Source: Macrostomum lignano (Eukaryota). From it: a DNA stretch of 64,000 nucleotides. Both the position numbers and the translations under genes were made by a program. Of this stretch, positions 1 through 64,000 are shown piece by piece. The DNA is taken from the NCBI GenBank assembly GCA_002269645.1, contig NIVC01002789.1, forward strand, positions 62,001 to 126,000. Direction: 5' to 3'. The notes below the pieces were generated by a model, which did no database searches, was not told the origin of the DNA, and saw only the letters and a list, made by a program, of their open reading frames with translations. The stretch's first letter is position 1. Every line of letters starts with the position of its first letter.

Positions 1-398
1 CCTGTGTCTCTAGTTTGGCCTTGTGTGTCTGTAGCTGAATTGCCTGTGTCTCTAGTTTGGCCTTCTGTGTCTGTAGCTGAATTGCCTGTGTCTCTAGTTT
101 GGCCTTGTGTGTCTGTAGCTGAATTGCCTGTGTCTCTAGTTTGGCCTTCTGTGTCTGTAGCTGAATTGCCTGTGTCTCTAGTTTGGCCTTCTGTGTCTGT
201 AGCTGAATTGCCTGTGTCTCTAGTTTGGCCTTGTGTGTCTGTAGCTGAATTGCCTGTGTCTCTAGTTTGGCCTTCTGTGTCTGTAGCTGAATTGCCTGTG
301 TCTCTAGTTTGGCCTTGTGTGTCTGTAGCTGAATTGCCTGTGTCTCTAGTTTGGCCATCTGTGTCTGTAGCTGAATTGCCTGTGTCTCTAGTTTGGCC
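1..398. repeat. 42-bp minisatellite (~9.5 copies) upstream of the first visible receptor exon
   Basis: Unit cctgtgtctctagtttggccttgtgtgtctgtagctgaattg repeats from base 1 and ends ~8 nt before the acceptor at 405-406. Confidence 0.95.
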
Positions 399-406
399 GT
401 CCGCAG

Positions 407-3400
407 TATTGTACAGTCGGTGTCCCTACCAAAGCCTGTGGCACTATCGCAGTCTCCCCCTCAACCCAGCAGAGCGATGCAGCTGATGATGCAGCGGATC
501 AGCACGGCGATGAGGCGGATTCCCTGCAGCAGCCGCAGCAGCAGTACAGCTCGCTGATTAATCCTGAGCAGTCGTCAATGGCTCTCCCTCATCATCACCA
601 GCAGATGCAGCTGCCCAGCATCCCCGCTGCTGCTGCTGGCTGCGGCGACAGCGGCCTCATCAAGTCGGAGGCGGCCTCCAACAGCTCGGACAGGGAGGAG
701 GCTGCGGGCGGCGCCGGAGACTTCTACGAACACTCGGGCTTCGGCGGCCCGTCTGACTACAGCGACCTGCTGCCTGGCAACACCAGCAGAGACAGTGAGT
801 TCCCTTACCCTGTCTGAGTCCCTTCAGTTGTCCTGTGTCTTGAGAGTTTTGTTTGTCCCCTTTAAAAAACAACTAATGCTTCCCGGATTCCCAAGATCAT
901 TATCCCCACTAGGAATCCCATAATTCTTCCCATAATCCCTGAGATCATTATCCCCACTAGGAATCCCATAATTCTTCCCATAATCCCTGAGATCATTATC
1001 CCCAATAGGAATCCCATAATTCTTCCCATAATCCCTGAGATCATTATCCCCACTAGGAATCCCATGATTCTTCCCATTATCCCCACTAGAAATACCAACA
1101 TTCTTCCCATAATTACCATTGTCACATTCAGCTGAATGCTAACCGCAACCAACTGTGCTTAACTTGGCTAGCAACCTATTTACTATATCTCGAATGTCCA
1201 GGCCTGTCTACCGTGGTTCGAACCCGGCGCCGCAAGGCCGGCCTGCCGGAGGACGAGCGAGTGTGCGCCGTGTGCGGCGACCCCGCCTCCGGCTACAACT
1301 TCGACCGGCTGACCTGCGAGAGCTGCAAGGCGTTCTTCCGTCGGAACGCGTTGAAAGCTCGCGAGAAGATCAAGCCCTGCTCCCGTGGCGGCGGCTGCGA
1401 CGTGAGCGGCTCGCAGAGGAAGCACTGCCCGACCTGCCGGCTGGAGAAGTGCGTTCGAGTCGGCATGAAGAAGGAGCTCATATTGCCGCCGGAGAAGCTG
1501 GAGCAGCGGGCCAAGCCGAAGAAGCGGGCCAAGAATGGCGGCCCCCCTTCCGATGGGCCTTCAGCCGCGCACCACGGACTCTCGCGTAAGTCTTTGTTGT
1601 ACTGCTGCATTTCCTGTGTGCCTGTGTGTTGCTAGTTTAAATAATAGTCTGCTGATGTTGAATGTCCCGGCAGTTAGTGCATTTATGTATTTTAAATTGA
1701 TATGTAGAACTGTTAAGGCACCTTTTACTTTCCTAAATAATGGCACAATTAGTTTCCTAAATAATGGCACTATTAGTTTCCTAAATAATGGCACAATTAG
1801 TTTCCTAAATAATGGTACAATTAGTTTCCTAAATAATTGCACTATTAGTTTCCTAAATAATGGCACAATTAGTTTCTTAAATAATGGTACAATTAGTTTC
1901 CTAAATAATGGCACAATTAGTTTCCTAAATAATGGCACAATTAGTTTCCTAAATAATGGTACAATTAGTTTCCTAAATAATTGCACTATTAGTTTCCTAA
2001 ATAATGGCACAATTAGTTTCTTAAATAATGGCACAATTAGTTTCCTAAATAATGGCACAATTAGTTTCCTAAATAATGGCACAATTAGTTTCCTAAATAA
2101 TGGCACAATTAGTTTCCTAAATAATGGCACAATTAGTTTCCTAAATAATGGCACAATTAGTTTCCTAAATAATGGCACAATTAGTTTCCTAAATAATGGC
2201 ACAATTAGTTTCCTAAATAATGGCACAATTAGTTTCCTAAATAATGGCACTATTAGTTTCCTAAATAATGGCACAATTAGTTTCCTAAATAATGGCACAA
2301 TTAGTTTCCTAAATAATGGCACAATTAGTTTCCTAAATAATGGCACAATTAGTTTCCTAAATAATGGCACAATTAGTTTCCTAAATAATGGCACAATTAG
2401 TTTCCTAAATAATGGCACAATTAGTTTCCTAAATAATGGCACAATTAGTTTCCTAAATAATGGCACTATTAGTTTCCTAAATAATGGCACAATTAGTTTC
2501 CTAAATAATGGCACAATTAGTTTCCTAAATAATGGCACAATTAGTTTCCTAAATAATGGCACAATTAGTTTCCTAAATAATGGCACAATTAGTTTCCTAA
2601 ATAATGGCACTATTAGTTTCCTAAATAATGGCACAATTAGTTTCCTAAATAACGGCACTATTAGTTTCCTAAATAATGGCACTATTAGTTTCCTAAATAA
2701 TGGCACAATTAGTTTCCTAAATAATGGCACTATTAGTTTCCTAAATAATGGCACTATTAGTTTCCTAAATAATGGCACTATTAGTTTCCTAAATAATGGC
2801 ACTATTAGTTTCCTAAATAATGGCACTATTAGTTTCCTGAATAATGGCACTATTAGTATCCTAATCATGTCACCCTTAGTTTCCTTAACTCGTGTGGAAT
2901 GGCCGAACTCGATTCGGTCGGCTCGGCGGCCACATTAATTTGGACACTGGGACGCGAATATTGGCCGTTTTGGCGTTCGTAAGGGCCAAACCTTTAACGG
3001 AGATAGTGTACATGCCTGGTGATTAGAATGTCAGGTCCTGTGTGAGCGCGCATGCGTCAGGGGCCAGCGGGCTTGACATGGCTGCCCACAGCCTCTGCAA
3101 ACCATCCCAAACTCCTCTCCGCCCCCAGCAGCGGCCCCCGCGGCGCCACCTCAGCCCAAGCGCTCAGCCAAGGCCGCCAGCAGCAGCCATCATCATCCCC
3201 AGCCTTCGTCCGGCCATCATCAGCTTCATCACCAACAGTCCCAGACTCCTCACGCTCCCCATCAGCATCATCAGCTCCAGCAGCAGCTCCAGCAGCATCA
3301 GCCTCATCAGCACTTCCAGCAGCCTCAGCTTCATCACGGATTAAACGGCCAATTGTCCAGCAGCGTAGATTTAGATCCGCCTCTGTTCGGCTCCCAGCAT

Positions 3401-5160
3401 CAGCAGCTTCATCAGCTCAGCCGTCAGCGCTGCCCGTCTCCGTCGAGATCGTCGCCGAGCCTGCTGGACGCTCAGCAGCCGCCGGAGTCGGAGCTGGCGC
3501 TCGTCTGGTCGGCCGGCACCGCGGCGGGCCGTCGGTGGCCGCGCGAACTCACCGCCACCGACCGCGAATGCCTGGCCAGCCTCGCCGAGGCCCTCGCCCG
3601 CGCCCGGGAGACCCTCGGCTCCTCGTCGGCGTCGGCGGACTCCGCCAGCGGCGCCTCGGCCGGTCATCGCAAAGACGGCGTCGGCCGGCTGGAGCAGGCC
3701 TTCAACCAGATGGACGCCTGCATCCGGCGCATCATCTCCGTGGTCAAGCTCATCCCCATCTTCTCCGATGTGGAGAAGGACTCTCAGATACTCATGCTCA
3801 AGGTGCTTTGTTATGCCTGTGTTTTCCCATTACTGAAACCTCATTTAGGATCTCTGACACTCACAAATCCTCATTTAGGATCTCTGACACCCACAAGTCC
3901 TCATTTGGATCTCTGACATCCACAAGTCCTCATTTGGGATCTCTGACATCCACAAAGCATCATTTGGGATCCTCTGACACTCAAAAATCCTCATTTGGGA
4001 TCTCTGACACTCACAAATCCTCATTTGGGATCTCTGACATCCACAAGTCCTCATTTGGGATCTTTGACATCCACAAATCATCATTTGGGATCCTCTGACA
4101 TCCAAAAATCATCATTTGGGATCCTCTGACATTCACAAATCCTCAATTGGTATCCCTACCACCCGTAGATCCTCATTTGGGATCTCTGACATCCACAAAT
4201 CATCATTAGGTATCCTCTGACACTCAAAAATCCTCATTTGGGATCTCTGACATCCACAAGTCCTCATTTGGGATCTCTGACATCCACAAATCATCATTTG
4301 GGATCCTCTGACACTCAAAAATCCTCATTTGGGATCTCTGACACTCACAAATCCTCATTTGGGATCCTCTGACATCCAAAAATCATCATTTGGGATCCTC
4401 TGACATTCACAAATCCTCAATTGGTATCCCTACCACTCGTAGATCCTCATTTGGGATCTCTGACATCCACAAATCATCATTAGGTATCCTCTGACACTCA
4501 AAAATCCTCATTTGGGATCTCTGACGCCCAGAAATCCCCATTCAAGATCCTTTGCCATCCTTAGTCCATCTAATGATCGCGGTCCCAGTTTGCAGACACC
4601 CCAGCCTTAACCCCCTCCCCAACTCCTACATGCAGGTGAACATCTACGGCCTCGTGATTCTCTACTCGTCATTCTTCAACAACTCCACAACGCCAGCCGG
4701 CGTCAGCTCCAGCGGCGGCGCCGGCCTCTCCCTGATGCAGGAGCTCGCAGCCTCCGTGTCGGCCATCATTGAGATGCGGCCGGACGTGAGCGACCTGACC
4801 CCGGCCGACCTGGACCAGTACCGGGCCAACACCGACAACGTGTACGCCCAGCTGGAGCGGCACAGTCGCCGAGACGACATCGTCAAGATGCTGATGCTGG
4901 CATTGAAGCTGTTCAACTCCGACACGATGCCAGCCGAGGTTCGCGGCGCCATCGACGAGGCGCAGTCGGTTTATTCGCAGCTGCTCAAGAAGTACCTGGC
5001 CTGCAAGTTCGGCGTGGCCGATGCCATGCGGATGTACCCCAAGCTGCTCATGACCTTCATTGACATGCGCACGGTGGAGAACAAGATGACCGAATTCACC
5101 AAGCTGCTGTCCGTGGAGTCGCTTAATCCGCTGGTGCGCGAGGTCACGCAGGTTAATTAG
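407..5160 (+). CDS. HR96: HR96/NR1J-like nuclear hormone receptor (DAF-12/HR96 group, related to VDR/PXR/CAR); predicted exons 407-794, 1202-1585, 3129-3802, 4636-5160; may be 5'-incomplete
   Basis: C4 zinc-finger DBD CAVCGDPASGYNFDRLTCESCKAFFRRN...CSRGGGC...RKHCPTCRLEKCVRVGM with the ESCKA P-box and GYNF motif typical of NR1J. LBD signature IRRIISVVKLIPIFSDVEKDSQILMLK and AF-2-like LNPLVREV. All introns are GT-AG with matching phases (1, 1, 0). The joined exons total 1971 nt = 657 codons with no internal stop. The exon 3 acceptor is a NAGNAG (start 3129 or 3132). Confidence 0.88.
895..1110. repeat. 48-bp minisatellite (~4.5 copies), receptor intron
   Basis: Unit gatcattatccccactaggaatcccataattcttcccataatccctga starts at 895, 943, 991 and 1039. 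Confidence 0.93.
1727..2858. repeat. 24-bp minisatellite (~47 copies), receptor intron
   Basis: Unit tttcctaaataatggcacaattag; source of the spurious FLNNGTIS and LIVPLFRK ORFs. Confidence 0.97.
3836..4545. repeat. ~29-31-bp minisatellite, receptor intron
   Basis: Unit approx. cctcatttgggatctctgacatccacaaat, with a larger ~300-bp duplicated block. Confidence 0.93.
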
Positions 5161-5340
5161 GGTCAACAATCGCTTAATCCTTTTCTCGGCTGTTCCGGTT
5201 CAAATGTTTTTGACAGAGAGTCTTCTTTAACTTAATCTTTTTGCCGTTTACGGCTTCTCTTGCGTCGTTTGAAGTCGTTTTAGTAGAAATAAAGGTCAGG
5301 TGCTCCGTAAATAACATAGTTAGGATCAATGTAGGTAGGT

Positions 5341-5697
5341 ACCTTTGGGTCATAGTTGATCACTTTGAGTCATAGTTGATCACTTGGGATCATGGTTAAT
5401 CTCTTTGGGTCATAGTTGATCACTTGGGGTCATAGTTGACCACTTTGGGTCATATTTAATCAACCTGGGTCATAATTGACCACCCTGGGTCATAGTTGAT
5501 CACTTTGAGTCATAGTTGATCACTTGAGGTCATAATTGATCACTTTGGGTCAAAGTTGATCACTTTGGGTCATAGTTGATCACTTTGGGTCATAGTTGAT
5601 CACTTTGGGTCATAGTTGATCACTTTAGGTCATAGTTGATCACTTTGGATCATAGTTGATCACTTTGGGTCATAGTTGATCACCTTGGATCATAGTT
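5341..5697. repeat. 20-bp minisatellite ~180 bp downstream of the receptor stop codon
   Basis: Unit catagttgatcactttgggt, ~18 copies. Confidence 0.93.
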
Positions 5698-7049
5698 AAA
5701 ACAGTTTATTGGTTGGGTTCATTCAAGGTCATACCCCGAATTTTGTCGTGCGACGCAGTTTGAAAGTCACAGTTGAGTAGTGCAGCCGCATTCTAGTCAC
5801 TGAAGTTATTGCTAATTTTTGCTGCATGCTCTAAAGTGCATTAATTTAATTTTGTGTGTTGTATTTTTGCTGTATTGACTTCTCAATGTGTACTTTTACT
5901 ACAGCTAGCAGCAGGCGCACTTTTTCTAGCGCACACCATGGCCGAACCTCCCGCTTGCCGCCAGGAACAAAATATTTCTGTAAATGTTTTCAAATTATTC
6001 ATTGTTAGTCCCTCCGTATTACTTAGAGTAGTGTGTAGTACTTGTGTATAATTTTTGTTGTTTTTATTGCTTTTGTCGGGCTGCAGATTTGCGATTCCTC
6101 TGTCTTTTCTGTCCGGCAGACCCTGTAGAAAGCTTTAAGTGTAGTATATTGAAAAATGAAATTGTCTGTGTGAAATAATTGCTTTAATATTCTTCATCTC
6201 CAGCTTCCACAGCCTCCCGCTGTCAGTCTGTCCTTTTATAATTCAACTCAGCTGCTGCTCCTGGCTTTCTTCTTTTTCTGTTTACATTTTTTCTTATTTC
6301 TAACTTTTCCGAGTGCAATGCGCGTAGCATACTACTGCAGATTACAATCCTCGTTTTTACATACATCACCTTTTCCTCTACACTCGCAACTGCCGCCTCG
6401 ATCAGTAGTCAGATGCGGTTATTGCTAGCTTATTTTATCAGCTCTCTGACTTATCTCGGCTATGTGTTTTTATTCAGTTCAACTGTAGCTACTACTGACG
6501 AGAGTAGGGCATTCGCGTGTTCAACCGCATGCGAACAACTGATGGACCATTGCTCTGCGTTTTTTTCATATAAAATTTTATTGCTTTTCGCTTTTTCTAG
6601 CTTCTGCTTCTTCTTTTAGTTTGCTGCGCGTGTCTCGCAGCGCTGAGTTCAATTTGGCAGCTACCATAACTATTGGTGTCTCTTGCTGTAGCCTCCTCTA
6701 CCCGCTTGTTTTTTAATTAATAATATTTCTGCATCTATATATTCACACGCCATACTACTGATATAGTAGTAGCATACGTCTGCATGCAATCGGCTTGATA
6801 ATCTTGTGCAATTTCACTTCCTAATTCTATTATCATATAAACATTTTTTTGAATTCGTTCTTGCGTTTACATATTTAACTAACTATATAGCAACTGTTGT
6901 GTTGTACAAAATTATTAATATAAATATGCGATTATAAAATATTCAATTATTGCATATGCACTGACCTGTTTCTAATGCGAAACTTTCAATGGCTTGTCTC
7001 TAACACTTTGGATTCGTCTTTTGAGCGCAGCTTTATTTTGTTTCTTAGG

Positions 7050-7893
7050 TGGGTGAGATCAGATTGTGTTTGAGAGTGAGATTAGAGATTGTGTTTGAGA
7101 GTGAGATTAGAGATTGTGTTTGAGAGTGAGATTAGAGATTGTGTTTGAGAGTGAGATTAGAGATTGTGTTTGAGAGTGAGATTAGAGATTGTGTTTGAGA
7201 GTGAGATTAGAGATTGTGTTTAGGGTGAGATTAGAGATTGTGTTTAGGGTGAGATTAGAGATTGTGTTTAGGGTGAGATTAGAGATTGTGTTGAGGGTGA
7301 GATTAAAGATTGTGTTGAGGGTGAGATTAGACATCGTGTTTGAGGGTGAGATCAGAGATTGTGTTGAGGGTGAGATTAAAGATTGTGTTGAGGGTGAGAT
7401 TAGACATCGTGTTTGAGGGTGAGATCAGAGATTGTGTTGAGGGTGAGATTAAAGATTGTGTTGAGGGTGAGATTAGACATCGTGTTTGAGGGTGAGATCA
7501 GAGATTGTGTTGAGGGTGAGATTAAAGATTGTGTTGAGGGTGAGATTAGACATCGTGTTTGAGGGTGAGATCAGAGATTGTGTTGAGGGTGAGATTAAAG
7601 ATTGTGTTGAGGGTGAGATTAGACATCGTGTTTGAGGGTGAGATCAGAGATTGTGTTGAGGGTGAGATTAAAGATTGTGTTGAGGGTGAGATTAGACATC
7701 GTGTTTGAGGGTGAGATCAGAGATTGTGTTGAGGGTGAGATTAGAGATTGTGTTGAGGGTGAGATTAGATTGTGTTGAGGGTGAGATTAGAGATTGTGTT
7801 GAGGGTGAGATTAGAGATTGTGTTGAGGGTGAGATCAGAGATTGTGTTGAGGGTGAGATTAGAGATTGTGTTGAGGGTGAGATCAGAGATTTG
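7050..7893. repeat. 24-25-bp minisatellite
   Basis: Unit gagattagagattgtgtt(t)gag(a/g)gt, with a three-unit higher-order cycle around 7290-7710. Confidence 0.93.
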
Positions 7894-8763
7894 ACACTGG
7901 TACATCAGATAAATGCCTCACACAGAAAGATGAGAGAGGACATGCATTGTAGAGATATGATGAAGCCGGTGCATTTGCTAATGCCATGCAGTCCAGAATA
8001 TCCAGTTTGGCTGCTGCAGCCTCGTGCAGCTGTCGCACTGACAGCAGCCGCTATATGGGAATCGGCTTCCATGTACAAACCGCCACCAACTGCCACAGAC
8101 GCGCTGCATGCGGTTACCTGACCTGTCATTCCAAGTTGGCGCGCTGTTCAACTTGAAAGATTACGTAATAAGCAACTGCGCCGTTGCACGCAACCTCAAC
8201 AATGCCCAAATGAGGGCTTGGCCTGATCTTACTGTCTGCCTGCCCCAGTTTAGTGGTTCCACCGTTCCGCTTGACTGGTAATTACTGCGCGGGCTCCTGG
8301 ATTGGCCAAATTGGGCAATTATTGTATTTCTTTAACTAACAATGCCTTCTTGTATAGTTCGTTTTAGACTGTAATTGCTTCAACTCCAGGGCAGCCTCTG
8401 CGGTTGCTACTCGGGTTTTATTGTGCACTGGCCCGTGAGGCAGTTCGCTTCCAACTCCATGCAGTTTCGAACGAATAAATTGCCAGCTGAGAAACAAATT
8501 TGAAGTTTTGTTAAACCAACTGGCTGATTACATCTTGGTTTGAATGTTTGGCTTGCGAGGAAAGCACCGCTGCGGCACTGACTGCCAAGTTGAAATTTGT
8601 GGAGCGAAAAATCACATTTCCGATAAATAACAATGATTTAGCTAACAATTAGAATGCAAAATTAAAATTAAAAAACCTGAAATTTCTGAAGATACAAAGA
8701 AACACCACCAAATCTATCAGCAAACAAGGCCAAAAAGCGTAATAAAATTTGACCTGATAGTTA

Positions 8764-9335
8764 GGCATGGCTGACACCCCAATCAAAGTATCGCTGACAT
8801 CTCCAATTTAAGCATCGCTGACACCCCAATCTAAGCATCGCTGACACCCCAATCTAAGCATTTCTGACGCCCCAATTTAAGCATGGCTGGCACCCCAATC
8901 AAAGCATCGCTGACACCCCAATCAAAGCATGGCTGGCACCCCAATTTAAGCATGGCTGGCACCCCAATCAAAGCATCGCTGACACCCCAATCAAAGCATG
9001 GCTGGCACCCCAATTTAAGCATGGCTGGCACCCCAATTAACACATGGCTGACATCTCCAATTAAAGCATGGCTGGCACCCCAATCAAAGCATGGCTGACA
9101 CCCCAATTAAAGCATCGCTGACACCCCCAATTAAAGCATCGCTGACACCTCAATTAAAGCATCGCTGACACCTCAATTAAAGCATCGCTGACACCCCAAT
9201 TAAAGCATCGCTGACACCTCAATTAAAGCATCGCTGACACCTCAATTAAAGCATCGCTGACACCTCAATTAAAGCATCGCTGACACCCCAATTAAAGCAT
9301 CGCTGACACCCCAATTGAAGCACCCCTGGCACCCC
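8764..9335. repeat. 23-24-bp minisatellite
   Basis: Unit gctgacaccccaattaaagcatc and variants. Confidence 0.92.
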
Positions 9336-10443
9336 AGCTACATGGCAGGCATGAATCATCAATTATAACCAGCGATGCAAGCACTTGCCTCTCAACTGAG
9401 TCTCCCATACCAGAATACTGACCCTAATGACAGAATTTTCTGTCCAGCGCAGCAGCTCAACGGCAGGGCGTGTCAGCTGCTTCACTACTGCTCCCTCTCA
9501 CCCGCCTGCTCGACATCTTAGGTGAGAATTTGCCGAGCGCCACTGCTGCTGCTCTTGTTAATTTCTTGCTAAAAGCGTAAAAACAGCCTCATGCTTTAAT
9601 TTTTTGTCTTACTCTCTTCTTTTTCTCCTCTTCTAGAAGAAGACAATTAAAAAATTCCAGATGCTAGAGAGCTACAAGCCACTAGTTGACAAGGCCTCAA
9701 CCTACCAGAGCCTCAACATTGTTTGCAATGGGCCACAGGCATGTTACACACTGTGCGGCACACAGCCTGGAGACTCGCTCCGCAGTGTCTCAGCTCGCAC
9801 GCTGAGCTCACAACATTAATAAAAAAGCCATAATACTAAGCTGAGTACTTGAGCGCAGAGACGCAGACCCTCGGTGTTGGGGGAGGCTGGGGTGGCACTC
9901 CGGCCGCCAGTTCATAATAATTCATGCATTTTCCTGTCCTACAGGGCTGGCTGTGTGCAGGCTCGCCGAAACTAAATGAGGGCTGCATGAGGTTATCTGT
10001 CTCTGTTTAGGGCACTGGGCGAGAGTTCGGGCGGTTGGCTAAAGAGCGCCTTTTGTGTGGCCATAAAATTTTCTCACGATTTGAGCAGAAAATTTGAGTT
10101 GCAAATCCGACTTGAATGCCTGGCAGGCTTGTCAAACGGCTGCGTAGGCCTCGGGGTGTTGCAGGTTGTCTGATGGGGCTTAGAAGCTGCAGCGCCAGTG
10201 TGGCCTGAAAAATGCCGCCTAAAGGGAGCCTCAAAACCAGTTTAACAGCAATCGGAGTTGCAGCTCATGCGGTGCAAATTCAAAATTAATTTCATTGCGA
10301 ACGGCCACTTTAAATTATCTGGCCAGCCTTGCCCAGTGCGTTTTGCAGAGAAGTGCAGGACTGCATCTCAGTACCCATGCTGAGAATTGGGGAGGCACTT
10401 TCGGCTACACTACAGCTAGTTCAGCTGCTGACCTACCGCCTCC

Positions 10444-12177
10444 ACTCCCAGATCTTCAGTTGCTGGGCCAGCCTCCCAGATCCTCAGTTGCTGAGCCAGC
10501 CTCCCAGATCTTCAGTTGCTGGGCCAGCCTCCCAGATCCTCAGTTGCTGGGCCAGCCTCCCAGATCCTCAGTTGCTGGGCCAGCCTCCCAGATCCCCTGT
10601 TGCTGGGCCAGCCTCCCAGATCCTCAGTTGCTGGGCCAGCCTCCCAGATCCTCAGTTGCTGGGCCAGCCTCCCAGATCTTCAGTTGCTGGGCCAGCCTCC
10701 CAGATCCTCAGTTGCTGGGCCAGCCTCCCAGATCCTCAGTTGCTGGGCCAGCCTCCCAGATCTTCAGTTGCTGGGCCAGCCTCCCAGATCCTCAGTTGCT
10801 GGGCCAGCCTCCCAGATCCTCAGTTGCTGGGCCAGCCTCCCAGATCCTCAGTTGCTGGGCCAGCCTCCCAGATCTTCAGTTGCTGGGCCAGCCTCCCAGA
10901 TCTTCAGTTGCTGGGCCAGCCTCCCAGATCCTCAGTTGCTGGGCCAGCCTCCCAGATCTTCAGTTGCTGGACCAGCCTCCCAGATCCTCAGTTGCTGGGC
11001 CAGCCTCCCAGATCCTCAGTTGCTGGGCCAGCCTCCCAGATCTTCAGTTGCTGGGCCAGCCTCCCAGATCCTCAGTTGCTGGGCCAGCCTCCCAGATCCT
11101 CAGTTGCTGGGCCAGCCTCCCAGATCCTCAGTTGCTGGGCCAGCCTCCCAGATCCTCAGTTGCTGGGCCAGCCTCCCAGATCCTCAGTTGCTGGGCCAGC
11201 CTCCCAGATCCCCTGTTGCTGGGCCAGCCTCCCAGATCCTCAGTTGCTGGGCCAGCCTCCCAGATCCTCAGTTGCTGGGCCAGCCTCCCAGATCTTCAGT
11301 TGCTGGGCCAGCCTCCCAGATCCTCAGTTGCTGGGCCAGCCTCCCAGATCCTCAGTTGCTGAGCCAGCCTCCCAGATCTTCAGTTGCTGGGCCAGCCTCC
11401 CAGATCTTCAGTTGCTGGGCCAGCCTCCCAGATCCTCAGTTGCTGGGCCAGCCTCCCAGATCCTCAGTTGCTGGGCCAGCCTCCCAGATCTTCAGTTGCT
11501 GGGCCAGCCTCCCAGATCCTCAGTTGCTGGGCCAGCCTCCCAGATCCTCAGTTGCTGGGCCAGCCTCCCAGATCTTCAGTTGCTGGGCCAGCCTCCCAGA
11601 TCCTCAGTTGCTGGGCCAGCCTCCCAGATCTTCAGCTGCTGAGCCAGCCTCCCAGATCTTCAGTTGCTGAGCCAGCCTCCCAGATCTTCAGTTTCTGAGC
11701 CAGCCTCCCAGATCTTCAGTTGCTGAGCCAGCCTCCCAGATCTTCAGTTGCTGGGCCAGCCTCCCAGATCTTCAGCTGCTGAGCCAGCCTCCCAGATCTT
11801 CAGTTGCTGAGCCAGCCTCCCAGATCCTCAGTTGCTGAGCCAGCCTCCCAGATCTTCAGTTGCTGGGCCAGCCTCCCAGATCTTCAGTTGCTGGGCCAGC
11901 CTCCCAGATCTTCAGCTGCTGAGCCAGCCTCCCAGATCTTCAGTTGCTGAGCCAGCCTCCCAGATCTTCAGTTGCTGAGCCAGCCTCCCAGATCTTCAGT
12001 TGCTGAGCCAGCCTCCCAGATCTTCAGTTGCTGAGCCAGCCTCCCAGATCTTCAGTTGCTGAGCCAGCCTCCCAGATCTTCAGTTGCTGAACCAGCCTCC
12101 CAGATCTTCAGTTGCTGGGCCAGCCTCCCAGATCTTCAGTTGCTGGGCCAGCCTCCCAGATCCTCAGTTGCTGGGCC
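10444..12177. repeat. 28-bp minisatellite (~62 copies)
   Basis: Unit ccagcctcccagatcctcagttgctggg; same family as 43395-43870, in the opposite orientation. Confidence 0.97.
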
Positions 12178-12803
12178 ACCGCAGCCCTCCCAGAACACAT
12201 GTACATGCATGTTGGCCCAGAAGTATCACAAGTTCAGCGCGACCGGCTGGCTCAGTTAGCCAGCTGATCAAGCGGGCAGCTCGAACTGATCCATCTGACC
12301 TCGGCAGGGGTCACACGCTCGGGTATGTAAGAGGCGAAACAGCCATCCGGAATTCTTGAAATAACTTCATAGTTTTTACTCTGCAAGTTTTGCTTTGCAA
12401 GAAACTGGCTGAATTAGCTGCTAAAGGTGTTCGGCATCGAATCCGTGTGTTGCTGCATGTCAGAACTGCTGCTTCTAGGAGGATAAAGCCTGGAGCCGCT
12501 CCCTGACCTTTTCTTCATTCGAATCACGCGCAGGGGAACCTTTCTCCTCCCTATACCGCCCACCCCAAACCCGATGAAATCCCAAATCCCACACTGGTCC
12601 GCTCCCGCTGCCGGACCCCCGCATAGACAGGCGCTCGCGGCTTCGCAATCGACTGACAAGAATCTGACACCGAGTCAGTTTTTAGCAAAATTTTCTGCAT
12701 CAAGTAACTTGGTGGCGCCCCGGTACAGCTGATCCTGGGGGTCAGTGAAACAGGACCCGATGCACCAATGCGGGGTCGCAGCGTGTCAGGGTGTCAAGCA
12801 AAA

Positions 12804-13772
<969 letters not shown>

Positions 13773-14134
13773 CTGCTGGAATCATTATATTGAACAAAGA
13801 CCGACACGTCACAGGACCTTCAATAGACATAGAGTTGTTTTCAGGCTTTCTTTAAAAACCGCTGCATGCAGATTTTTGAACATCATGGATCACCTGCTCT
13901 CTTCACCGTGACATGTCCAACACTCTTGAGTGGCACTTGAGCACCGATCAAATTCCCTGTCGGCCAGCACTGAGCCGGTAGGGGAAGTCTGTGCTCAACT
14001 GAGCCTCTCTGAAGCTGATCAATGGCTGCGCGGCACTCCAGGCTTCCTGCCTGATTCATTCGTGGAAAATTTCACAGTGAAAAGTTGAAAGACTAAAGCC
14101 TAAATGCTCTGAGGCACTTGTCAAGATCCCTATC

Positions 14135-14510
14135 GCTATGTTTTAATCCCTAGATCCCAATCCTCAGATCCCAGTCCTTAGATCCCAATCATCAGATCCC
14201 AGTCCTTAGGTCCCAATCCTCAGATCCCAGTCCTTAGATCCCAGTCCTTAGATCCCAGTCCCAATCCCGAGATCCCAACTCTTCAGATTCCAACTCTTCA
14301 GATCCCAATCCTGCGATCCCAATCCTGAGATCCCAATCCTGCGATCCCAATCCTGAGATCCCAATCCTGAGATCCCAATCCAGAGATCCCAATCTTGAGA
14401 TCCCAATCCTGAGATCCCAATCCTGATATCCCAATCCTGAGATCCCAATCCTGAGATCCCAATCCTGAGATCCCAATCTTGAGATCCCAATCCTGAGATC
14501 CCAATCCTGA
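14135..14510. repeat. 14-bp minisatellite with 20-21-bp variants
   Basis: Unit gatcccaatcctga. Confidence 0.9.
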
Positions 14511-15682
14511 GTCCACATCTTAGATCTATCAAAATACTGCATTCGGTTTGGGGTCGGCGAGATCAACGGCCAGTTGCAGGGGCCGGGAGCTGCAGCCGCT
14601 ATTCCAGCGCCCAGAGACCGAAGCGGTGGCCCAGAAATCACAAAGCCAGGCAGTGCAGTGCAGTGGATTTTTCAAAACGCGGGCCTAACAATCTTTGTTG
14701 CAGGTTAAAAAGGCGAAAAGCCGGCCATCGCAATCCGGACAGGCTGACGATCGGAGGAGAAAGCGAAGGAAAGAAAGAGAAGAGTGATGAAAGAAAACTG
14801 CAGCTGATTACGCAACCATCTCGGCTACCAGAGCAGAAACCCCCACATGCTATTTGCGTTCTGAAGCCATGGACATAAGAAAGCTGAAAGCATGATGCAT
14901 CGCTTGTCTGCCGGTTCTAAAAGCTGAAAGCATACAGAATGGCGGACACCCCAGACTCGCAAGGGGGGGGCTGTGCTGTGACGCCATCAATTCATTCAGT
15001 AATCTCTAATCCGCCTCTTCTCTCCGGCACAGAATCCGTGATGAAGAGGGTTCTGTTTCTAAAAACTAAAGAATAATTTCAGAATTCTGACAGTTTTCAG
15101 CCTCTCGAATGCAGAGCTGCTCCCAGAGTTCTACTTTTTCACCCCCCCTTGATCTCCCAAATTGTGTCTCCATTGTTTTGTCCGAGGCGGAATGAGCCTC
15201 ATTAGCCTGGAGTGCTGGCCTGCTGGCTGGTTGGGCCCTAATTATGAATATGCGGATTCGGTGGAATTAGCATTGGCCACTCGGCGATTCACTGCCAGCG
15301 CTGGTGGCTCCGACACATGCGGGGCTGGCGTGCCGAGAGGGGCGCGGGAAATCCCACAATGGGGATGAATTTCGGGGATCGCTGACAGATCCACGGGGCC
15401 CGTCCGGTCCACATTGACGGCAGGTGGGGGATCCGGTGAGGGAGAGGCGCTACTGAGGAGTGGCAGACAGACTGGCTGACTTTTGCTGCTTTTGTCTGCT
15501 TTTATGAGCGCTGGCTGCAGACTTTTTATAGCCTTTGTAGCCTTCTATCTATCTATCTGTCTATCTATGTATAATAACCTACTGAAAGGCTTCGCCTCGG
15601 AGATTCTGCATAGACATTCTCCTCGTTTCAGTTGGTTATTGAAATGTATCCCACGAATGCAAGGAGTGGAGAATACTGACTA

Positions 15683-16080
<398 letters not shown>

Positions 16081-16860
16081 GAATTAGTGACTCCCAATGC
16101 TTTCTAAAGAAGAAAACAGTAACCGGGTGCACAAGGCGAATGCAACACCAGTTAGTGGGGGGGGTGAAGCTGCTGCATGTATCCATGCAGAGGGCAGGCT
16201 GCAGTGCTGGCAAGCCGGCAGACACCCCAATAACCATAAGTCTTAGAAGTCCAGCGCGGAAGTCATGCCGGGTGCGGCCGGGGTGCTTCGCCGCCCTCCC
16301 TCGAGGCGCCGCTGCGCGCCCCACTCCTCAGCTAATCAGCTAATGAGGCGCCGGCGCCCCAGTGAGAAAATCCCCGCCCTATTCTGGAGAATTTCTTCAC
16401 GATAAGATCGGCAGTGGAGGCCCGAAGAAAGGGCGAAGCGGGGATAACGAGTCTGCTGCAAGCGAAGCAGTTTCTGACGGCGGTGGAAATTCCTCCTTGG
16501 CATGGCAGACTGGCAGCCATTGGCTGGCCAACCAGATGCCGGCTGCTCCCTGCAAAGACGCTGCCGTGTTTTTATGCCCAAGGAGCTGTTTGGCAACACA
16601 CAGCCAGACAGACAGGCAGGCAGGCAGGCCAGAGCTGCAGCTCCGAGCATGACATCGGATTCTTCGGGTCTACCGGTTGCGTAACCGGCCGCGCCAAACA
16701 AAGCAGATCGGTGCCGAGCTCGAGCCATAGAAAATCGGAGACGAGAGCAGACAGGCCTGTCAGACAGGGGCAGAGAGGGCGAGCAAAACCTCAACAGCTG
16801 AAGAGCTCAAGCAAACTCATTGTGCCGCGGAGTCTGCCCTGCCCCCAGCAACCCAACAAG

Positions 16861-16861
<1 letters not shown>

Positions 16862-16928
<67 letters not shown>
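16862..16928. repeat. (CT)n microsatellite ~110 bp upstream of the Ig-superfamily gene
   Basis: Direct read. Confidence 0.95.
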
Positions 16929-16933
<5 letters not shown>

Positions 16934-17039
16934 ACTCACTGCCATCGCGCGCGCACACTTATAAGTCGCGCTTATTCTGCCAGCAAGCCCGACCTGTTTA
17001 AACCCCGAGCAGTCCGCACCCGACTCGCGGCCGGAGAAC

Positions 17040-20000
17040 ATGCTGCCTCTCCTGCTAGCAATGCTCATCCTGGGCCCCCCGGCCTCCGCCCAGGTGAGCA
17101 TCAGCGGCCAGTTCGACCCTGCCGGGGCCAAGCAGGCAGCCGGCCGCAGCGTCTCCTTCACCTGCCAGGTGACCAACAAGCAGCCGCTGCTGTCCGTCCG
17201 CCTGACCTGCCCACTGGCCAAGGTCGGCACCATCTGCTTCGAGAACTGCAACCGCATCTGCGCCGACCCCAGCCTGTGCGCTGAGGAGCCGCGCCTGCTG
17301 CGGGTCACCTGCTCGAAGAGCAGCGCCGGCAGCGTGCAGACCTTTGCCTACCGGCTCGACATGCTGGACACCGGCTTCTCCGGCGACTGGGGGTGCAAGC
17401 ACGTGACCTACGAGAGCACCCCGAGGAGCCTCACAGTCTACCCCAGCCCCGCCATCGACTCCCTGGACTTCACCGCCGCCACCGTCGTGGAGTCGCAGTC
17501 GACAGCCGCCCTGTGCGTCGCCCAGCCCACTGTGGGCAGCCTGCGGTTCTCCTGGACCCGGCGCGACGGCCTCAGCATCCCGCACTCCAGCTCCGGGCCC
17601 AACGCCACCGCCTCTCGCCTGACCATCGCCAGCGCTCAGCGCACAGACGACGCCGTCTACGTGTGCACCGTCGAGAACGAAGTCGGCGTCAGCGCCAGCC
17701 GGGAGGCCGGCCTCACCGTCAACTATCCGCCAAGCTCCGTGCGCCTGTCTAGCAGCCTGTCGTCGCCGCTGCAGGCCGGCGTCTCCGTGACCTTCGCCTG
17801 CCAGGTGGGCGGCGGCCGGCCGGAGCCGCTGCGCCGGTTCTACCGGGAGCGCCTCGGACAGTCGCGCGAGGAGCTGCCGGCGGCCACCGTCACTCTGGAG
17901 GCGGCCGACAACGCGGCGAAATTCTACTGCAAAGCGGAGAGCGTCGGCATCATCGGCACGGAGGTCTGGAGCTCCCCGATCGCCTTTTCGGTCTCCTTTC
18001 CGCCCAGCGGCCTCGAGCTGCTGCAGCAGCCGCCGGGGCCGGCGACCGATGGCGGGCCGGCCAAGCAGTTCAGCTGCTCGGCCACCTCCAGCAGCAACCC
18101 GCCCAGCTCGGCCGCCTGGTACTCCATCAGCCCGCTGGGCCTGCAGGAGCAAATCTCGGACAGCCGCGTGTCCGTCAGCCAGACAGACGGGCCGAACTCG
18201 GCCAAGCAGCTGCAGAGCCGGCTGGACATCGCCGCCAGCCGCGACCTCAACGGCTTCAAATTCCGCTGCGTCCTGCTGTACAACTCGCGCGAGATCGGCC
18301 GCAAAGACGTCGCCCTGGAGGTGAAATTTTTGCCGAGCAGCTCCGCGCTGACGGCTAGCCCGGCCGACGGGGTGCTGGAGAACACGGCGCTGACCCTGCT
18401 GTGCCGCGCCGGCTCCGCGAACCCGCCAGCCCGGGTGCACTGGTTCCGGCAGTCCCGCGGCGGCGCCAGCTCGGCCGAGAATGTCACCGTGCAGGCGGTG
18501 GCAACGACGGAGCCGGCGGAGAACCTCGGCACTGCAGTCAGCAGCCGCCTGCTCGTCACGCAGACCAGGCGGGCAGACAACGGCACGGTGTACACCTGCA
18601 CCATCGTCTACGACAGCGCCGCAATCGGCGCCCTGTCCAAGTCGACCTCCGTGCTGGTGCTGTACCCGCCATCCGTCAACGTCACAGTGTCGCCCAGCTC
18701 GCCTCGCGAAGGCGACCCGGTGACGCTGAGCTGCCTGACAACCGGCGGGAGTCCCGACGGCAGCGGCGGCGGCTTCACCTTCGTATGGCGACATCGGAAT
18801 GCCAGCGGCGTCTGGGCGACGCTCGCCAGCGCAACGTCCACTTTGAGCATCGCGTCGGCCAGCTCAGGAGACAACGGCGTCTACCAGTGCTCGGTGGGGT
18901 CCCGCGGTGGCTCCGCCACAGCCTCGGCCGCCCTTAACCTGACCTTCGCCCCGGCCGCCTGGCCGGGCACCCAGTTGGCCGTGTCTTCCCCACTCGGACA
19001 GCCGGCCGAGCTGCTCCTGCGGGTGACGGCCAACCCGCCGCCCAGCGGGGCCGTCTGGCAGCGCCTCGGAGCCGATGGCACCAAGCAGGCGCTGAACCCG
19101 CGCCTGTCCACCGTCAGCAGCGCGGTGAACCTCACCTACCGCCTCGTCATCCCGGAGGTGACCTCGGCTGACTACGGCAACTATGTGTGCACCGTGGCCA
19201 ACTCAGTCGGCACTCGCGACTTCACCTTCAGCTTGAACCGGCCGGGGCCGCCCGCCACCCCCAGCGGCCTGCAGGTGCTGAACACCACGGCGGTGTCCGC
19301 CAACCTGCGCTGGCGCAGTGAATTCAACGGCGGCTTCGAGCAGACCTTCACGCTGCAGTGGCGGCCGCTCGGCAGCTCCGTGTGGAGCGTCGCCAACCAG
19401 AAGACCGGCCTGCGGGACCCCGGCTTCGGCCTGCCCGTCACCGAGACCGTCACCGCGCTGGAGTCGCAGGCCACCTACTATGCGCGAGTCCGAGCAGAGA
19501 ACTTCTACGGCGGCGCGATCAACGTCAGCCCCTTCACCGACGAGGTGGCGCTGACCACCCGGAAGCTGCCGCTGATCCCGGACGCATCGGTGGCGGCCCA
19601 GGTGACCTCCGGGCAGCTGGAGATCCAGTTCACAGCGCCGATGTCGCCGCACTACACCGGGGTGTACGTGAAGCTGTGCAGCCCCGGCTGCGTCCTGCGA
19701 CAGCTGCTGGAGTCGGAGGTCCGCTCAGGCCGCGCCAGCATCCTGCTGCCCGACCCGCAGGCGGCCTACAGCTTCTCCCTGCTGGTGCTGGACGGCCCGG
19801 TCACCGTCTACGAGACCCGCAGCTTCGACGCCCGGCTGAATGCCGCCGCGTCGACCACTCAGGCGAGCACCGCCAGCGCCGGCCTGTCCTTCGAGATCGT
19901 GCTGGGCATCTCCATCGGCAGCGCCGTGGTGGTGGCCATCCTGCTGGCCGCGGTCATCGTCACCGCCATCCTGCAGTGCCGTCGCGGCGGCGGCGACGGA

Positions 20001-20346
20001 GGCGGCGGCCCGGGCGTCGGCAAGTCGATGCGGTCGACCAACTCCAGCGACGTCACCAACGGGTCGGGCGGTTCGCCGGCGGCCATCGCTGCGGGCCACC
20101 CGGTGTGCGGCCAGGCGGTGCAGCTGGGCTACCGCGCCAGCCTGTCCAGCGGGATGGCACCGCAGGACGGCTACTACTGCCCGCCGCCCCCGGCCCTGGG
20201 CTCCGACTGCGGCTGCGGCAACGGCGGCGTCTGCGGCGGCTACGGCTATGGTGGCGGCGGCGGCGGCGGAGGCTTCTCGCCGGGCTCCCGGATGTCGGCT
20301 CAGGAGGCGCCGCTGCACCCGTCGTACTACTCATATCACCTGGCCG

Positions 20347-20392
<46 letters not shown>

Positions 20393-20885
20393 CCACATGT
20401 TGATGATGGCAGCTGCCGCCGCCGCCTCCCGCCAGCGACTCAACGGCACTAGCAACGGCTCCCTGAACAGCCAGCAGCCGCAGCAGCAGCACGGCAGGAT
20501 GCTGACGCCCGACCTGGTCCAGTCGGAGACTCCGGCGGGCGCAACGGAGCTGATCAGGTACAGCAGCCGCATCTCCTTGGCGAGCAGCCGCAGCGGCTTC
20601 AGCGTCATCCCGGCGACCTCCAGTGCGGCTGCGACGTCAACGCCAGCAGCAACTGGCGCTTCTTCGGCGCCGCCGGTCACTAGCGCCACCGCTGAGACGG
20701 CCTTCGCGTTCCCCAGCGGCGGCGGAGGTGGCGGCGGCGGCGGATTTCGCATCGTTGCCGGCAACGGCGGCCTGTCGGACATCGGCGCCGCTCTGCACAG
20801 CCTGCAGCAGCAGCCGACCTTCGTGGCGTCGCCGCTGACGCCGCACCTCGAGTCCAACATGGAGGCCATTGAGAACTACGTGTGA
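17040..20885 (+). CDS. Single-exon type I membrane Ig-superfamily adhesion protein, echinoid/nephrin-like (signal peptide, 7 Ig, 1 clear plus 1 degenerate FN3, TM, ~300-aa low-complexity tail), 1281 aa
   Basis: Uninterrupted ORF with strong GC3 bias. Signal peptide MLPLLLAMLILGPPASA. Ig F-strand motifs such as DDAVYVC, DNAAKFYC, DLNGFKFRC, DNGTVYTC, DNGVYQC and DYGNYVC. FN3 segment LRWRSEFNGGFEQTFTLQW resembles nephrin/echinoid/sidestep FN3. TM IVLGISIGSAVVVAILLAAVIVTAIL (~19896-19973). Tail has poly-Q (14) and poly-G and ends ENYV. Orthology not resolved. Confidence 0.9.
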
Positions 20886-21556
20886 GCTGCCTAGAATCCA
20901 AAAAGGACTTCACTAGGAAGTTGTTATACTTTGAGTATAAATTTTAAATATGTTTAGTAGAATAACTCTTTGCAGAGTGGAGACCAATTATCAATCAAAT
21001 AAGTTTAAATTGGATAATAAAGTTTAACAAAAAATCACTGCTCATTTTTCTTTGAAAACTTTAAGTTACTAGTTAGTTCCTAGAAATTATCATTTGAATT
21101 AATAAGGCCAATTTTGTTTAACTGGACTCTCAAATCACCGACCGCAACTTTAATTTGCACAAATCATTTGCTCTTAACGTATTCGTCCACTGGCTTTGAC
21201 TGCTAACTTTATAATTATAGAATTTTAATGTAGACTTTTAGCACCTGTCCATAAATTATCTCAAGCTCAGTCATTTCTTGCTCAGCTGTGAGATCCTCGC
21301 TGAAGTGACCGTCTTATTTGCTTCAACTTAAAGCAATAATATTTGTTTTAACTGATGAAACGATATTTATTGAATCATTTTCAACCTCACGGCTTGCAAT
21401 AAGTTTCATTGCTGACACTCTGCCCTGATTTTCTCGTGTTTTCGAAACTCCGGAACCTCTGTAAAAAATATAAAAATCATTAATTATATTGCTTCCTGTA
21501 CACAAATCTTCGAGAATGACAACACAATAAAATTGTTTTGTTTAATTGCTTTGTGG

Positions 21557-22050
21557 AGAGTAGAGGAGACGAGAGGAGAGGAGAGGAGATGAGAGAGAAG
21601 AGAGGAGAGGAGAGGAGATGAGAGGAGATGAGAGGAGAGGAGAGGAGAGGAGAGGAGAGGAGACGAGAGGAGAGGAGAGGAGAGGAGAGGAGATGAGAGA
21701 GAAGAGAGGAGAGGAGAGGAGATGAGAGGAGAGGAGAGGAGAGGAGAGGAGAGGAGAGGAGACGAGAGGAGACGAGAGGAGAGGAGAGGAGAGGAGAGGA
21801 GATGAGAGGAGAGGAGAGGAGAGGAGAGGAGAGGAGACGAGAGGAGAGGAGAGGAGAGGAGAGGAGAGGAGATGAGAGAGAAGGGAGGAGAGATAAGACA
21901 GGAGAGAGATAAGATAGGAATGATAAGAGAGGAGAGATGAGATATGAGTGATAAGAGAGGAGAGATGAGATAGGAATGATAAGAGAGGAGAGATGAGATA
22001 TGAGTGATAAGAGAGGAGAGATGAGATAGGAATGATAAGAGAGGAGAAAA
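21557..22050. repeat. GA-rich simple repeat, mainly (GAGAG)n
   Basis: Direct read. Confidence 0.93.
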
Positions 22051-22687
22051 GACGAGAAGCCGGAGGCAGACGTTCGGAGATCTCTGAGCTCCGGTGGATC
22101 CGCAGCAGACAGCCACGGCAGCGGCAGGGCGCCAGCACACAGTCAGGAATGCATCAGGAAGTCCCTCGTGCCCGGGCCTCTCAGACAGCTGCATGGAGGG
22201 TTATAAAAGCTGTGGGTGCGCGGCTGAAGAGGGTGCCGATAGATCACAGCTGAGGAATGCGCTCCGACCGGGGGATCGGGGCCTCAAGAAAAAAGTCTGG
22301 CTCTGATTCGGGCAGCGCAGCAAAGCGGAGCCGACTTGCATGTTCATTGTGAAAGTCGCACTTCCGCAAAATACAAGCGGGCAGTGGCTGCACCCGGTCG
22401 GCTGTGACTAATCACTGGCAGACTCGGGCCTGACCTTCGTGTCCTGAAGCCGCTGGTGGGCGTTTCAGCGCTGGCCGTGATGCTGTTTTGCTCCACTTAG
22501 CTGCAAGACTGCTTTTACAAGCCACTCTGAAGGGCAATCAGAATTGGAATGCGCTGAAAAATAAAAAATGAACAACAAAAACTTGTTGGCTAACTTTTTG
22601 TGTGCATCGCTTGCATCGGCTGTACAGCGTCGTCCTGAGTTCGATTTTAGCTTGACTGTTTAAAGTTTGAGTAGTTCAGCTAAAAAG

Positions 22688-25600
22688 GACCCACAGAACT
22701 TCTTGACCCACTGAACTCCTTGACCCACTGAACTCCTTGACCCACTGAACTCCTTGAACCAAAGAACTCCTTGACCCACTGAACTCCTTGACCCACTGAA
22801 CTCCTTGATCCAAAGAACTGCTTGACCCACTGAACTCCTTGAAACACTGAACTTCTTGACCCAAAGAACTCCTTGACCCACTGAACTCCTTGACCCACTG
22901 AACTCCTTGACCCACTGAACTCCTTGACCCATTGAACTCCTTGACCCACTGAACTCCTTGACCAATGGAACTGCTTGACCAAAAGAACTCCTTGACCCAC
23001 TGAACTCCTTGACCCATTGAACTCCTTGACCCACTGAACTCCTTAAAACACTGAACTGCTTGACCCACTGAACTTCTTGACCCAAAGAACTCCTTGACCC
23101 ACTGAACTCCTTGACACACTGAACTTCTTGACCCAAAGAACTCCTTGACCCACTGAACTCCTTGACCCACTGAACTCCTTGACCCACTGAACTCCTTGAC
23201 CCACTGAACTCCTTGACCCATTGAACTCCTTGACCCACTGAACTCCTTGACCCACTAAACTCCTTGACCCATTGAACTCCTTGACCCACTGAACTCCTTG
23301 ACCCACGGAACTGCTCGACCCACTGAACTCCTTGACCCACGGAACTCCTTGAACCAAAGAACTCCTTGACCCACGGAACTCCTTGACCCACTGAACTCCT
23401 TGATCCAAAGAACTGCTTGACCCACTGAACTCCTTGACCAATGGAACTGCTTGACCCACTGAACTCCTTGACCAATGGAACTGCTTGACCCACTGAACTC
23501 CTTGACCCACTGAACTCCTTGACCCACTGAACTCCTTGACCCACTAAACTCCTTGACCCACTGAACTCCTTGAAACACTGAACTCCTTGACCCACTGAAC
23601 TCCTTGAAACACTGAACTGCTTGACCCACTGAACTTCTTGACCCAAAGAACTCCTTGACCCACTGAACTCCTTGAAACACTGAACTCCTTGACCCACTGA
23701 ACTCCTTGAAACACTGAACTGCTTGACCCACTGAACTTCTTGACCCAAAGAACTCCTTGACCCACTGAACTCCTTGACCCACTGAACTGCTTGACCCACG
23801 GAACTCCTTGACCCACTGAACTCCTTGAAACACTGAACTGCTTGACCCACGGAACTCCTTGACCCACTGAACTCCTTGACCAATGGAACTGCTTGACCCA
23901 CTGAACTCCTTGACCAATGGAACTGCTTGACCCACTGAACTCCTTGACCCACTGAACTCCTTGACCCACTGAACTCCTTGACCCACGGAACTCCTTGACC
24001 CACGGAACTCCTTGACCCACTGAACTCCTTGACCCACTAAACTCCTTGACCCACTGAACTCCTTGACCCACTGAACTCCTTGACCCACGGAACTCCTTGA
24101 CCCACTGAACTCCTTGACCCACGGAACTGCTCGACCCACTGAACTCCTTGACCCACGGAACTCCTTGACCCACTGAACTCCTTGAAACACTGAACTGCTT
24201 GACCCACTGAACTTCTTGACCCAAAGAACTCCTTGACCCACTGAACTCCTTGACCCACTGAACTCCTTGACCCACTGAACTCCTTGACCCACGGAACTCC
24301 TTGACCCAAAGAACTCCTTGACCCACTGAACTCCTTAAAACACTGAACTGCTTGACCCACAGAACTGCTTGACCCACGGAACTCCTTGACCCACTGAACT
24401 CCTTGACCCACTGAACTCCTTGACCCACTGAACTCCTTGACCCACTGAACTCCTTGAAACACTGAACTGCTTGACCCACTGAACTTCTTGACCCAAAGAA
24501 CTCCTTGACCCACGGAACTCCTTGACCCACTGAACTCCTTGACCCACTGAACTCCTTGACCCACGGAACTCCTTGAACCAAAGAACTCCTTGACCCACGG
24601 AACTCCTTGACCCACGGAACTGCTCGACCCACTGAACTCCTTGAAACACTGAACTGCTTGACCCACTGAACTTCTTGACCCAAAGAACTCCTTGACCCAC
24701 GGAACTCCTTGACCCACTGAGCTCCTTGACCCACGGAACTGCTCGACCCACTGAACTCCTTGACCCACGGAACTCCTTGAACCAAAGAACTCCTTGACCC
24801 ACGGAACTCCTTGACCCACTGAACTCCTTGACCCACGGAACTGCTCGACCCACTGAACTCCTTGAAACACTGAACTGCTTGACCCACTGAACTTCTTGAC
24901 CCAAAGAACTCCTTGACCCACTGAACTCCTTGACCCACTGAACTCCTTGACCCACTGAACTCCTTGACCCACGGAACTCCTTGACCCAAAGAACTCCTTG
25001 ACCCACTGAACTCCTTGAAACACTGAACTGCTTGACCCACAGAACTGCTTGACCCACGGAACTCCTTGACCCACTGAACTCCTTGACCCACTGAACTCCT
25101 TGACCCACTGAACTCCTTGACCCACTGAACTCCTTGAAACACTGAACTGCTTGACCCACTGAACTTCTTGACCCAAAGAACTCCTTGACCCACGGAACTC
25201 CTTGACCCACTGAACTCCTTGACCCACTGAACTCCTTGACCCACGGAACTCCTTGAACCAAAGAACTCCTTGACCCACGGAACTCCTTGACCCACGGAAC
25301 TGCTCGACCCACTGAACTCCTTGAAACACTGAACTGCTTGACCCACTGAACTTCTTGACCCAAAGAACTCCTTGACCCACGGAACTCCTTGACCCACTGA
25401 GCTCCTTGACCCACGGAACTGCTCGACCCACTGAACTCCTTGACCCACGGAACTCCTTGAACCAAAGAACTCCTTGACCCACGGAACTCCTTGACCCACT
25501 GAACTCCTTGACCCACGGAACTGCTCGACCCACTGAACTCCTTGAAACACTGAACTGCTTGACCCACTGAACTTCTTGACCCAAAGAACTCCTTGACCCA

Positions 25601-28365
25601 CTGAACTCCTTGAAACACTGAACTGCTTGATCCACTGAACTTCTTGACCCAAAGAACTCCTTGACCCACTGAACTCCTTGACCCACTGAACTCCTTGACC
25701 CACTGAACTCCTTGACCCACTGAACTCCTTGACCCACTGAACTCCTTGAAACACTGAACTCCTTGACCCACGGAACTGCTCGACCCACTGAACTCCTTGA
25801 AACACTGAACTGCTTGACCCACTGAACTTCTTGACCCAAAGAACTCCTTGACCCACTGAACTCCTTGAAACACTGAACTCCTTGACCCACTGAACTCCTT
25901 GAAACACTGAACTGCTTGACCCACTGAACTTCTTGACCCAAAGAACTCCTTGACCCACTGAACTCCTTGACCCACTGAACTGCTTGACCCACGGAACTCC
26001 TTGACCCACTGAACTCCTTGAAACACTGAACTGCTTGACCCACGGAACTCCTTGACCCACTGAACTCCTTGACCAATGGAACTGCTTGACCCACTGAACT
26101 CCTTGACCAATGGAACTGCTTGACCCACTGAACTCCTTGACCCACTGAACTCCTTGACCCACTGAACTCCTTGACCCACGGAACTCCTTGACCCACGGAA
26201 CTCCTTGACCCACAGAACTGCTTGACCCACGGAACTCCTTGACCCACTGAACTCCTTGACCCACTGAACTCCTTGACCCACGGAACTCCTTGACCCACTG
26301 AACTCCTTGACCCACGGAACTCCTTGACCCACTGAACTTCTTGACCCAAAGAACTCCTTGACCCACGGAACTCCTTGACCCACTGAACTCCTTGACCCAC
26401 TGAACTCCTTGACCCACGGAACTCCTTGAACCAAAGAACTCCTTGACCCACGGAACTCCTTGACCCACGGAACTGCTCGACCCACTGAACTCCTTGAAAC
26501 ACTGAACTGCTTGACCCACTGAACTTCTTGACCCAAAGAACTCCTTGACCCACGGAACTCCTTGACCCACTGAGCTCCTTGACCCACGGAACTGCTCGAC
26601 CCACTGAACTCCTTGACCCACGGAACTCCTTGAACCAAAGAACTCCTTGACCCACGGAACTCCTTGACCCACTGAACTCCTTGACCCACGGAACTGCTCG
26701 ACCCACTGAACTCCTTGAAACACTGAACTGCTTGACCCACTGAACTTCTTGACCCAAAGAACTCCTTGACCCACTGAACTCCTTGAAACACTGAACTCCT
26801 TGACCCACTGAACTCCTTGAAACACTGAACTGCTTGACCCACTGAACTTCTTGACCCAAAGAACTCCTTGACCCACTGAACTCCTTGACCCACTGAACTG
26901 CTTGACCCACGGAACTCCTTGACCCACTGAACTCCTTGAAACACTGAACTGCTTGACCCACGGAACTCCTTGACCCACTGAACTCCTTGACCAATGGAAC
27001 TGCTTGACCCACTGAACTCCTTGACCAATGGAACTGCTTGACCCACTGAACTCCTTGACCCACTGAACTCCTTGACCCACTGAACTCCTTGACCCACGGA
27101 ACTCCTTGACCCACGGAACTCCTTGACCCACTGAACTCCTTGACCCACTAAACTCCTTGACCCACTGAACTCCTTGACCCACTGAACTCCTTGACCCACG
27201 GAACTCCTTGACCCACTGAACTCCTTGACCCACGGAACTGCTCGACCCACTGAACTCCTTGACCCACGGAACTGCTCGACCCACTGAACTCCTTGACCCA
27301 CGGAACTCCTTGACCCACTGAACTCCTTGAAACACTGAACTGCTTGACCCACTGAACTTCTTGACCCAAAGAACTCCTTGACCCACTGAACTCCTTGACC
27401 CACTGAACTCCTTGACCCACTGAACTCCTTGACCCACGGAACTCCTTGACCCAAAGAACTCCTTGACCCACTGAACTCCTTGAAACACTGAACTGCTTGA
27501 CCCACAGAACTGCTTGACCCACGGAACTCCTTGACCCACTGAACTCCTTGACCCACTGAACTCCTTGACCCACTGAACTCCTTGACCCACTGAACTCCTT
27601 GAAACACTGAACTGCTTGACCCACTGAACTTCTTGACCCAAAGAACTCCTTGACCCACGGAACTCCTTGACCCACTGAACTCCTTGACCCACTGAACTCC
27701 TTGACCCACGGAACTCCTTGAACCAAAGAACTCCTTGACCCACGGAACTCCTTGACCCACGGAACTGCTCGACCCACTGAACTCCTTGAAACACTGAACT
27801 GCTTGACCCACTGAACTTCTTGACCCAAAGAACTCCTTGACCCACGGAACTCCTTGACCCACTGAGCTCCTTGACCCACGGAACTGCTCGACCCACTGAA
27901 CTCCTTGACCCACGGAACTCCTTGAACCAAAGAACTCCTTGACCCACGGAACTCCTTGACCCACTGAACTCCTTGACCCACGGAACTGCTCGACCCACTG
28001 AACTCCTTGAAACACTGAACTGCTTGACCCACTGAACTTCTTGACCCAAAGAACTCCTTGACCCACTGAACTCCTTGAAACACTGAACTGCTTGATCCAC
28101 TGAACTTCTTGACCCAAAGAACTCCTTGACCCACTGAACTCCTTGAAACACTGAACTCCTTGACCCACTGAACTCCTTGACCCACTGAACTCCTTGACCC
28201 ACTGAACTCCTTGACCCACTGAACTCCTTGAAACACTGAACTGCTTGACCCACTGAACTCCTTGACCCACTGAACTCCTTGACACACTGAACTCCTTGAC
28301 CCACTGAACTCCTTGACCCACGGAACTCCTTGACCCACGGAACTGCTCGACCCACTGAACTCCTT
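22688..28365. repeat. 17-bp satellite, ~5.7 kb (~330 monomers) with block duplications
   Basis: Consensus gaactccttgacccact with recurring variants (...cacg, ...aaacact, gaactgctt..., gaacttcttgacccaaa, ...ccaatg). Confidence 0.99.
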
Positions 28366-29209
28366 ACGGAAGTCTTTTATCCACCAGACAGGGAAACACT
28401 AAAGAGATTCCGTATTTCCAAACGCTAAGCCCCCAACAGTCCGGAGTCAAAGCAGACAGCAGAAGCGCATTGCAACCTAAGTAGCAATTTCAACGTAAAA
28501 AACTTTAAAGTGGCTCCGAGGCTGCTTCAAGTGGTCGCCGAATATGGCAGAATTTACAACTGCTTTTAGAAGCGGGCAATTTTTGCACTTAAAAGCCGGC
28601 GGAACTGCTGGGATGGTTTCCTAGAAGCAATTTATCAGAGCACCGGGCAGCCGGGGTCTCCGCGAATCGCAGACAGACGGATAACCAGACGGGACCTGAG
28701 GGTTGCTTGGGCTGTCGGCTTCTTTTGCTGCCAGACAAGACGGAAGCCTCCGTTCGCTTGTAGAGAGGTATTTTCTGTTTTGTTCTGATTCTTCATCTTT
28801 CTTAGCTTCGGGTTTCATTATCGAGGCGCTGGGGGTGGGCGGGTGATGATGAATGGTCCAGAGAGGCTGCCCAGCTGCCATGCGAAGGCACGAACTGAGA
28901 AATTCAAGCCAGCGCCTCCGGCCCGAATCCTGTGGAGAGATTTTGTTCAATTAGTTTTTTTAAAGTAAGCCAGGGGTTTTCCTTGGCTGCAGGGTGACTG
29001 GGTGGGGGGACTGTCTGGATTCTGGGGCTGTGAAATTTTTAAAACTAACAGTGCTTTGCGATTTTGATGAAAATTTACAAAAAGCCACAGATGCCTCTTG
29101 CCTTGATAACTGTTTGGTACTGGTAAGTCACGCTTGGGGCAGGACAGGAGAGATGTTCAAGTGGAGGTTATAGAAGGTGAGAATGAGCGGAAGGATGGCA
29201 GAGGGTGAG

Positions 29210-29357
29210 TGACAGGGTGTGAGAGTGACACAGGGTGAGAGTGACACAGGGTGAGAGTGACACAGGGTGAGAGTGACACAGGGTGAGAGTGACACAGGGT
29301 GAGAGTGACACAGGGTGAGAGTGACACAGGGTGAGAGTGACACAGGGTGAGAGTGAC
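29210..29357. repeat. 16-bp minisatellite
   Basis: Unit gggtgagagtgacaca, ~9 copies. Confidence 0.92.
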
Positions 29358-29984
29358 GCATGGAGAGGAGTGAGAGGAACGAACTCCTGATAATCAGACC
29401 AGGCAACTCTTAAAAAGAAGAAGTACGCGCCTGTTATACTTGGCGAGTGGCAGAGAGTGAAGAGTGAAGCTGAGCATTGTGAAAAGTGCAGACTTCGTCA
29501 CCTATGCTCAAGGACAGGACTGAATGCTTGAACACCTTTGGTCCCATCTGTCTTCTCCACTGTAAAATTTTGTACTTCTGTCTGCTTTTTCATTCGATTT
29601 TTTAACTCTTGTACGGCTTGCTGCTGCTGCTGCTGCTGCGCACAAGCATATCCTGCAGCAATGAAGCCACCTCAAAGAGTCTGCAGGCAGAAGGCAATAA
29701 ATCCTGCAGCAGCAGCCGTTGAAACAACTATAATTTGCGTTGAACTGTCCAATTTCTGTTGCGTCAAATTTGAAAACGAAATGCATGGTGATGACGGTGA
29801 CTCATAAATTGGCAGACTTGTCTGGGGCAGACAGTCAGCAATTGAATTACTGGTAAACTTTCTTGTGCAGACTCGTTATATTGAGTCTGAAGAAGGCTGG
29901 CAAAGTACGAGTACTTCGAGAAGCTATTCTAGAATTGGGGAAGGGGAGAGGATGGAAAAGAGAAAAGAGAAAGGATGGGGATGG

Positions 29985-30067
29985 GGAGAGGAGAGAAGAG
30001 AGAGGAGGGAGGAGATGAGAAAGGAGAGAGGAGAGCTGAGAGAGGAGAGAGGAGAGAAGAGAGAACA

Positions 30068-30150
<83 letters not shown>

Positions 30151-30269
30151 AGAGAAAAGAGAGAAGAGGAGAGAGAGGAGAGTAGAGAGTAGAGTAGAGA
30201 TGAGAGATGAGAGATAAGAGATGAGAGAAAAGAGGAGAGAGAGGAGAGAGGAGAGAAGAGAGAACAGAT

Positions 30270-30323
<54 letters not shown>

Positions 30324-31020
30324 AAAAGAGAGAAGAGGAGAGAGAGGAGAGTAGAGAGTAGAGTAGAGATGAGAGATGAGATATAAGAGATGAGAGAAAA
30401 GAGGAGAGAGAGGAGAGAAGAGAGAGAAGAGGAGACAGAAGAGAGAAGAGAAGAGAGAGAAGAGAAGAGAGAGAAGAGAAGAGAGAGAAGAGAAGAGAGA
30501 GGAGAGTAGAGAGAAGAGGAGAGATGAGGGATAAGAGATGAGAGAAAAGAGGAGAGAGAGGAGAGAAGAGAGAAGAGGAGACAGAAGATGGAAGAGAAGA
30601 GAGAGAAGAGGAGAGAGAGGAGAGAAGAGAGGAGAGGAGAGATGAGGGATAAGAGATGAGAAATGGGAGAGTAGAGAGGAGAGGAGAGAAGAGAGAAGAG
30701 GAGAGAGAAGAGAGGAGATAGGAGAGTAGAGAGGAGCGATGAGAGATAAAAGAAAAGAAGAGAGAGAGGAGAGAAGAGAGAGAATAGGAGAGAGAGTAGA
30801 GGAGATGAAATAGTAGAGAGGAGAGGAGAGGAGAGAGGAGAGATGAGATATAAGAGAAAAGATGAGAGGGAGCAGAGAAGAGAGAGGAGAGGAGAGAAAA
30901 TAGGAGAGTAGAGAGGAGAGAGGAGAGATGAGAGAGGAGAGAAGGGAGAAAAGAAGAGAGAGAGGAGAGGAGAGATGAGAGATGAGAGATGAGATGAGAA
31001 AGAGAGAGGGGAGAGAGAGG
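29985..31020. repeat. GA-rich simple repeat / polypurine tract, ~1 kb
   Basis: Direct read. Confidence 0.95.
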
Positions 31021-31574
31021 CAGACTCACTGTCTTAACTGTGAGTTTTAACTCACTGTCTCAACAATAAAGTTAAAAGCAGGCAGAAGCCACTATGGAAT
31101 ATGCTTGGGTGCAAGCCAATTACAGGAGGCGCCAGCATCAACTGTTTCAAAGTGCAGCTCAGCTGCACCGCAAATTTTCTGTCAATCTTGGGCCGCCCGA
31201 TTTCAGGAAGACTAAAACAAGCCAAGCCAAGCATCCAAACAACGTGGCGCGAGGTCGCACTCTCGTTGAACCCCTTTTCCCGCTATCTTTAGTGGCCTAC
31301 TTTTTCTAAGAAATAGCGGCGGCATTTCTAGGAAACGGAGCTCTGGCTGACGAGCCCGGGACAGTTGCGTCCGAGCCTCTGATGAGCGGCCGGCAAAATG
31401 CGACCCGACCAGACACCCGCATCCTGCCGACTGATGGCTTCTTTATCGCCTCTATGCTGAGCTGTTTGGTGCAAAAGTTCAGATTTTGGGATTTGGACTC
31501 TTGCTAGCATAGTTTCACTCTCATTGTCACACTTTTGTCACTCTCAGAAGTAATTATTCTCATTTTTGAGCTGC

Positions 31575-31660
31575 TTGTCACTCTGTTTGTCTTTCTGTCA
31601 CACTGTTTATCACTCTGTTTGTCACTCTGTTTGTCACTCTGTTTGTCACTCTGTTTGTCA
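31575..31660. repeat. 12-bp minisatellite
   Basis: Unit ctctgtttgtca. Confidence 0.85.
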
Positions 31661-32184
31661 CACGATCGTCCCTACTCTATTTCATTAGAATTCGCTAACC
31701 TACCAAAGCTTTTCAAACAAAGAAGCAAACAGAAAAGCATAAATAACGCAGGCAGGAAAGACACACAAGCCCTACCTAGCAACAGCTGAAGGCAGATAGA
31801 TACATCCCGGTTATTCCGCTTAAACAAACAGAAAAACCCGGGATTAAGTTCTTGGACTGCCGGATAAAGTCAGACTTAAGGGCGGGGGGCAGCCTTCCCT
31901 CCTCGCATTCTCGCCCTTCCATCTTTCGTCTGTCTTATCTGCCTGCAGGAGGAGAGCGCTAACCCCCCCCCCCCACAGCTTCGACTGCCCGTTTCCGTCA
32001 GCGAGCCAGCCATCAATAAGCCTCGTTTTCAAATGTTGCCGGGCCTGCCGCCCCAGCCCTCGATCTTGGCTCTGCCTGTTATCTTAAGATTCTTTCGCGA
32101 TCAAAGCGATTCTCTGGTTTAATGCCTCTTAAGCCTGGTAGGCTGCGGGCTGTTGCGGAGCCAGTGCTGACGTCTTTAAATACG

Positions 32185-32725
32185 GAGCTGAAGTCTCTCC
32201 TGAAGTCATAAAGTGGGGAGCTGAAATCTCTCCTGAAGTCCTGAGGTGTGGGAGCTGAAGTCTCTCATGAAGTCTCTCCTGAAGTCCTGAGGTGTGGGAG
32301 CTGAAGTCTCTCCTGAAGTCCTGATGTGTGGAAGCCGAAGTCTCTCCTGAAGTCCTGAGGTGTGGGAGCCGAAGTCTCTCCTAAAGTCCTGAGGTGGTGA
32401 GCTGAAGTCTCTCTTGAAGCCCGCAAGTGGGGAGCTGAAGTCTCTCCTGAAGCCCGCAAGTGGGAGCTGAAGTTTCTCCTGAAGTCTTGAGGTGGGGAGC
32501 TGAAATCTCTCCTGAAGTCCTGAAGTGTGGAAGCTGAAGTCTCTCCTAAAGTCCTGAGGTGGTGAGCTGAAGTCTCTCCTGAAGCCCGCAAGTGGGGAGC
32601 TGAAGTCTCTCCTGAAGTCCTGAGGTGTGGGAGCTGAAATCTCTCAAAAATTCTGAAGTGGCTTACTGAAGTCTCTCCTGAAGTCATGAAGTGGGTTACT
32701 GAAATCTCTCCTGAAGTACTGAAGT
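32185..32725. repeat. ~34-bp minisatellite
   Basis: Unit gaagtctctcctgaagtcctgaggtgtgggagct and variants. Confidence 0.9.
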
Positions 32726-33425
32726 GGGTCGCTAAAGTTTCTCTAATAAAGTCCCTGAAGCACTACTGCAGTTTTAAAGTACTCATACAATATCCAAGCA
32801 CCACTGGAATGTCTAGTAGTCCTTGACAGCATCCTAAATAAATCCGGTTAATTCAGCCGCACTCGATGTAAATATGATTTGAATAAGTTTTCGATACATA
32901 TCGGCAGCAGGGCGCCAGTCCTTTAGTTGCAGAAGTCGGGCATTCGGTGGTACGCATACATAAAGCTGAAAAACCGCTAATCAGGACATCCAGCCAAGGT
33001 TTTGAACATTGCAGGGAGATGTGGAGCATCGATAAGGACCGGCACGCACTCAATACACTGCCACGATGGCGGAACTGTTAAAGCAGCAGGCGATGAAGCA
33101 AGGAGGGCAAAGAGAACAGAAGTCGCGGTTTCATTCCATTTCATACTAATGAAAGTTGACTGGCCGAATTTCTGCTTCGGCTGCCCGGCTCTGCTTTTAA
33201 CAATCGGATTATTTGCCAAATACCAAACGCTGTGCCGCTCCTGCAATGTCCCGCAGCTGTGGAAGAGCCGCCTTGGCGACAAGGGGATTGTTGCGATTGG
33301 AGCAATAAAACTCCACTGATTTTCTGCGCCCAGCAACTGATTCAATAAGGTGTTCCATCGATTGAGGACCGTGCTAGGAAATGTGCTTGGTCTGCTGATT
33401 GGCGATGATTGGCGATTCCTCTGCG

Positions 33426-33426
<1 letters not shown>

Positions 33427-33483
<57 letters not shown>

Positions 33484-33484
33484 C

Positions 33485-33550
<66 letters not shown>

Positions 33551-33600
33551 TTAGATAGATAGATAGATATATATAGATAGACACATAGATAGACACATAG
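33427..33600. repeat. (GATA)n microsatellite
   Basis: Direct read. Confidence 0.95.
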
Positions 33601-34084
33601 CCAGACACATAGATAGACAGACGGACATAGATAGGCAGAGAGACAAGATTTTTAGGCGCAGACACAGCACAAACACGGATATGCAGGCTGAGATTTTCGC
33701 CCATAAAACAGGTGAAGCGCAACTTTTGTCCAAATATTAAATTGGCATTTATTGCTCAAGGCACCCCAGAATCGGCCTGCATATCAGGGCGGCAGCGCCC
33801 TAACAAGCTGATTTCAGGCTGAATTCAAGGATATTTTTTATCGATCAGCACCGCCTGATTACGAGCGCATAATTTATCAGCTCAGCTGTGCTAAAATCCA
33901 GCGGAAACGCTTCAATTTACGACTTCTGATAGCTGAATAACAGCAGTCTTTCGAAACGGCTGGCAATTCCCGAACGTCTGCGGTCGGGAACCTGGTTGGA
34001 ACTGGATACCGAAGTCTTGGACAATGCATGGCGTCTGTAACATGGCGATCTGCTGTCTGTCCATCTTACCTTACATCTAGCTAC

Positions 34085-34505
34085 AACATGTATCTAACTA
34101 CCTATGTCTATGTCTGTCCATCTACCTGCCTATCTTCCTACCCATCTGCATTTCTATCCACCTATCTTACCTGCCTACCTATCTACCTGCGTACCTTGTA
34201 CCTATCTGCCTATCTACCAATTCCTACCTATCTGCCTATGTACCAATTCCTACCTATCTGCCTATCTACCAATTCCTACCTATCTGCCTATCTACCAATT
34301 CCTACCTATCTGCCTATCTACCTTTCTACCTATCTACCTGTCTGCATTCCTACCTATCTGCCTATTTATCTACCTGTCTATCCACCTACCTATCTGCCTA
34401 TTTATCTACCTGTCTATCCACCTACCTATCTTACCTGGCTATCTATCTACCTGCCTATCTATCTACCTTCCTACCTATCTGCTTATCTATCTACCTGTCT
34501 ACCTA
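34085..34505. repeat. Degenerate CTAT/CTAC-rich simple repeat
   Basis: ctacctatctgc-type units; similar sequence resumes after the SINE at ~34880. Confidence 0.85.
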
Positions 34506-34506
34506 G

Positions 34507-34862
34507 TTTTTATTAGAGACAGGGATGCTCTGTGCACCCTGGCGCACTTTAAGCGACATTGTCGCACAACCGGCGAGAGGCATTACTGCCGATTCCGCCG
34601 ACTCCCCTGAGCAGGCACACAAGCGCGCGGATGCGTACGCAGGCACACACTCACACAGGAGTGTACAGCGGCCCTAACTTTATTTATCGCTAGGCATGTA
34701 CACTTCACTGCGCCTTGGGGGTGGGCCTTCAAGGGCGCTAATTGCACGAGCAGAGCCAAGCCGAGATTCCAATTTAGCCTCAGATTAATGTGACTGCACT
34801 CGGAATCGAGCCTGGGACCGCTGGCATATCAGAGCGCCGCGCTAGACCGCTAGACTACGGCC
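34507..34862 (-). mobile_element. tRNA-derived SINE, copy 1 (~355 bp)
   Basis: On minus it begins ggccgtagtctagcgg (A-box-like), contains ggctcgattcc (B-box-like) and ends ctctaataaaaa. Homologous over its full length to 48467-48831. Confidence 0.8.
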
Positions 34863-35834
34863 TACGACTCTCCCCTATTGGCCTGCCTATCTACATGTAC
34901 TTAACTCTAACTCTGCCTATCTACTCTACCTATCTAGCATAAACTATCTATCAAATGTCTATTCCCACCTGCTAAAGCTACTTAAGAAGCTGGCCTGCAC
35001 TGGCAATGCAGTTTATGATACACCTCTACCAGCGGATTGAAACTCCATCAAGGATAATGGAGATTGTCTGCTGTGCACAAAAAAGCAGAAACTCCCCGAG
35101 GCCACACGCAGCGCAGGATCCTGACGAATCCGCATCCCCACCTTCAGGTTTCAGTTGCCAAGGGGAGCGGGCGGATCGATCAAGACTTCAAGTGCGCTCT
35201 TCTAAAAGCAGAAAAGACCAAACGGCAGCTTCTGCGTTTAATCACAAGAGAGAGTTCGCCCAGGTGGCTTGCATTACCCCGGCGAAGAGGCACTGACTTA
35301 CCTGCCCCACTTCACTGGCGAACAGTAGAATTTTCGCCGCACTGCCCAACTACTTAAAGTAGCAACAGAATAAAATGAGGAGATTTCTGAAGCTCAGCAA
35401 AGAAATTTTAATTCTACGTTTTTACAAACGAATATTAACGAAAAACACTGGTCGATATACTGTGGATCTGTCGAAACAAATTGAAATTTATTAAAGTTAT
35501 TCAACAGCAAAGCGCAATTTAATGTATAGAAATTGAATAAAACTATTAAGTAACATTATAAGCAGCATTTTTAACGCAAGCTTACAGCACAGCATAAGCA
35601 AATTTTAAGTGCAAAAGGACAGAGATTGAACAAAGACCTGCGCAACTTTCAAAGTCGAGCATAATTAGATAACTAAGAGCATATAAAAAATCAAAATAGC
35701 ATCTAAATTACAGTAAGACAGACAAACAATTTCTAGAGGAACTTTTGGCTGAAAAAGAAGTCAATAGTCGACATTGAAAATACAGAATCTGTCCGGATTA
35801 AAGTGTCCTACGGAGAGACTGGACTCTTGACCGA

Positions 35835-36555
35835 TAAATAATGACCTTGACCCACTTGCGATCAGCTGTACTCACTAATTGTAGCCTTGACCAAGTAAGA
35901 TCTTGACCTAATTCTGACCGTGACCTACTAGTTCTGACCTTGACCTTACTTTGACCTTTACCTTCTAATTATGACCTTGACGTACAAATTATGACCTTGA
36001 CCTACTAATTATGACCTTGACCTACAAATTATGACCTTGACCTACAAATTATGACCTTGACGCACTAGTTATGACCTTGACCTACTTACTATGACCTTTA
36101 CCTACTAATTATGACCTTGACGTACAAATTATGACCTTGACGTACAAATTATGACCTTGACGCACTAGTTATGACCTTGACCTACTTACTATGACCCTGA
36201 TTTAGTTATAATGACCTTGACCTACTAATAATGACTTTGACCTACTAATTTAGAATTTGACCTACTAATTATGACCTTGATCTAATTTTTATGACTTTGA
36301 GTTACTAATTTCGACTCTGATCTACTTATTGTGACCTCGGCTCACTTGAAACAAACAATACCTAATTAACCATGTTCATGGAAAAAATTACTACAAATTT
36401 GACCCACTAGTTATGACCCTGACCCATTAACACAGTAATAATGTGACCCCACTGAAAATGACCTTGACCCACTAGTTAGGACCCTGACCCATTAACACAG
36501 TAATAATGCGACCCCACTGAAAATGACCTTGACCCACTAGTTAGGACCCTGACCA
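35835..36555. repeat. TGACC-rich repeats 3' of CCHCR1: 20-bp unit atgaccttgacctacaaatt (~35930-36330) and a ~65-bp duplication (~36400-36555)
   Basis: Direct read. Confidence 0.88.
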
Positions 36556-36573
36556 GCTTGCGCCAGCGCAGGC

Positions 36574-39500
36574 TCAGCCGGAGTTGGCCAGCATTTGTCT
36601 CAAGTCGCGAACAGCGGCATGCAGTCGCGGGTCCTCGGACTCCTCGATGGCGGACCCGCCGACGGGCATCGCCGAGTGCGGGCGCGCTGCCCGCTGCTGC
36701 TGCTTCTCTGAGGCGGCCGCCGCCGCCGCGGCCTGCAGGAGGTTCCGCTCGCCCTCCACCAGGCGCAGCCGATCCCGCAGTCGCTCCGTGGCCAGCTGAA
36801 AGTCTTCAACAGCCTGACGGCCTTGAGCCTCGGCGGCCTCGCGTTCCCGCTGCAGCCGGCGCTCCGACTGGGCCAGCGCGGCCGCCAGCTTCGCCTGCTC
36901 GCGCGCCGACGCGTCCAGCGCGTCCGCGTGGCGCCCGGCTTCGAGGCGGCGCGCCTGGCGCTCCGAGTCCAGCGCTGATCGAGTTTCGGACAGGGCGGCG
37001 CGAAGCTCGGACACCGAGGAGAGTTCGGACAGCTGCGAGCGGGTGAGATTGATGGACTGGGGTGAGATTGGTGGACTGGGGTGAAATTGACGATCTGGGG
37101 TGAGATTGATGGACTGGGGTGAGATTGGTGGACTGGGGTGAAATTGACGATCTGGGGTGAGATTGATGGACTGGGGGAGATCGATGGACTTGGGTGAGAT
37201 GGATGGACTGGGGTGAGATTAATGGAGTGGGGGAAATTGATGAAGTGGGATGAGATTGATGGACTGGGATGAGATTGATGGAGTGGGATGAGATTGATGG
37301 AGTGGGGGTGAGATCGATGGACTGGGGGAGATTGATGGACTGGAGTGAGATTGATAAACTAGGGTGAGATTGATGGACTGGGATGAGATTGATGGACTGG
37401 GATGAGATTGATGGAGTGGGATGAGATTGATGGACTGGGATGAGATTGAAAGAGTGGGATGAGATTGATGGACTGGGATGAGATTGATGGAGTGGGATGA
37501 GATTGATGGAGTGGGGGTGAGATCGATGGACTGGAGTGAGATTGATGGACTGGAGTGAGATTGATAAACTAGGGTGAGATTGATGGACTGGGATGAGATT
37601 GATGGACTGGGATGAGATTGATGGAGTGGGATGAGATTGATGGACTGGGATGAGATTGAAAGAGTGGGATGAGATTGATGGAGTGGGGTGAGATTGACAA
37701 TTCAGGAGTGAGATTAACCAAGTGGGTAAGATTGAGACTATTAAATCAGACAGTAAAACATGCCGCCTCTGCACCTTCTCGGACGCAGCCAGCTGGTCGG
37801 TGGTGTCGGCCAGGCGGCCGAGGCGCCCCTCCATGTCGGTCAGGCGCTCCATCCACAGCCCGGCCGCAGATTCGAAGGCTGCCCTGGCCGATTCAACAGC
37901 CTCGGCCGCTTCGCTCGCCTCTCGCGCCCGACGCTCTGCCAGACGCCGGGCGTCCGACTGAAGCCGCTCCGCCAGCCGGTCCGCAGCGGCCAGCTTGCGC
38001 TCGGCGGCCGCAGCGCGCGCCTCCGCCTCGTCTAGGCGGCGGCGAAGATCGGAAACTGCGGCCTCGGCTTCGGCCTCCTACAGGGGTGGGGATTGGGACT
38101 CTCAGTGACCTTTGAGTGTGCCTGAGTGTCCATGTCTGCCTGCCTGTCTGTCTGCCTGTCTACCCCACCTACCGTCTGTTTCAGCTGCCTGTCTGCCCCA
38201 CCTAACATCTGTCTCAGCTGCCTGTCTGCCCCACCTACCATCTGTCTCAGCTGCCTGTCTGCCCCACCTACCATCTGTCTCAGCTGTCTGTCTGCCCCAC
38301 CTACCGTCTGTCTCAGCTGCCTGTCTGCTCCACCTACCGTCTGTCTCAGCTGCCTGTCTGCCCCACCTACCGTCTGTCTCAGCTGTCTGTTTGCCCTACC
38401 TACCGTCTGTCTCAGCTGCCTGTCTGCTCCACCTACCGTCTGTCTGCTCCACCTAACGTCTGTCTCAGCTGTTTGTCTGCCCACCTACCATCTGTCTCAG
38501 CTGCCTGTCTGCTCCACCTACCGTCTGTCTCAGCTGTCTGTCTGCCCTACCTACCGTCTGTCTCAGCTGCCTGTCTGCCCTACCTACCGTCTGTCTAAGC
38601 TGCCTGTCTGCCCCACTTACCATCTGTCTCAGCTGTCTGTCTGCTCCACCTACCGTCTGTCTCAGCTGTTTGTCTGCCCACCTACCATCTGTCTCAGCTG
38701 CCTGTCTGCTCCTCCTACCGTCTGTCTCAGCTGTCTGTCTGCTCCACCTACCGTCTGTCTCAGCTGTCTGTCTGCCCTACCTACCGTCTGTCTCAGCTGC
38801 CTGTCTGCCCTACCTACCGTCTGTCTCAGCTGCCTGTCTGCCCTACCTACCGTCTGTCTAAGCTGCCTGTCTGCCCCACTTACCGTCTGTCTCAGCTGTC
38901 TGTCGTGCGCCCAGCGCTCAGCCTCGGCCTGCACCAGCGCCTTGTACAGCCGGGGCCTCCAGGCCGCAGCCTCGCCGCCAGCGCTGGGCTCGGCAAGCAG
39001 CTCGGACTGCAGGGCCAGCCGGCGTTCCCGAAGCTCAGCGTCGGCTCGAAGGCGTTCGTTTTCAGCCTCAAGCTGGGCGGCTCTGGTGGCCAGGGCGTCG
39101 CGACTGTCATCCCAGTCCTGCATTGTAAAGCAGTCTAGGTTGTGAGAAACAACTCGAGAATCGAATAGATCTACATGTGTCTATAGATGCCTGTCATTGA
39201 TCTACATCTCTGTGTCTGTAGATGCCTGTCATTGATCTACATCTCTGTGTCTGTAGATATACATGTGTCTATAGATGCCTGTCATTGATCTACATCTCTG
39301 TGTCTGTAGATATACATGTGTCTATAGATGCCTGTCATTGATCTACATCTCTGTGTCTGTAGATGCCTGTCATTGATCTACATCTCTGTGTCTGTAGATA
39401 TACATGTGTCTATAGATGCCTGTCATTGATCTACATCTCTGTGTCTGTAGATATACATGTGTCTATAGATGCCTGTCATTGATCTACATCTCTGTGTCTG

Positions 39501-40800
39501 TAGATGCCTGTCATTGATCTACATCTCTGTGTCTGTAGATATACATGTGTCTATAGATGCCTGTCATTGATCTACATCTCTGTGTCTGTAGATATACATG
39601 TGTCTATAGATGCCTGTCATTGATCTACATCTCTGTGTCTGTAGATATACATGTGTCTATAGATGCCTGTCATTGATCTACATCTCTGTGTCTGTAGATA
39701 TACATGTGTCTATAGATGCCTGTCATTGATCTACATCTCTGTGTCTGTAGATATACATGTGTCTATAGATGCCTGTCATTGATATACATCTCTGTGTCTG
39801 TAGATATACATGTGTCTATAGATGCCTGTCATTGATATACATCTCTGTGTCTGTAGATCTACATGTGTCTATAGATGCCTGTCATAGATCTACATCTGTG
39901 TCTGTAGATGTACATGTATCTATAGATACCTGTAATTGATCTACAAGCGTCAATAAAGACGTGGTATAGATCTACATGTGTCCATAGATGCCTGCTGTAC
40001 ATCCACATGTGTCTATAGATTCCTACTGTAGATCAAAATCTGTCTCTGTAGACGTCGGCTATAGACGTACAAGTGTTCATAAATGCTTGCCATTGATCTA
40101 CAAGCGTCTATAGAAAAGTGTTATAGATCTCTACAAGTGTCTATAGATGCCTGCTGTAGATCTACACGTGTCTATAGATACCTAGAGATATCTGGAGATC
40201 CACGAGTCTATAGAGACCTGTGTAACCACGATGCCCTATAGATTTAAGCTTCTGTTTACACATGTCTATAGAAAAACCCGCTGCAGATCTACAGGCGCCT
40301 ATAGATTCCTGATTTTCTACCGCTCAAAACATGTGCCTACAGATGTCTGCTCAATATCTACAGACACTAATACTCAAAAGATTTGTCTGTACAGCAACAG
40401 GCGCTCGGCTCACCCGCGGCGTTGGCTCAGCCAGCTCCATCCGCTGCTGCCTCTCCTGATCCAGCAGGCTCTGCGTCTCCAGCTGCTGCCGCCGCAGCCG
40501 CTCCAACTCTCGACGCTGCCGGGCGAGGTCGCGCTCCAGCTGCCGGCAGGAGCGGCACGGAGCCGCCGCAGGAGGGGCGTCGGCAGGGACAAACCGAACC
40601 GAGTGCGGCGCCGCAGCGGCAGCCGACGGCAGGAAGGCATCCGGAGGCAGCAGGAGGCTGTCATCCAGCGAGGAGGCAACATCGGTGGTGGCAAAGCTGG
40701 TTGCCATGGGCAACTGCGGTGCGGACTGAGACTCGGGATCGCAATAGTAGTAATTATTATTATTTTGGTTAGTTCGCTGTCTGTCTAAGAAAGCGGCCAT
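36574..40800 (-). CDS. CCHCR1: CCHCR1-like coiled-coil alpha-helical rod protein; exons 40800-~40390 (donor uncertain), 39117-38884, 38077-37775, 37032-36574
   Basis: Exons 2-4 join in phase 0 through GT-AG introns. Recognised from memory as similar to CCHCR1: LALQSELL..WRPRLYKALVQAEAE (cf. LALQEEEL..WREKVFALMVQLKAQ) and AREQAKLAAALAQSERRLQRERE..RLRDRLRLVEGERNLL (cf. RREHAKAVVSLRQIQRRAAQEKE..RLARRLQELERDKNLM). No search was run. Confidence 0.68.
37040..37700. repeat. 17-18-bp minisatellite, CCHCR1 intron 3
   Basis: Unit gggtgagattgatggact and variants; abuts the 3' splice site. Confidence 0.92.
38130..38900. repeat. 33-bp minisatellite (~23 copies), CCHCR1 intron 2; the unit contains the exon end and the 5' splice site
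   Basis: Minus-strand unit gcagacaggcagctgagacagacg|gtaggtggg. Confidence 0.93.
39160..40300. repeat. 53/35-bp minisatellite, degenerating toward 40300, CCHCR1 intron 1
   Basis: Unit tagatgcctgtcattgatctacatctctgtgtctgtagatatacatgtgtcta. Confidence 0.92.
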
Positions 40801-40821
40801 TGTGGGGATGCTCTGGTCTCT

Positions 40822-40915
40822 CTGAAAGCGAGTTCAATATTTCATCTATTAATTCTTAAAACGAAAAAAATCGGTACAAATGAAAAAATGTAAAAAAAAG
40901 AGTATAACAATGAAA
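40822..40915 (-). promoter_or_regulatory. Candidate 3' splice / trans-splice acceptor with a long U-rich tract, 21 nt before the CCHCR1 ATG
   Basis: Minus strand reads tcttttttttacattttttcatttgtaccgatttttttcgtttt...ctcgctttcag|agagaccagagcatccccacaATG. No upstream donor identified. Confidence 0.55.
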
Positions 40916-41164
40916 ACTATCCTGGCGCAAAAATCGACTTTCATATGATTATTCCTTCGTTATTAATTACATTTTAAAACGCTTGGATTGGAAAAATGCA
41001 TCATTATAGATCTAGTATAAAACCAGGAAGATACCGTAGAAGTGAGAGGGGAGGCTTCAATAGAAGAGAGGGCAGGGAGTGAAGTATAGAGCAGAGGTGA
41101 GAAAGCCCAGTCAGAATTTAGACAGGTTAAAAACCACAAGTCCTCAGACAGGACACAGTCAGAC

Positions 41165-41185
41165 GACAGACAAAGACAGACAGAC

Positions 41186-41224
<39 letters not shown>

Positions 41225-41255
41225 TATAGATGGACAGACAAACAGACAGACAAGC

Positions 41256-41296
<41 letters not shown>

Positions 41297-41327
41297 TATA
41301 GATGGACAGACAAACAGACAGACAAGC

Positions 41328-41367
<40 letters not shown>

Positions 41368-41495
41368 GACAGGCAGACAGACAGACAGACAGGCAGACAG
41401 ACAGACAGACAGACAGACAGACAGGCAGGCAGACAGACAGACATACAGACAGGCAGGCAGGCAGGCAGACAGGCAGACAGGCAGACAGACAGGCA
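41165..41495. repeat. (GACA)n microsatellite between MRM1 and CCHCR1
   Basis: Direct read. Confidence 0.95.
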
Positions 41496-41523
41496 AAGCG
41501 CAAAACTCCGCAGTCCGGAGGCC

Positions 41524-43343
41524 TCAGGCCGCAGCAGACCGCAGCCAGCCCGAGACGCAGTGCAGCAGGATGCCGGCCGCCACTCCCACATTTAGATGCG
41601 GCATGGCGCAGGCGGCGCCAGCTTGTGGAATTCGCAGCACCAGGTTGCAGAGGCTCAGAAGCTCAGCTGACAGGCCGGAGCCCTCGCTGCCAAGCAGCAG
41701 AAGCACCGGACCGCTGGGCGGATGCGGCAGCAGCTCCGACAGCCGATCGACGCCGGCGCAAGGCACTCCAGGGGCGCCGTCATCGCCTCCCGAGCTGCCT
41801 AGCGCCAGCCAGCCAGCCTGGCGCCATTGGCGCACAAACTCAGCGCTGCTGGTGGGCAGGGCGCGCAAGTCCGTGGCCTCCAGAGCGCCGCAGCTCACCT
41901 TGGAGACCACTGGCAGAGGGGGGCAGCTGTGGGTGCCCGGTATGAGCACCGGGCTGATACCGTAGAACAGGCAGGTGCGGAGCAGACTGCCGAAGTTAAG
42001 GATGTCCACCACCTGCGGGTGCGTGCTGATTCATGTGATCTTGCCCATTCTTCAATGCATCTCTTGCCGATTCTCTCCTATGCATCTCTTGCCGATTCTC
42101 TCCAATGCATCTCTTGCCCATTCTCTCCAATGCATCTCTTGCCGATTCTCTCCAATGCATCTCTTGCCCATTCTCTCCAATGCATCTCTTGCCGATTCTC
42201 TCCAATGCATCTCTTGCCGATTCTCTCCAATGCATCTCTTGCCGATTCTCTCCAATGCATCTCTTGCCGATTCTCTCCAATGCATCTCTTGCCGATTCTC
42301 TCCAATGCATCTCTTGCCGATTCTCTCCAATGCATCTCTTGCCCATTCTCTCCAATGCATCTCTTGCCGATTCTCTCCAATGCATCTCTTGCCGATTCTC
42401 TCCAATGCATCTCTTGCCGATTCTCTCCAATGCATCTCTTGCCGATTCTCTCCAATGCATCTCTTGCCGATTCTCTCCAATGCATCTCTTGCCGATTCTC
42501 TCCAATGCATCTCTTGCCGATTCTCTCCAATGCATCTCTTGCCGATTCTCTCCAATGCATCTCTTGCCGATTCTCTCCAATGCATCTCTTGCCGATTCTC
42601 TCCAATGCATCTCTTGCCGATTCTCCCCTGCATCTCTTGCCGATTCTCTCCAATGCATCTCTTGCCGATTCTCCCCTGCATCTCTCACCCATTATACCCT
42701 GCATCTCTCACCCATTATACCCTGCATCTCTTGCCCATTCTACCCTGCATCTCTTCCCCATTATACCCTGCATCTCTCCCCCATTATACCCTGCATCTCT
42801 TCCCCATTCTCCCCTTCATCTCTTCCCCATTCTCCCCTTCATCTCTTCCCCATTCTCCCCTGCATCTCTTCCCCATTCTCCCCTGCATCTCTCCCCCACC
42901 TGGTCCAGCAGCACACACAGCCGACTCGCCGCCAGCTCAGAGCGGCAGTCGGAGGCACAGCCGGGCAGCACAGGCACAGGGAAGTGTCCGCACCGCAGCG
43001 CGAATCCCTGATGCGCCCGACCCCGGCACAGAGCGGCCAGTTCGCGCCTGTCAGCGTACCTGACCAGGTGAGCATAGCTGGCAGCGATGAGCTGGCGCAG
43101 CTCGGCCGAGCTGGAGCTGTCGCAGCCGAAGTCTTCAATGACGTCGCTTTGCCCTTGGTGCCGAATGTCAACGTAGATTTCGTCAATTCGACGACGGCGA
43201 GACAACAGCGCCTGCCAGACCGGGTGAATGCCGTACACCAGCTCGGAGCCGCCGCCGCCGCTGTTGCTGAACAACCTGTGGCACAGCAGCAGCGACAGTC
43301 GGGCAGCTGACGGTCGCAGTAGGAGCTGGAGAAAAAGGGCTGT
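41524..43343 (-). CDS. MRM1: Mitochondrial rRNA 2'-O-methyltransferase 1 (SpoU/TrmH SPOUT family); exons 43343 (or 43325)-42900 and 42012-41524; start codon unresolved
   Basis: Substrate-binding segment ELVYGIHPVWQALLSRRRRIDEIYV and LAALCRGRAHQG. SPOUT motifs LDQ|VVDILNFGSLLRT, SCPPLPVVSKVSCGALE, LLLLGSEGSGLS and LNVGVAAGILLH. Phase-0 intron 42899-42013 (cag|gtg...cag|gtg). N-terminal LLLRPSAARLSLLLCHRLFS resembles a mitochondrial presequence. Confidence 0.87.
42045..42895. repeat. 25-bp minisatellite, MRM1 intron
   Basis: Unit ttgccgattctctccaatgcatctc; begins directly at the 5' splice site. Confidence 0.95.
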
Positions 43344-43394
43344 CTGAAGAAGCCGGTCGGTGAAATATTGGAGATTCGAAAGTTGGAATGTGAC

Positions 43395-43870
43395 GGTGGC
43401 CCAGCAACTGGGGATCTGAGAGGCTGGCATAGCAACTGGGGATCTGGGAGACTGGCCCAGCAACTGAGGATCTGGGATGCTGGCCTAGCAACTGGGGATC
43501 TGGAAGGCTGGCCTAGCAACTGGGGATCTGGGAGACTGGCCCAGCAACTGGGGATCTGGAAGGCTGGCCCAGCAACTGGGGATCTGGAAGGCTGGCCCAG
43601 CAATTGGGGATCTGGAAGGCTGGCCCAGCCAGCAACTGGGGATCTGGAAGGCTGGCCCAGCCAGCAACTGGGGATCTGGAAGGCTGGCCCAGCAACTGGG
43701 GATCTGGAAGGCTGGCCCAGCAACTGGGGATCTGGAAGGCTGGCCCAGCAACTGGGGATCTGGAAGGCTGGCCCAGCAACTGACGGTCTGGGAGGGCGAT
43801 GGCCCAGCAACTGAGGATTTGGGAGGCTGGTGGCCCAGCAACTGAGGATCTGGGAGGCTGGCACAGCAAC
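43395..43870. repeat. 28-bp minisatellite between RPL31 and MRM1
   Basis: Unit ggctggcccagcaactggggatctggaa, the reverse complement of the 10444-12177 family. Confidence 0.93.
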
Positions 43871-44075
43871 TACCTTTCTAGAACTAATCACAAGCCACAA
43901 GCACAGGTAGAGATGCTCTCTAAATAATATGAAAGTAAAGAACAAGCGCAGAGACAGTGCAATCCAGCTAAGAACACGCTCAACAGCGTCAGCCCCTGTA
44001 TTTCATGCTCAATCAAGAACCTGCCCTCGCAATCTATCAGCAAGTCAGTCCCATCTAGTCAAGTTTAACCTCGCA

Positions 44076-44438
44076 CTACTCGGCCTCAACATTGATGGTC
44101 TGCTTGCCCTTGAACTCGGCGCAGGGCACGTAGGAGACCAGGGTGTACAGCTTGTGCGCGCTGTCCTCGTCCTCGTTGCGCTTCCTGGCCAAGCGGACGC
44201 GGACGCGGAACGGCACATTGCGGACGCCTTGGCTCCACACGAACTTGTTCAGCCGGGTGTCCAGCCGCACGTCCGGGGTGCCCATCATTCTCTCCGCGAA
44301 TTTGCGAATCTCCGTCATTGCACGCGGTGCCCGGCGCTTGAAACCGATGCCGTGAATGCGCTTGTGCAGGTTGATGGTGTACTCCCGGGTCACCACGTCT
44401 TTTAGGGCGCTCTTTTTCTTCTCACGTCGGGGAGCCAT
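44076..44438 (-). CDS. RPL31: 60S ribosomal protein L31 (eL31), 120 aa, intronless CDS
   Basis: [93 protein letters not shown] is an unmistakable eL31. The upstream extension in the ORF track comes from a 30-bp tandem duplication. Confidence 0.98.
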
Positions 44439-44639
44439 GGACTGGCGGGCATGCAATTGGGGGATTTTTGTTCTGTAGACTTGACAATAAATAATTTTTG
44501 TTTTGTAGACTTGACAATAAATAATTTTTGTCTGTTTCACATTGCTGCCACTTCAGTTAGGATCTCTAGGCTGAATTCAGACCTTGCAGGATTCAAATTA
44601 TAATTTTCCAAGTGTTACTGTTAGTAGAATATATATGAC

Positions 44640-44650
44640 GAAGAAGAGCG
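44640..44650 (-). promoter_or_regulatory. Possible TOP/TCT-like pyrimidine initiator for RPL31
   Basis: gctcttcttc about 200 nt upstream of the ATG. Ribosomal-protein mRNAs typically start in such tracts, but the match is short and imperfect. Confidence 0.25.
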
Positions 44651-44675
44651 CTGCAAATGTTTTTGGGCTGTGTTC

Positions 44676-44744
<69 letters not shown>

Positions 44745-46931
44745 TTGTGAATGATAAGAATGTCCCTATAAACTGTAATTTTAGTCATTACTCTTTGCAC
44801 ATCTGTTCTATTGAATGGTAAAACATAAAAATTACTAGAATGAGCTAAATTTATGCCATATCCAAACAAAGCCATCTTTGATCCACTGCTATTACTTGTA
44901 ACAAACTTGCTAAGCTCAGCCTAGGTAAATATGAGGAATTGCAATTTGCAAGGCATTGTGTTGGCACCTCTGTTTATGCCTCTAAGGGTATACTAGGGAT
45001 GTCAAAAGCCAGTCATTAGAATGCCTAGTTAAAATAAGGGCATCAGGCATCACATAGGAATGCTTTATGAAATGAGTTCTGCTGATAAGAGAGAAGGGAA
45101 CTATATAAAATGATAGGTATTTATCAAAGCTAAAGTTCTATGACAGGAAAGTACAATCTATAAAGAGATATTGCTAAATGTAATTATCGAGAGTCACTAT
45201 ATAAAGAGTACTATTGTAAAATGAATTAAAGATTGTTATATGAAACTAAAAAGAAGAGTACTATGAAATACAAGGGAACAAAGCAAAAAAAAGATATTTT
45301 TGACATTGTTATTGTTAATTTACTGCTTAAATTATTTTATAATAACTCATTTGCTAAAATTCCATTTAAAAAACCTAAAAAAGCCTTAAAGCATTACTTT
45401 TAAAATCTCCTTGTTATATTATAACCATGGTATAATATTAGACAGTTCTAAAAATGTGACAAATGGTTATTTGCAAATTGCCATATCATTCCAAAAATAT
45501 GTTTTTTTATTTTTGCCAGTGTTGAATAAATTGATTCTAAAATATATTATGAAGCATTATCCAAACCTTACTACTCATATGTATAAGTCCTATATAATAG
45601 TTTATTAAACTATGCATTTTGCATTGCCAATATTATTAAACTTAAAAAAATTTTGAACTAATGTTTAGTTCAACTTTTAATATAAATTATACTAGGAATT
45701 CAAAATACAAGATAATATAGGCCAACTCATGAGTAATAGTTAATACTACTGCATTTTGCCCTTATAGGTGTAATGAAATTCATAATTCTAACATTAAAAG
45801 CATGAAAATTGTTTTTTTCATATTTGACATACTTCCAAATTGATTTTTTATTGTTTAATATTTACTTAGCAATATTGAAAATTTGCCACTCTATGCACCA
45901 TGTGAGCAATTTCTCTTGGACTATTCTGAAAAAAAAAGATACAAGAAAACTGATTGATAGCTTTAATCCATCCAACAAAACCCTTGCACACTACTCCCTT
46001 TACTTTATTCTTCAATTCAAATCTGCCACAGCATATCAAGTTGCATCACTTGCAAAGATTGAAGAAATTTTTGTCTACATTTTCAAAAGTGACAATCACA
46101 GACAGAATCTTTTGTGATGGCAACTTTTTGATGTTGCTAAGTATATAAGCACACTACAACACTCAGCCGCCAATAGTAGGCATTCAAGTAAAAAATTCAA
46201 GCATCAAAAGCATTAAAAACTTTGTTTTTTCAAATGTTTGACCTCCTAACATTTGGTAGAAATTTTATATACCAATTTGCCAAATGAATTTGAATCAATT
46301 GGGCCTATTAGCTATTGCCCACCATCTGCAACTGTGCTTCCCAGTGTTGTTACTGTTGTATTTATAAAATAAGACAAACAAGATCAGAGCAGCTTAGGGG
46401 GGTTGATAAATTTTAGGCCAGCTTTTTAACCCCCCCCCCCATGTATGTGTCTACTCTTTTATTAAAGATAATAAAATTCAACCAACCTCACAAATTGTGA
46501 GCATACTATGTGAAGGGTCATAAAACTCCTTAGCTTATTGTAATGAATATACATCCTACACTACATTGGCAAAGGAAAGGCCTAAATGGTATAAACTGAG
46601 CAATTAAATTTAGAAACAGAGCACCTATTGAAAGCACTAAAAATGTTTTTTGAATATTTGACCCACTTCCTATTCAAATTTTTCATCAAAAAGTTATGTA
46701 TGATTCCTGAAAAATTAGGCATTTGTAAAGCAAATTTGAAAATCTACTGAAAAAACTGAGTTCTACTCTGGAGCTGTGGGCAACATGGCTATAGCTAGAA
46801 GCAGTAATGTGGCTACATGGCTGCAAGGCAAGGTGGTGATATGGGTGCCATGGTAGGTAAAGGTGGTGATGTAGGTACCATGGCAAAGGTGGCAATGTGG
46901 GTGCCAATGTGGGTAGCGCAGTCAGTATGGT

Positions 46932-47090
46932 ACAAGCTGAACACCTCCACTGGAATACATCAAGTGAAGCAAGTCTGTGGTATTCCACTTGGGGAATGCC
47001 ATTACTGCAACATCTGTGTTGCCAATGAAGGCAATGATCACATTCTAATGCTTGCTATTGTCCTATCACAATTTTTGTACAAACAAGATA
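46932..47090 (-). pseudogene. Degenerate PHD finger, probably a transposon-protein relic
   Basis: YLVCTKIVIGQ*QALECDHCLHWQHRCCSNGIPQVEYHRLASLDVFQWRCSAC has C4HC3 spacing, with the first Cys changed to Tyr (tat) and an in-frame TAG at 47055-47057. Confidence 0.6.
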
Positions 47091-47825
47091 GTTATCTACC
47101 ATGTAGTTCTTGATTAGTATAGTAGGAAACAAATTACTATTTTAAAGAATTCTATATGCAATATGTATATATATATATATATATATATACCAAATCTTCC
47201 TCTACTATGGTATCCTTTCCATGGTACATATATGAGAAGATTCTAGTGCAAAGAAGCATAATGTATATTTCATTGCATAGATTTCTCATTAGGCCAAATT
47301 CCTTTAATAAGCCTATGAGTGAGTCTAAGCCAAAACAGCATGGTTAATTTTGTACATTTTTAGCGCTATGGCATGGCATCCCACCCCACAGAGCCAACAC
47401 ATGTTGCCAAGCAGGCTATAAAAAAGCTTCATTTGATAGTCTTACAATATACTCTATCAATTAGCATTTTTCCCAAAATATGGCAATTATGTCATACAAA
47501 ATCCCTTTACAATTTACTTAAAGGCACATTAGGTTTTATTAAGATTATTGCAGCAATAATCTTAGAATGTAGAGATAATCTTAGAATCTCATTAGTAGAT
47601 GAACTCAGTATTCCAAGAAGCAAAGATTAATTTCTCTGCCAGAGAAAATCTTGTGCCAATAAGCATTTCATGGTCTTGTTTTGTTAAAAATGCTTTGTTA
47701 AGTTCCACAGGCTTTGCCAAAGTAGTCATTTCATTTGTCAAAATGGATTCTCCAAAATTGTCTTTTGCCAAAGTGGCCTTTGTCCAAGTGGTCTTTTACC
47801 AAAATGGTCAATACCTAGCTAAATC

Positions 47826-48221
47826 TAGAGGTCAGATGGGATCCCAATCCTGATCCCAAAATCTCGGGATCCCAAAGAAAATTGAATTCCCATGGGACCA
47901 GAATCCCGACCCTAAAAACTTGAGATTTAGGAATAGGTCTTTTGATAAAAAAATTATAGAATTAGTGATTACTTGAAGGTATTTTGCTTTAACTAGTACT
48001 CGTTACACTATTTACTTTGTTGGTTACAAAACTTCATATCAATTTTGTTGTGTTTTACTTCTTGATCTTGACAATCTTTTCTCAATTTTGTTTAACGGTC
48101 TTTATATGGACAATGCACTAAAAGACCTGATCCCAATTCTTGAATCCCGATCCTGATCCTGAGAAAAAAATCATTCCTGATCCCAATCCCGCCCAAAGAT
48201 TTTAATCCTGTCTGACCTCTA
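47826..48221. mobile_element. hAT-type MITE, 396 bp
   Basis: TIR tagaggtcagatgggat vs tagaggtcagacaggat (15/17 match). Exact 8-bp TSD gctaaatc (47818-47825 and 48222-48229). TAG terminus and subterminal gatccc repeats. Confidence 0.88.
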
Positions 48222-48466
48222 GCTAAATCAATGACAAAAAGACTGATAGACAAATAGACAAATAGCACAAAATATATAGACAAACTCTATAAGTAGGCCT
48301 ATTACTTTTATAAATTTTGATAAAAAAATTATAGGCCTATTAGTATTACATAGGGGGCTATATTGGCCTACAGCTATATGTAATACAATTAAATTTTGTG
48401 CTAGGCCTAATTTTTCATTTTAGGTCTAATTAGGTTGACAGAATAGAAGCAATCATTCATTTACTA

Positions 48467-48831
48467 TTTTTTTTTTATTAGAGGCAGGGGGGTTGTGTGC
48501 ACCCTGGCGCAATTTAAGCATCATTGGCACACAACCGGCGAGAGGCATTGCTGCCCATTCCGCCGACTCCCCTGAGCAGGCATACAAGCGCGCGGATACG
48601 TACGCAGGCACACACTCACACAGGAGTGTACAGCGGCCCTATCTTTATATTATCGTTAGGCATGTACACTTCACTGCGCCTTGGGGGGGGGTTGGCTCTC
48701 AAGGCCGTTAATTGCACAAGCGAGCCAAGCCGAGATTCCAATCCAGCCCCAAATTAATGTGGCTGCACTTGGAATCGAGCCTGGGTCGCGGCACACCAGA
48801 GCAGCTGCGCTACCGCTGGGCTACGGCCCCC
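48467..48831 (-). mobile_element. tRNA-derived SINE, copy 2 (365 bp), with A-tail and 14-bp TSD
   Basis: Head ggggccgtagcccagcggtagcgc...ggctcgattcc; tail ctctaataaaaaaaaaa; TSD tcattcatttacta at 48453-48466 and 48832-48845. Confidence 0.9.
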
Positions 48832-51800
48832 TCATTCATTTACTAAGGAACCCACAAAATTATCAGTATGATTTTTGTTTTTTGAAGAATATCAAAATCA
48901 AATCTAGCTAGACCCAAGTGGGGAAATTGATGCTAATTTTTAGAAAAATTAATTAGAAAACACATCACTACTTTTGGCATTGCTGGGTACTGATTAATAA
49001 TTACTTGCAAGCTGTGAAGGTTTAGCCATAGGTATAGATAAGGTATAGATAAAAAAGAGCCAAAAAATGAAGCAGTAAAACAAGCAGTATAAACGAATGA
49101 AAATGGACTTATGCCATAAGACAATGTGTAAAACCAACAGCAGTTACAGATGCTGATGCAGAACCAACTTCATGTGGTTCAAGAATGGCTGGCACATTCT
49201 TGAGCAGAAGTAGGCCTAGGCCTATCGCCAATACTAAGTCTGCTTACAACAAAAGAGGCAATTTCATCTCAATCTCTGGTCTAGGAGACAAGTTCAAGAG
49301 CAGATCCATCGTGCAAGATGAGTCCAATAGGCGAGCAGTTCGCCAGCTTCCCCGAGCTGCTGCGGCTGCTGAGGGGCTGATCAAGGCGACACCTAAGGAC
49401 ATGTGGTCAGCGTGGATTAAAGAGTTGCAACATTGCAAGCCGATACCATAGGGCCTAACCATTGACAAGTTCATTCGACAGAATGGCGATAACTTTGAAG
49501 ATTTTCACGATTGGTGATCTGTTTCTCAAAGTTAAAGTTTTGTTGAGTTAAAGATTGTATTTCTAATTTATACGATTATAGGTTCCTCAGTAAACGATTG
49601 ATTGCTTTTGCTATGTCAACCCGATTTAGCTCAAACTTAAGCATTGAATTCATTACATATAGATCATTTTTCTGTAGGCTAATGGTTTATCAAAACCAAT
49701 CGAACAGATGCAGAGATATGAGGGGTGTCTATGAATTTTTTGGACGCACTAAGGTATATTATTAGTGGAAGGCCAGAAGGGCCTTCTTTTTTACAGGTTT
49801 TTTATCATTTTTACCAGAAAATCCAACTTTCTATTGTAGCAAATCTCATCATTGAATTTCAATGGATGCATTTTGGTTTAGTTGGGGGTTAGGATTGTTA
49901 GTGTATATTATCGATGATGTATTTTGTTGTAACTTCCGAAAGTGCGCCCCAATTTAAAAAGCGCTCTCGCATCAGGCCATGTTGGTACCTTTGGTGGAGT
50001 AGTGACGCGGCACCTCGAAATATAAAATCAGAATCGAGTTTGAATTACGTCTCGACAAAGTGCAGGGTCGTTCTCAAATTCTGGGAGGAGGGAAAATTTT
50101 AACAATTTTCGGAACATTTACTATTGTTACTGCCGTATTGAAAATAATAGGACACTTTCATCTGTGAATAAAGATAATTTTTGGGTTGAAATTTATGTTG
50201 CAAAAGTGTTTTAAGTTGTCTTGCGGTATTAGGCGATATTAGGTGATGAAAAAATTCAAATTCAATCACTTCACCGATGTCCTAATTTTTGACACTATGA
50301 TGTCTGTAGCTAAAAAAAGTTGTTGTTGAGTTGAAAACTTGCTATATTACATTTAAAATGAAAGCTTATATAAATTTAATTTAAGATTTTTTTAAAGCTT
50401 AATAAACTGCACTATAAATGATTTTATAGACGCTTAACTGTACGCCTAGCATTTCCGGTGGGATAGCCTCTTTGCGTCTCACAAAATGTATTTTTCAGCC
50501 GACGTCTAGAATGTGCGCTTAAAATGATACATTTTGATGCAGATAATTAGAAAAACATGTCTTATTATCTTTTTGTAAAAAATTGTTATGAAATAGAGCA
50601 CTATTGTTGATAAAAATAATTAAAAGCAACCATGCATCGCAATAAACTCCTACTTTGAAGCACAAAATACATATCCTGTAACCACACTAGCATTCTCCAT
50701 GGAGCACCTTTTGAGCTGAAATTTTACACAGATATCCAGTAAAGTAAACTGAGCAAATGATTTTTTTTGTTTTTGAAAATACTTCAATTTGGCTATGTAT
50801 CAGTTAGTTCATTGGACATATTTATTATATTTTTATTAGAATCCTTGTAACCAAGCTACAGAGAAACATGTGCAAAACTGGACCTTGAAATTTGACCTGA
50901 ATGATCAGCAAATGTGTATCTCGAAATGATTTTTTTTGTTTTCATCAAGTCATTCTATGCTAATTTTTTCTGAAGGGAAAGATACCATGTATTTAGAGTC
51001 AATAGGGGAAGCATTTAGACTTATTCAATAGTCATTAAAATTGCAACTATATTATTATAATATAGTAATAATATTATACATGTATTATATAGTAATATTA
51101 ACTTCTAAGATGCCCTTATAAATTTAGGTAAAGACAACAGGCCTTAATTAATTAATCAGCATTTTGAAGAAACTGACCTTATACAGATGGGCCCCAAGCT
51201 AAGAAATGAATGTAGAGCTTATTTCGTGTAAAGTATAAAAATCAATTTATTATAATAATAAATACTCCTAATAAATTGGTTAAATTAGTTATTTACCTTG
51301 AATTAATTTAATTTAATAAAGAAATATATAAATTTGTTTCACTTCTTACTGCATTTAAATAGAGTACCTCTCTACTATACTATAGAAGTATAGTAAAAGT
51401 ATATGGTAAAAAAGTATAGTAAAAAATTTTCTTTGGTTTAATCCCAGCTTGCCTCAGTTTTTTTGTCTTAATACGAGCTAGATAGTAAGTGTTGATTAAT
51501 TTGCTCCATCACCTTTTGCCACGGAAACAGCACATGTCGGACATGCAACACTCTTCCTGATCCCTGGATTCAAGATGACTGCTTCTGCTTCTTCAATGCT
51601 TGAAAACTGAGCTCATGGAGCTTTAGGTTATGCTGTCAGAGTGCTGCTGCCGGTGCTGTGTGTGTATGTGTGTGTCTTCTGCGGGTAGGTTCCCTGTCCC
51701 TCAGTTTAGCCACTGTTGTGGGCTAACTGGAGGAATTGCCGTTGTCGGTGCTGCAGGTGGCACTACATGGTAGTATTGACGCTGTCAGTGACGCTGGCAA

Positions 51801-54800
51801 AGGCTTGGACGAAGCTAGGTGCCGTCATTGTCAGGAGGACATGCGTGTGCTGCTTAGACCAGTGCGCACATTCGACTGGACTCGTATCTGGTGCAGTCTG
51901 GTGTATTCACTGAGATTGTGTGGATCTGCCTCCTCGCATCACCTCAACCAGGCTCAATTTCTTTTGTAGAATTTTCGTGCGCTGCTTAACTGCATCTTGT
52001 GCCTGCTGAGTGATGCCAAGAATTGTGCCACACAATAATTTGGCCCATAAACTACTCGTATATTATACATATGTATGCACAGCACACACACACGCAGTTC
52101 ATTCACATTTAACGTACTAGTTAATGGAATTCTCATCTCATGAGCTCTAGTCTATGGACAAACCTGAAATTACTAGAATATCTAGACAGATCTAAACTTC
52201 TTTGAGCAGCGCGCTGCGCTGCGAGCAAATACATGTAGATTCCTTAGCGCAACTAATTAATAGTGTAGTACAGTCTACAGCCTGAAGTAGCCTGTGTAAG
52301 ATGCGGAGGGATGATTTTTGCATAGGAAGCCACTACGGTAAGGTTGATGGAACTATGGGGAGGTGAGAGATTCAAAGCGAGGGATGGAAGCCATGCATAG
52401 TTCGATCATAAGTTTGATTATTGCATGAGTCTGGGGATGCATTAACGAGAGGCAGACGAGAGCATAGAAATAAAGCGGGCTAAATATATTAATACACAAA
52501 ATTACATGTACTAGCTAGTAATTTCAGAATGGTCAGCGACTCCTCCGATTTGTATCCGCGACCGCGTGCCCACAAATCCCCGGCAGACCCTGTCGCAGTT
52601 GGTGGTTGTGCACAGAATACAATGTAATAATTCAATTTTGTCTATTTTCCAAAAAGTTTCAAAAAATGAATTAATTAAAATAAATTTGAATTATTTTAAG
52701 TTAATTGGAGTAAAATGTCTAATAAGTAACTATGATTTTTTATTTTAAGTACATGTAGCTTTGGTATAAGTATTAATGTAATGAGTACTTAAAGTAAAAT
52801 CAAGCAAGTTATAGTTTTCAGAAATTATGCTACAAATAATCAAATATATACTAGTATCTGAATTCCTTTATTAAGGAACATGCAGTCGATATTAAATCCA
52901 CAATGTGCTTTTTGGTGTTCAAGGATAGTTACCTGACTTTTTCTATTATTAGTTAGATTTTATTATATTTAATGTAAAAATGAACAATTCTATTCAAGGT
53001 AAAAATGAACATTCTTTATTTGTCGAATCATCTTGCCTTTGAAAAGATACATAGTGAAAACTTGATTTTTAATTCAACCTTTCAAGACTTATTTAGACTT
53101 CTCAATTCAGTGATTAGTTAAACTGATCGAAGTTCTTTCGAGTGCATGCTATAATAATTTCGCACTTTTTCGCACACGATAATTTTAAATGTCTGGGATT
53201 TAGAGCAGAGTAACAAAATGCTGTGCTCAAAAACATTTCCTTTGTCAATTTCTTGTTCTTTTATTTTTGCAAAAGAAATTTAACTGCATATTTAAAATAA
53301 AAATGGAAGAAAATTTTATTTTCTCTTTAATATTTTTGTCGTTTATTTTCCGCAACAAAGAATAACAAATAGCCTTGATTTCTTCTCAATTTCAAGTTTT
53401 CTTGTGGTTTTAGTAGCAGCTTCTTACAGAAATTGTCAAAAGAATTTTTTTGTACGATTATTGGTCAATGTATAAACTTTTTTTGCAATAACAAAAAGTT
53501 GTGACCTAGCTTTGAGAACGACCCTGCAAGTCTTACATTATGCAAGTTCAAATCTGCGCGTTTCTAAGAAAAACACTTCGTTTTGATACACGTATCTTGT
53601 AAGATATTTTCGTAACTTATTTCTTTCTTTTAAACGAACGGAAATTTTAGTATAATATAGACGCGATTTGGGCGAGGAGAAAACAACTCGTTCTGATCAG
53701 CTTCGAATCAGCCTTTCAGCAATTACTGGCTTTAGTTTTTAGGATTTAAAAGATTTAAAAGATTTAAAAGCTCTCGAGCTGCCCCCTCCCACAGAAGATA
53801 TTTGCCCTAGCGCAGCTTGGTGGCATTAGTGGAATTTTAGAGGACAGAGGCAACCTCTACGACAACTTTTGTGGCAGCGTGAAGGCTCAGAGAAACGGCA
53901 GAACTTTGACAGATCAGGAAGCGACACAAATCCGATAGATCTCATCAGAGAAACGGTGAGAATTCGATGGATTAGCGAGAGGATGACTGTGTAATTAGAG
54001 AAACTGGGACATAAGAAATAATATATGGCCAACGCTAATGATGCGATTGCTGTGCTAGCTGAAGAACAACGAAACAGACTTCAAATTATGACCTCAAAGG
54101 ATGTACATGTATGTGAAAATTCAGAGAAGTTCACGCCTGGCCAAGACACCAGGGTCTGGCTGACCGCGTTTGACCAGCGCTGTGAAGCTGAAGGTATTGA
54201 AGAAGATCACCAGAAGCAAGAGCTTCTCGCAACCTGCATGGCTACTGCGTTTGCAGCAGTTCAGCGTCTAAACCTCGATCCCAGATGCCCAGTCAAAGCA
54301 ATGCCGTTGCCTCGACGTCGCTAACACGTCGCAAAATAACGTCGCCAAACCAGCCATTTTGTCGCGCGCGGCGACGTCGCCATTACGACCCCAGGCGACG
54401 TCAGAATTTCACGTACTGGCGACCAAACGACGACCATCTATTACAGATTGCTTAGCACCTTCAATATAGTGCGAATCTCGAAATCATAATTCAATTAATT
54501 TTTACTAAGATTATAGATGAAATTAAACGAAGATTAATAAGCTACCTTGCTCTGGTTAAATATCTTGATTGAATTTATAAATTATTCAATATAATTCAAT
54601 TTAAAAAAGGTTTTTTGTTGGTTTATTTAGAATTTTAGTTATTGTTATCAGAAAAGTAATTTTTACACAGATACACTCAAAGACAAATGATTTTGAATTT
54701 ACAAATTCATTTTGAAGTGCAGATATTTTACTCACTAAGAAGGGTCAAAGGGACAATAAAAAACAGTGTCAAACGAAATTGCTCCAGATTTTCCAGTTAA

Positions 54801-55862
54801 ACCTTACAACATGTTGGCAGCATAATTATACTTAAATCGAACCATTTCCTTCTCATCAAGTCCCCCTCGATTCAGACTGCAGAGAACTAGGTCCTGGAGC
54901 CGGCGACGGAACTGCACTGCATGCACAGCTTGTGGACAAAGCAATTATGCTGCAATGAAATTTATCAGTACATTACATTAGTGACAATTGGACTACAATG
55001 CTGAACATTATCATTTTACAACAGGAAAGAAATTAAGTTTCATTTTTCTAACTTGAAATATCTGACTTTAAGCATTAAGCATACTCACTATTCTTAAAAG
55101 GAAATGGTGGGAAACCAAAAGCAGCCAACTTCGCCATGGTCCTCCACATCGTGACTCAGATGCATCAGGAAATACAGAAATGGAAGTTCCTGCACTTGTC
55201 CAGTTATTGTCTTGCTGATGTCCTGATGGACCTGCTCAATGCTCATGAATGTTCATCAGGCTTTGTGTTGACATAATTTCTTTGGTATTCTGCTGTAATT
55301 AGCTGCAATTGCCTTATCTGGTGCACATGATGGGAGCATGACATTATTTAACTTCTTGGGCAAAGTATGCCATCTGCAATGCAAAATTTGATAAAAAATA
55401 TATCATCTGTATATAAGAAACAAAAAATGAATATTTTTTTCAAGGAAATACATAGAATAAAAGCTTATAAAAATCAATTTTAAATAATCTATAGGTAGCT
55501 ATTATTTAATATAAAGATTTATAGGCCTTTTTAGTTAGTTACATTAATTTAATTATTAATTTATTAGATAATTAGATAATTATTAAAGATGAAAATAAGA
55601 TTAGATATTAAATAATTTTATTAGATTTTATTAGAATTTTTTAATTTCTATCAATAAACTGAGGGATAAAAGGCAAAAAATAATAGGCTTACCTAAAAGC
55701 CAAGTTAGACATAGAAATTGGTTAAGTTTTCAAAGCATAAATTATAAAGCAATTTAAAATAAATAGACAAAATAGGGCCTAAACAATGGCATGCTAATGG
55801 CAATCCCAATACATAGGCCTTGTCATTATAAAACTAAAAGTATAGGCCTAAAAAATGCAAAA

Positions 55863-58562
55863 TGTGACGTTGCCAGTTTGAGGTGGTCCCGAAAAGGGCC
55901 GTCGGACTATAATTTCCCTTGTAATTTCTCATATTAATTCCTCCAATAGTTTATTTTAACGTTTACTTATAGTAGCGTGCAAATAATTTTTATCAACTGC
56001 TAATTCACTGTGTATTTGATAGACCTTGCGCCCGTCTGTAAATTTTGGCACGATCGATAATTTTAAGTTCTCTCGCCAGCCAATGAAAACCACTCGTGCT
56101 TCGCGCTACCCCCCTCTGCGCTCCTTTATTAAACCCCCCGTCTGGCGGCGGGCTGGTTTTTCACTTCCTTCCTTTCCTTTCCCTTCTTTTCTTTCCTTCG
56201 TGCTGTGCTTGTCTGTTCTTCGCGACTCTTGTTTTCCTTCTCTCTGTCTGGGCCAGCCTGTTACACTGCCTGCCACTGTCTGCCACGGCTAACGCCAATC
56301 TCACCACTACGCATCTGCCACTGTTGTGCTCATCGCCGTTACTCACCACGTTGCATCGTCTTGCATCACTCGCCTACCACTCGACTGCAATCTCTAACTC
56401 ACCTTCAATTCAAAACCATTGTTGCAGCCGCCAGTGCCCCAAAGCGCAATAAGTTCTATATTGATATTAACCGCATCGAATATTGATCTCAACAATAAAA
56501 CCAACTACGGCCAGTTTCCGGCCTTGTATGCCAAGTGCTCCGCTACACAAATCCGCTATCAAGACTTGACTCGATTCATTTGGGACTAAAACGGCCCTTT
56601 TAAGGGTCACGGACAACATCAAATAACGTGACATAATTTTGGAGGTCCCACCGAGACCAAGCTCAGCACTGCCGGTTCGCAACTAAGCGCCACTGAGATT
56701 CTGCTCAACATCAACACGTTCGAAACTAAGCACCGCCGAGACCAAGCTCAGCACTGCCGGTTCGCAACTAAGCGCCACTGAGATTCTGCTCAACATCAAC
56801 ACGTTCGAAACTAAGCACCACCGAGACGCCTACTCAGCCCTGCCAGCTCGTAATCAGCGCCATCAAGACTTCCTCTCAGTCCTGCCAGTTTGCAACCAAG
56901 CACCAGCCACCAGCGAGACTTCTGCTCAGCTCTGCCGGCTCGTGACTGAGCACCTGCCAGCCTGTGCCACGCCTGAGGTTCGGTCCGCAAGGCTGCAAGA
57001 GCCTGTGCCACGTCAGGCCCAGGGGTCCTGACTGCCCGGCTGGTCTTCGCTCGTCGCCGCGGGTCGTCGCTGGTCGTCGCCCTGAGCAACGCGCGCTGTC
57101 AACTGCGTTGAGCTCGAGCTTACGCTCTGCCAAGATAGCTCCGCTGTGTGTGCCAAGCCACGCCAGGTTACGCTGTGCGCTGATTGTTTGTAGGGACTAT
57201 TGCCTGACAGTTAGTCTGGGTGGTTTGCGTGATAGGAATCTCCCCTATTATAGGCTTTTTGTGGTTTGCCCCTGTCAGGCACGTATTTTTGTTAGTAGGA
57301 CGCAATCTCTCTCGTCTCTCTCGCGTCATCAACCTCAATTCGTTCTCTCTGGAACCTTACTCTCACTCGTGGTTGCTCCGTTCGCCTCACTCGGGCTCCT
57401 GTCTGAGCTTCATCTCGCACAATGTCCGGCAACGGGGAAGACTTCGGCATGGCGCCTCCCGAGCCTGTGGCGGACCCAGTCGCCGCACAGGCAGTTAATC
57501 CACCAGCCCCAGCCACTGAACCCAGACCCAGCTATGGGCGCCCCATCTGCCCACCCGTTAGGTACCGGGCGTGCCAGGTGTCCGGCCTGCTCCAGCTGTA
57601 GGGTGGCAAGCATTAGTTTGCTCACGCCCTGGGCAAGGCGTTAAACTACCTCCTGTGGCCCCTGTTGGCCACGGGTCCCTGTGGCCCCGCTGTTCTCCGC
57701 CTTCCGCGCCGGTTCTCTCCTTCCTGCCTGTTGGGCGCTTCCGCGCTGGTCCTCTCCCCCCCTGTCTGTTGGGCGCTTCCGCGCCGGTTCCCTCCCTTCT
57801 GCCTGTTTGGCGCGCTGCGCCGTTTCCTGCCTTGGCGCCCCTGCGCGTCTCCGCCTGGCGCGCTGCGCCGTTCTCTGCCGTGGCGCCCTTGCGCCGTTTC
57901 CTGCCTTGGCGCGTGGCGCCGTTTCCTGCCTTGGCGCGTGGCGCCGTTCTTTGCCTTGGCGCGCTGCGCCTTTCTCCGCCTGGCGCACTGCGCCGTTTTC
58001 TGCCTTGGCGCTCCGCGCCGTCCTGTCTCCGCCTTGGGCGCTCCCTCGCCGGTTTCTCCCTCCCGCCTGTTTGGCGCGCCGCGCCGTGTCCCGCCGCCCT
58101 TGGCGCTTGTCGTCGTTCGCCCGCAGTTGTTCGGACTGTGCCTCCGTTCTGTGCCTCTGTGCCGTGCCTCTGCTCTGTGTCCTTTTGCCTCATCCGTCTT
58201 GTCACCTTTGTTCTGTGCTCCTTGCCTCATCTGTCTTGTCACCTCTGTTCGTCCTGTCGTTTTTTTGTGCGTTCGCGTGCCCCGCGCGCTCTGCTCTGCG
58301 CTACTTTTGTAACCAATGTTATTCTCACTGCCATACCTACGTTGACTTTGATTTTCACCATTCATCTACCTGTATTCATTATTTACTGCAGTCTGTTCCT
58401 TTGTTTTCGTATTCCCCTTCAGTCTCTTCACTTCTTTTTGCGAGCGTGTGAAACATCCCATTTTGTTGCGGTGCCGGACCTCGAAAGCCGAGACTTGACT
58501 CGATTCTTTTGGGACTAAAACGGCCCTTTTAAGGGTCACGGACAACATCAAATAACGTGACA
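55863..58562 (+). mobile_element. Non-coding LTR element: 5' LTR 55863-56633, tRNA-Gln PBS, GC-rich interior, and only the last 72 bp of a 3' LTR
   Basis: TG...CA ends. 58491-58562 equals 56562-56633 with one mismatch. Possible 4-bp TSD aaaa (weak, A-run). 85-bp tandem duplication at 56651-56820. Confidence 0.8.
56640..56656 (+). other. Primer-binding site complementary to the 3' end of tRNA-Gln(UUG)
   Basis: tggaggtcccaccgaga is the reverse complement of ...UCUCGGUGGGACCUCCA (animal tRNA-Gln 3' end, from memory), 6 nt after the LTR. Confidence 0.85.
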
Positions 58563-58751
58563 AAAAAATCTATAAACTAACCTCTTAAATTCCTAATTAA
58601 TAGTACACTAGACTAATTTTCAAAATATGAATTTTGGCCAAAGATTAGATTAAATAAAGTTAGGGCCTAACTAGGCCCTATTAACATTAATATGTATCAT
58701 GTATGTCATTATAAATATAAATAATTTTGTAAATCATATCTTATTAGATAG

Positions 58752-59567
58752 TGTGACGTTGTCAGTTTAAGGTGGTCCCGAAAAGGGCCGTTGGACTGCT
58801 GTTTCTCTATAGTTTCAACCCTTCAGTTTCACCGTTTCAACTAAACTTTTCCATTTGTTTATTGCGACGTTTACTTGTAGTGCCCAACGATTTTGTGGCA
58901 ATTTCTAATTCACTGTATATTTTGCTATCTTCTCTCGCAACCGTATAAAGTTGGCACGATCAATAATTTTAAGTTCTCTCGCCAGCCAATTAAATCACTC
59001 GTGCTTCGCGCTACCCCCCCCCTCTGCGCTCCTTTATTAAACCTTCGCCTGGCGGACTGGGGGCTTCACTTGTGTTCTGTGTTCTCTCTCCTTAGGCTTG
59101 TCCTCCGTCCCGTCTGGCTTGCCTAGCCTTGTCTAGCCTTGTTTTCCTTCTCTCTGTCTGGCTGCCTCGAGCCTCCTGACCTCTCGCCACGGCTGACGCC
59201 AACCTCGCCACTGCTCATCTGCCTGCCTACTGCGTCTCACTGCCTTCACTGTGCTCATTGCCATTGCTCATCACGTTACATCGCCATTGCACCGTTCGTC
59301 TGTCACTTGACTATCCAATTTATCTTCAAAGAAACCATTGTTGCAGCCGCCAGTGCCCAGAAAGCTATAGTTTGTTTATTGACATAAATTCTAACTAAGC
59401 CTAATATTGATACTACCAATAAAACCAACTACGGCAGTCCCTGCCTTTATCGCCAAGTGCTCCGCTACAAAATCCGCTTTACAAGAATTGACTTCAACTT
59501 ATTTTGGGACTAAAACGGCCCTTTTAAGGGTCATCGCATAGCTAGCCGCTACGTCAATAACGTGACA
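58752..59567 (+). mobile_element. Solo LTR (816 bp), same family as 55863-56633
   Basis: tgtgacgtt...aacgtgaca with exact 4-bp TSD atag (58748-58751, 59568-59571). Homologous to, but diverged from, the other LTR. Confidence 0.88.
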
Positions 59568-60093
59568 ATAGCCTAGGTCTAGTTAATAGTCTACATTATT
59601 AAATTAAGGCCTAACAATATAAAAGGCCAACTTAAGCTTATAAAATAAAGTCTCTATTATCCCCTTGCTTGTTTTCCCCTATTTAAAGTCCAATTTTTAT
59701 TGCTTTTTTCCAACCCAGCTTTCTAATGTCATTGTAAGCAGAATGACATCATTTGTGTACATAGCATCATAGGTTACTAAGGAACAGGCTCCACTTTATG
59801 AACTTGATTTGACAAGCCTTTTGGTTTGGCCAAAAACACAACACAATATTTATAGGTAGGTAGGCCTAGGCTGAGGCAAAATTAGGTTTGCTTGTTAAGA
59901 TGTAGACAGCACAAAGAAAATGATAAATTTGAATAATCGTTAAAGACAGTTGACCACAGACCTCTATCATCTTATAAATATAAGTTCATACAATATTATA
60001 CCACACAAGGTACAGAGATCAAATGCAGAAATTATTATTTAGCTACTTCTGTCACTATTAATCAGTATAAATTTACTTATTGTCAAAAGAAAC

Positions 60094-60473
60094 GGGTCTC
60101 CCTAAAACACGCACCGCACCGCCCCGAACCGCTACACATTATAACATTTTTTGTCAATGCAGAATTTGATTTCAAAGAAAACAATTTGTTGTAAGAGTAA
60201 TGTAACAAATATCTTTAATTATTATTTTAAATATTATTATTATTTTTTATATTCTCGTTTTCATTACTAAATTATATTATTATTATTTTATTAATATTAT
60301 TATTAATATCACTTATTAGTCACCGAATTTTATATTTCGAATTTAAAAAACTAAATTTAATAAAAACTTTGAAGCTTAACAGCAAACGCATTTTGAAGTG
60401 TCTTCAGTTATAGTCCAATTTGTTTTAATGTGTAGCGCTGCAGGGCGGTGCGGGGCGTGTTTTAGGGAGACCC
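60094..60473. mobile_element. MITE with ~53-bp TIRs and 8-bp TSD (Merlin- or MULE-like), 380 bp
   Basis: TIR gggtctccctaaaacacgcaccgcaccgccccgaaccgctacacattataaca vs gggtctccctaaaacacgccccgcaccgccctgcagcgctacacattaaaaca. TSD aaagaaac (60086-60093, 60474-60481). Confidence 0.88.
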
Positions 60474-63309
60474 AAAGAAACAGTTCGTATTTTGCTACTT
60501 CGATCAAGAAAATTTTACTATCCATCGTATAACAAACGAGCAAATAACCTTCGTGTAGAAATAAAGGATAGTTCAGCTCAACTAGTTTAAAAATTCATAA
60601 AAAAGTTATTCCGATTTAAGTAAGGATATAAGATCTTCTATAGCATATCAAATAATTTTTGAAAAAAAGCCTACGTCGCAAGATGACGTCGCCCCGACTA
60701 AAACAGTGCAACCAATATTTGCCCGCGACGATGGCGACCAATGGCGACTTCATAGCGACGTCGAGGCGACGTACTGCTTTGCTTGGGTGACCTCCCAGTG
60801 GAACGTTGGCAGCATGGACCACTAGTTCAGCAGAATTCAAAGGTCGAATGCAAGGCGGAATTAAACGAGTCACTGGAGTCATACACTGACTGTCTAATTG
60901 AGCTAGCTTCGTGAGCTTTCCCGAACATGACTATATGGAGCAGCGCGAAGAAGAGATCGTGAAACAGTTCATCCATGCAGGGTGTGAGAATTCTATCTGA
61001 GACCCATAAGAAGCTCATCTTTGCTCAACCAGCTAATCTGCAAGAGGCCAGAAGGATGCTCATGGAGGATGAAAGCAGCCTGGAACATTTCCCGTAAGAA
61101 TTTAGGTATAAGAGTAGCCAAGAGTGAGGAAGAACAAGAACAGAAGGCTGAACAGGAAAAGCTGGAAGAAATCACCAAGTGCCTAGAGTTGCTACTAACG
61201 AGTAGCATCCGGAGAATATGCAATTTGGACAAATACTTAAAATTGGCTCTCCAGAACTCTAAAATTTAATTGGATCAAACTATCACACTATGATTCACCA
61301 GCTCTTTGTTTGAATTTGGGCTAATCGTCTCTGGACTCTTAACGATGTTGACTCAGCGTCTGGCAGTAATCTAACGGTCGGCTAAATGTCACCGAACTCT
61401 TAAGGGTACTAAATAACAATTAGCGCTATTTCCGGTGACAAATATCCTAAATAACTTAGATTATGGTAGCTGCGAGTAGTTGGGTCTAATGCTATACTGT
61501 TATGCATGTACCCAATCGAAGGACGTCGCCCTGAGATGGTCTGATAGAAAGGCTAAGCTTTCTTGATAAGTTGCGGAACCTCACAATGTTAATTAACAAT
61601 AATAATTCTTTACAACATAAACATATCAAACTAGATTGTTCTTCGAGCGACCTAGGACAGCGGCAGATCCTTATTTTTACCCTAAGGTCGACGGAGTTAA
61701 TACATGCTTTTTACTTGATACTGCTTCAACCAAGAAGGTTTTGACTAGAAATGCTTGGGGGGGGGATTTTTGTTGGCGAGAACCGTAGAGGAATTCGCCC
61801 GAGTTTCGAACAGGTCCTGTCCTTTAATGACGTAGATATTCCGTTGTTCGGCGAGGCCGAAGCATTTGTGCAAATCGGGGATCTCCGTGTTGAGTTGAAT
61901 TAAGTTCCTGTTGTGCAAACAAGACACCGAGAATGTTCTAGGCATGCAGTTCGCACTCCGTTATTGTCAGACACTAAATTAAAGTTCCCGGAAGGTACTC
62001 TTGTCCTGAAAAACGACCTGTGTCCCTATCTCTGTTATTCTAAAGTTCCGCCACGGACTTGTAAAGTGCTTTCGACTGAGAGAATGGAAGTGCCAGCTGC
62101 TAGCAGCGCCTTGTGCGTGCATACATCAGACTGGTAATGAGAATAAACCGAGGCATGAACCGAAGGCTTCGATTCATTCTTTTCCGATCTGTGTTGCTTT
62201 CCAGGACTTGTTGAGCGTCTCAATTAGAAACTTGAAAACAATTATCACAATTGTCTCCTAAAGACAAGACGAGAGTGGTACGTTGGTAAAACAATCTTCG
62301 CTCATCTGAATAATGTTACACTCATTCCTCCTAAGAGACAGGGACAATGGATACTCAGGCTCTAGATGCTAGCGTAGGTGAAACTGACAGAAATCTAGAC
62401 TTGGATGCAGAAGAGCAAGATCAGAATAGTCAATCGACACTTGAAGGCAGAGGCGTCGAAAGAGGCCAAGCGGACGTCGTCAGGAAACCCGTCGGCAAAC
62501 CAGACGACGGAGTCCATGGGTCGACCCGGGTCTTTCCGGATCTCGCCTATAGCAGAAGCATCAGTCGAGCGAATCCAGCGGCTGTGGGCCGTGATACCAA
62601 CGTCGGCTGCGCAGATTCAGGAAGAGATACCGCTGCCAAAGGTTGCACCACCAGCGATTGCGCTACCTAGGGTCCTGGCCGAGCGACAGACTCTGCAGTG
62701 CAGTGACAACCTGACCTTGCTGCCGTAGTGATTGAAATTATTTGGTTTGTCACACTTTGTAATTGAGCCTGTCAAATGTTTTTTTATTCTGTGAGCGAGC
62801 TAATCAATTGCTAATCCCTGTAACTGCATCCACTTAATCCGCTAATCTCGTCATTGACTATAACTACTTTATTAACTTTCATGACTGCTTTGGTGCAGTA
62901 ACACTTATCGTCGAACTAATTAAGTATATTTACTTTCGTATCGGAGTGGTGTAACGTGCTAAGTTTTATGTGAAGTTTCCCTTGCTCGAGGGATATTAAT
63001 TAACAGTGTCATCCGTGCTCTTATAGTAGGTCGTCGATGTATATTGACAATTATTTTGGTAATAATAATAATAACAGTACTAGAATATATTAATAATGCT
63101 ATTGACTACTATTGAAATAAAAACGTTACTAATCACTTTATTGGTCAAATTAGTTTTTTTAGTTTTTTCATTAGTCCAGATCAGAAAAGAGTTGTGGTCA
63201 CAGTCTCTGTGTATTCTGTAGTTGTGGTAGTGCTCCTGGGATATAACGTAGTATCGTAAATAGTAATTAAATATGTATACATAAAAAATGAAAAATCTGT
63301 CCTTTTTCG

Positions 63310-63830
63310 AAAAGAGAGGAGAGGCGATAAAGGATAATAAGGGATAAGAGAAAAGGTAGAAGATAATAGTAGAGACGAGGGGGTTAGGTCGATGAGAGAG
63401 AAAGGGGGAGAAGAGGGGAGAGAGGAGAAGCGAGATGAGAGAGATAAGATTAGAGAGGAGAGAGTAGAGAGGAGCGAGTAGAGAAGAGAGAGAAGAGAGT
63501 AGAGATTATAGAGCAGAGAGCTGCAGATGAGAGGAGAAAGGAGAGAGGAGCAGAGAGGAGAGAGGAAAGAGGTGAAAAGAGAGATGAGAGATTAAAGGGA
63601 AGAGAGAAGAGATAAAAATACATCTCTACATCTCAAAGGTTGTAGAGATGAGAGAGGTGCAAGGAGAGATGAGAAATGAGAGATCAGAGAAGATGACAGA
63701 TGAAAGAGGGGGATGAGGCAGCAAAGACGAGAGCGAACAGACGGGAGATGGGAGTTTAGATAGAACGAGGAGAGATAAGAGAAAAGATATTACAGAGATG
63801 AGAAGAGAGAGGAGAATAGAAATGGGAGAG

Positions 63831-63889
<59 letters not shown>

Positions 63890-64000
63890 GAGGGGTAAGA
63901 GTAGAGAGGAGAGATGAGATAGAGTAGAGGAGAGAGGAGAGAAGATGGAAGTGTTGAGAGAGGGGAGAGTGAGGAATGAGAAGAGGGGAGAGAAGAGAGA
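63310..64000. repeat. GA-rich simple repeat running to the window end
   Basis: Direct read. Confidence 0.93.

What the first reader, a model, noticed from the sequence alone, without database searches (positions are those of the whole stretch)
36574..44650. Candidate spliced-leader operon RPL31 > MRM1 > CCHCR1 with every acceptor in frame with its ORF
Seen: three unrelated genes on the same strand with ~730 bp between each stop and the next coding start, mostly tandem repeat and no obvious promoter-sized unique sequence. U-rich tracts lie in both gaps (~43945-43921, 40915-40860). Each gene has an AG acceptor in phase 0 with its ORF: ccgccag|tcc-ATG (RPL31, 3 nt), ttcag| or ccag| directly onto codons (MRM1), and tttcag| plus 21 stop-free nt then ATG (CCHCR1). 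Known: flatworms trans-splice, some have operons, and the flatworm leader ends in AUG that can initiate translation. Inference: a polycistron coupling a cytosolic ribosomal protein, a mitoribosome maturation enzyme and a centriole/P-body coiled-coil protein, with acceptors phased to accept the leader AUG. Depends on the host being a flatworm.
Basis: partly seen in the sequence, partly recalled or inferred. Interest (0 to 1): 0.75.

Follow-up and report, generated by a model that had tools for sequence, protein, structure and literature searches.

The report
Annotated flatworm operon; MRM1 lacks start codon
This is an ordinary trans-spliced three-gene unit of the flatworm Macrostomum lignano that the public annotation already treats as one transcript; the one fresh point is that its middle gene (MRM1-like) has no start codon of its own and probably borrows the AUG of the spliced leader.

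Summary
The window is Macrostomum lignano (Mlig_3_7 contig NIVC01002789.1; window + 62000 = contig position). This flatworm has one 35-nt spliced leader (SL) ending in AUG, and about 15% of its genes lie in operons.

All three minus-strand genes are real:
- eL31, single exon.
- An RlmB/MRM1-type SpoU methyltransferase, 2 exons.
- A 460-aa, 4-exon coiled-coil protein with no detectable homologue. The CCHCR1 label is unsupported.

**Operon reading: supported, but already annotated.**
- In a paralogous copy the two genes are Mlig023477g1 and g2, two genes cut from one transcriptional unit.
- Repeat-adjusted spacers (about 260 and 365 nt) pass the published operon criterion.

**"Every acceptor in frame": fails as a rule.**
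- Two paralogues and an SL-tail footprint in the assembly put an eL31 junction 11 nt before the ATG, out of frame.
- The coiled-coil gene's annotated 5' ends fall on three tandem AGs in the three copies.

**MRM1 does need phase 0.** No genomic AUG is conserved, and one copy has a stop codon directly upstream. The SL AUG is therefore the likely initiator. MRM1 has no CDS in GenBank. No SL reads were seen directly.

The parts
44076..44438 (-). eL31 (RPL31) CDS, single exon, 120 aa
   Evidence: GenBank annotates it as a 121-aa 5'-partial CDS starting at 44441.
44442..44449 (-). CCCGCCAG.
   Evidence: The annotated 5'-partial CDS starts at 44441.
44450..44457 (-). ATTGCATG, identical to the last 8 nt of the M. 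lignano SL. It replaces the ATTCCCAG acceptor of the two paralogues. Probably a footprint of the SL|CCCGCCAG junction, 11 nt before the ATG and out of frame.
   Evidence: Alignment. Paralogue CDSs are 123 aa and start RQSM. The assembly was Pilon-polished with RNA-seq reads. SL sequence.
43997..44002 (-). AATACA followed by the GU-rich CTGTTGAGCGTGTT. Likely eL31 poly(A) signal, about 75 nt after the stop.
   Evidence: The same AATACA plus GU-rich arrangement is seen in the divergent eL31 locus L005. Inference only.
43921..43945 (-). T-rich tract, 64% T
   Evidence: Conserved in all three copies.
43397..43871 (-). 28-bp minisatellite, 16.5 copies, in the eL31-MRM1 spacer. Each unit carries TTCCAG.
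   Evidence: There are only a few units in paralogue L004, where this gap is 333 nt. The same repeat family occurs at window 10329-11642.
43344..43349 (-). CTTCAG, the candidate SL acceptor of MRM1. Exon start 43343, phase 0.
   Evidence: Matches the published [T/C]TNCAG trans-splice motif. It reads CTTTAG in L003, which creates an in-frame stop directly upstream.
43326..43331 (-). CTCCAG, an alternative in-phase acceptor. Exon start 43325.
   Evidence: Conserved in all three copies.
42900..43343 (-). MRM1-like exon 1. No ATG. The N-terminal 33 residues contain no acidic residue and are Leu/Arg/Ser-rich, like a mitochondrial presequence.
   Evidence: The RlmB alignment starts at residue 30-35.
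42013..42899 (-). MRM1 intron (GT..AG), almost entirely a 25-bp tandem repeat (42039-42892)
   Evidence: Intron length is 887 nt here, 2512 nt in L003 and 339 nt in L004.
41524..42012 (-). MRM1-like exon 2 (SpoU catalytic domain) including the stop codon
41155..41492 (-). (CTGT)n microsatellite downstream of the MRM1 stop, in the MRM1 to coiled-coil spacer
40948..40964 (-). AATAAC and AATAAT, poly(A)-signal-like hexamers about 130-140 nt upstream of the next acceptor
   Evidence: Conserved in all three copies. Inference only.
40860..40915 (-). T-rich tract (64% T) between the putative MRM1 3' end and the coiled-coil acceptor
   Evidence: Its 3' part is replaced by other sequence in L004.
40818..40827 (-). 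TTTCAGAGAG, three tandem AG acceptors giving exon starts 40821 (phase 0), 40819 and 40817. TTTCAG is the only [T/C]TNCAG motif in the 723-nt gap.
   Evidence: Annotated CDS 5' ends are 467 aa (L003), 466 aa (window, starting at 40818) and 465 aa (L004), on identical sequence.
40414..40800 (-). Coiled-coil gene exon 1 (ATG at 40800)
   Evidence: Matches PAA55207.1 BOX15_Mlig018771g4.
38884..39117 (-). Coiled-coil gene exon 2
37775..38077 (-). Coiled-coil gene exon 3
36574..37032 (-). Coiled-coil gene exon 4 including the stop codon

Best explanation
The region is one copy of a triplicated M. lignano transcriptional unit: eL31, then an MRM1-like mitochondrial rRNA 2'-O-methyltransferase, then an orphan coiled-coil gene.

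Proposed mechanism:
- One promoter lies upstream of eL31, in the AT-rich sequence beyond 44441. It drives a precursor that runs through spacers and introns inflated by tandem repeats.
- Each cistron is released by 3'-end cleavage. The likely signals are AATACA about 75 nt after the eL31 stop and AATAAC/AATAAT about 130-140 nt before the coiled-coil acceptor.
- The single 35-nt SL is then added at [T/C]TNCAG-type acceptors.
- eL31 and the coiled-coil gene have their own AUGs. Their acceptors are not consistently phased with the SL AUG.
- MRM1 has no usable genomic AUG. It is translated from the SL's 3'-terminal AUG joined in phase at cttcAG|ACA (43343) or ctccAG|CTC (43325), giving MTALFLQLLLRPSAARL..., a presequence-like N-terminus.

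Shown here: host identity, gene models, annotated 5' ends at AG acceptors, shared transcriptional-unit name in a paralogous copy, spacer sizes, and the lack of a conserved AUG.

Inferred: polycistronic transcription from one promoter, the MRM1 trans-splice site, the poly(A) sites, and mitochondrial targeting.
For: 1. **Host.** The window lies in GCA_002269645.1, contig NIVC01002789.1, which is M. lignano Mlig_3_7. In this species 30% of genes are trans-spliced and 15% are in operons. Repeats inflate operon spacers, and the repeat-adjusted mode is about 100 bp with a threshold of 1 kb (PMC8629364).
2. **Annotated 5' ends.**
   - The eL31 CDS is 5'-partial and starts at 44441, directly after an AG. 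The coiled-coil CDS is 5'-partial and starts at 40818.
   - The same holds in two paralogous loci, and for RPS21 and NAC downstream of a second eL31 locus.
   - The annotators cut transcriptional units at peaks of SL-read mapping (TBONE).
3. **Shared unit name.** In L003, eL31 is PAA76447.1 (Mlig023477g1) and the coiled-coil gene is PAA76448.1 (Mlig023477g2). Suppl. Fig. 5a of PMC5730564 states that Mlig030697.g1 and .g2 are two trans-spliced genes of unit Mlig030697.1. The window's coiled-coil gene is Mlig018771g4 and L004's is Mlig018771g2.
4. **Spacers.** Stop-to-acceptor distances are 732 nt and 702 nt. Minus TRF repeats these are 257 nt and 364 nt. In L004 the first gap is only 333 nt.
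5. **Gene order.** It is the same in all three copies.
6. **MRM1 start.**
   - The only in-frame ATG in the window (43430) lies inside a repeat unit.
   - L003 has TAG immediately before ACA and no ATG at all.
   - L004's in-frame ATG is at a different place.
   - The only methionine in the 310 residues is near the C-terminus.
   - The three copies show 9 synonymous and 8 nonsynonymous variable codons, pN/pS 0.33, binomial p=0.022. The ORF therefore appears to be under purifying selection.
   - SL-AUG initiation is established in flatworms: more than 40 S. mansoni cDNAs require it (Cheng 2006, cited in PMC9851317).
7. **SL-tail octamer.** ATTGCATG sits at 44457-44450, exactly at the paralogues' annotated junction. 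The assembly was polished with RNA-seq reads. This is an independent trace that eL31 mRNA carries the SL.
Against: - No SL-containing read, long read or TSS datum could be inspected here. All RNA evidence is second-hand, through CDS boundaries and locus tags.
- The annotators' STAR mapping allowed up to 1000 multi-mappings per read. Dispersed minisatellites could therefore bridge neighbouring genes artificially.
- The unit was cut into only two genes (g1, g2). No separate MRM1 gene was defined and no MRM1 CDS is in GenBank in any copy. This may mean that no SL peak was found at MRM1. It may also result from the pipeline's merge rule or from its repeat and non-coding filters.
- The window's own eL31 locus tag was hidden, so its membership as Mlig018771g3 is inferred.
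- At the second eL31 locus the eL31 genes are g1 and g2 of their own cluster. There the unit did not extend across the repeat spacer.
- The AT-rich sequence about 100-330 nt upstream of the coiled-coil acceptor could hold an internal promoter.
Confidence: 0.7

Rival explanations
1. The three neighbours are transcribed independently and trans-spliced monocistronically. The shared transcriptional unit is an assembly artefact caused by read-through or by multi-mapped repeat reads.
For: About 60% of trans-spliced M. lignano genes are not assigned to operons. STAR was run allowing up to 1000 multi-mappings. The 28-bp spacer repeat also occurs elsewhere in the window. At the other eL31 locus the unit stops before the repeat spacer. 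AT-rich unique sequence lies upstream of the coiled-coil acceptor.
Against: In L004 the eL31 stop-to-MRM1 acceptor gap is only 333 nt including the eL31 3'UTR. The putative MRM1 poly(A) signal lies about 130-140 nt before the coiled-coil acceptor, the classic operon spacing. The unit was assembled across the cluster in at least one copy, and by inference in three.
Confidence: 0.2
2. The acceptors of all three genes are deliberately phased so that the SL AUG extends or initiates each protein.
For: In-phase, open AG sites exist for all three genes in the window. The window's eL31 annotation starts at the in-phase site, and L003's coiled-coil CDS starts at the in-phase AG. RPS21 and NAC at the other eL31 locus also start in phase 0.
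Against: Two eL31 paralogues and the SL-tail footprint use a junction 11 nt before the ATG, phase 2. The eL31 of the second locus has its AG 2 nt before the ATG. The three coiled-coil copies are annotated from all three phases on identical sequence. In S. mansoni only 28% of trans-spliced transcripts are in frame, about the chance rate. eL31 and the coiled-coil gene have their own AUGs.
Confidence: 0.1
3. MRM1 does not use the SL AUG. It starts at copy-specific genomic ATGs or a non-AUG codon, or an undetected upstream exon supplies the start, or these copies are decaying pseudogenes.
For: In-frame ATGs exist in the window (43430) and in L004. No MRM1 gene or CDS was called by the annotators. 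The three copies are only about 1-2% diverged, so an intact ORF is weak evidence of function.
Against: The ATGs are at non-homologous positions inside or next to a variable repeat. L003 has a stop codon immediately upstream of the ORF. No ATG-plus-donor exon is visible in the unique part of the spacer (read). pN/pS is 0.33, p=0.022. Both candidate acceptors match the trans-splice motif and are conserved or still AG.
Confidence: 0.15

Closest known systems
Macrostomum lignano SL operons / polycistronic transcriptional units (Wudarski et al. 2017, PMC5730564; Ustyantsev & Berezikov 2021, PMC8629364)
   Same: Same species and the same single 35-nt SL. Same-strand genes, a [T/C]TNCAG acceptor, repeat-inflated spacers with a short repeat-adjusted distance. 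Genes are named g1 and g2 of one unit in the public annotation.
   Different: Nothing essential. MRM1, the middle cistron, was not separated or given a CDS in the GenBank annotation.
Flatworm SL 3'-terminal AUG used as initiator methionine (Cheng, Cohen, Ndegwa & Davis 2006, J Biol Chem 281:733; cited in PMC9851317 and PMC12582326)
   Same: The MRM1 ORF is open from an in-phase acceptor and has no conserved AUG of its own. The SL ends in AUG.
   Different: This was shown experimentally in Schistosoma mansoni. Here it is inferred from three genomic copies in a free-living macrostomid, with no cDNA or protein evidence.
Caenorhabditis elegans operons (about 100-nt intercistronic regions, U-rich element, SL2)
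   Same: A poly(A)-signal-like hexamer, then a T-rich tract, then the acceptor, all within about 140 nt upstream of the coiled-coil gene. Housekeeping, ribosome and mitochondrial genes are mixed in one unit.
   Different: M. lignano has one SL and no SL2-type specialisation. The spacers carry hundreds of nt of tandem repeats. No function has been shown for the T-rich tract, and it is partly replaced in paralogue L004.
CCHCR1 (Pfam HCR, PF07111)
   Same: A long alpha-helical coiled-coil protein, judged from composition only.
   Different: No sequence similarity is detectable by Pfam, PDB or a 1.84-billion-protein phmmer search. It is 460 aa, compared with about 780 aa for human CCHCR1 (from memory).

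Membership tests
M. lignano SL-resolved operon (criteria of PMC8629364) | The host performs SL trans-splicing. | tested here: met
   Contig identity. SL and operon literature.
M. lignano SL-resolved operon (criteria of PMC8629364) | Adjacent genes on the same strand, not interrupted by an opposite-strand gene. | tested here: met
   Gene models. No other called gene in window 34076-54441.
M. lignano SL-resolved operon (criteria of PMC8629364) | The downstream gene is SL trans-spliced. | tested here: inconclusive
   Coiled-coil gene: indirect yes. Its 5'-partial CDS starts at AG acceptors in three copies. MRM1: inferred only from the missing AUG and the motif. No SL reads were seen.
M. lignano SL-resolved operon (criteria of PMC8629364) | Repeat-adjusted intergenic distance below 1 kb. 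| tested here: met
   257 nt and 364 nt from stop to acceptor after subtracting TRF arrays. 333 nt unadjusted in L004.
M. lignano SL-resolved operon (criteria of PMC8629364) | A polycistronic precursor (one transcriptional unit) is observed. | tested here: met
   Indirect. Mlig023477g1 (eL31) and g2 (coiled-coil) are in L003, and the naming rule is given. For the window copy, only Mlig018771g4 was seen.
M. lignano SL-resolved operon (criteria of PMC8629364) | A single promoter with no internal TSS. | not testable with these tools
   Needs RAMPAGE/CAGE or reporter assays.
SL-AUG-initiated ORF (Cheng et al. 2006) | The SL ends in AUG. | tested here: met
   The M. lignano SL ends ...TTGCATG.
SL-AUG-initiated ORF (Cheng et al. 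2006) | The acceptor is in phase 0 with the ORF, with no intervening stop. | tested here: met
   MRM1 sites 43343 and 43325, conserved in three copies.
SL-AUG-initiated ORF (Cheng et al. 2006) | The ORF lacks its own usable in-frame AUG. | tested here: met
   MRM1. Not met for eL31 or the coiled-coil gene, which have their own ATGs.
SL-AUG-initiated ORF (Cheng et al. 2006) | The SL is actually joined at that site and translation starts at its AUG. | not testable with these tools
   No transcript or protein data were reachable. The homologue search found no close relative.
CCHCR1 / Pfam HCR (PF07111) | Significant match to the HCR family or to CCHCR1 orthologues. | tested here: not met
   No Pfam hit at E<=10. 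No PDB hit at E<=1. Only a self-hit among 1.84e9 representatives.
MRM1 / RlmB-type SpoU rRNA Gm methyltransferase | SpoU_sub_bind N-terminal domain plus SpoU_methylase catalytic domain, with best similarity to RlmB. | tested here: met
   Pfam. RlmB TIGR00186 at 7.3e-26 over 232 of 240 profile positions, though below the bacterial equivalog cut-off. Best PDB match is RlmB/YjfH 1gz0 at 2e-12. MRM1 versus MRM3 orthology was not resolved by a tree.
MRM1 / RlmB-type SpoU rRNA Gm methyltransferase | Mitochondrial targeting. | tested here: inconclusive
   A 33-residue N-terminal extension with 3 Arg, 1 His, 10 Leu and no Asp or Glu. It exists only if translation starts at the SL AUG. No predictor was run.
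Ribosomal protein eL31 | Full-length match to Ribosomal_L31e and to metazoan eL31 structures. | tested here: met

The most novel reading that the evidence does not exclude
In M. lignano, trans-splice acceptors might be preferentially phased with the downstream ORF, so that the SL AUG routinely initiates or N-terminally extends proteins. In the handful of loci seen here, MRM1, RPS21 and NAC are in phase 0, as is one annotated form each of eL31 and of the coiled-coil gene. MRM1 would be an obligate case that ordinary annotation misses. If so, a class of conserved genes without a genomic start codon would be systematically absent from flatworm proteomes.
Probability: 0.12. Interest if true: 0.55.

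Novelty: new member of a known kind. Interest (0 to 1): 0.27.

Why it matters
The operon is routine for M. lignano and is already implicit in the GenBank locus tags. It changes nothing conceptually.

Two practical points follow:
- A conserved mitochondrial rRNA methyltransferase gene appears to have no start codon in the genome and no CDS in the public annotation. SL-donated AUGs can therefore hide real genes from ORF-based annotation in flatworms.
- RNA-seq polishing seems to have written the tail of the SL into the assembly at a trans-splice junction, destroying an acceptor in one copy. Such artefacts could mislead splice-site and promoter analyses. Conversely, they can be mined as fossil evidence of trans-splicing.

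Tried and rejected
- **Homologue search.** The search for homologous proteins timed out four times. The one run that completed found no relative at E<=1e-20 for an MRM1 fragment. No orthologues from other species and no transcript assemblies could be brought in.
- **Exact look-ups.** The 120-aa eL31, an SL-extended 'MSMAP...' eL31 and the MRM1 exon-2 ORF are not on record. Many guessed MRM1 forms are not in the collection.
- **SL gene.** No SL RNA gene lies in the window.
- **Literature.** Supplementary tables of PMC5730564 and PMC5816591 do not hold RPL31, MRM1, CCHCR1 or the Mlig IDs. No paper mentions these IDs.
- **Rejected: bacterial-style ORFs.** The long ORFs across repeats listed are artefacts of the repeat periodicity.
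- **Rejected: an upstream cis-spliced coding exon for MRM1.** The only ATGs in the unique spacer are followed by stops within 6 codons and have no donor site (read).
- **Rejected: gene-order conservation as deep evidence.** The three copies are 93-99% identical recent duplicates. A more divergent eL31 locus has different neighbours, RPS21 and NAC.

Full report
**Host and coordinates**

An intronless 1281-aa Ig/FN3 ORF in the window is carried by GenBank assembly GCA_002269645.1, contig NIVC01002789.1. Several papers identify that accession as the Macrostomum lignano Mlig_3_7 assembly of Wudarski et al. 2017. From the loci returned, window position + 62000 = contig position, in the same orientation.

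M. lignano has a single 35-nt spliced leader, CGGTCTCTTACTGCGAAGACTCAATTTATTGCATG. About 30% of its genes are trans-spliced and about 15% are assigned to operons. The acceptor motif is [T/C]TNCAG. Operon spacers are known to be inflated by repeats. After subtracting repeats, distances between trans-spliced genes peak near 100 bp, and 1 kb is used as the operon threshold (PMC8629364).

**Gene models**

All three genes are on the minus strand.
- **eL31** is a single exon, 44438..44076, 120 aa. It matches Pfam Ribosomal_L31e at 7.7e-45, and its best PDB relatives are animal eL31.
- **The second gene** has two exons, 43343..42900 and 42012..41524, joined by a GT-AG intron. It carries SpoU_sub_bind and SpoU_methylase domains.
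  - Its best NCBIfam model is RlmB (7.3e-26, nearly full length). Its best solved relative is E. coli RlmB/YjfH (2e-12).
  - The RlmB alignment begins at residue 30-35. This leaves an N-terminal extension with no acidic residue, rich in Leu, Arg and Ser.
  - 'MRM1-like' is a fair label. MRM1 versus MRM3 was not resolved by a tree.
- **The third gene** has four GT-AG, phase-0 exons (40800..40414, 39117..38884, 38077..37775, 37032..36574) and encodes 460 aa. This model is 100% identical to residues 7-466 of GenBank PAA55207.1.
  - It has no Pfam match even at E<=10 and no PDB match at E<=1.
  - In a phmmer scan of 1.84 billion representative proteins, it hits only itself.
  - The CCHCR1 label is not supported. 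I treat it as a lineage-restricted coiled-coil protein.

Exons are 61-74% G+C. The introns are 39-58% G+C and consist largely of tandem repeats. 52% of 36574..44650 is tandem repeat.

- The two gaps are 732 and 723 nt. Tandem arrays account for 475 and 338 nt of them.
- Both T-rich tracts are 64% T.
- The named AG sites exist and are in phase 0 with open frames.
- TTTCAG at 40827-40822 is the only [T/C]TNCAG motif in the second gap. CTTCAG at 43349-43344 is the only such motif in the first gap outside the repeat units.
- Each gene also has nearby AGs in other phases. The in-phase rate reported for S. mansoni is 28%, about the chance rate. Three in-phase sites picked by eye are therefore not statistically remarkable.

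**What the public annotation says**

The GenBank CDS for eL31 on this contig is a 121-aa 5'-partial product, SMAPRRE..., starting at window 44441. That is the first base after cgccAG. The coiled-coil CDS is a 466-aa 5'-partial product starting at 40818.

The annotators built genome-guided transcriptional units. They then cut them into genes at peaks of mapped, SL-trimmed reads and at T-fill poly(A) sites, using their TBONE pipeline. ORFs were called with TransDecoder. A CDS that runs open to a transcript 5' end sitting directly on an AG is what a trans-splice cut produces.

The same pattern recurs in two paralogous loci. These are L003 on NIVC01000822.1 and L004 on NIVC01001319.1. It also recurs for RPS21 and NAC downstream of a second, more divergent eL31 locus.

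The locus tags are informative:
- In L003, eL31 is PAA76447.1 (BOX15_Mlig023477g1). The coiled-coil gene is the next accession, PAA76448.1 (BOX15_Mlig023477g2).
- The authors' Supplementary Fig. [quoted passage not shown] A shared prefix therefore means one unit.
- The window's coiled-coil gene is Mlig018771g4 and L004's is Mlig018771g2. This fits two genes per unit in two copies.
- The window's own eL31 tag was masked. Its being g3 is an inference.

The operon reading is thus already implicit in the 2017 annotation.

**Spacer anatomy and comparison of copies**

The three copies are 93-99% identical in unique sequence. They differ greatly in repeat copy number.

| Feature | Window | L003 | L004 |
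|---|---|---|---|
| eL31 stop to MRM1 acceptor | 732 nt | about 756 nt | 333 nt |
| MRM1 intron | 887 nt | 2512 nt | 339 nt |

- Stop-to-acceptor distances minus repeats are 257 and 364 nt in the window. Both are well inside the published criterion.
- About 75 nt after the eL31 stop there is AATACA followed by a GU-rich stretch. The same arrangement is present in the divergent eL31 locus L005. I take it as the likely poly(A) signal.
- AATAAC/AATAAT lie about 130-140 nt before the coiled-coil acceptor, followed by the T-rich tract. This resembles the C. elegans layout of poly(A) site, U-rich element and acceptor. The 3' part of the tract is replaced in L004, and no function is shown.

**Phasing**

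*eL31.* Both paralogues are annotated as 123-aa products, RQSMAP.... This places the exon start after aattcccAG|CCCGCCAG, 11 nt before the ATG, so the SL AUG is out of frame.
- In the window the homologous bases read aattGCATG|CCCGCCAG. ATTGCATG is the last 8 nt of the SL, placed exactly at that junction.
- Three substitutions are clustered within 5 nt against a background of 3-7% variable sites in the aligned unique sequence.
- Mlig_3_7 was polished with Pilon using RNA-seq reads as well as DNA reads. The simplest explanation is that abundant SL-eL31 reads overwrote the acceptor in this copy. A real cDNA-mediated conversion is the alternative.
- Either way it is a trace of an SL|CCCGCCAG junction.
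- The window's annotation then falls on the next AG (44441, phase 0). Both sites may be used. The octamer alone is not rare: 3 hits in the window against about 2 expected. The position is what matters.

*Coiled-coil gene.* The sequence around cAGAGAG is identical in all three copies. Yet the annotated CDSs are 467, 466 and 465 aa. These correspond to exon starts after the first, second and third AG, in phases 0, 1 and 2. This suggests either wobble among tandem acceptors or pipeline jitter with multi-mapped reads. It does not support selected phasing.

*MRM1.* This case is different.
- The 310-residue ORF contains a single Met, near its C-terminus.
- The only in-frame genomic ATG upstream in the window (43430) is a variant base triplet inside the last repeat unit.
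- L004 has an in-frame ATG at a non-homologous place before the repeat.
- L003 has none. Its acceptor reads ctttAG, which puts an in-frame TAG directly before the first codon, ACA.
- Both candidate acceptors, cttcAG|ACA and ctccAG|CTC, fit the trans-splice motif and are in phase.
- Across the three copies there are 9 synonymous and 8 nonsynonymous variable codons. pN/pS is 0.33, with binomial p=0.022 against neutrality.
- The start common to all copies is therefore the SL AUG, giving M-TALFLQLLLRPSAARLSLLLC..., which looks like a mitochondrial presequence.
- This mechanism is established in S. mansoni (Cheng et al. 2006, cited).

The weak point is that the annotators did not define MRM1 as a separate gene, and GenBank holds no MRM1 CDS in any copy. 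There are three possible reasons:
- No SL peak was detected, plausible for a low-abundance mRNA.
- The rule that merges an ORF-bearing transcript with a following ORF-less one across repeats was applied.
- The GenBank filter against non-coding and repeat-overlapping transcripts removed it.

I could not tell which applies.

**Verdict**

- The sequence-level observation is real.
- The operon interpretation is supported by second-hand RNA evidence and by the published species-specific criteria. It is an ordinary and effectively already annotated M. lignano transcriptional unit.
- The 'every acceptor in frame' idea is not supported as a general design.
- The CCHCR1 label is unsupported.
- The residual interest lies in MRM1 as a probable SL-AUG-dependent gene missing from the annotation, and in the SL footprint left in the assembly.
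- No direct SL reads, long reads or TSS data could be examined here, so polycistronic transcription remains inferred (confidence about 0.7).

Noticed in passing
window 44450-44457 (minus strand): ATTGCATG, the last 8 nt of the spliced leader, replaces the ATTCCCAG acceptor found in both paralogues, exactly at their annotated trans-splice junction. The assembly was Pilon-polished with RNA-seq reads, so this is probably an SL read footprint written into the genome sequence. A cDNA-mediated conversion is the alternative.
   Followed up: partly
window 52418-52427 (plus strand): A 10-nt match to the SL 3' end (TTATTGCATG|AGTCTGG; 0.12 expected by chance) in AT-rich sequence with no called gene nearby. 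It could be another polishing footprint, an SL-derived fragment, or chance.
   Followed up: no
L005 10001-11910 and L006 10001-13917: A second, synonymously diverged eL31 locus type has eL31 > RPS21 > NAC on one strand. The repeat-laden spacers are about 1.26 kb and 0.77 kb. The RPS21 (L005) and NAC (L006) CDSs are 5'-partial, start on the base after a CAG, and are both in phase 0. eL31 thus heads two different same-strand clusters.
   Followed up: partly
L006 about 11700-11710: The RPS21 copy in L006 lacks one G of a GGG run present in L005 (catcatcggccg versus catcatcgggccg). Its annotated CDS starts in a shifted position (94 aa from 11626). This is either a frameshifted copy or a homopolymer assembly error.
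   Followed up: no
window 10329-11642 (plus strand): The 28-bp minisatellite of the eL31-MRM1 spacer (unit about TGGCCCAGCAACTGGGGATCTGGAAGGC) also forms a 1.3-kb array elsewhere in the window. The spacer repeat is therefore a dispersed family. Each unit contains a TTCCAG acceptor-like motif.
   Followed up: no
window 42013-42899, 39118-40413, 38078-38883, 37033-37774: Every intron of the MRM1-like and coiled-coil genes is filled with its own tandem repeat (periods 25, 53/106, 33/99 and 19 bp). Copy number differs several-fold between near-identical paralogues; the MRM1 intron is 339, 887 or 2512 nt.
   Followed up: partly
window 17040-20885 (plus strand): An intronless 1281-aa ORF with a signal peptide, Ig-like and FN3-like repeats (by eye; no domain scan, and no Pfam hit on record), a transmembrane segment, and a Gly/Gln-rich tail. 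It is about 70% G+C and is annotated in GenBank.
   Followed up: no
window 44464-44535 (minus strand): A 30-bp unit (AAAAATTATTTATTGTCAAGTCTACAGAAC) directly upstream of the eL31 acceptor is present in 2.4 copies here, one copy in L003 and none in L004. The putative outron or promoter-proximal region is therefore length-polymorphic between copies.
   Followed up: partly
L003 5890-5895: The MRM1 acceptor CTTCAG is CTTTAG in this paralogue. It is still an AG acceptor, but the change creates an in-frame stop immediately upstream of the ORF.
   Followed up: yes

What the first reader, a model, noticed from the sequence alone, without database searches (positions are those of the whole stretch)
43260..43430. 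MRM1 may have no start codon of its own and take its Met from the spliced leader
Seen: between the 28-bp array and the conserved ELVYGIHPV there is no ATG, but two pyrimidine-rich acceptors (cttcttcag|aca at 43343, tttttctccag|ctc at 43325) are both in phase 0. Adding AUG gives MTALFLQLLLRPSAARLSLLLCHRLFS or MLLLRPSAARLSLLLCHRLFS: Leu/Arg/Ser-rich, acid-free, with an RLF-S type cleavage site as expected for a mitochondrial presequence. Alternatives seen: an in-frame ATG inside a variant repeat unit (43430), which would add ~30 residues unlike a presequence, and an ATG-less 46-nt possible exon at 43920-43875. Inference: mitochondrial targeting would depend on trans-splicing.
Basis: partly seen in the sequence, partly recalled or inferred. 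Interest (0 to 1): 0.7.

Follow-up and report, generated by a model that had tools for sequence, protein, structure and literature searches.

The report
Flatworm MRM1 start codon from spliced leader
In the flatworm Macrostomum lignano, the gene for a mitochondrial rRNA methyltransferase (MRM1) most likely has no dependable start codon of its own and borrows the AUG that ends the trans-spliced leader, a mechanism already known in flatworms, so this is a well-supported but not surprising case.

Summary
The sequence observation is correct. The window is Macrostomum lignano (RPL31 98-99% identical; locus equals NIVC01002789.1). The species' 35-nt spliced leader ends in ATG.

MRM1 lies on the minus strand as two exons, 43343/43325-42900 and 42012-41524. 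It has one in-frame genomic ATG upstream of its conserved domain (43430, inside a variant 28-bp repeat unit). The next Met codon is near the C-terminus. Two YTNCAG acceptors put exon starts at 43343 and 43325, both in phase 0.

Two other M. lignano copies of the locus gave the main new evidence:
- L004 has AGG in place of that ATG and an in-frame TAG made from the first acceptor (cttctTTAG|ACA). It has no usable genomic ATG, yet its 310-codon ORF is intact and shows 5 synonymous to 1 non-synonymous change.
- L003 has TGG at that codon and a different, derived ATG at the start of the array.

By parsimony the ancestral gene had no genomic ATG. Both flanking genes are annotated with 5' ends at AG acceptors, so the three genes look like an operon.

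No transcript data could be reached, so trans-splicing at MRM1 is inferred, not shown. The mechanism is known (Cheng et al. 2006). I class this as a new member of a known kind, of modest interest.

The parts
44076..44438 (-). RPL31 (eL31) CDS, single exon. It is the upstream gene of the probable operon.
   Evidence: 98-99% identical to M. lignano PAA69486/PAA89187. Identical to P0202 on NIVC01002789.1 apart from P0202's one extra N-terminal residue.
44442..44443 (-). AG of the RPL31 trans-splice acceptor (cgccag|TCC ATG). The SL AUG would be in frame, one codon upstream.
   Evidence: The annotated 5'-partial CDS of the identical locus L005 starts at TCC, directly after this AG.
43397..43871 (-). 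28-bp minisatellite (16.5 units) in the RPL31-MRM1 intergenic region, the probable outron. Its length is polymorphic: about 2.5 units in L003, and similar in length to the window's in L004.
   Evidence: TRF; sequences of L003 and L004.
43428..43430 (-). The only in-frame genomic ATG upstream of the MRM1 domain. It lies in a variant repeat unit and is a derived variant private to this haplotype.
   Evidence: The same codon is AGG in L004 and TGG in L003, and GGG in the canonical unit.
43485..43487 (-). In-frame TAG that closes the reading frame upstream of ATG43430.
43344..43345 (-). AG of candidate trans-splice acceptor 1 (cttcttcag|ACA, phase 0, matches YTNCAG). In L004 it reads tttag, which makes an in-frame TAG.
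43326..43327 (-). AG of candidate trans-splice acceptor 2 (ccctttttctccag|CTC, phase 0, matches YTNCAG, 12-nt pyrimidine run). It is invariant in all four sequences and is probably the main site.
43245..43343 (-). Codons of the putative mitochondrial presequence, (M)TALFLQLLLRPSAARLSLLLCHRLFSNSGGGGS. It has no acidic residue and carries an RLF|S pattern.
   Evidence: GC rises from 0.46 just upstream to 0.65 from here on.
42900..43244 (-). Remainder of MRM1 exon 1. Homology to RlmB/MRM1 begins at ELVYGIHPV (SpoU_sub_bind domain).
   Evidence: Pfam PF08032; alignment A2; donor CAG|gtgggg.
42013..42899 (-). MRM1 intron, almost entirely a 25-bp tandem array (42039-42892).
   Evidence: The intron is 339 nt in L003 and 2512 nt in L004.
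41524..42012 (-). MRM1 exon 2 (SpoU_methylase domain), ending at the stop codon 41526-41524.
   Evidence: Pfam PF00588, E = 4.5e-20.
40798..40823 (-). 5' end of the next gene on the same strand: acceptor gctttcag| (AG at 40823-40822), 21 nt, then ATG at 40800.
   Evidence: The annotated 5'-partial CDS in L004 starts exactly after this AG; window sequence.

Best explanation
MRM1 of Macrostomum lignano is the middle gene of a same-strand cluster: RPL31, then MRM1, then a gene of about 466 aa. The cluster is probably transcribed as one pre-mRNA.

Proposed mechanism:
- The MRM1 mRNA is made by trans-splicing the 35-nt spliced leader (...TTATTGCATG) to an acceptor just upstream of the coding region. 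The most likely site is ccctttttctccag|CTC (first exon base 43325). The other candidate is cttcttcag|ACA (43343).
- Both acceptors are in phase 0, so the terminal AUG of the leader becomes the initiator codon. The product starts MLLLRPSAARLSLLLCHRLFS... or MTALFLQLLLRPSAARLSLLLCHRLFS....
- This N-terminus is basic, Leu/Ser-rich and free of acidic residues. It would serve as the mitochondrial presequence of an RlmB-type 2'-O-methyltransferase.
- The 28-bp minisatellite, and the ATG inside it at 43430, lie in the outron and are discarded.

Shown here: the anatomy, the reading phases, the lack of a conserved genomic ATG, the stop codon at the acceptor in one intact copy, and the identity of the organism and its SL.

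Inferred: that this mRNA is actually trans-spliced at these sites, that the SL AUG is the codon used, and that the N-terminus targets mitochondria.
For: 1. Organism and SL. RPL31 is 98-99% identical to M. lignano proteins, and the locus is the same as NIVC01002789.1. The M. lignano SL is CGGTCTCTTACTGCGAAGACTCAATTTATTGCATG, 30% of its genes are trans-spliced, and the acceptor motif is [T/C]TNCAG (PMC8629364). PMC10468722 notes that the Macrostomum SL likely contains the final ATG, which it labels a translation start codon.

2. Known mechanism. The flatworm SL 3'-terminal AUG serves as initiator, and more than 40 S. mansoni cDNAs need it (Cheng 2006, as reported in PMC9851317, and PMC12582326).

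3. Comparison of three haplotypes or homeologues.
- The codon at 43430 is ATG in the window and L005, AGG in L004 and TGG in L003.
- L003 instead has a derived ATG at the start of the array (gtagATG, where the others have gtagTTG).
- L004 has no in-frame ATG and an in-frame TAG formed by the first acceptor.
- Between the RPL31 stop and the acceptor, L004 has only two ATGs. Each opens a 5-codon ORF with no in-phase GT donor.
- By parsimony the ancestor had no genomic start codon.

4. All copies keep an intact 310-codon ORF from acceptor 1. Across the tree there are 9 synonymous and 8 non-synonymous changes (P = 0.022). The L004 branch has 5 synonymous and 1 non-synonymous (P = 0.007).

5. Acceptor 2 and its 12-nt pyrimidine tract are invariant. 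Both YTNCAG sites are in phase 0.

6. No other Met codon occurs for about 283 codons.

7. Operon context. The annotated 5'-partial CDSs of RPL31 and of the downstream gene begin at AG acceptors. From the RPL31 stop to acceptor 1 is about 735 nt, or about 260 nt once the array is subtracted, and only about 335 nt in L003. All are under the 1-kb repeat-adjusted operon threshold of PMC8629364.

8. Composition. GC is 0.46 in the unique 54 nt upstream of acceptor 1 and 0.65 downstream of it.
Against: - No RNA evidence could be reached. No M. lignano transcript or SL-read data are held in the searchable collections.
- No MRM1 protein is annotated on any of the three Mlig_3_7 contigs. An SL-read peak there would normally have produced a 5'-partial gene model, as it did for the neighbours.
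- Two of the three haplotypes do carry an in-frame genomic ATG with an open frame down to the domain. A genomic start cannot be excluded for those copies.
- The copies differ by only about 1.2% in the CDS, so the selection tests rest on 6-17 substitutions.
- The GC3 contrast is not significant (P = 0.086).
- The YTNCAG motif is common.
- The array itself offers further AG acceptors.
- The presequence call is pattern-based only. The first 10 residues of the longer form (TALFLQLLL) are quite hydrophobic.
Confidence: 0.72

Rival explanations
1. Genomic start. In this haplotype, translation starts at ATG43430 inside the minisatellite (and at the array-start ATG in L003). The mRNA would be either not trans-spliced or trans-spliced further upstream. 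The protein would carry a 62-residue N-terminal extension. L004 would then be a null allele.
For: - The ATG is in frame, the frame is open to the domain, and it has a purine (G) at -3.
- Two of the three haplotypes have some in-frame ATG.
- N-terminal extensions of MRM1 homologues are long and variable, 92-167 residues. Length alone therefore does not argue against this start.
Against: - The two ATGs are at non-homologous positions. Each is a single-base derived variant, and neither is shared.
- Of the three derived ATGs in the outron, two are in frame and one is not. That is what chance gives (P about 0.26, my calculation).
- L004 lacks any ATG and has a stop, yet shows 5 synonymous to 1 non-synonymous change.
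- The added 29 residues have no basic residue until position 26 and include an Asp.
- The array length is not a multiple of 3 and varies between copies.
- Any SL added upstream would place its own AUG first.
Confidence: 0.12
2. Decaying or unexpressed gene. The locus has lost its start codon and makes no protein.
For: - No MRM1 protein is annotated on the three contigs, and no close relative appears in the 5.8-billion-protein search.
- One copy has a stop codon at the 5' boundary.
Against: - Three copies keep an intact 310-codon, two-exon ORF with conserved splice sites. Meanwhile the flanking arrays and the intron vary by kilobases.
- Synonymous changes are in excess.
- The SpoU residues invariant across the aligned MRM1/RlmB homologues are kept. 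Both Pfam domains score above their gathering thresholds.
- No other MRM1 from this species turned up in the search.
Confidence: 0.07
3. Non-AUG initiation. Translation would begin at a near-cognate codon, for example the in-frame CTG at 43319-43317 or the TTG/CTG codons upstream, without using the SL AUG.
For: In-frame CTG and TTG codons are plentiful in the Leu-rich 5' region. Non-canonical starts are discussed for trans-spliced mRNAs in PMC9851317.
Against: - It is unnecessary if the SL supplies an in-frame AUG a few codons upstream.
- Near-cognate starts are generally weak (general knowledge).
- It does not explain why both consensus acceptors are in phase 0.
Confidence: 0.05
4. Upstream cis-spliced exon. 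An exon between RPL31 and the array, or beyond RPL31, would supply the ATG and be spliced to 43343 or 43325.
For: A 46-nt segment with an acceptor and a donor exists at 43919-43874. Both acceptors could also serve in cis.
Against: - I enumerated every ATG between the RPL31 stop and the acceptor in four sequences. In the window, L004 and L005 the two upstream ATGs (excluding ATG43430) open 5-codon ORFs with no in-phase GT donor.
- The 46-nt segment has no ATG, and SL-ATG read into it stops after 12 codons.
- An exon beyond RPL31 would require RPL31 to sit inside an MRM1 intron.
Confidence: 0.03

Closest known systems
[quoted passage not shown] I did not read the paper itself; I cite it through PMC9851317 and PMC12582326.
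   Same: The SL ends in AUG. The acceptor is in frame with an ORF that has no genomic AUG of its own. The leader supplies Met1.
   Different: This is a free-living macrostomid rather than a parasite. Here the case rests on genomic and comparative inference, not on cDNAs or translation assays. The added point is that the N-terminus created appears to be an organelle-targeting presequence.
slORFs: open reading frames created by SL addition (slORFfinder, PMC9851317)
   Same: This is the same concept: an ORF whose start codon lies in the SL.
   Different: slORFfinder calls such ORFs from SL-containing reads and ribosome footprints. Neither was available here.
M. lignano SL trans-splicing and operons (Ustyantsev & Berezikov 2021, PMC8629364; Wudarski 2017, PMC5730564)
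   Same: Same species and SL, the same acceptor motif, a conserved housekeeping gene, and a repeat-inflated intercistronic spacer under 1 kb after repeat adjustment.
   Different: The text passages I retrieved from those papers by term search do not mention genes that depend on the SL ATG. MRM1 is not in the deposited protein annotation.
Alternative trans-splicing that decides mitochondrial versus cytosolic location in Trypanosoma brucei (isoleucyl-tRNA synthetase). Recalled from memory, not checked here.
   Same: The choice of trans-splice site determines whether a mitochondrial presequence is translated.
   Different: In trypanosomes the AUGs are genomic and the SL carries no initiator. Here the AUG itself would come from the SL.
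MRM1 / Pet56 / bacterial RlmB (SpoU-class rRNA Gm 2'-O-methyltransferases)
   Same: SpoU_sub_bind and SpoU_methylase domains are present. Homology starts at the same LVYGIHPV motif at which bacterial RlmB begins. The best named hits are vertebrate 'rRNA methyltransferase 1, mitochondrial'.
   Different: Identity to any database protein is only about 30-34%. The N-terminal extension is very short (28-34 residues) compared with 92-167 in the animal homologues aligned.

Membership tests
SL-AUG-initiated flatworm mRNA (slORF) | The species' spliced leader ends in AUG. | tested here: met
   Organism identified as M. lignano. Published SL is ...TTATTGCATG (PMC8629364; PMC10468722).
SL-AUG-initiated flatworm mRNA (slORF) | An acceptor is in phase with the ORF, with no stop between the junction and the conserved domain. 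| tested here: met
   Exon starts at 43343 and 43325 are both phase 0. The frame is open for 310 or 304 codons in all copies.
SL-AUG-initiated flatworm mRNA (slORF) | No genomic in-frame AUG is available to start the functional protein. | tested here: met
   None lies downstream of the acceptors for about 283 codons. Upstream, none is conserved: L004 has none plus a stop, and the window and L003 have private derived ATGs.
SL-AUG-initiated flatworm mRNA (slORF) | The mRNA is actually trans-spliced at that acceptor (SL-junction reads or cDNA). | not testable with these tools
   No M. lignano RNA data are in the collections. No gene model exists in the deposited annotation.
SL-AUG-initiated flatworm mRNA (slORF) | Translation initiates at the SL AUG. 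| not testable with these tools
   This needs ribosome profiling or a reporter assay.
MRM1/RlmB SpoU-class 2'-O-methyltransferase | SpoU_sub_bind plus SpoU_methylase domains above the curated thresholds. | tested here: met
   PF08032 scores 30.9 bits (cut-off 22.8). PF00588 scores 72.6 bits (cut-off 29.7). E. coli YjfH/RlmB structure 1gz0 matches at E = 3e-12.
MRM1/RlmB SpoU-class 2'-O-methyltransferase | Residues invariant across the aligned MRM1/RlmB homologues are kept (stretches D..N.G...R, GSEGSGL and LNV.VAAGI). | tested here: met
   All 31 invariant columns of alignment A2 are by definition shared by the Macrostomum sequence. They include D152, N155, G157, R161, E259, G260, N290 and A294.
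MRM1/RlmB SpoU-class 2'-O-methyltransferase | Mitochondrial location and methylation of mitochondrial large-subunit rRNA. | not testable with these tools
   Only inferred, from the best named hits being mitochondrial MRM1.
MPP-cleaved mitochondrial presequence | Basic, acid-free, hydroxylated/Leu-rich N-terminus with an R-2/R-3 cleavage pattern. | tested here: met
   The SL-Met forms have 3-4 Arg and no Asp or Glu. RLF|S lies at residues 24-27 or 18-21. This is a pattern check only.
MPP-cleaved mitochondrial presequence | Predicted or shown to import into mitochondria. | not testable with these tools
   No TargetP or MitoFates-type predictor was available. The hydrophobic moment is only moderate (0.42-0.57).
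M. lignano operon (downstream gene) | Adjacent same-strand genes less than 1 kb apart after subtracting repeats, with the downstream gene trans-spliced (criterion of PMC8629364). | tested here: inconclusive
   The distance criterion is met: about 260 nt repeat-adjusted in the window, and about 335 nt raw in L003. The flanking genes' annotated 5' ends fall at AG acceptors. Trans-splicing of MRM1 itself is not shown.

The most novel reading that the evidence does not exclude
The three M. lignano copies of MRM1 may capture start-codon turnover in progress. The ancestral gene would have depended entirely on the spliced-leader AUG. One copy has since sealed that dependence with a stop codon at the acceptor. 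Two others have each gained an in-frame genomic ATG by point mutation inside a minisatellite. If those ATGs are used, on upstream-spliced or unspliced mRNAs, they would give long isoforms whose location might differ.
Probability: 0.12. Interest if true: 0.5.

Novelty: new member of a known kind. Interest (0 to 1): 0.3.

Why it matters
- Annotation. Genes whose initiator Met is supplied by the SL are easy to lose or truncate when pipelines trim the leader. MRM1 is absent from the deposited M. lignano protein set. A conserved mitochondrial ribosome-maturation enzyme may therefore be counted as missing when it is present.
- Biology. If confirmed, import of this enzyme into mitochondria would depend on trans-splicing. 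That adds a function for the conserved flatworm SL AUG beyond operon resolution.
- A natural control. The three-copy comparison includes one copy with a stop at the acceptor. It points to a cheap genomic screen for other SL-AUG-dependent genes: find ORFs open to a phase-0 acceptor with no conserved ATG among the homeologues.

The mechanism itself has been known since 2006, so this is an incremental finding.

Tried and rejected
- Rfam scan of the window found nothing.
- The homologue search for MRM1 found no flatworm or close relative. The best hit was 34% identical (vertebrate MRM1), so no orthologue N-termini from sister species were available.
- An exact look-up of the window's RPL31 found nothing on record. 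The locus was reached instead through near-identical M. lignano RPL31 proteins.
I did not try them by any other route.
- Searches of paper supplements for MRM1, RPL31 or the scaffold names in PMC5816591, PMC5730564 and PMC8629364 found nothing. No paper mentions both Macrostomum and MRM1. Cheng 2006 itself is not held.
- L001 and L002 turned out to be a different RPL31 paralogue, next to RPS21 and without MRM1. I used them only as context.
- Absence of ATG in the 152-nt stretch was rejected as evidence, because P is about 0.23.
- The acceptor motif alone was rejected as evidence, because it is not enriched.
- The length of the N-terminal extension was rejected as a discriminator, because homologues range from 3 to 167 residues.
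- The 46-nt upstream exon was rejected as a source of a start codon. It has no ATG, and SL-ATG meets a stop inside it (read directly from the sequence).
- I ran no further search on looking for a fourth haplotype, because the expected gain was small.
Full report
**What is in the window**

The region lies on the minus strand. An intronless RPL31 gene (44438-44076) is followed by about 200 nt of unique sequence. Then comes a 28-bp minisatellite (43397-43871, 16.5 units) and a 54-nt unique AT-richer stretch.

After that a GC-rich reading frame begins. It runs to a donor at 42900 (CAG|gtgggg). It resumes after an 887-nt intron, made almost wholly of a 25-bp array, at 42012, and ends at the stop codon 41526-41524.

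The product has SpoU_sub_bind and SpoU_methylase domains above Pfam's thresholds. It matches E. coli RlmB/YjfH. Its best named relatives are vertebrate 'rRNA methyltransferase 1, mitochondrial' at about 31-34% identity. Homology starts exactly at ELVYGIHPV, where bacterial RlmB itself begins. Everything upstream of that motif is therefore an N-terminal extension.

**Checking the observation**

- On this strand the only ATG between 43480 and 43200, in any frame, is at 43430. It is in frame, sits in a variant repeat unit, and has an in-frame TAG 19 codons upstream at 43487-43485.
Both are in phase 0. They are the only two of the 12 AGs listed in 43435-43241 that fit the motif [T/C]TNCAG. The second has a 12-nt pyrimidine run.
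It has no ATG, and an SL-ATG read into it stops after 12 codons.
- These features are weak taken alone. A 152-nt stretch with no ATG has P of about 0.23. The acceptor motif is as common as chance predicts.
- The coding region has no further Met codon for about 283 codons. Homologues have 3-7 in the same span. Whatever starts this protein must therefore lie at or above the acceptors.

**Organism and spliced leader**

RPL31 is 98-99% identical to Macrostomum lignano proteins. The contig NIVC01002789.1 of assembly GCA_002269645.1 (locus L005) matches the window across the RPL31-MRM1 interval, including the ATG at 43430 and all the variant sites that differ in L003 and L004.

The M. lignano SL is CGGTCTCTTACTGCGAAGACTCAATTTATTGCATG. 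About 30% of genes receive it, the trans-acceptor motif is [T/C]TNCAG, and about 15% of genes sit in operons. Operon spacers peak near 100 bp once repeats are subtracted (PMC8629364).

All reported flatworm SLs end in AUG, and that AUG can serve as initiator. More than 40 S. mansoni cDNAs need it (Cheng et al. 2006, as cited in PMC9851317, and PMC12582326). PMC10468722 remarks that the Macrostomum SL likely contains the final ATG, which it labels a translation start codon.

**New evidence from three copies of the locus**

M. lignano is a hidden polyploid. Two further contigs carry RPL31-MRM1: L003 (NIVC01001319.1) and L004 (NIVC01000822.1). Their MRM1 coding sequences are each 933 nt from acceptor 1, are intact, and are about 98.8% identical to the window. 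The 5' flank differs in informative ways.

- At the codon that is ATG in the window and L005, L004 has AGG and L003 has TGG. The canonical repeat unit has GGG. The window's ATG is therefore a private derived variant.
- L003 has only about 2.5 repeat units. It has a different in-frame ATG at the very start of the array (gtagATG, where all the others have gtagTTG), immediately after a TAG. It also has a derived out-of-frame ATG 25 nt before acceptor 1.
- L004 has no in-frame ATG at all. Its first acceptor reads cttctTTAG|ACA. The AG is kept, but an in-frame TAG is created exactly at the proposed exon boundary.
- Between the RPL31 stop and that TAG, L004 has only two ATGs. Each opens a 5-codon ORF with no in-phase GT donor. 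No cis-spliced ATG exon is possible in that interval.
- Acceptor 2 and about 25 nt around it are identical in all four sequences.
- By parsimony, the common ancestor of the three copies had no genomic start codon.
- Of the three derived ATGs in the flank, two are in frame and one is not. That is what chance gives (P about 0.26, my calculation).

**Is the ATG-less copy alive?**

Nei-Gojobori counts give 9 synonymous and 8 non-synonymous changes over the three-taxon tree. Under neutrality 27% would be synonymous (P = 0.022). On the L004 branch alone there are 5 synonymous and 1 non-synonymous change (P = 0.007).

The numbers are small. Even so, the ORF, the splice sites and the invariant SpoU residues are intact in all copies, while the neighbouring arrays and the intron vary widely (339, 887 and 2512 nt).

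Base composition agrees. GC is 0.46 in the unique 54 nt before acceptor 1 and 0.65 from the acceptor onward. The GC3 contrast is 0.56 against 0.76, with P = 0.086.

**Context**

The deposited annotation gives 5'-partial CDSs that begin at AG acceptors:

| Gene and locus | Sequence at the annotated 5' end |
|---|---|
| RPL31, L003 and L004 | ttcccag\|CC CGC CAG TCC ATG |
| RPL31, L005 (same as the window) | cgccag\|TCC ATG |
| Gene downstream of MRM1, L004 | gctttcag\|AGAGAC..ATG |
| RPS21, paralogous locus L001 | cctttgcag\|CCG... |

MRM1 therefore sits between two genes whose annotated 5' ends fall at AG acceptors, all on one strand. From the RPL31 stop to acceptor 1 is about 735 nt in the window, of which 475 nt is the array. 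The same distance is about 335 nt in L003. This fits the published operon criterion, and a downstream operon gene needs trans-splicing to gain a cap.

**Best explanation and its limits**

The SL is most likely spliced at 43325, or at 43343. Its AUG then starts MLLLRPSAARLSLLLCHRLFS... or MTALFLQLLLRPSAARLSLLLCHRLFS.... These N-termini have 3-4 Arg, no acidic residue and an RLF|S pattern, which is consistent with a mitochondrial presequence.

The longer form from ATG43430 would add 29 residues. These have no basic residue until position 26 and include an Asp.

I put this explanation at about 0.72. What is missing is direct RNA evidence:
- No M. lignano reads or transcripts were reachable.
- No paper or supplement held mentions the gene.
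- No MRM1 model exists in the deposited annotation, although the pipeline did produce 5'-partial models for the neighbours. This is a mild point against, or a sign of low expression or multi-mapping among near-identical copies.

The rivals, in order of confidence, are:
- a genomic start at ATG43430 in this haplotype (0.12);
- a silent or decaying gene (0.07);
- near-cognate initiation (0.05);
- an upstream cis-spliced exon (0.03).

**Comparison with what is known, and novelty**

This works like the SL-AUG-initiated mRNAs of Schistosoma (Cheng 2006) and the 'slORFs' of PMC9851317. The structural membership criteria are met: the SL ends in AUG, the acceptor is in phase, and no genomic AUG is conserved. 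The two functional criteria, junction reads and initiation at the SL AUG, could not be tested.

The idea that trans-splicing decides mitochondrial targeting has a precedent in trypanosomes (from memory, not checked). There, however, the AUGs are genomic.

I class this as a new member of a known kind. The most novel reading still open is that the three copies show start-codon turnover between the SL and the genome (probability about 0.12).

Interest is 0.3. The finding is useful for annotation, since a conserved gene is missing from the protein set. It is also a tidy natural experiment, but it would not surprise a flatworm RNA biologist.

Noticed in passing
window 44441-44460 (minus strand); L003 and L004 about 9980-10010: The RPL31 trans-splice acceptor differs between haplotypes. 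L003 and L004 have ttcccag|CCCGCCAGTCC ATG, where the SL AUG is out of frame. In the window and L005 that site reads ttgcatg, so the AG is lost, and it matches the SL 3' end ATTGCATG at 8 of 8 bases. The annotated 5' end moves to cgccag|TCC ATG, which puts the SL AUG in frame and would give MSMAPRR.
   Followed up: partly
window 40798-40823 (minus strand); L004 about 15235: The gene downstream of MRM1 (about 466 aa, no Pfam hit) is annotated as starting exactly at gctttcag|AGAGAC. That is 21 nt before its own ATG (40800). The SL AUG would be in frame, 7 codons upstream of the genomic ATG.
   Followed up: partly
L001 11623 and L002 11626: At the paralogous RPL31 locus, the RPS21 CDS is annotated as 5'-partial and starts exactly at cctttgcag|CCG. 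The SL AUG would be in frame, 10 codons upstream of the genomic ATG. In L002, at its annotated start, the frame differs over the first 20 or so codons (AIVQAAHSNNGALIYPTQMRRDPAHHR...), which suggests an indel or a mis-set codon start.
   Followed up: no
window 10445-12178 (plus strand): A second, larger array of the same 28-bp minisatellite lies here (62 copies, 96% matches), in the opposite orientation to the one upstream of MRM1. The repeat is therefore a dispersed family. It is open in all three frames on its CCAG-rich strand.
   Followed up: partly
window 42013-42899; L003 11150-11488; L004 11573-14084: The single MRM1 intron is essentially one 25-bp tandem array. Its length is 887, 339 and 2512 nt in the three copies, while the splice sites stay fixed.
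   Followed up: partly
window 1213-1635 (plus strand) and 17040-20885 (plus strand): There is a nuclear-receptor zinc-finger DNA-binding domain exon ([27 protein letters not shown]...). There is also a 1281-codon uninterrupted ORF that looks like an Ig/FN3-type transmembrane protein with poly-Q and poly-G tails. I did not examine either.
   Followed up: no
window 22660-28355 (minus strand), 1535-2938, 36000-39945, 41155-41492: A very large share of the window is tandem arrays (periods of 4, 19, 20, 25, 28, 33 and 53 nt, among others). Many create long spurious ORFs. This fits the repeat-rich M. lignano genome and is a hazard for ORF-based annotation.
   Followed up: no
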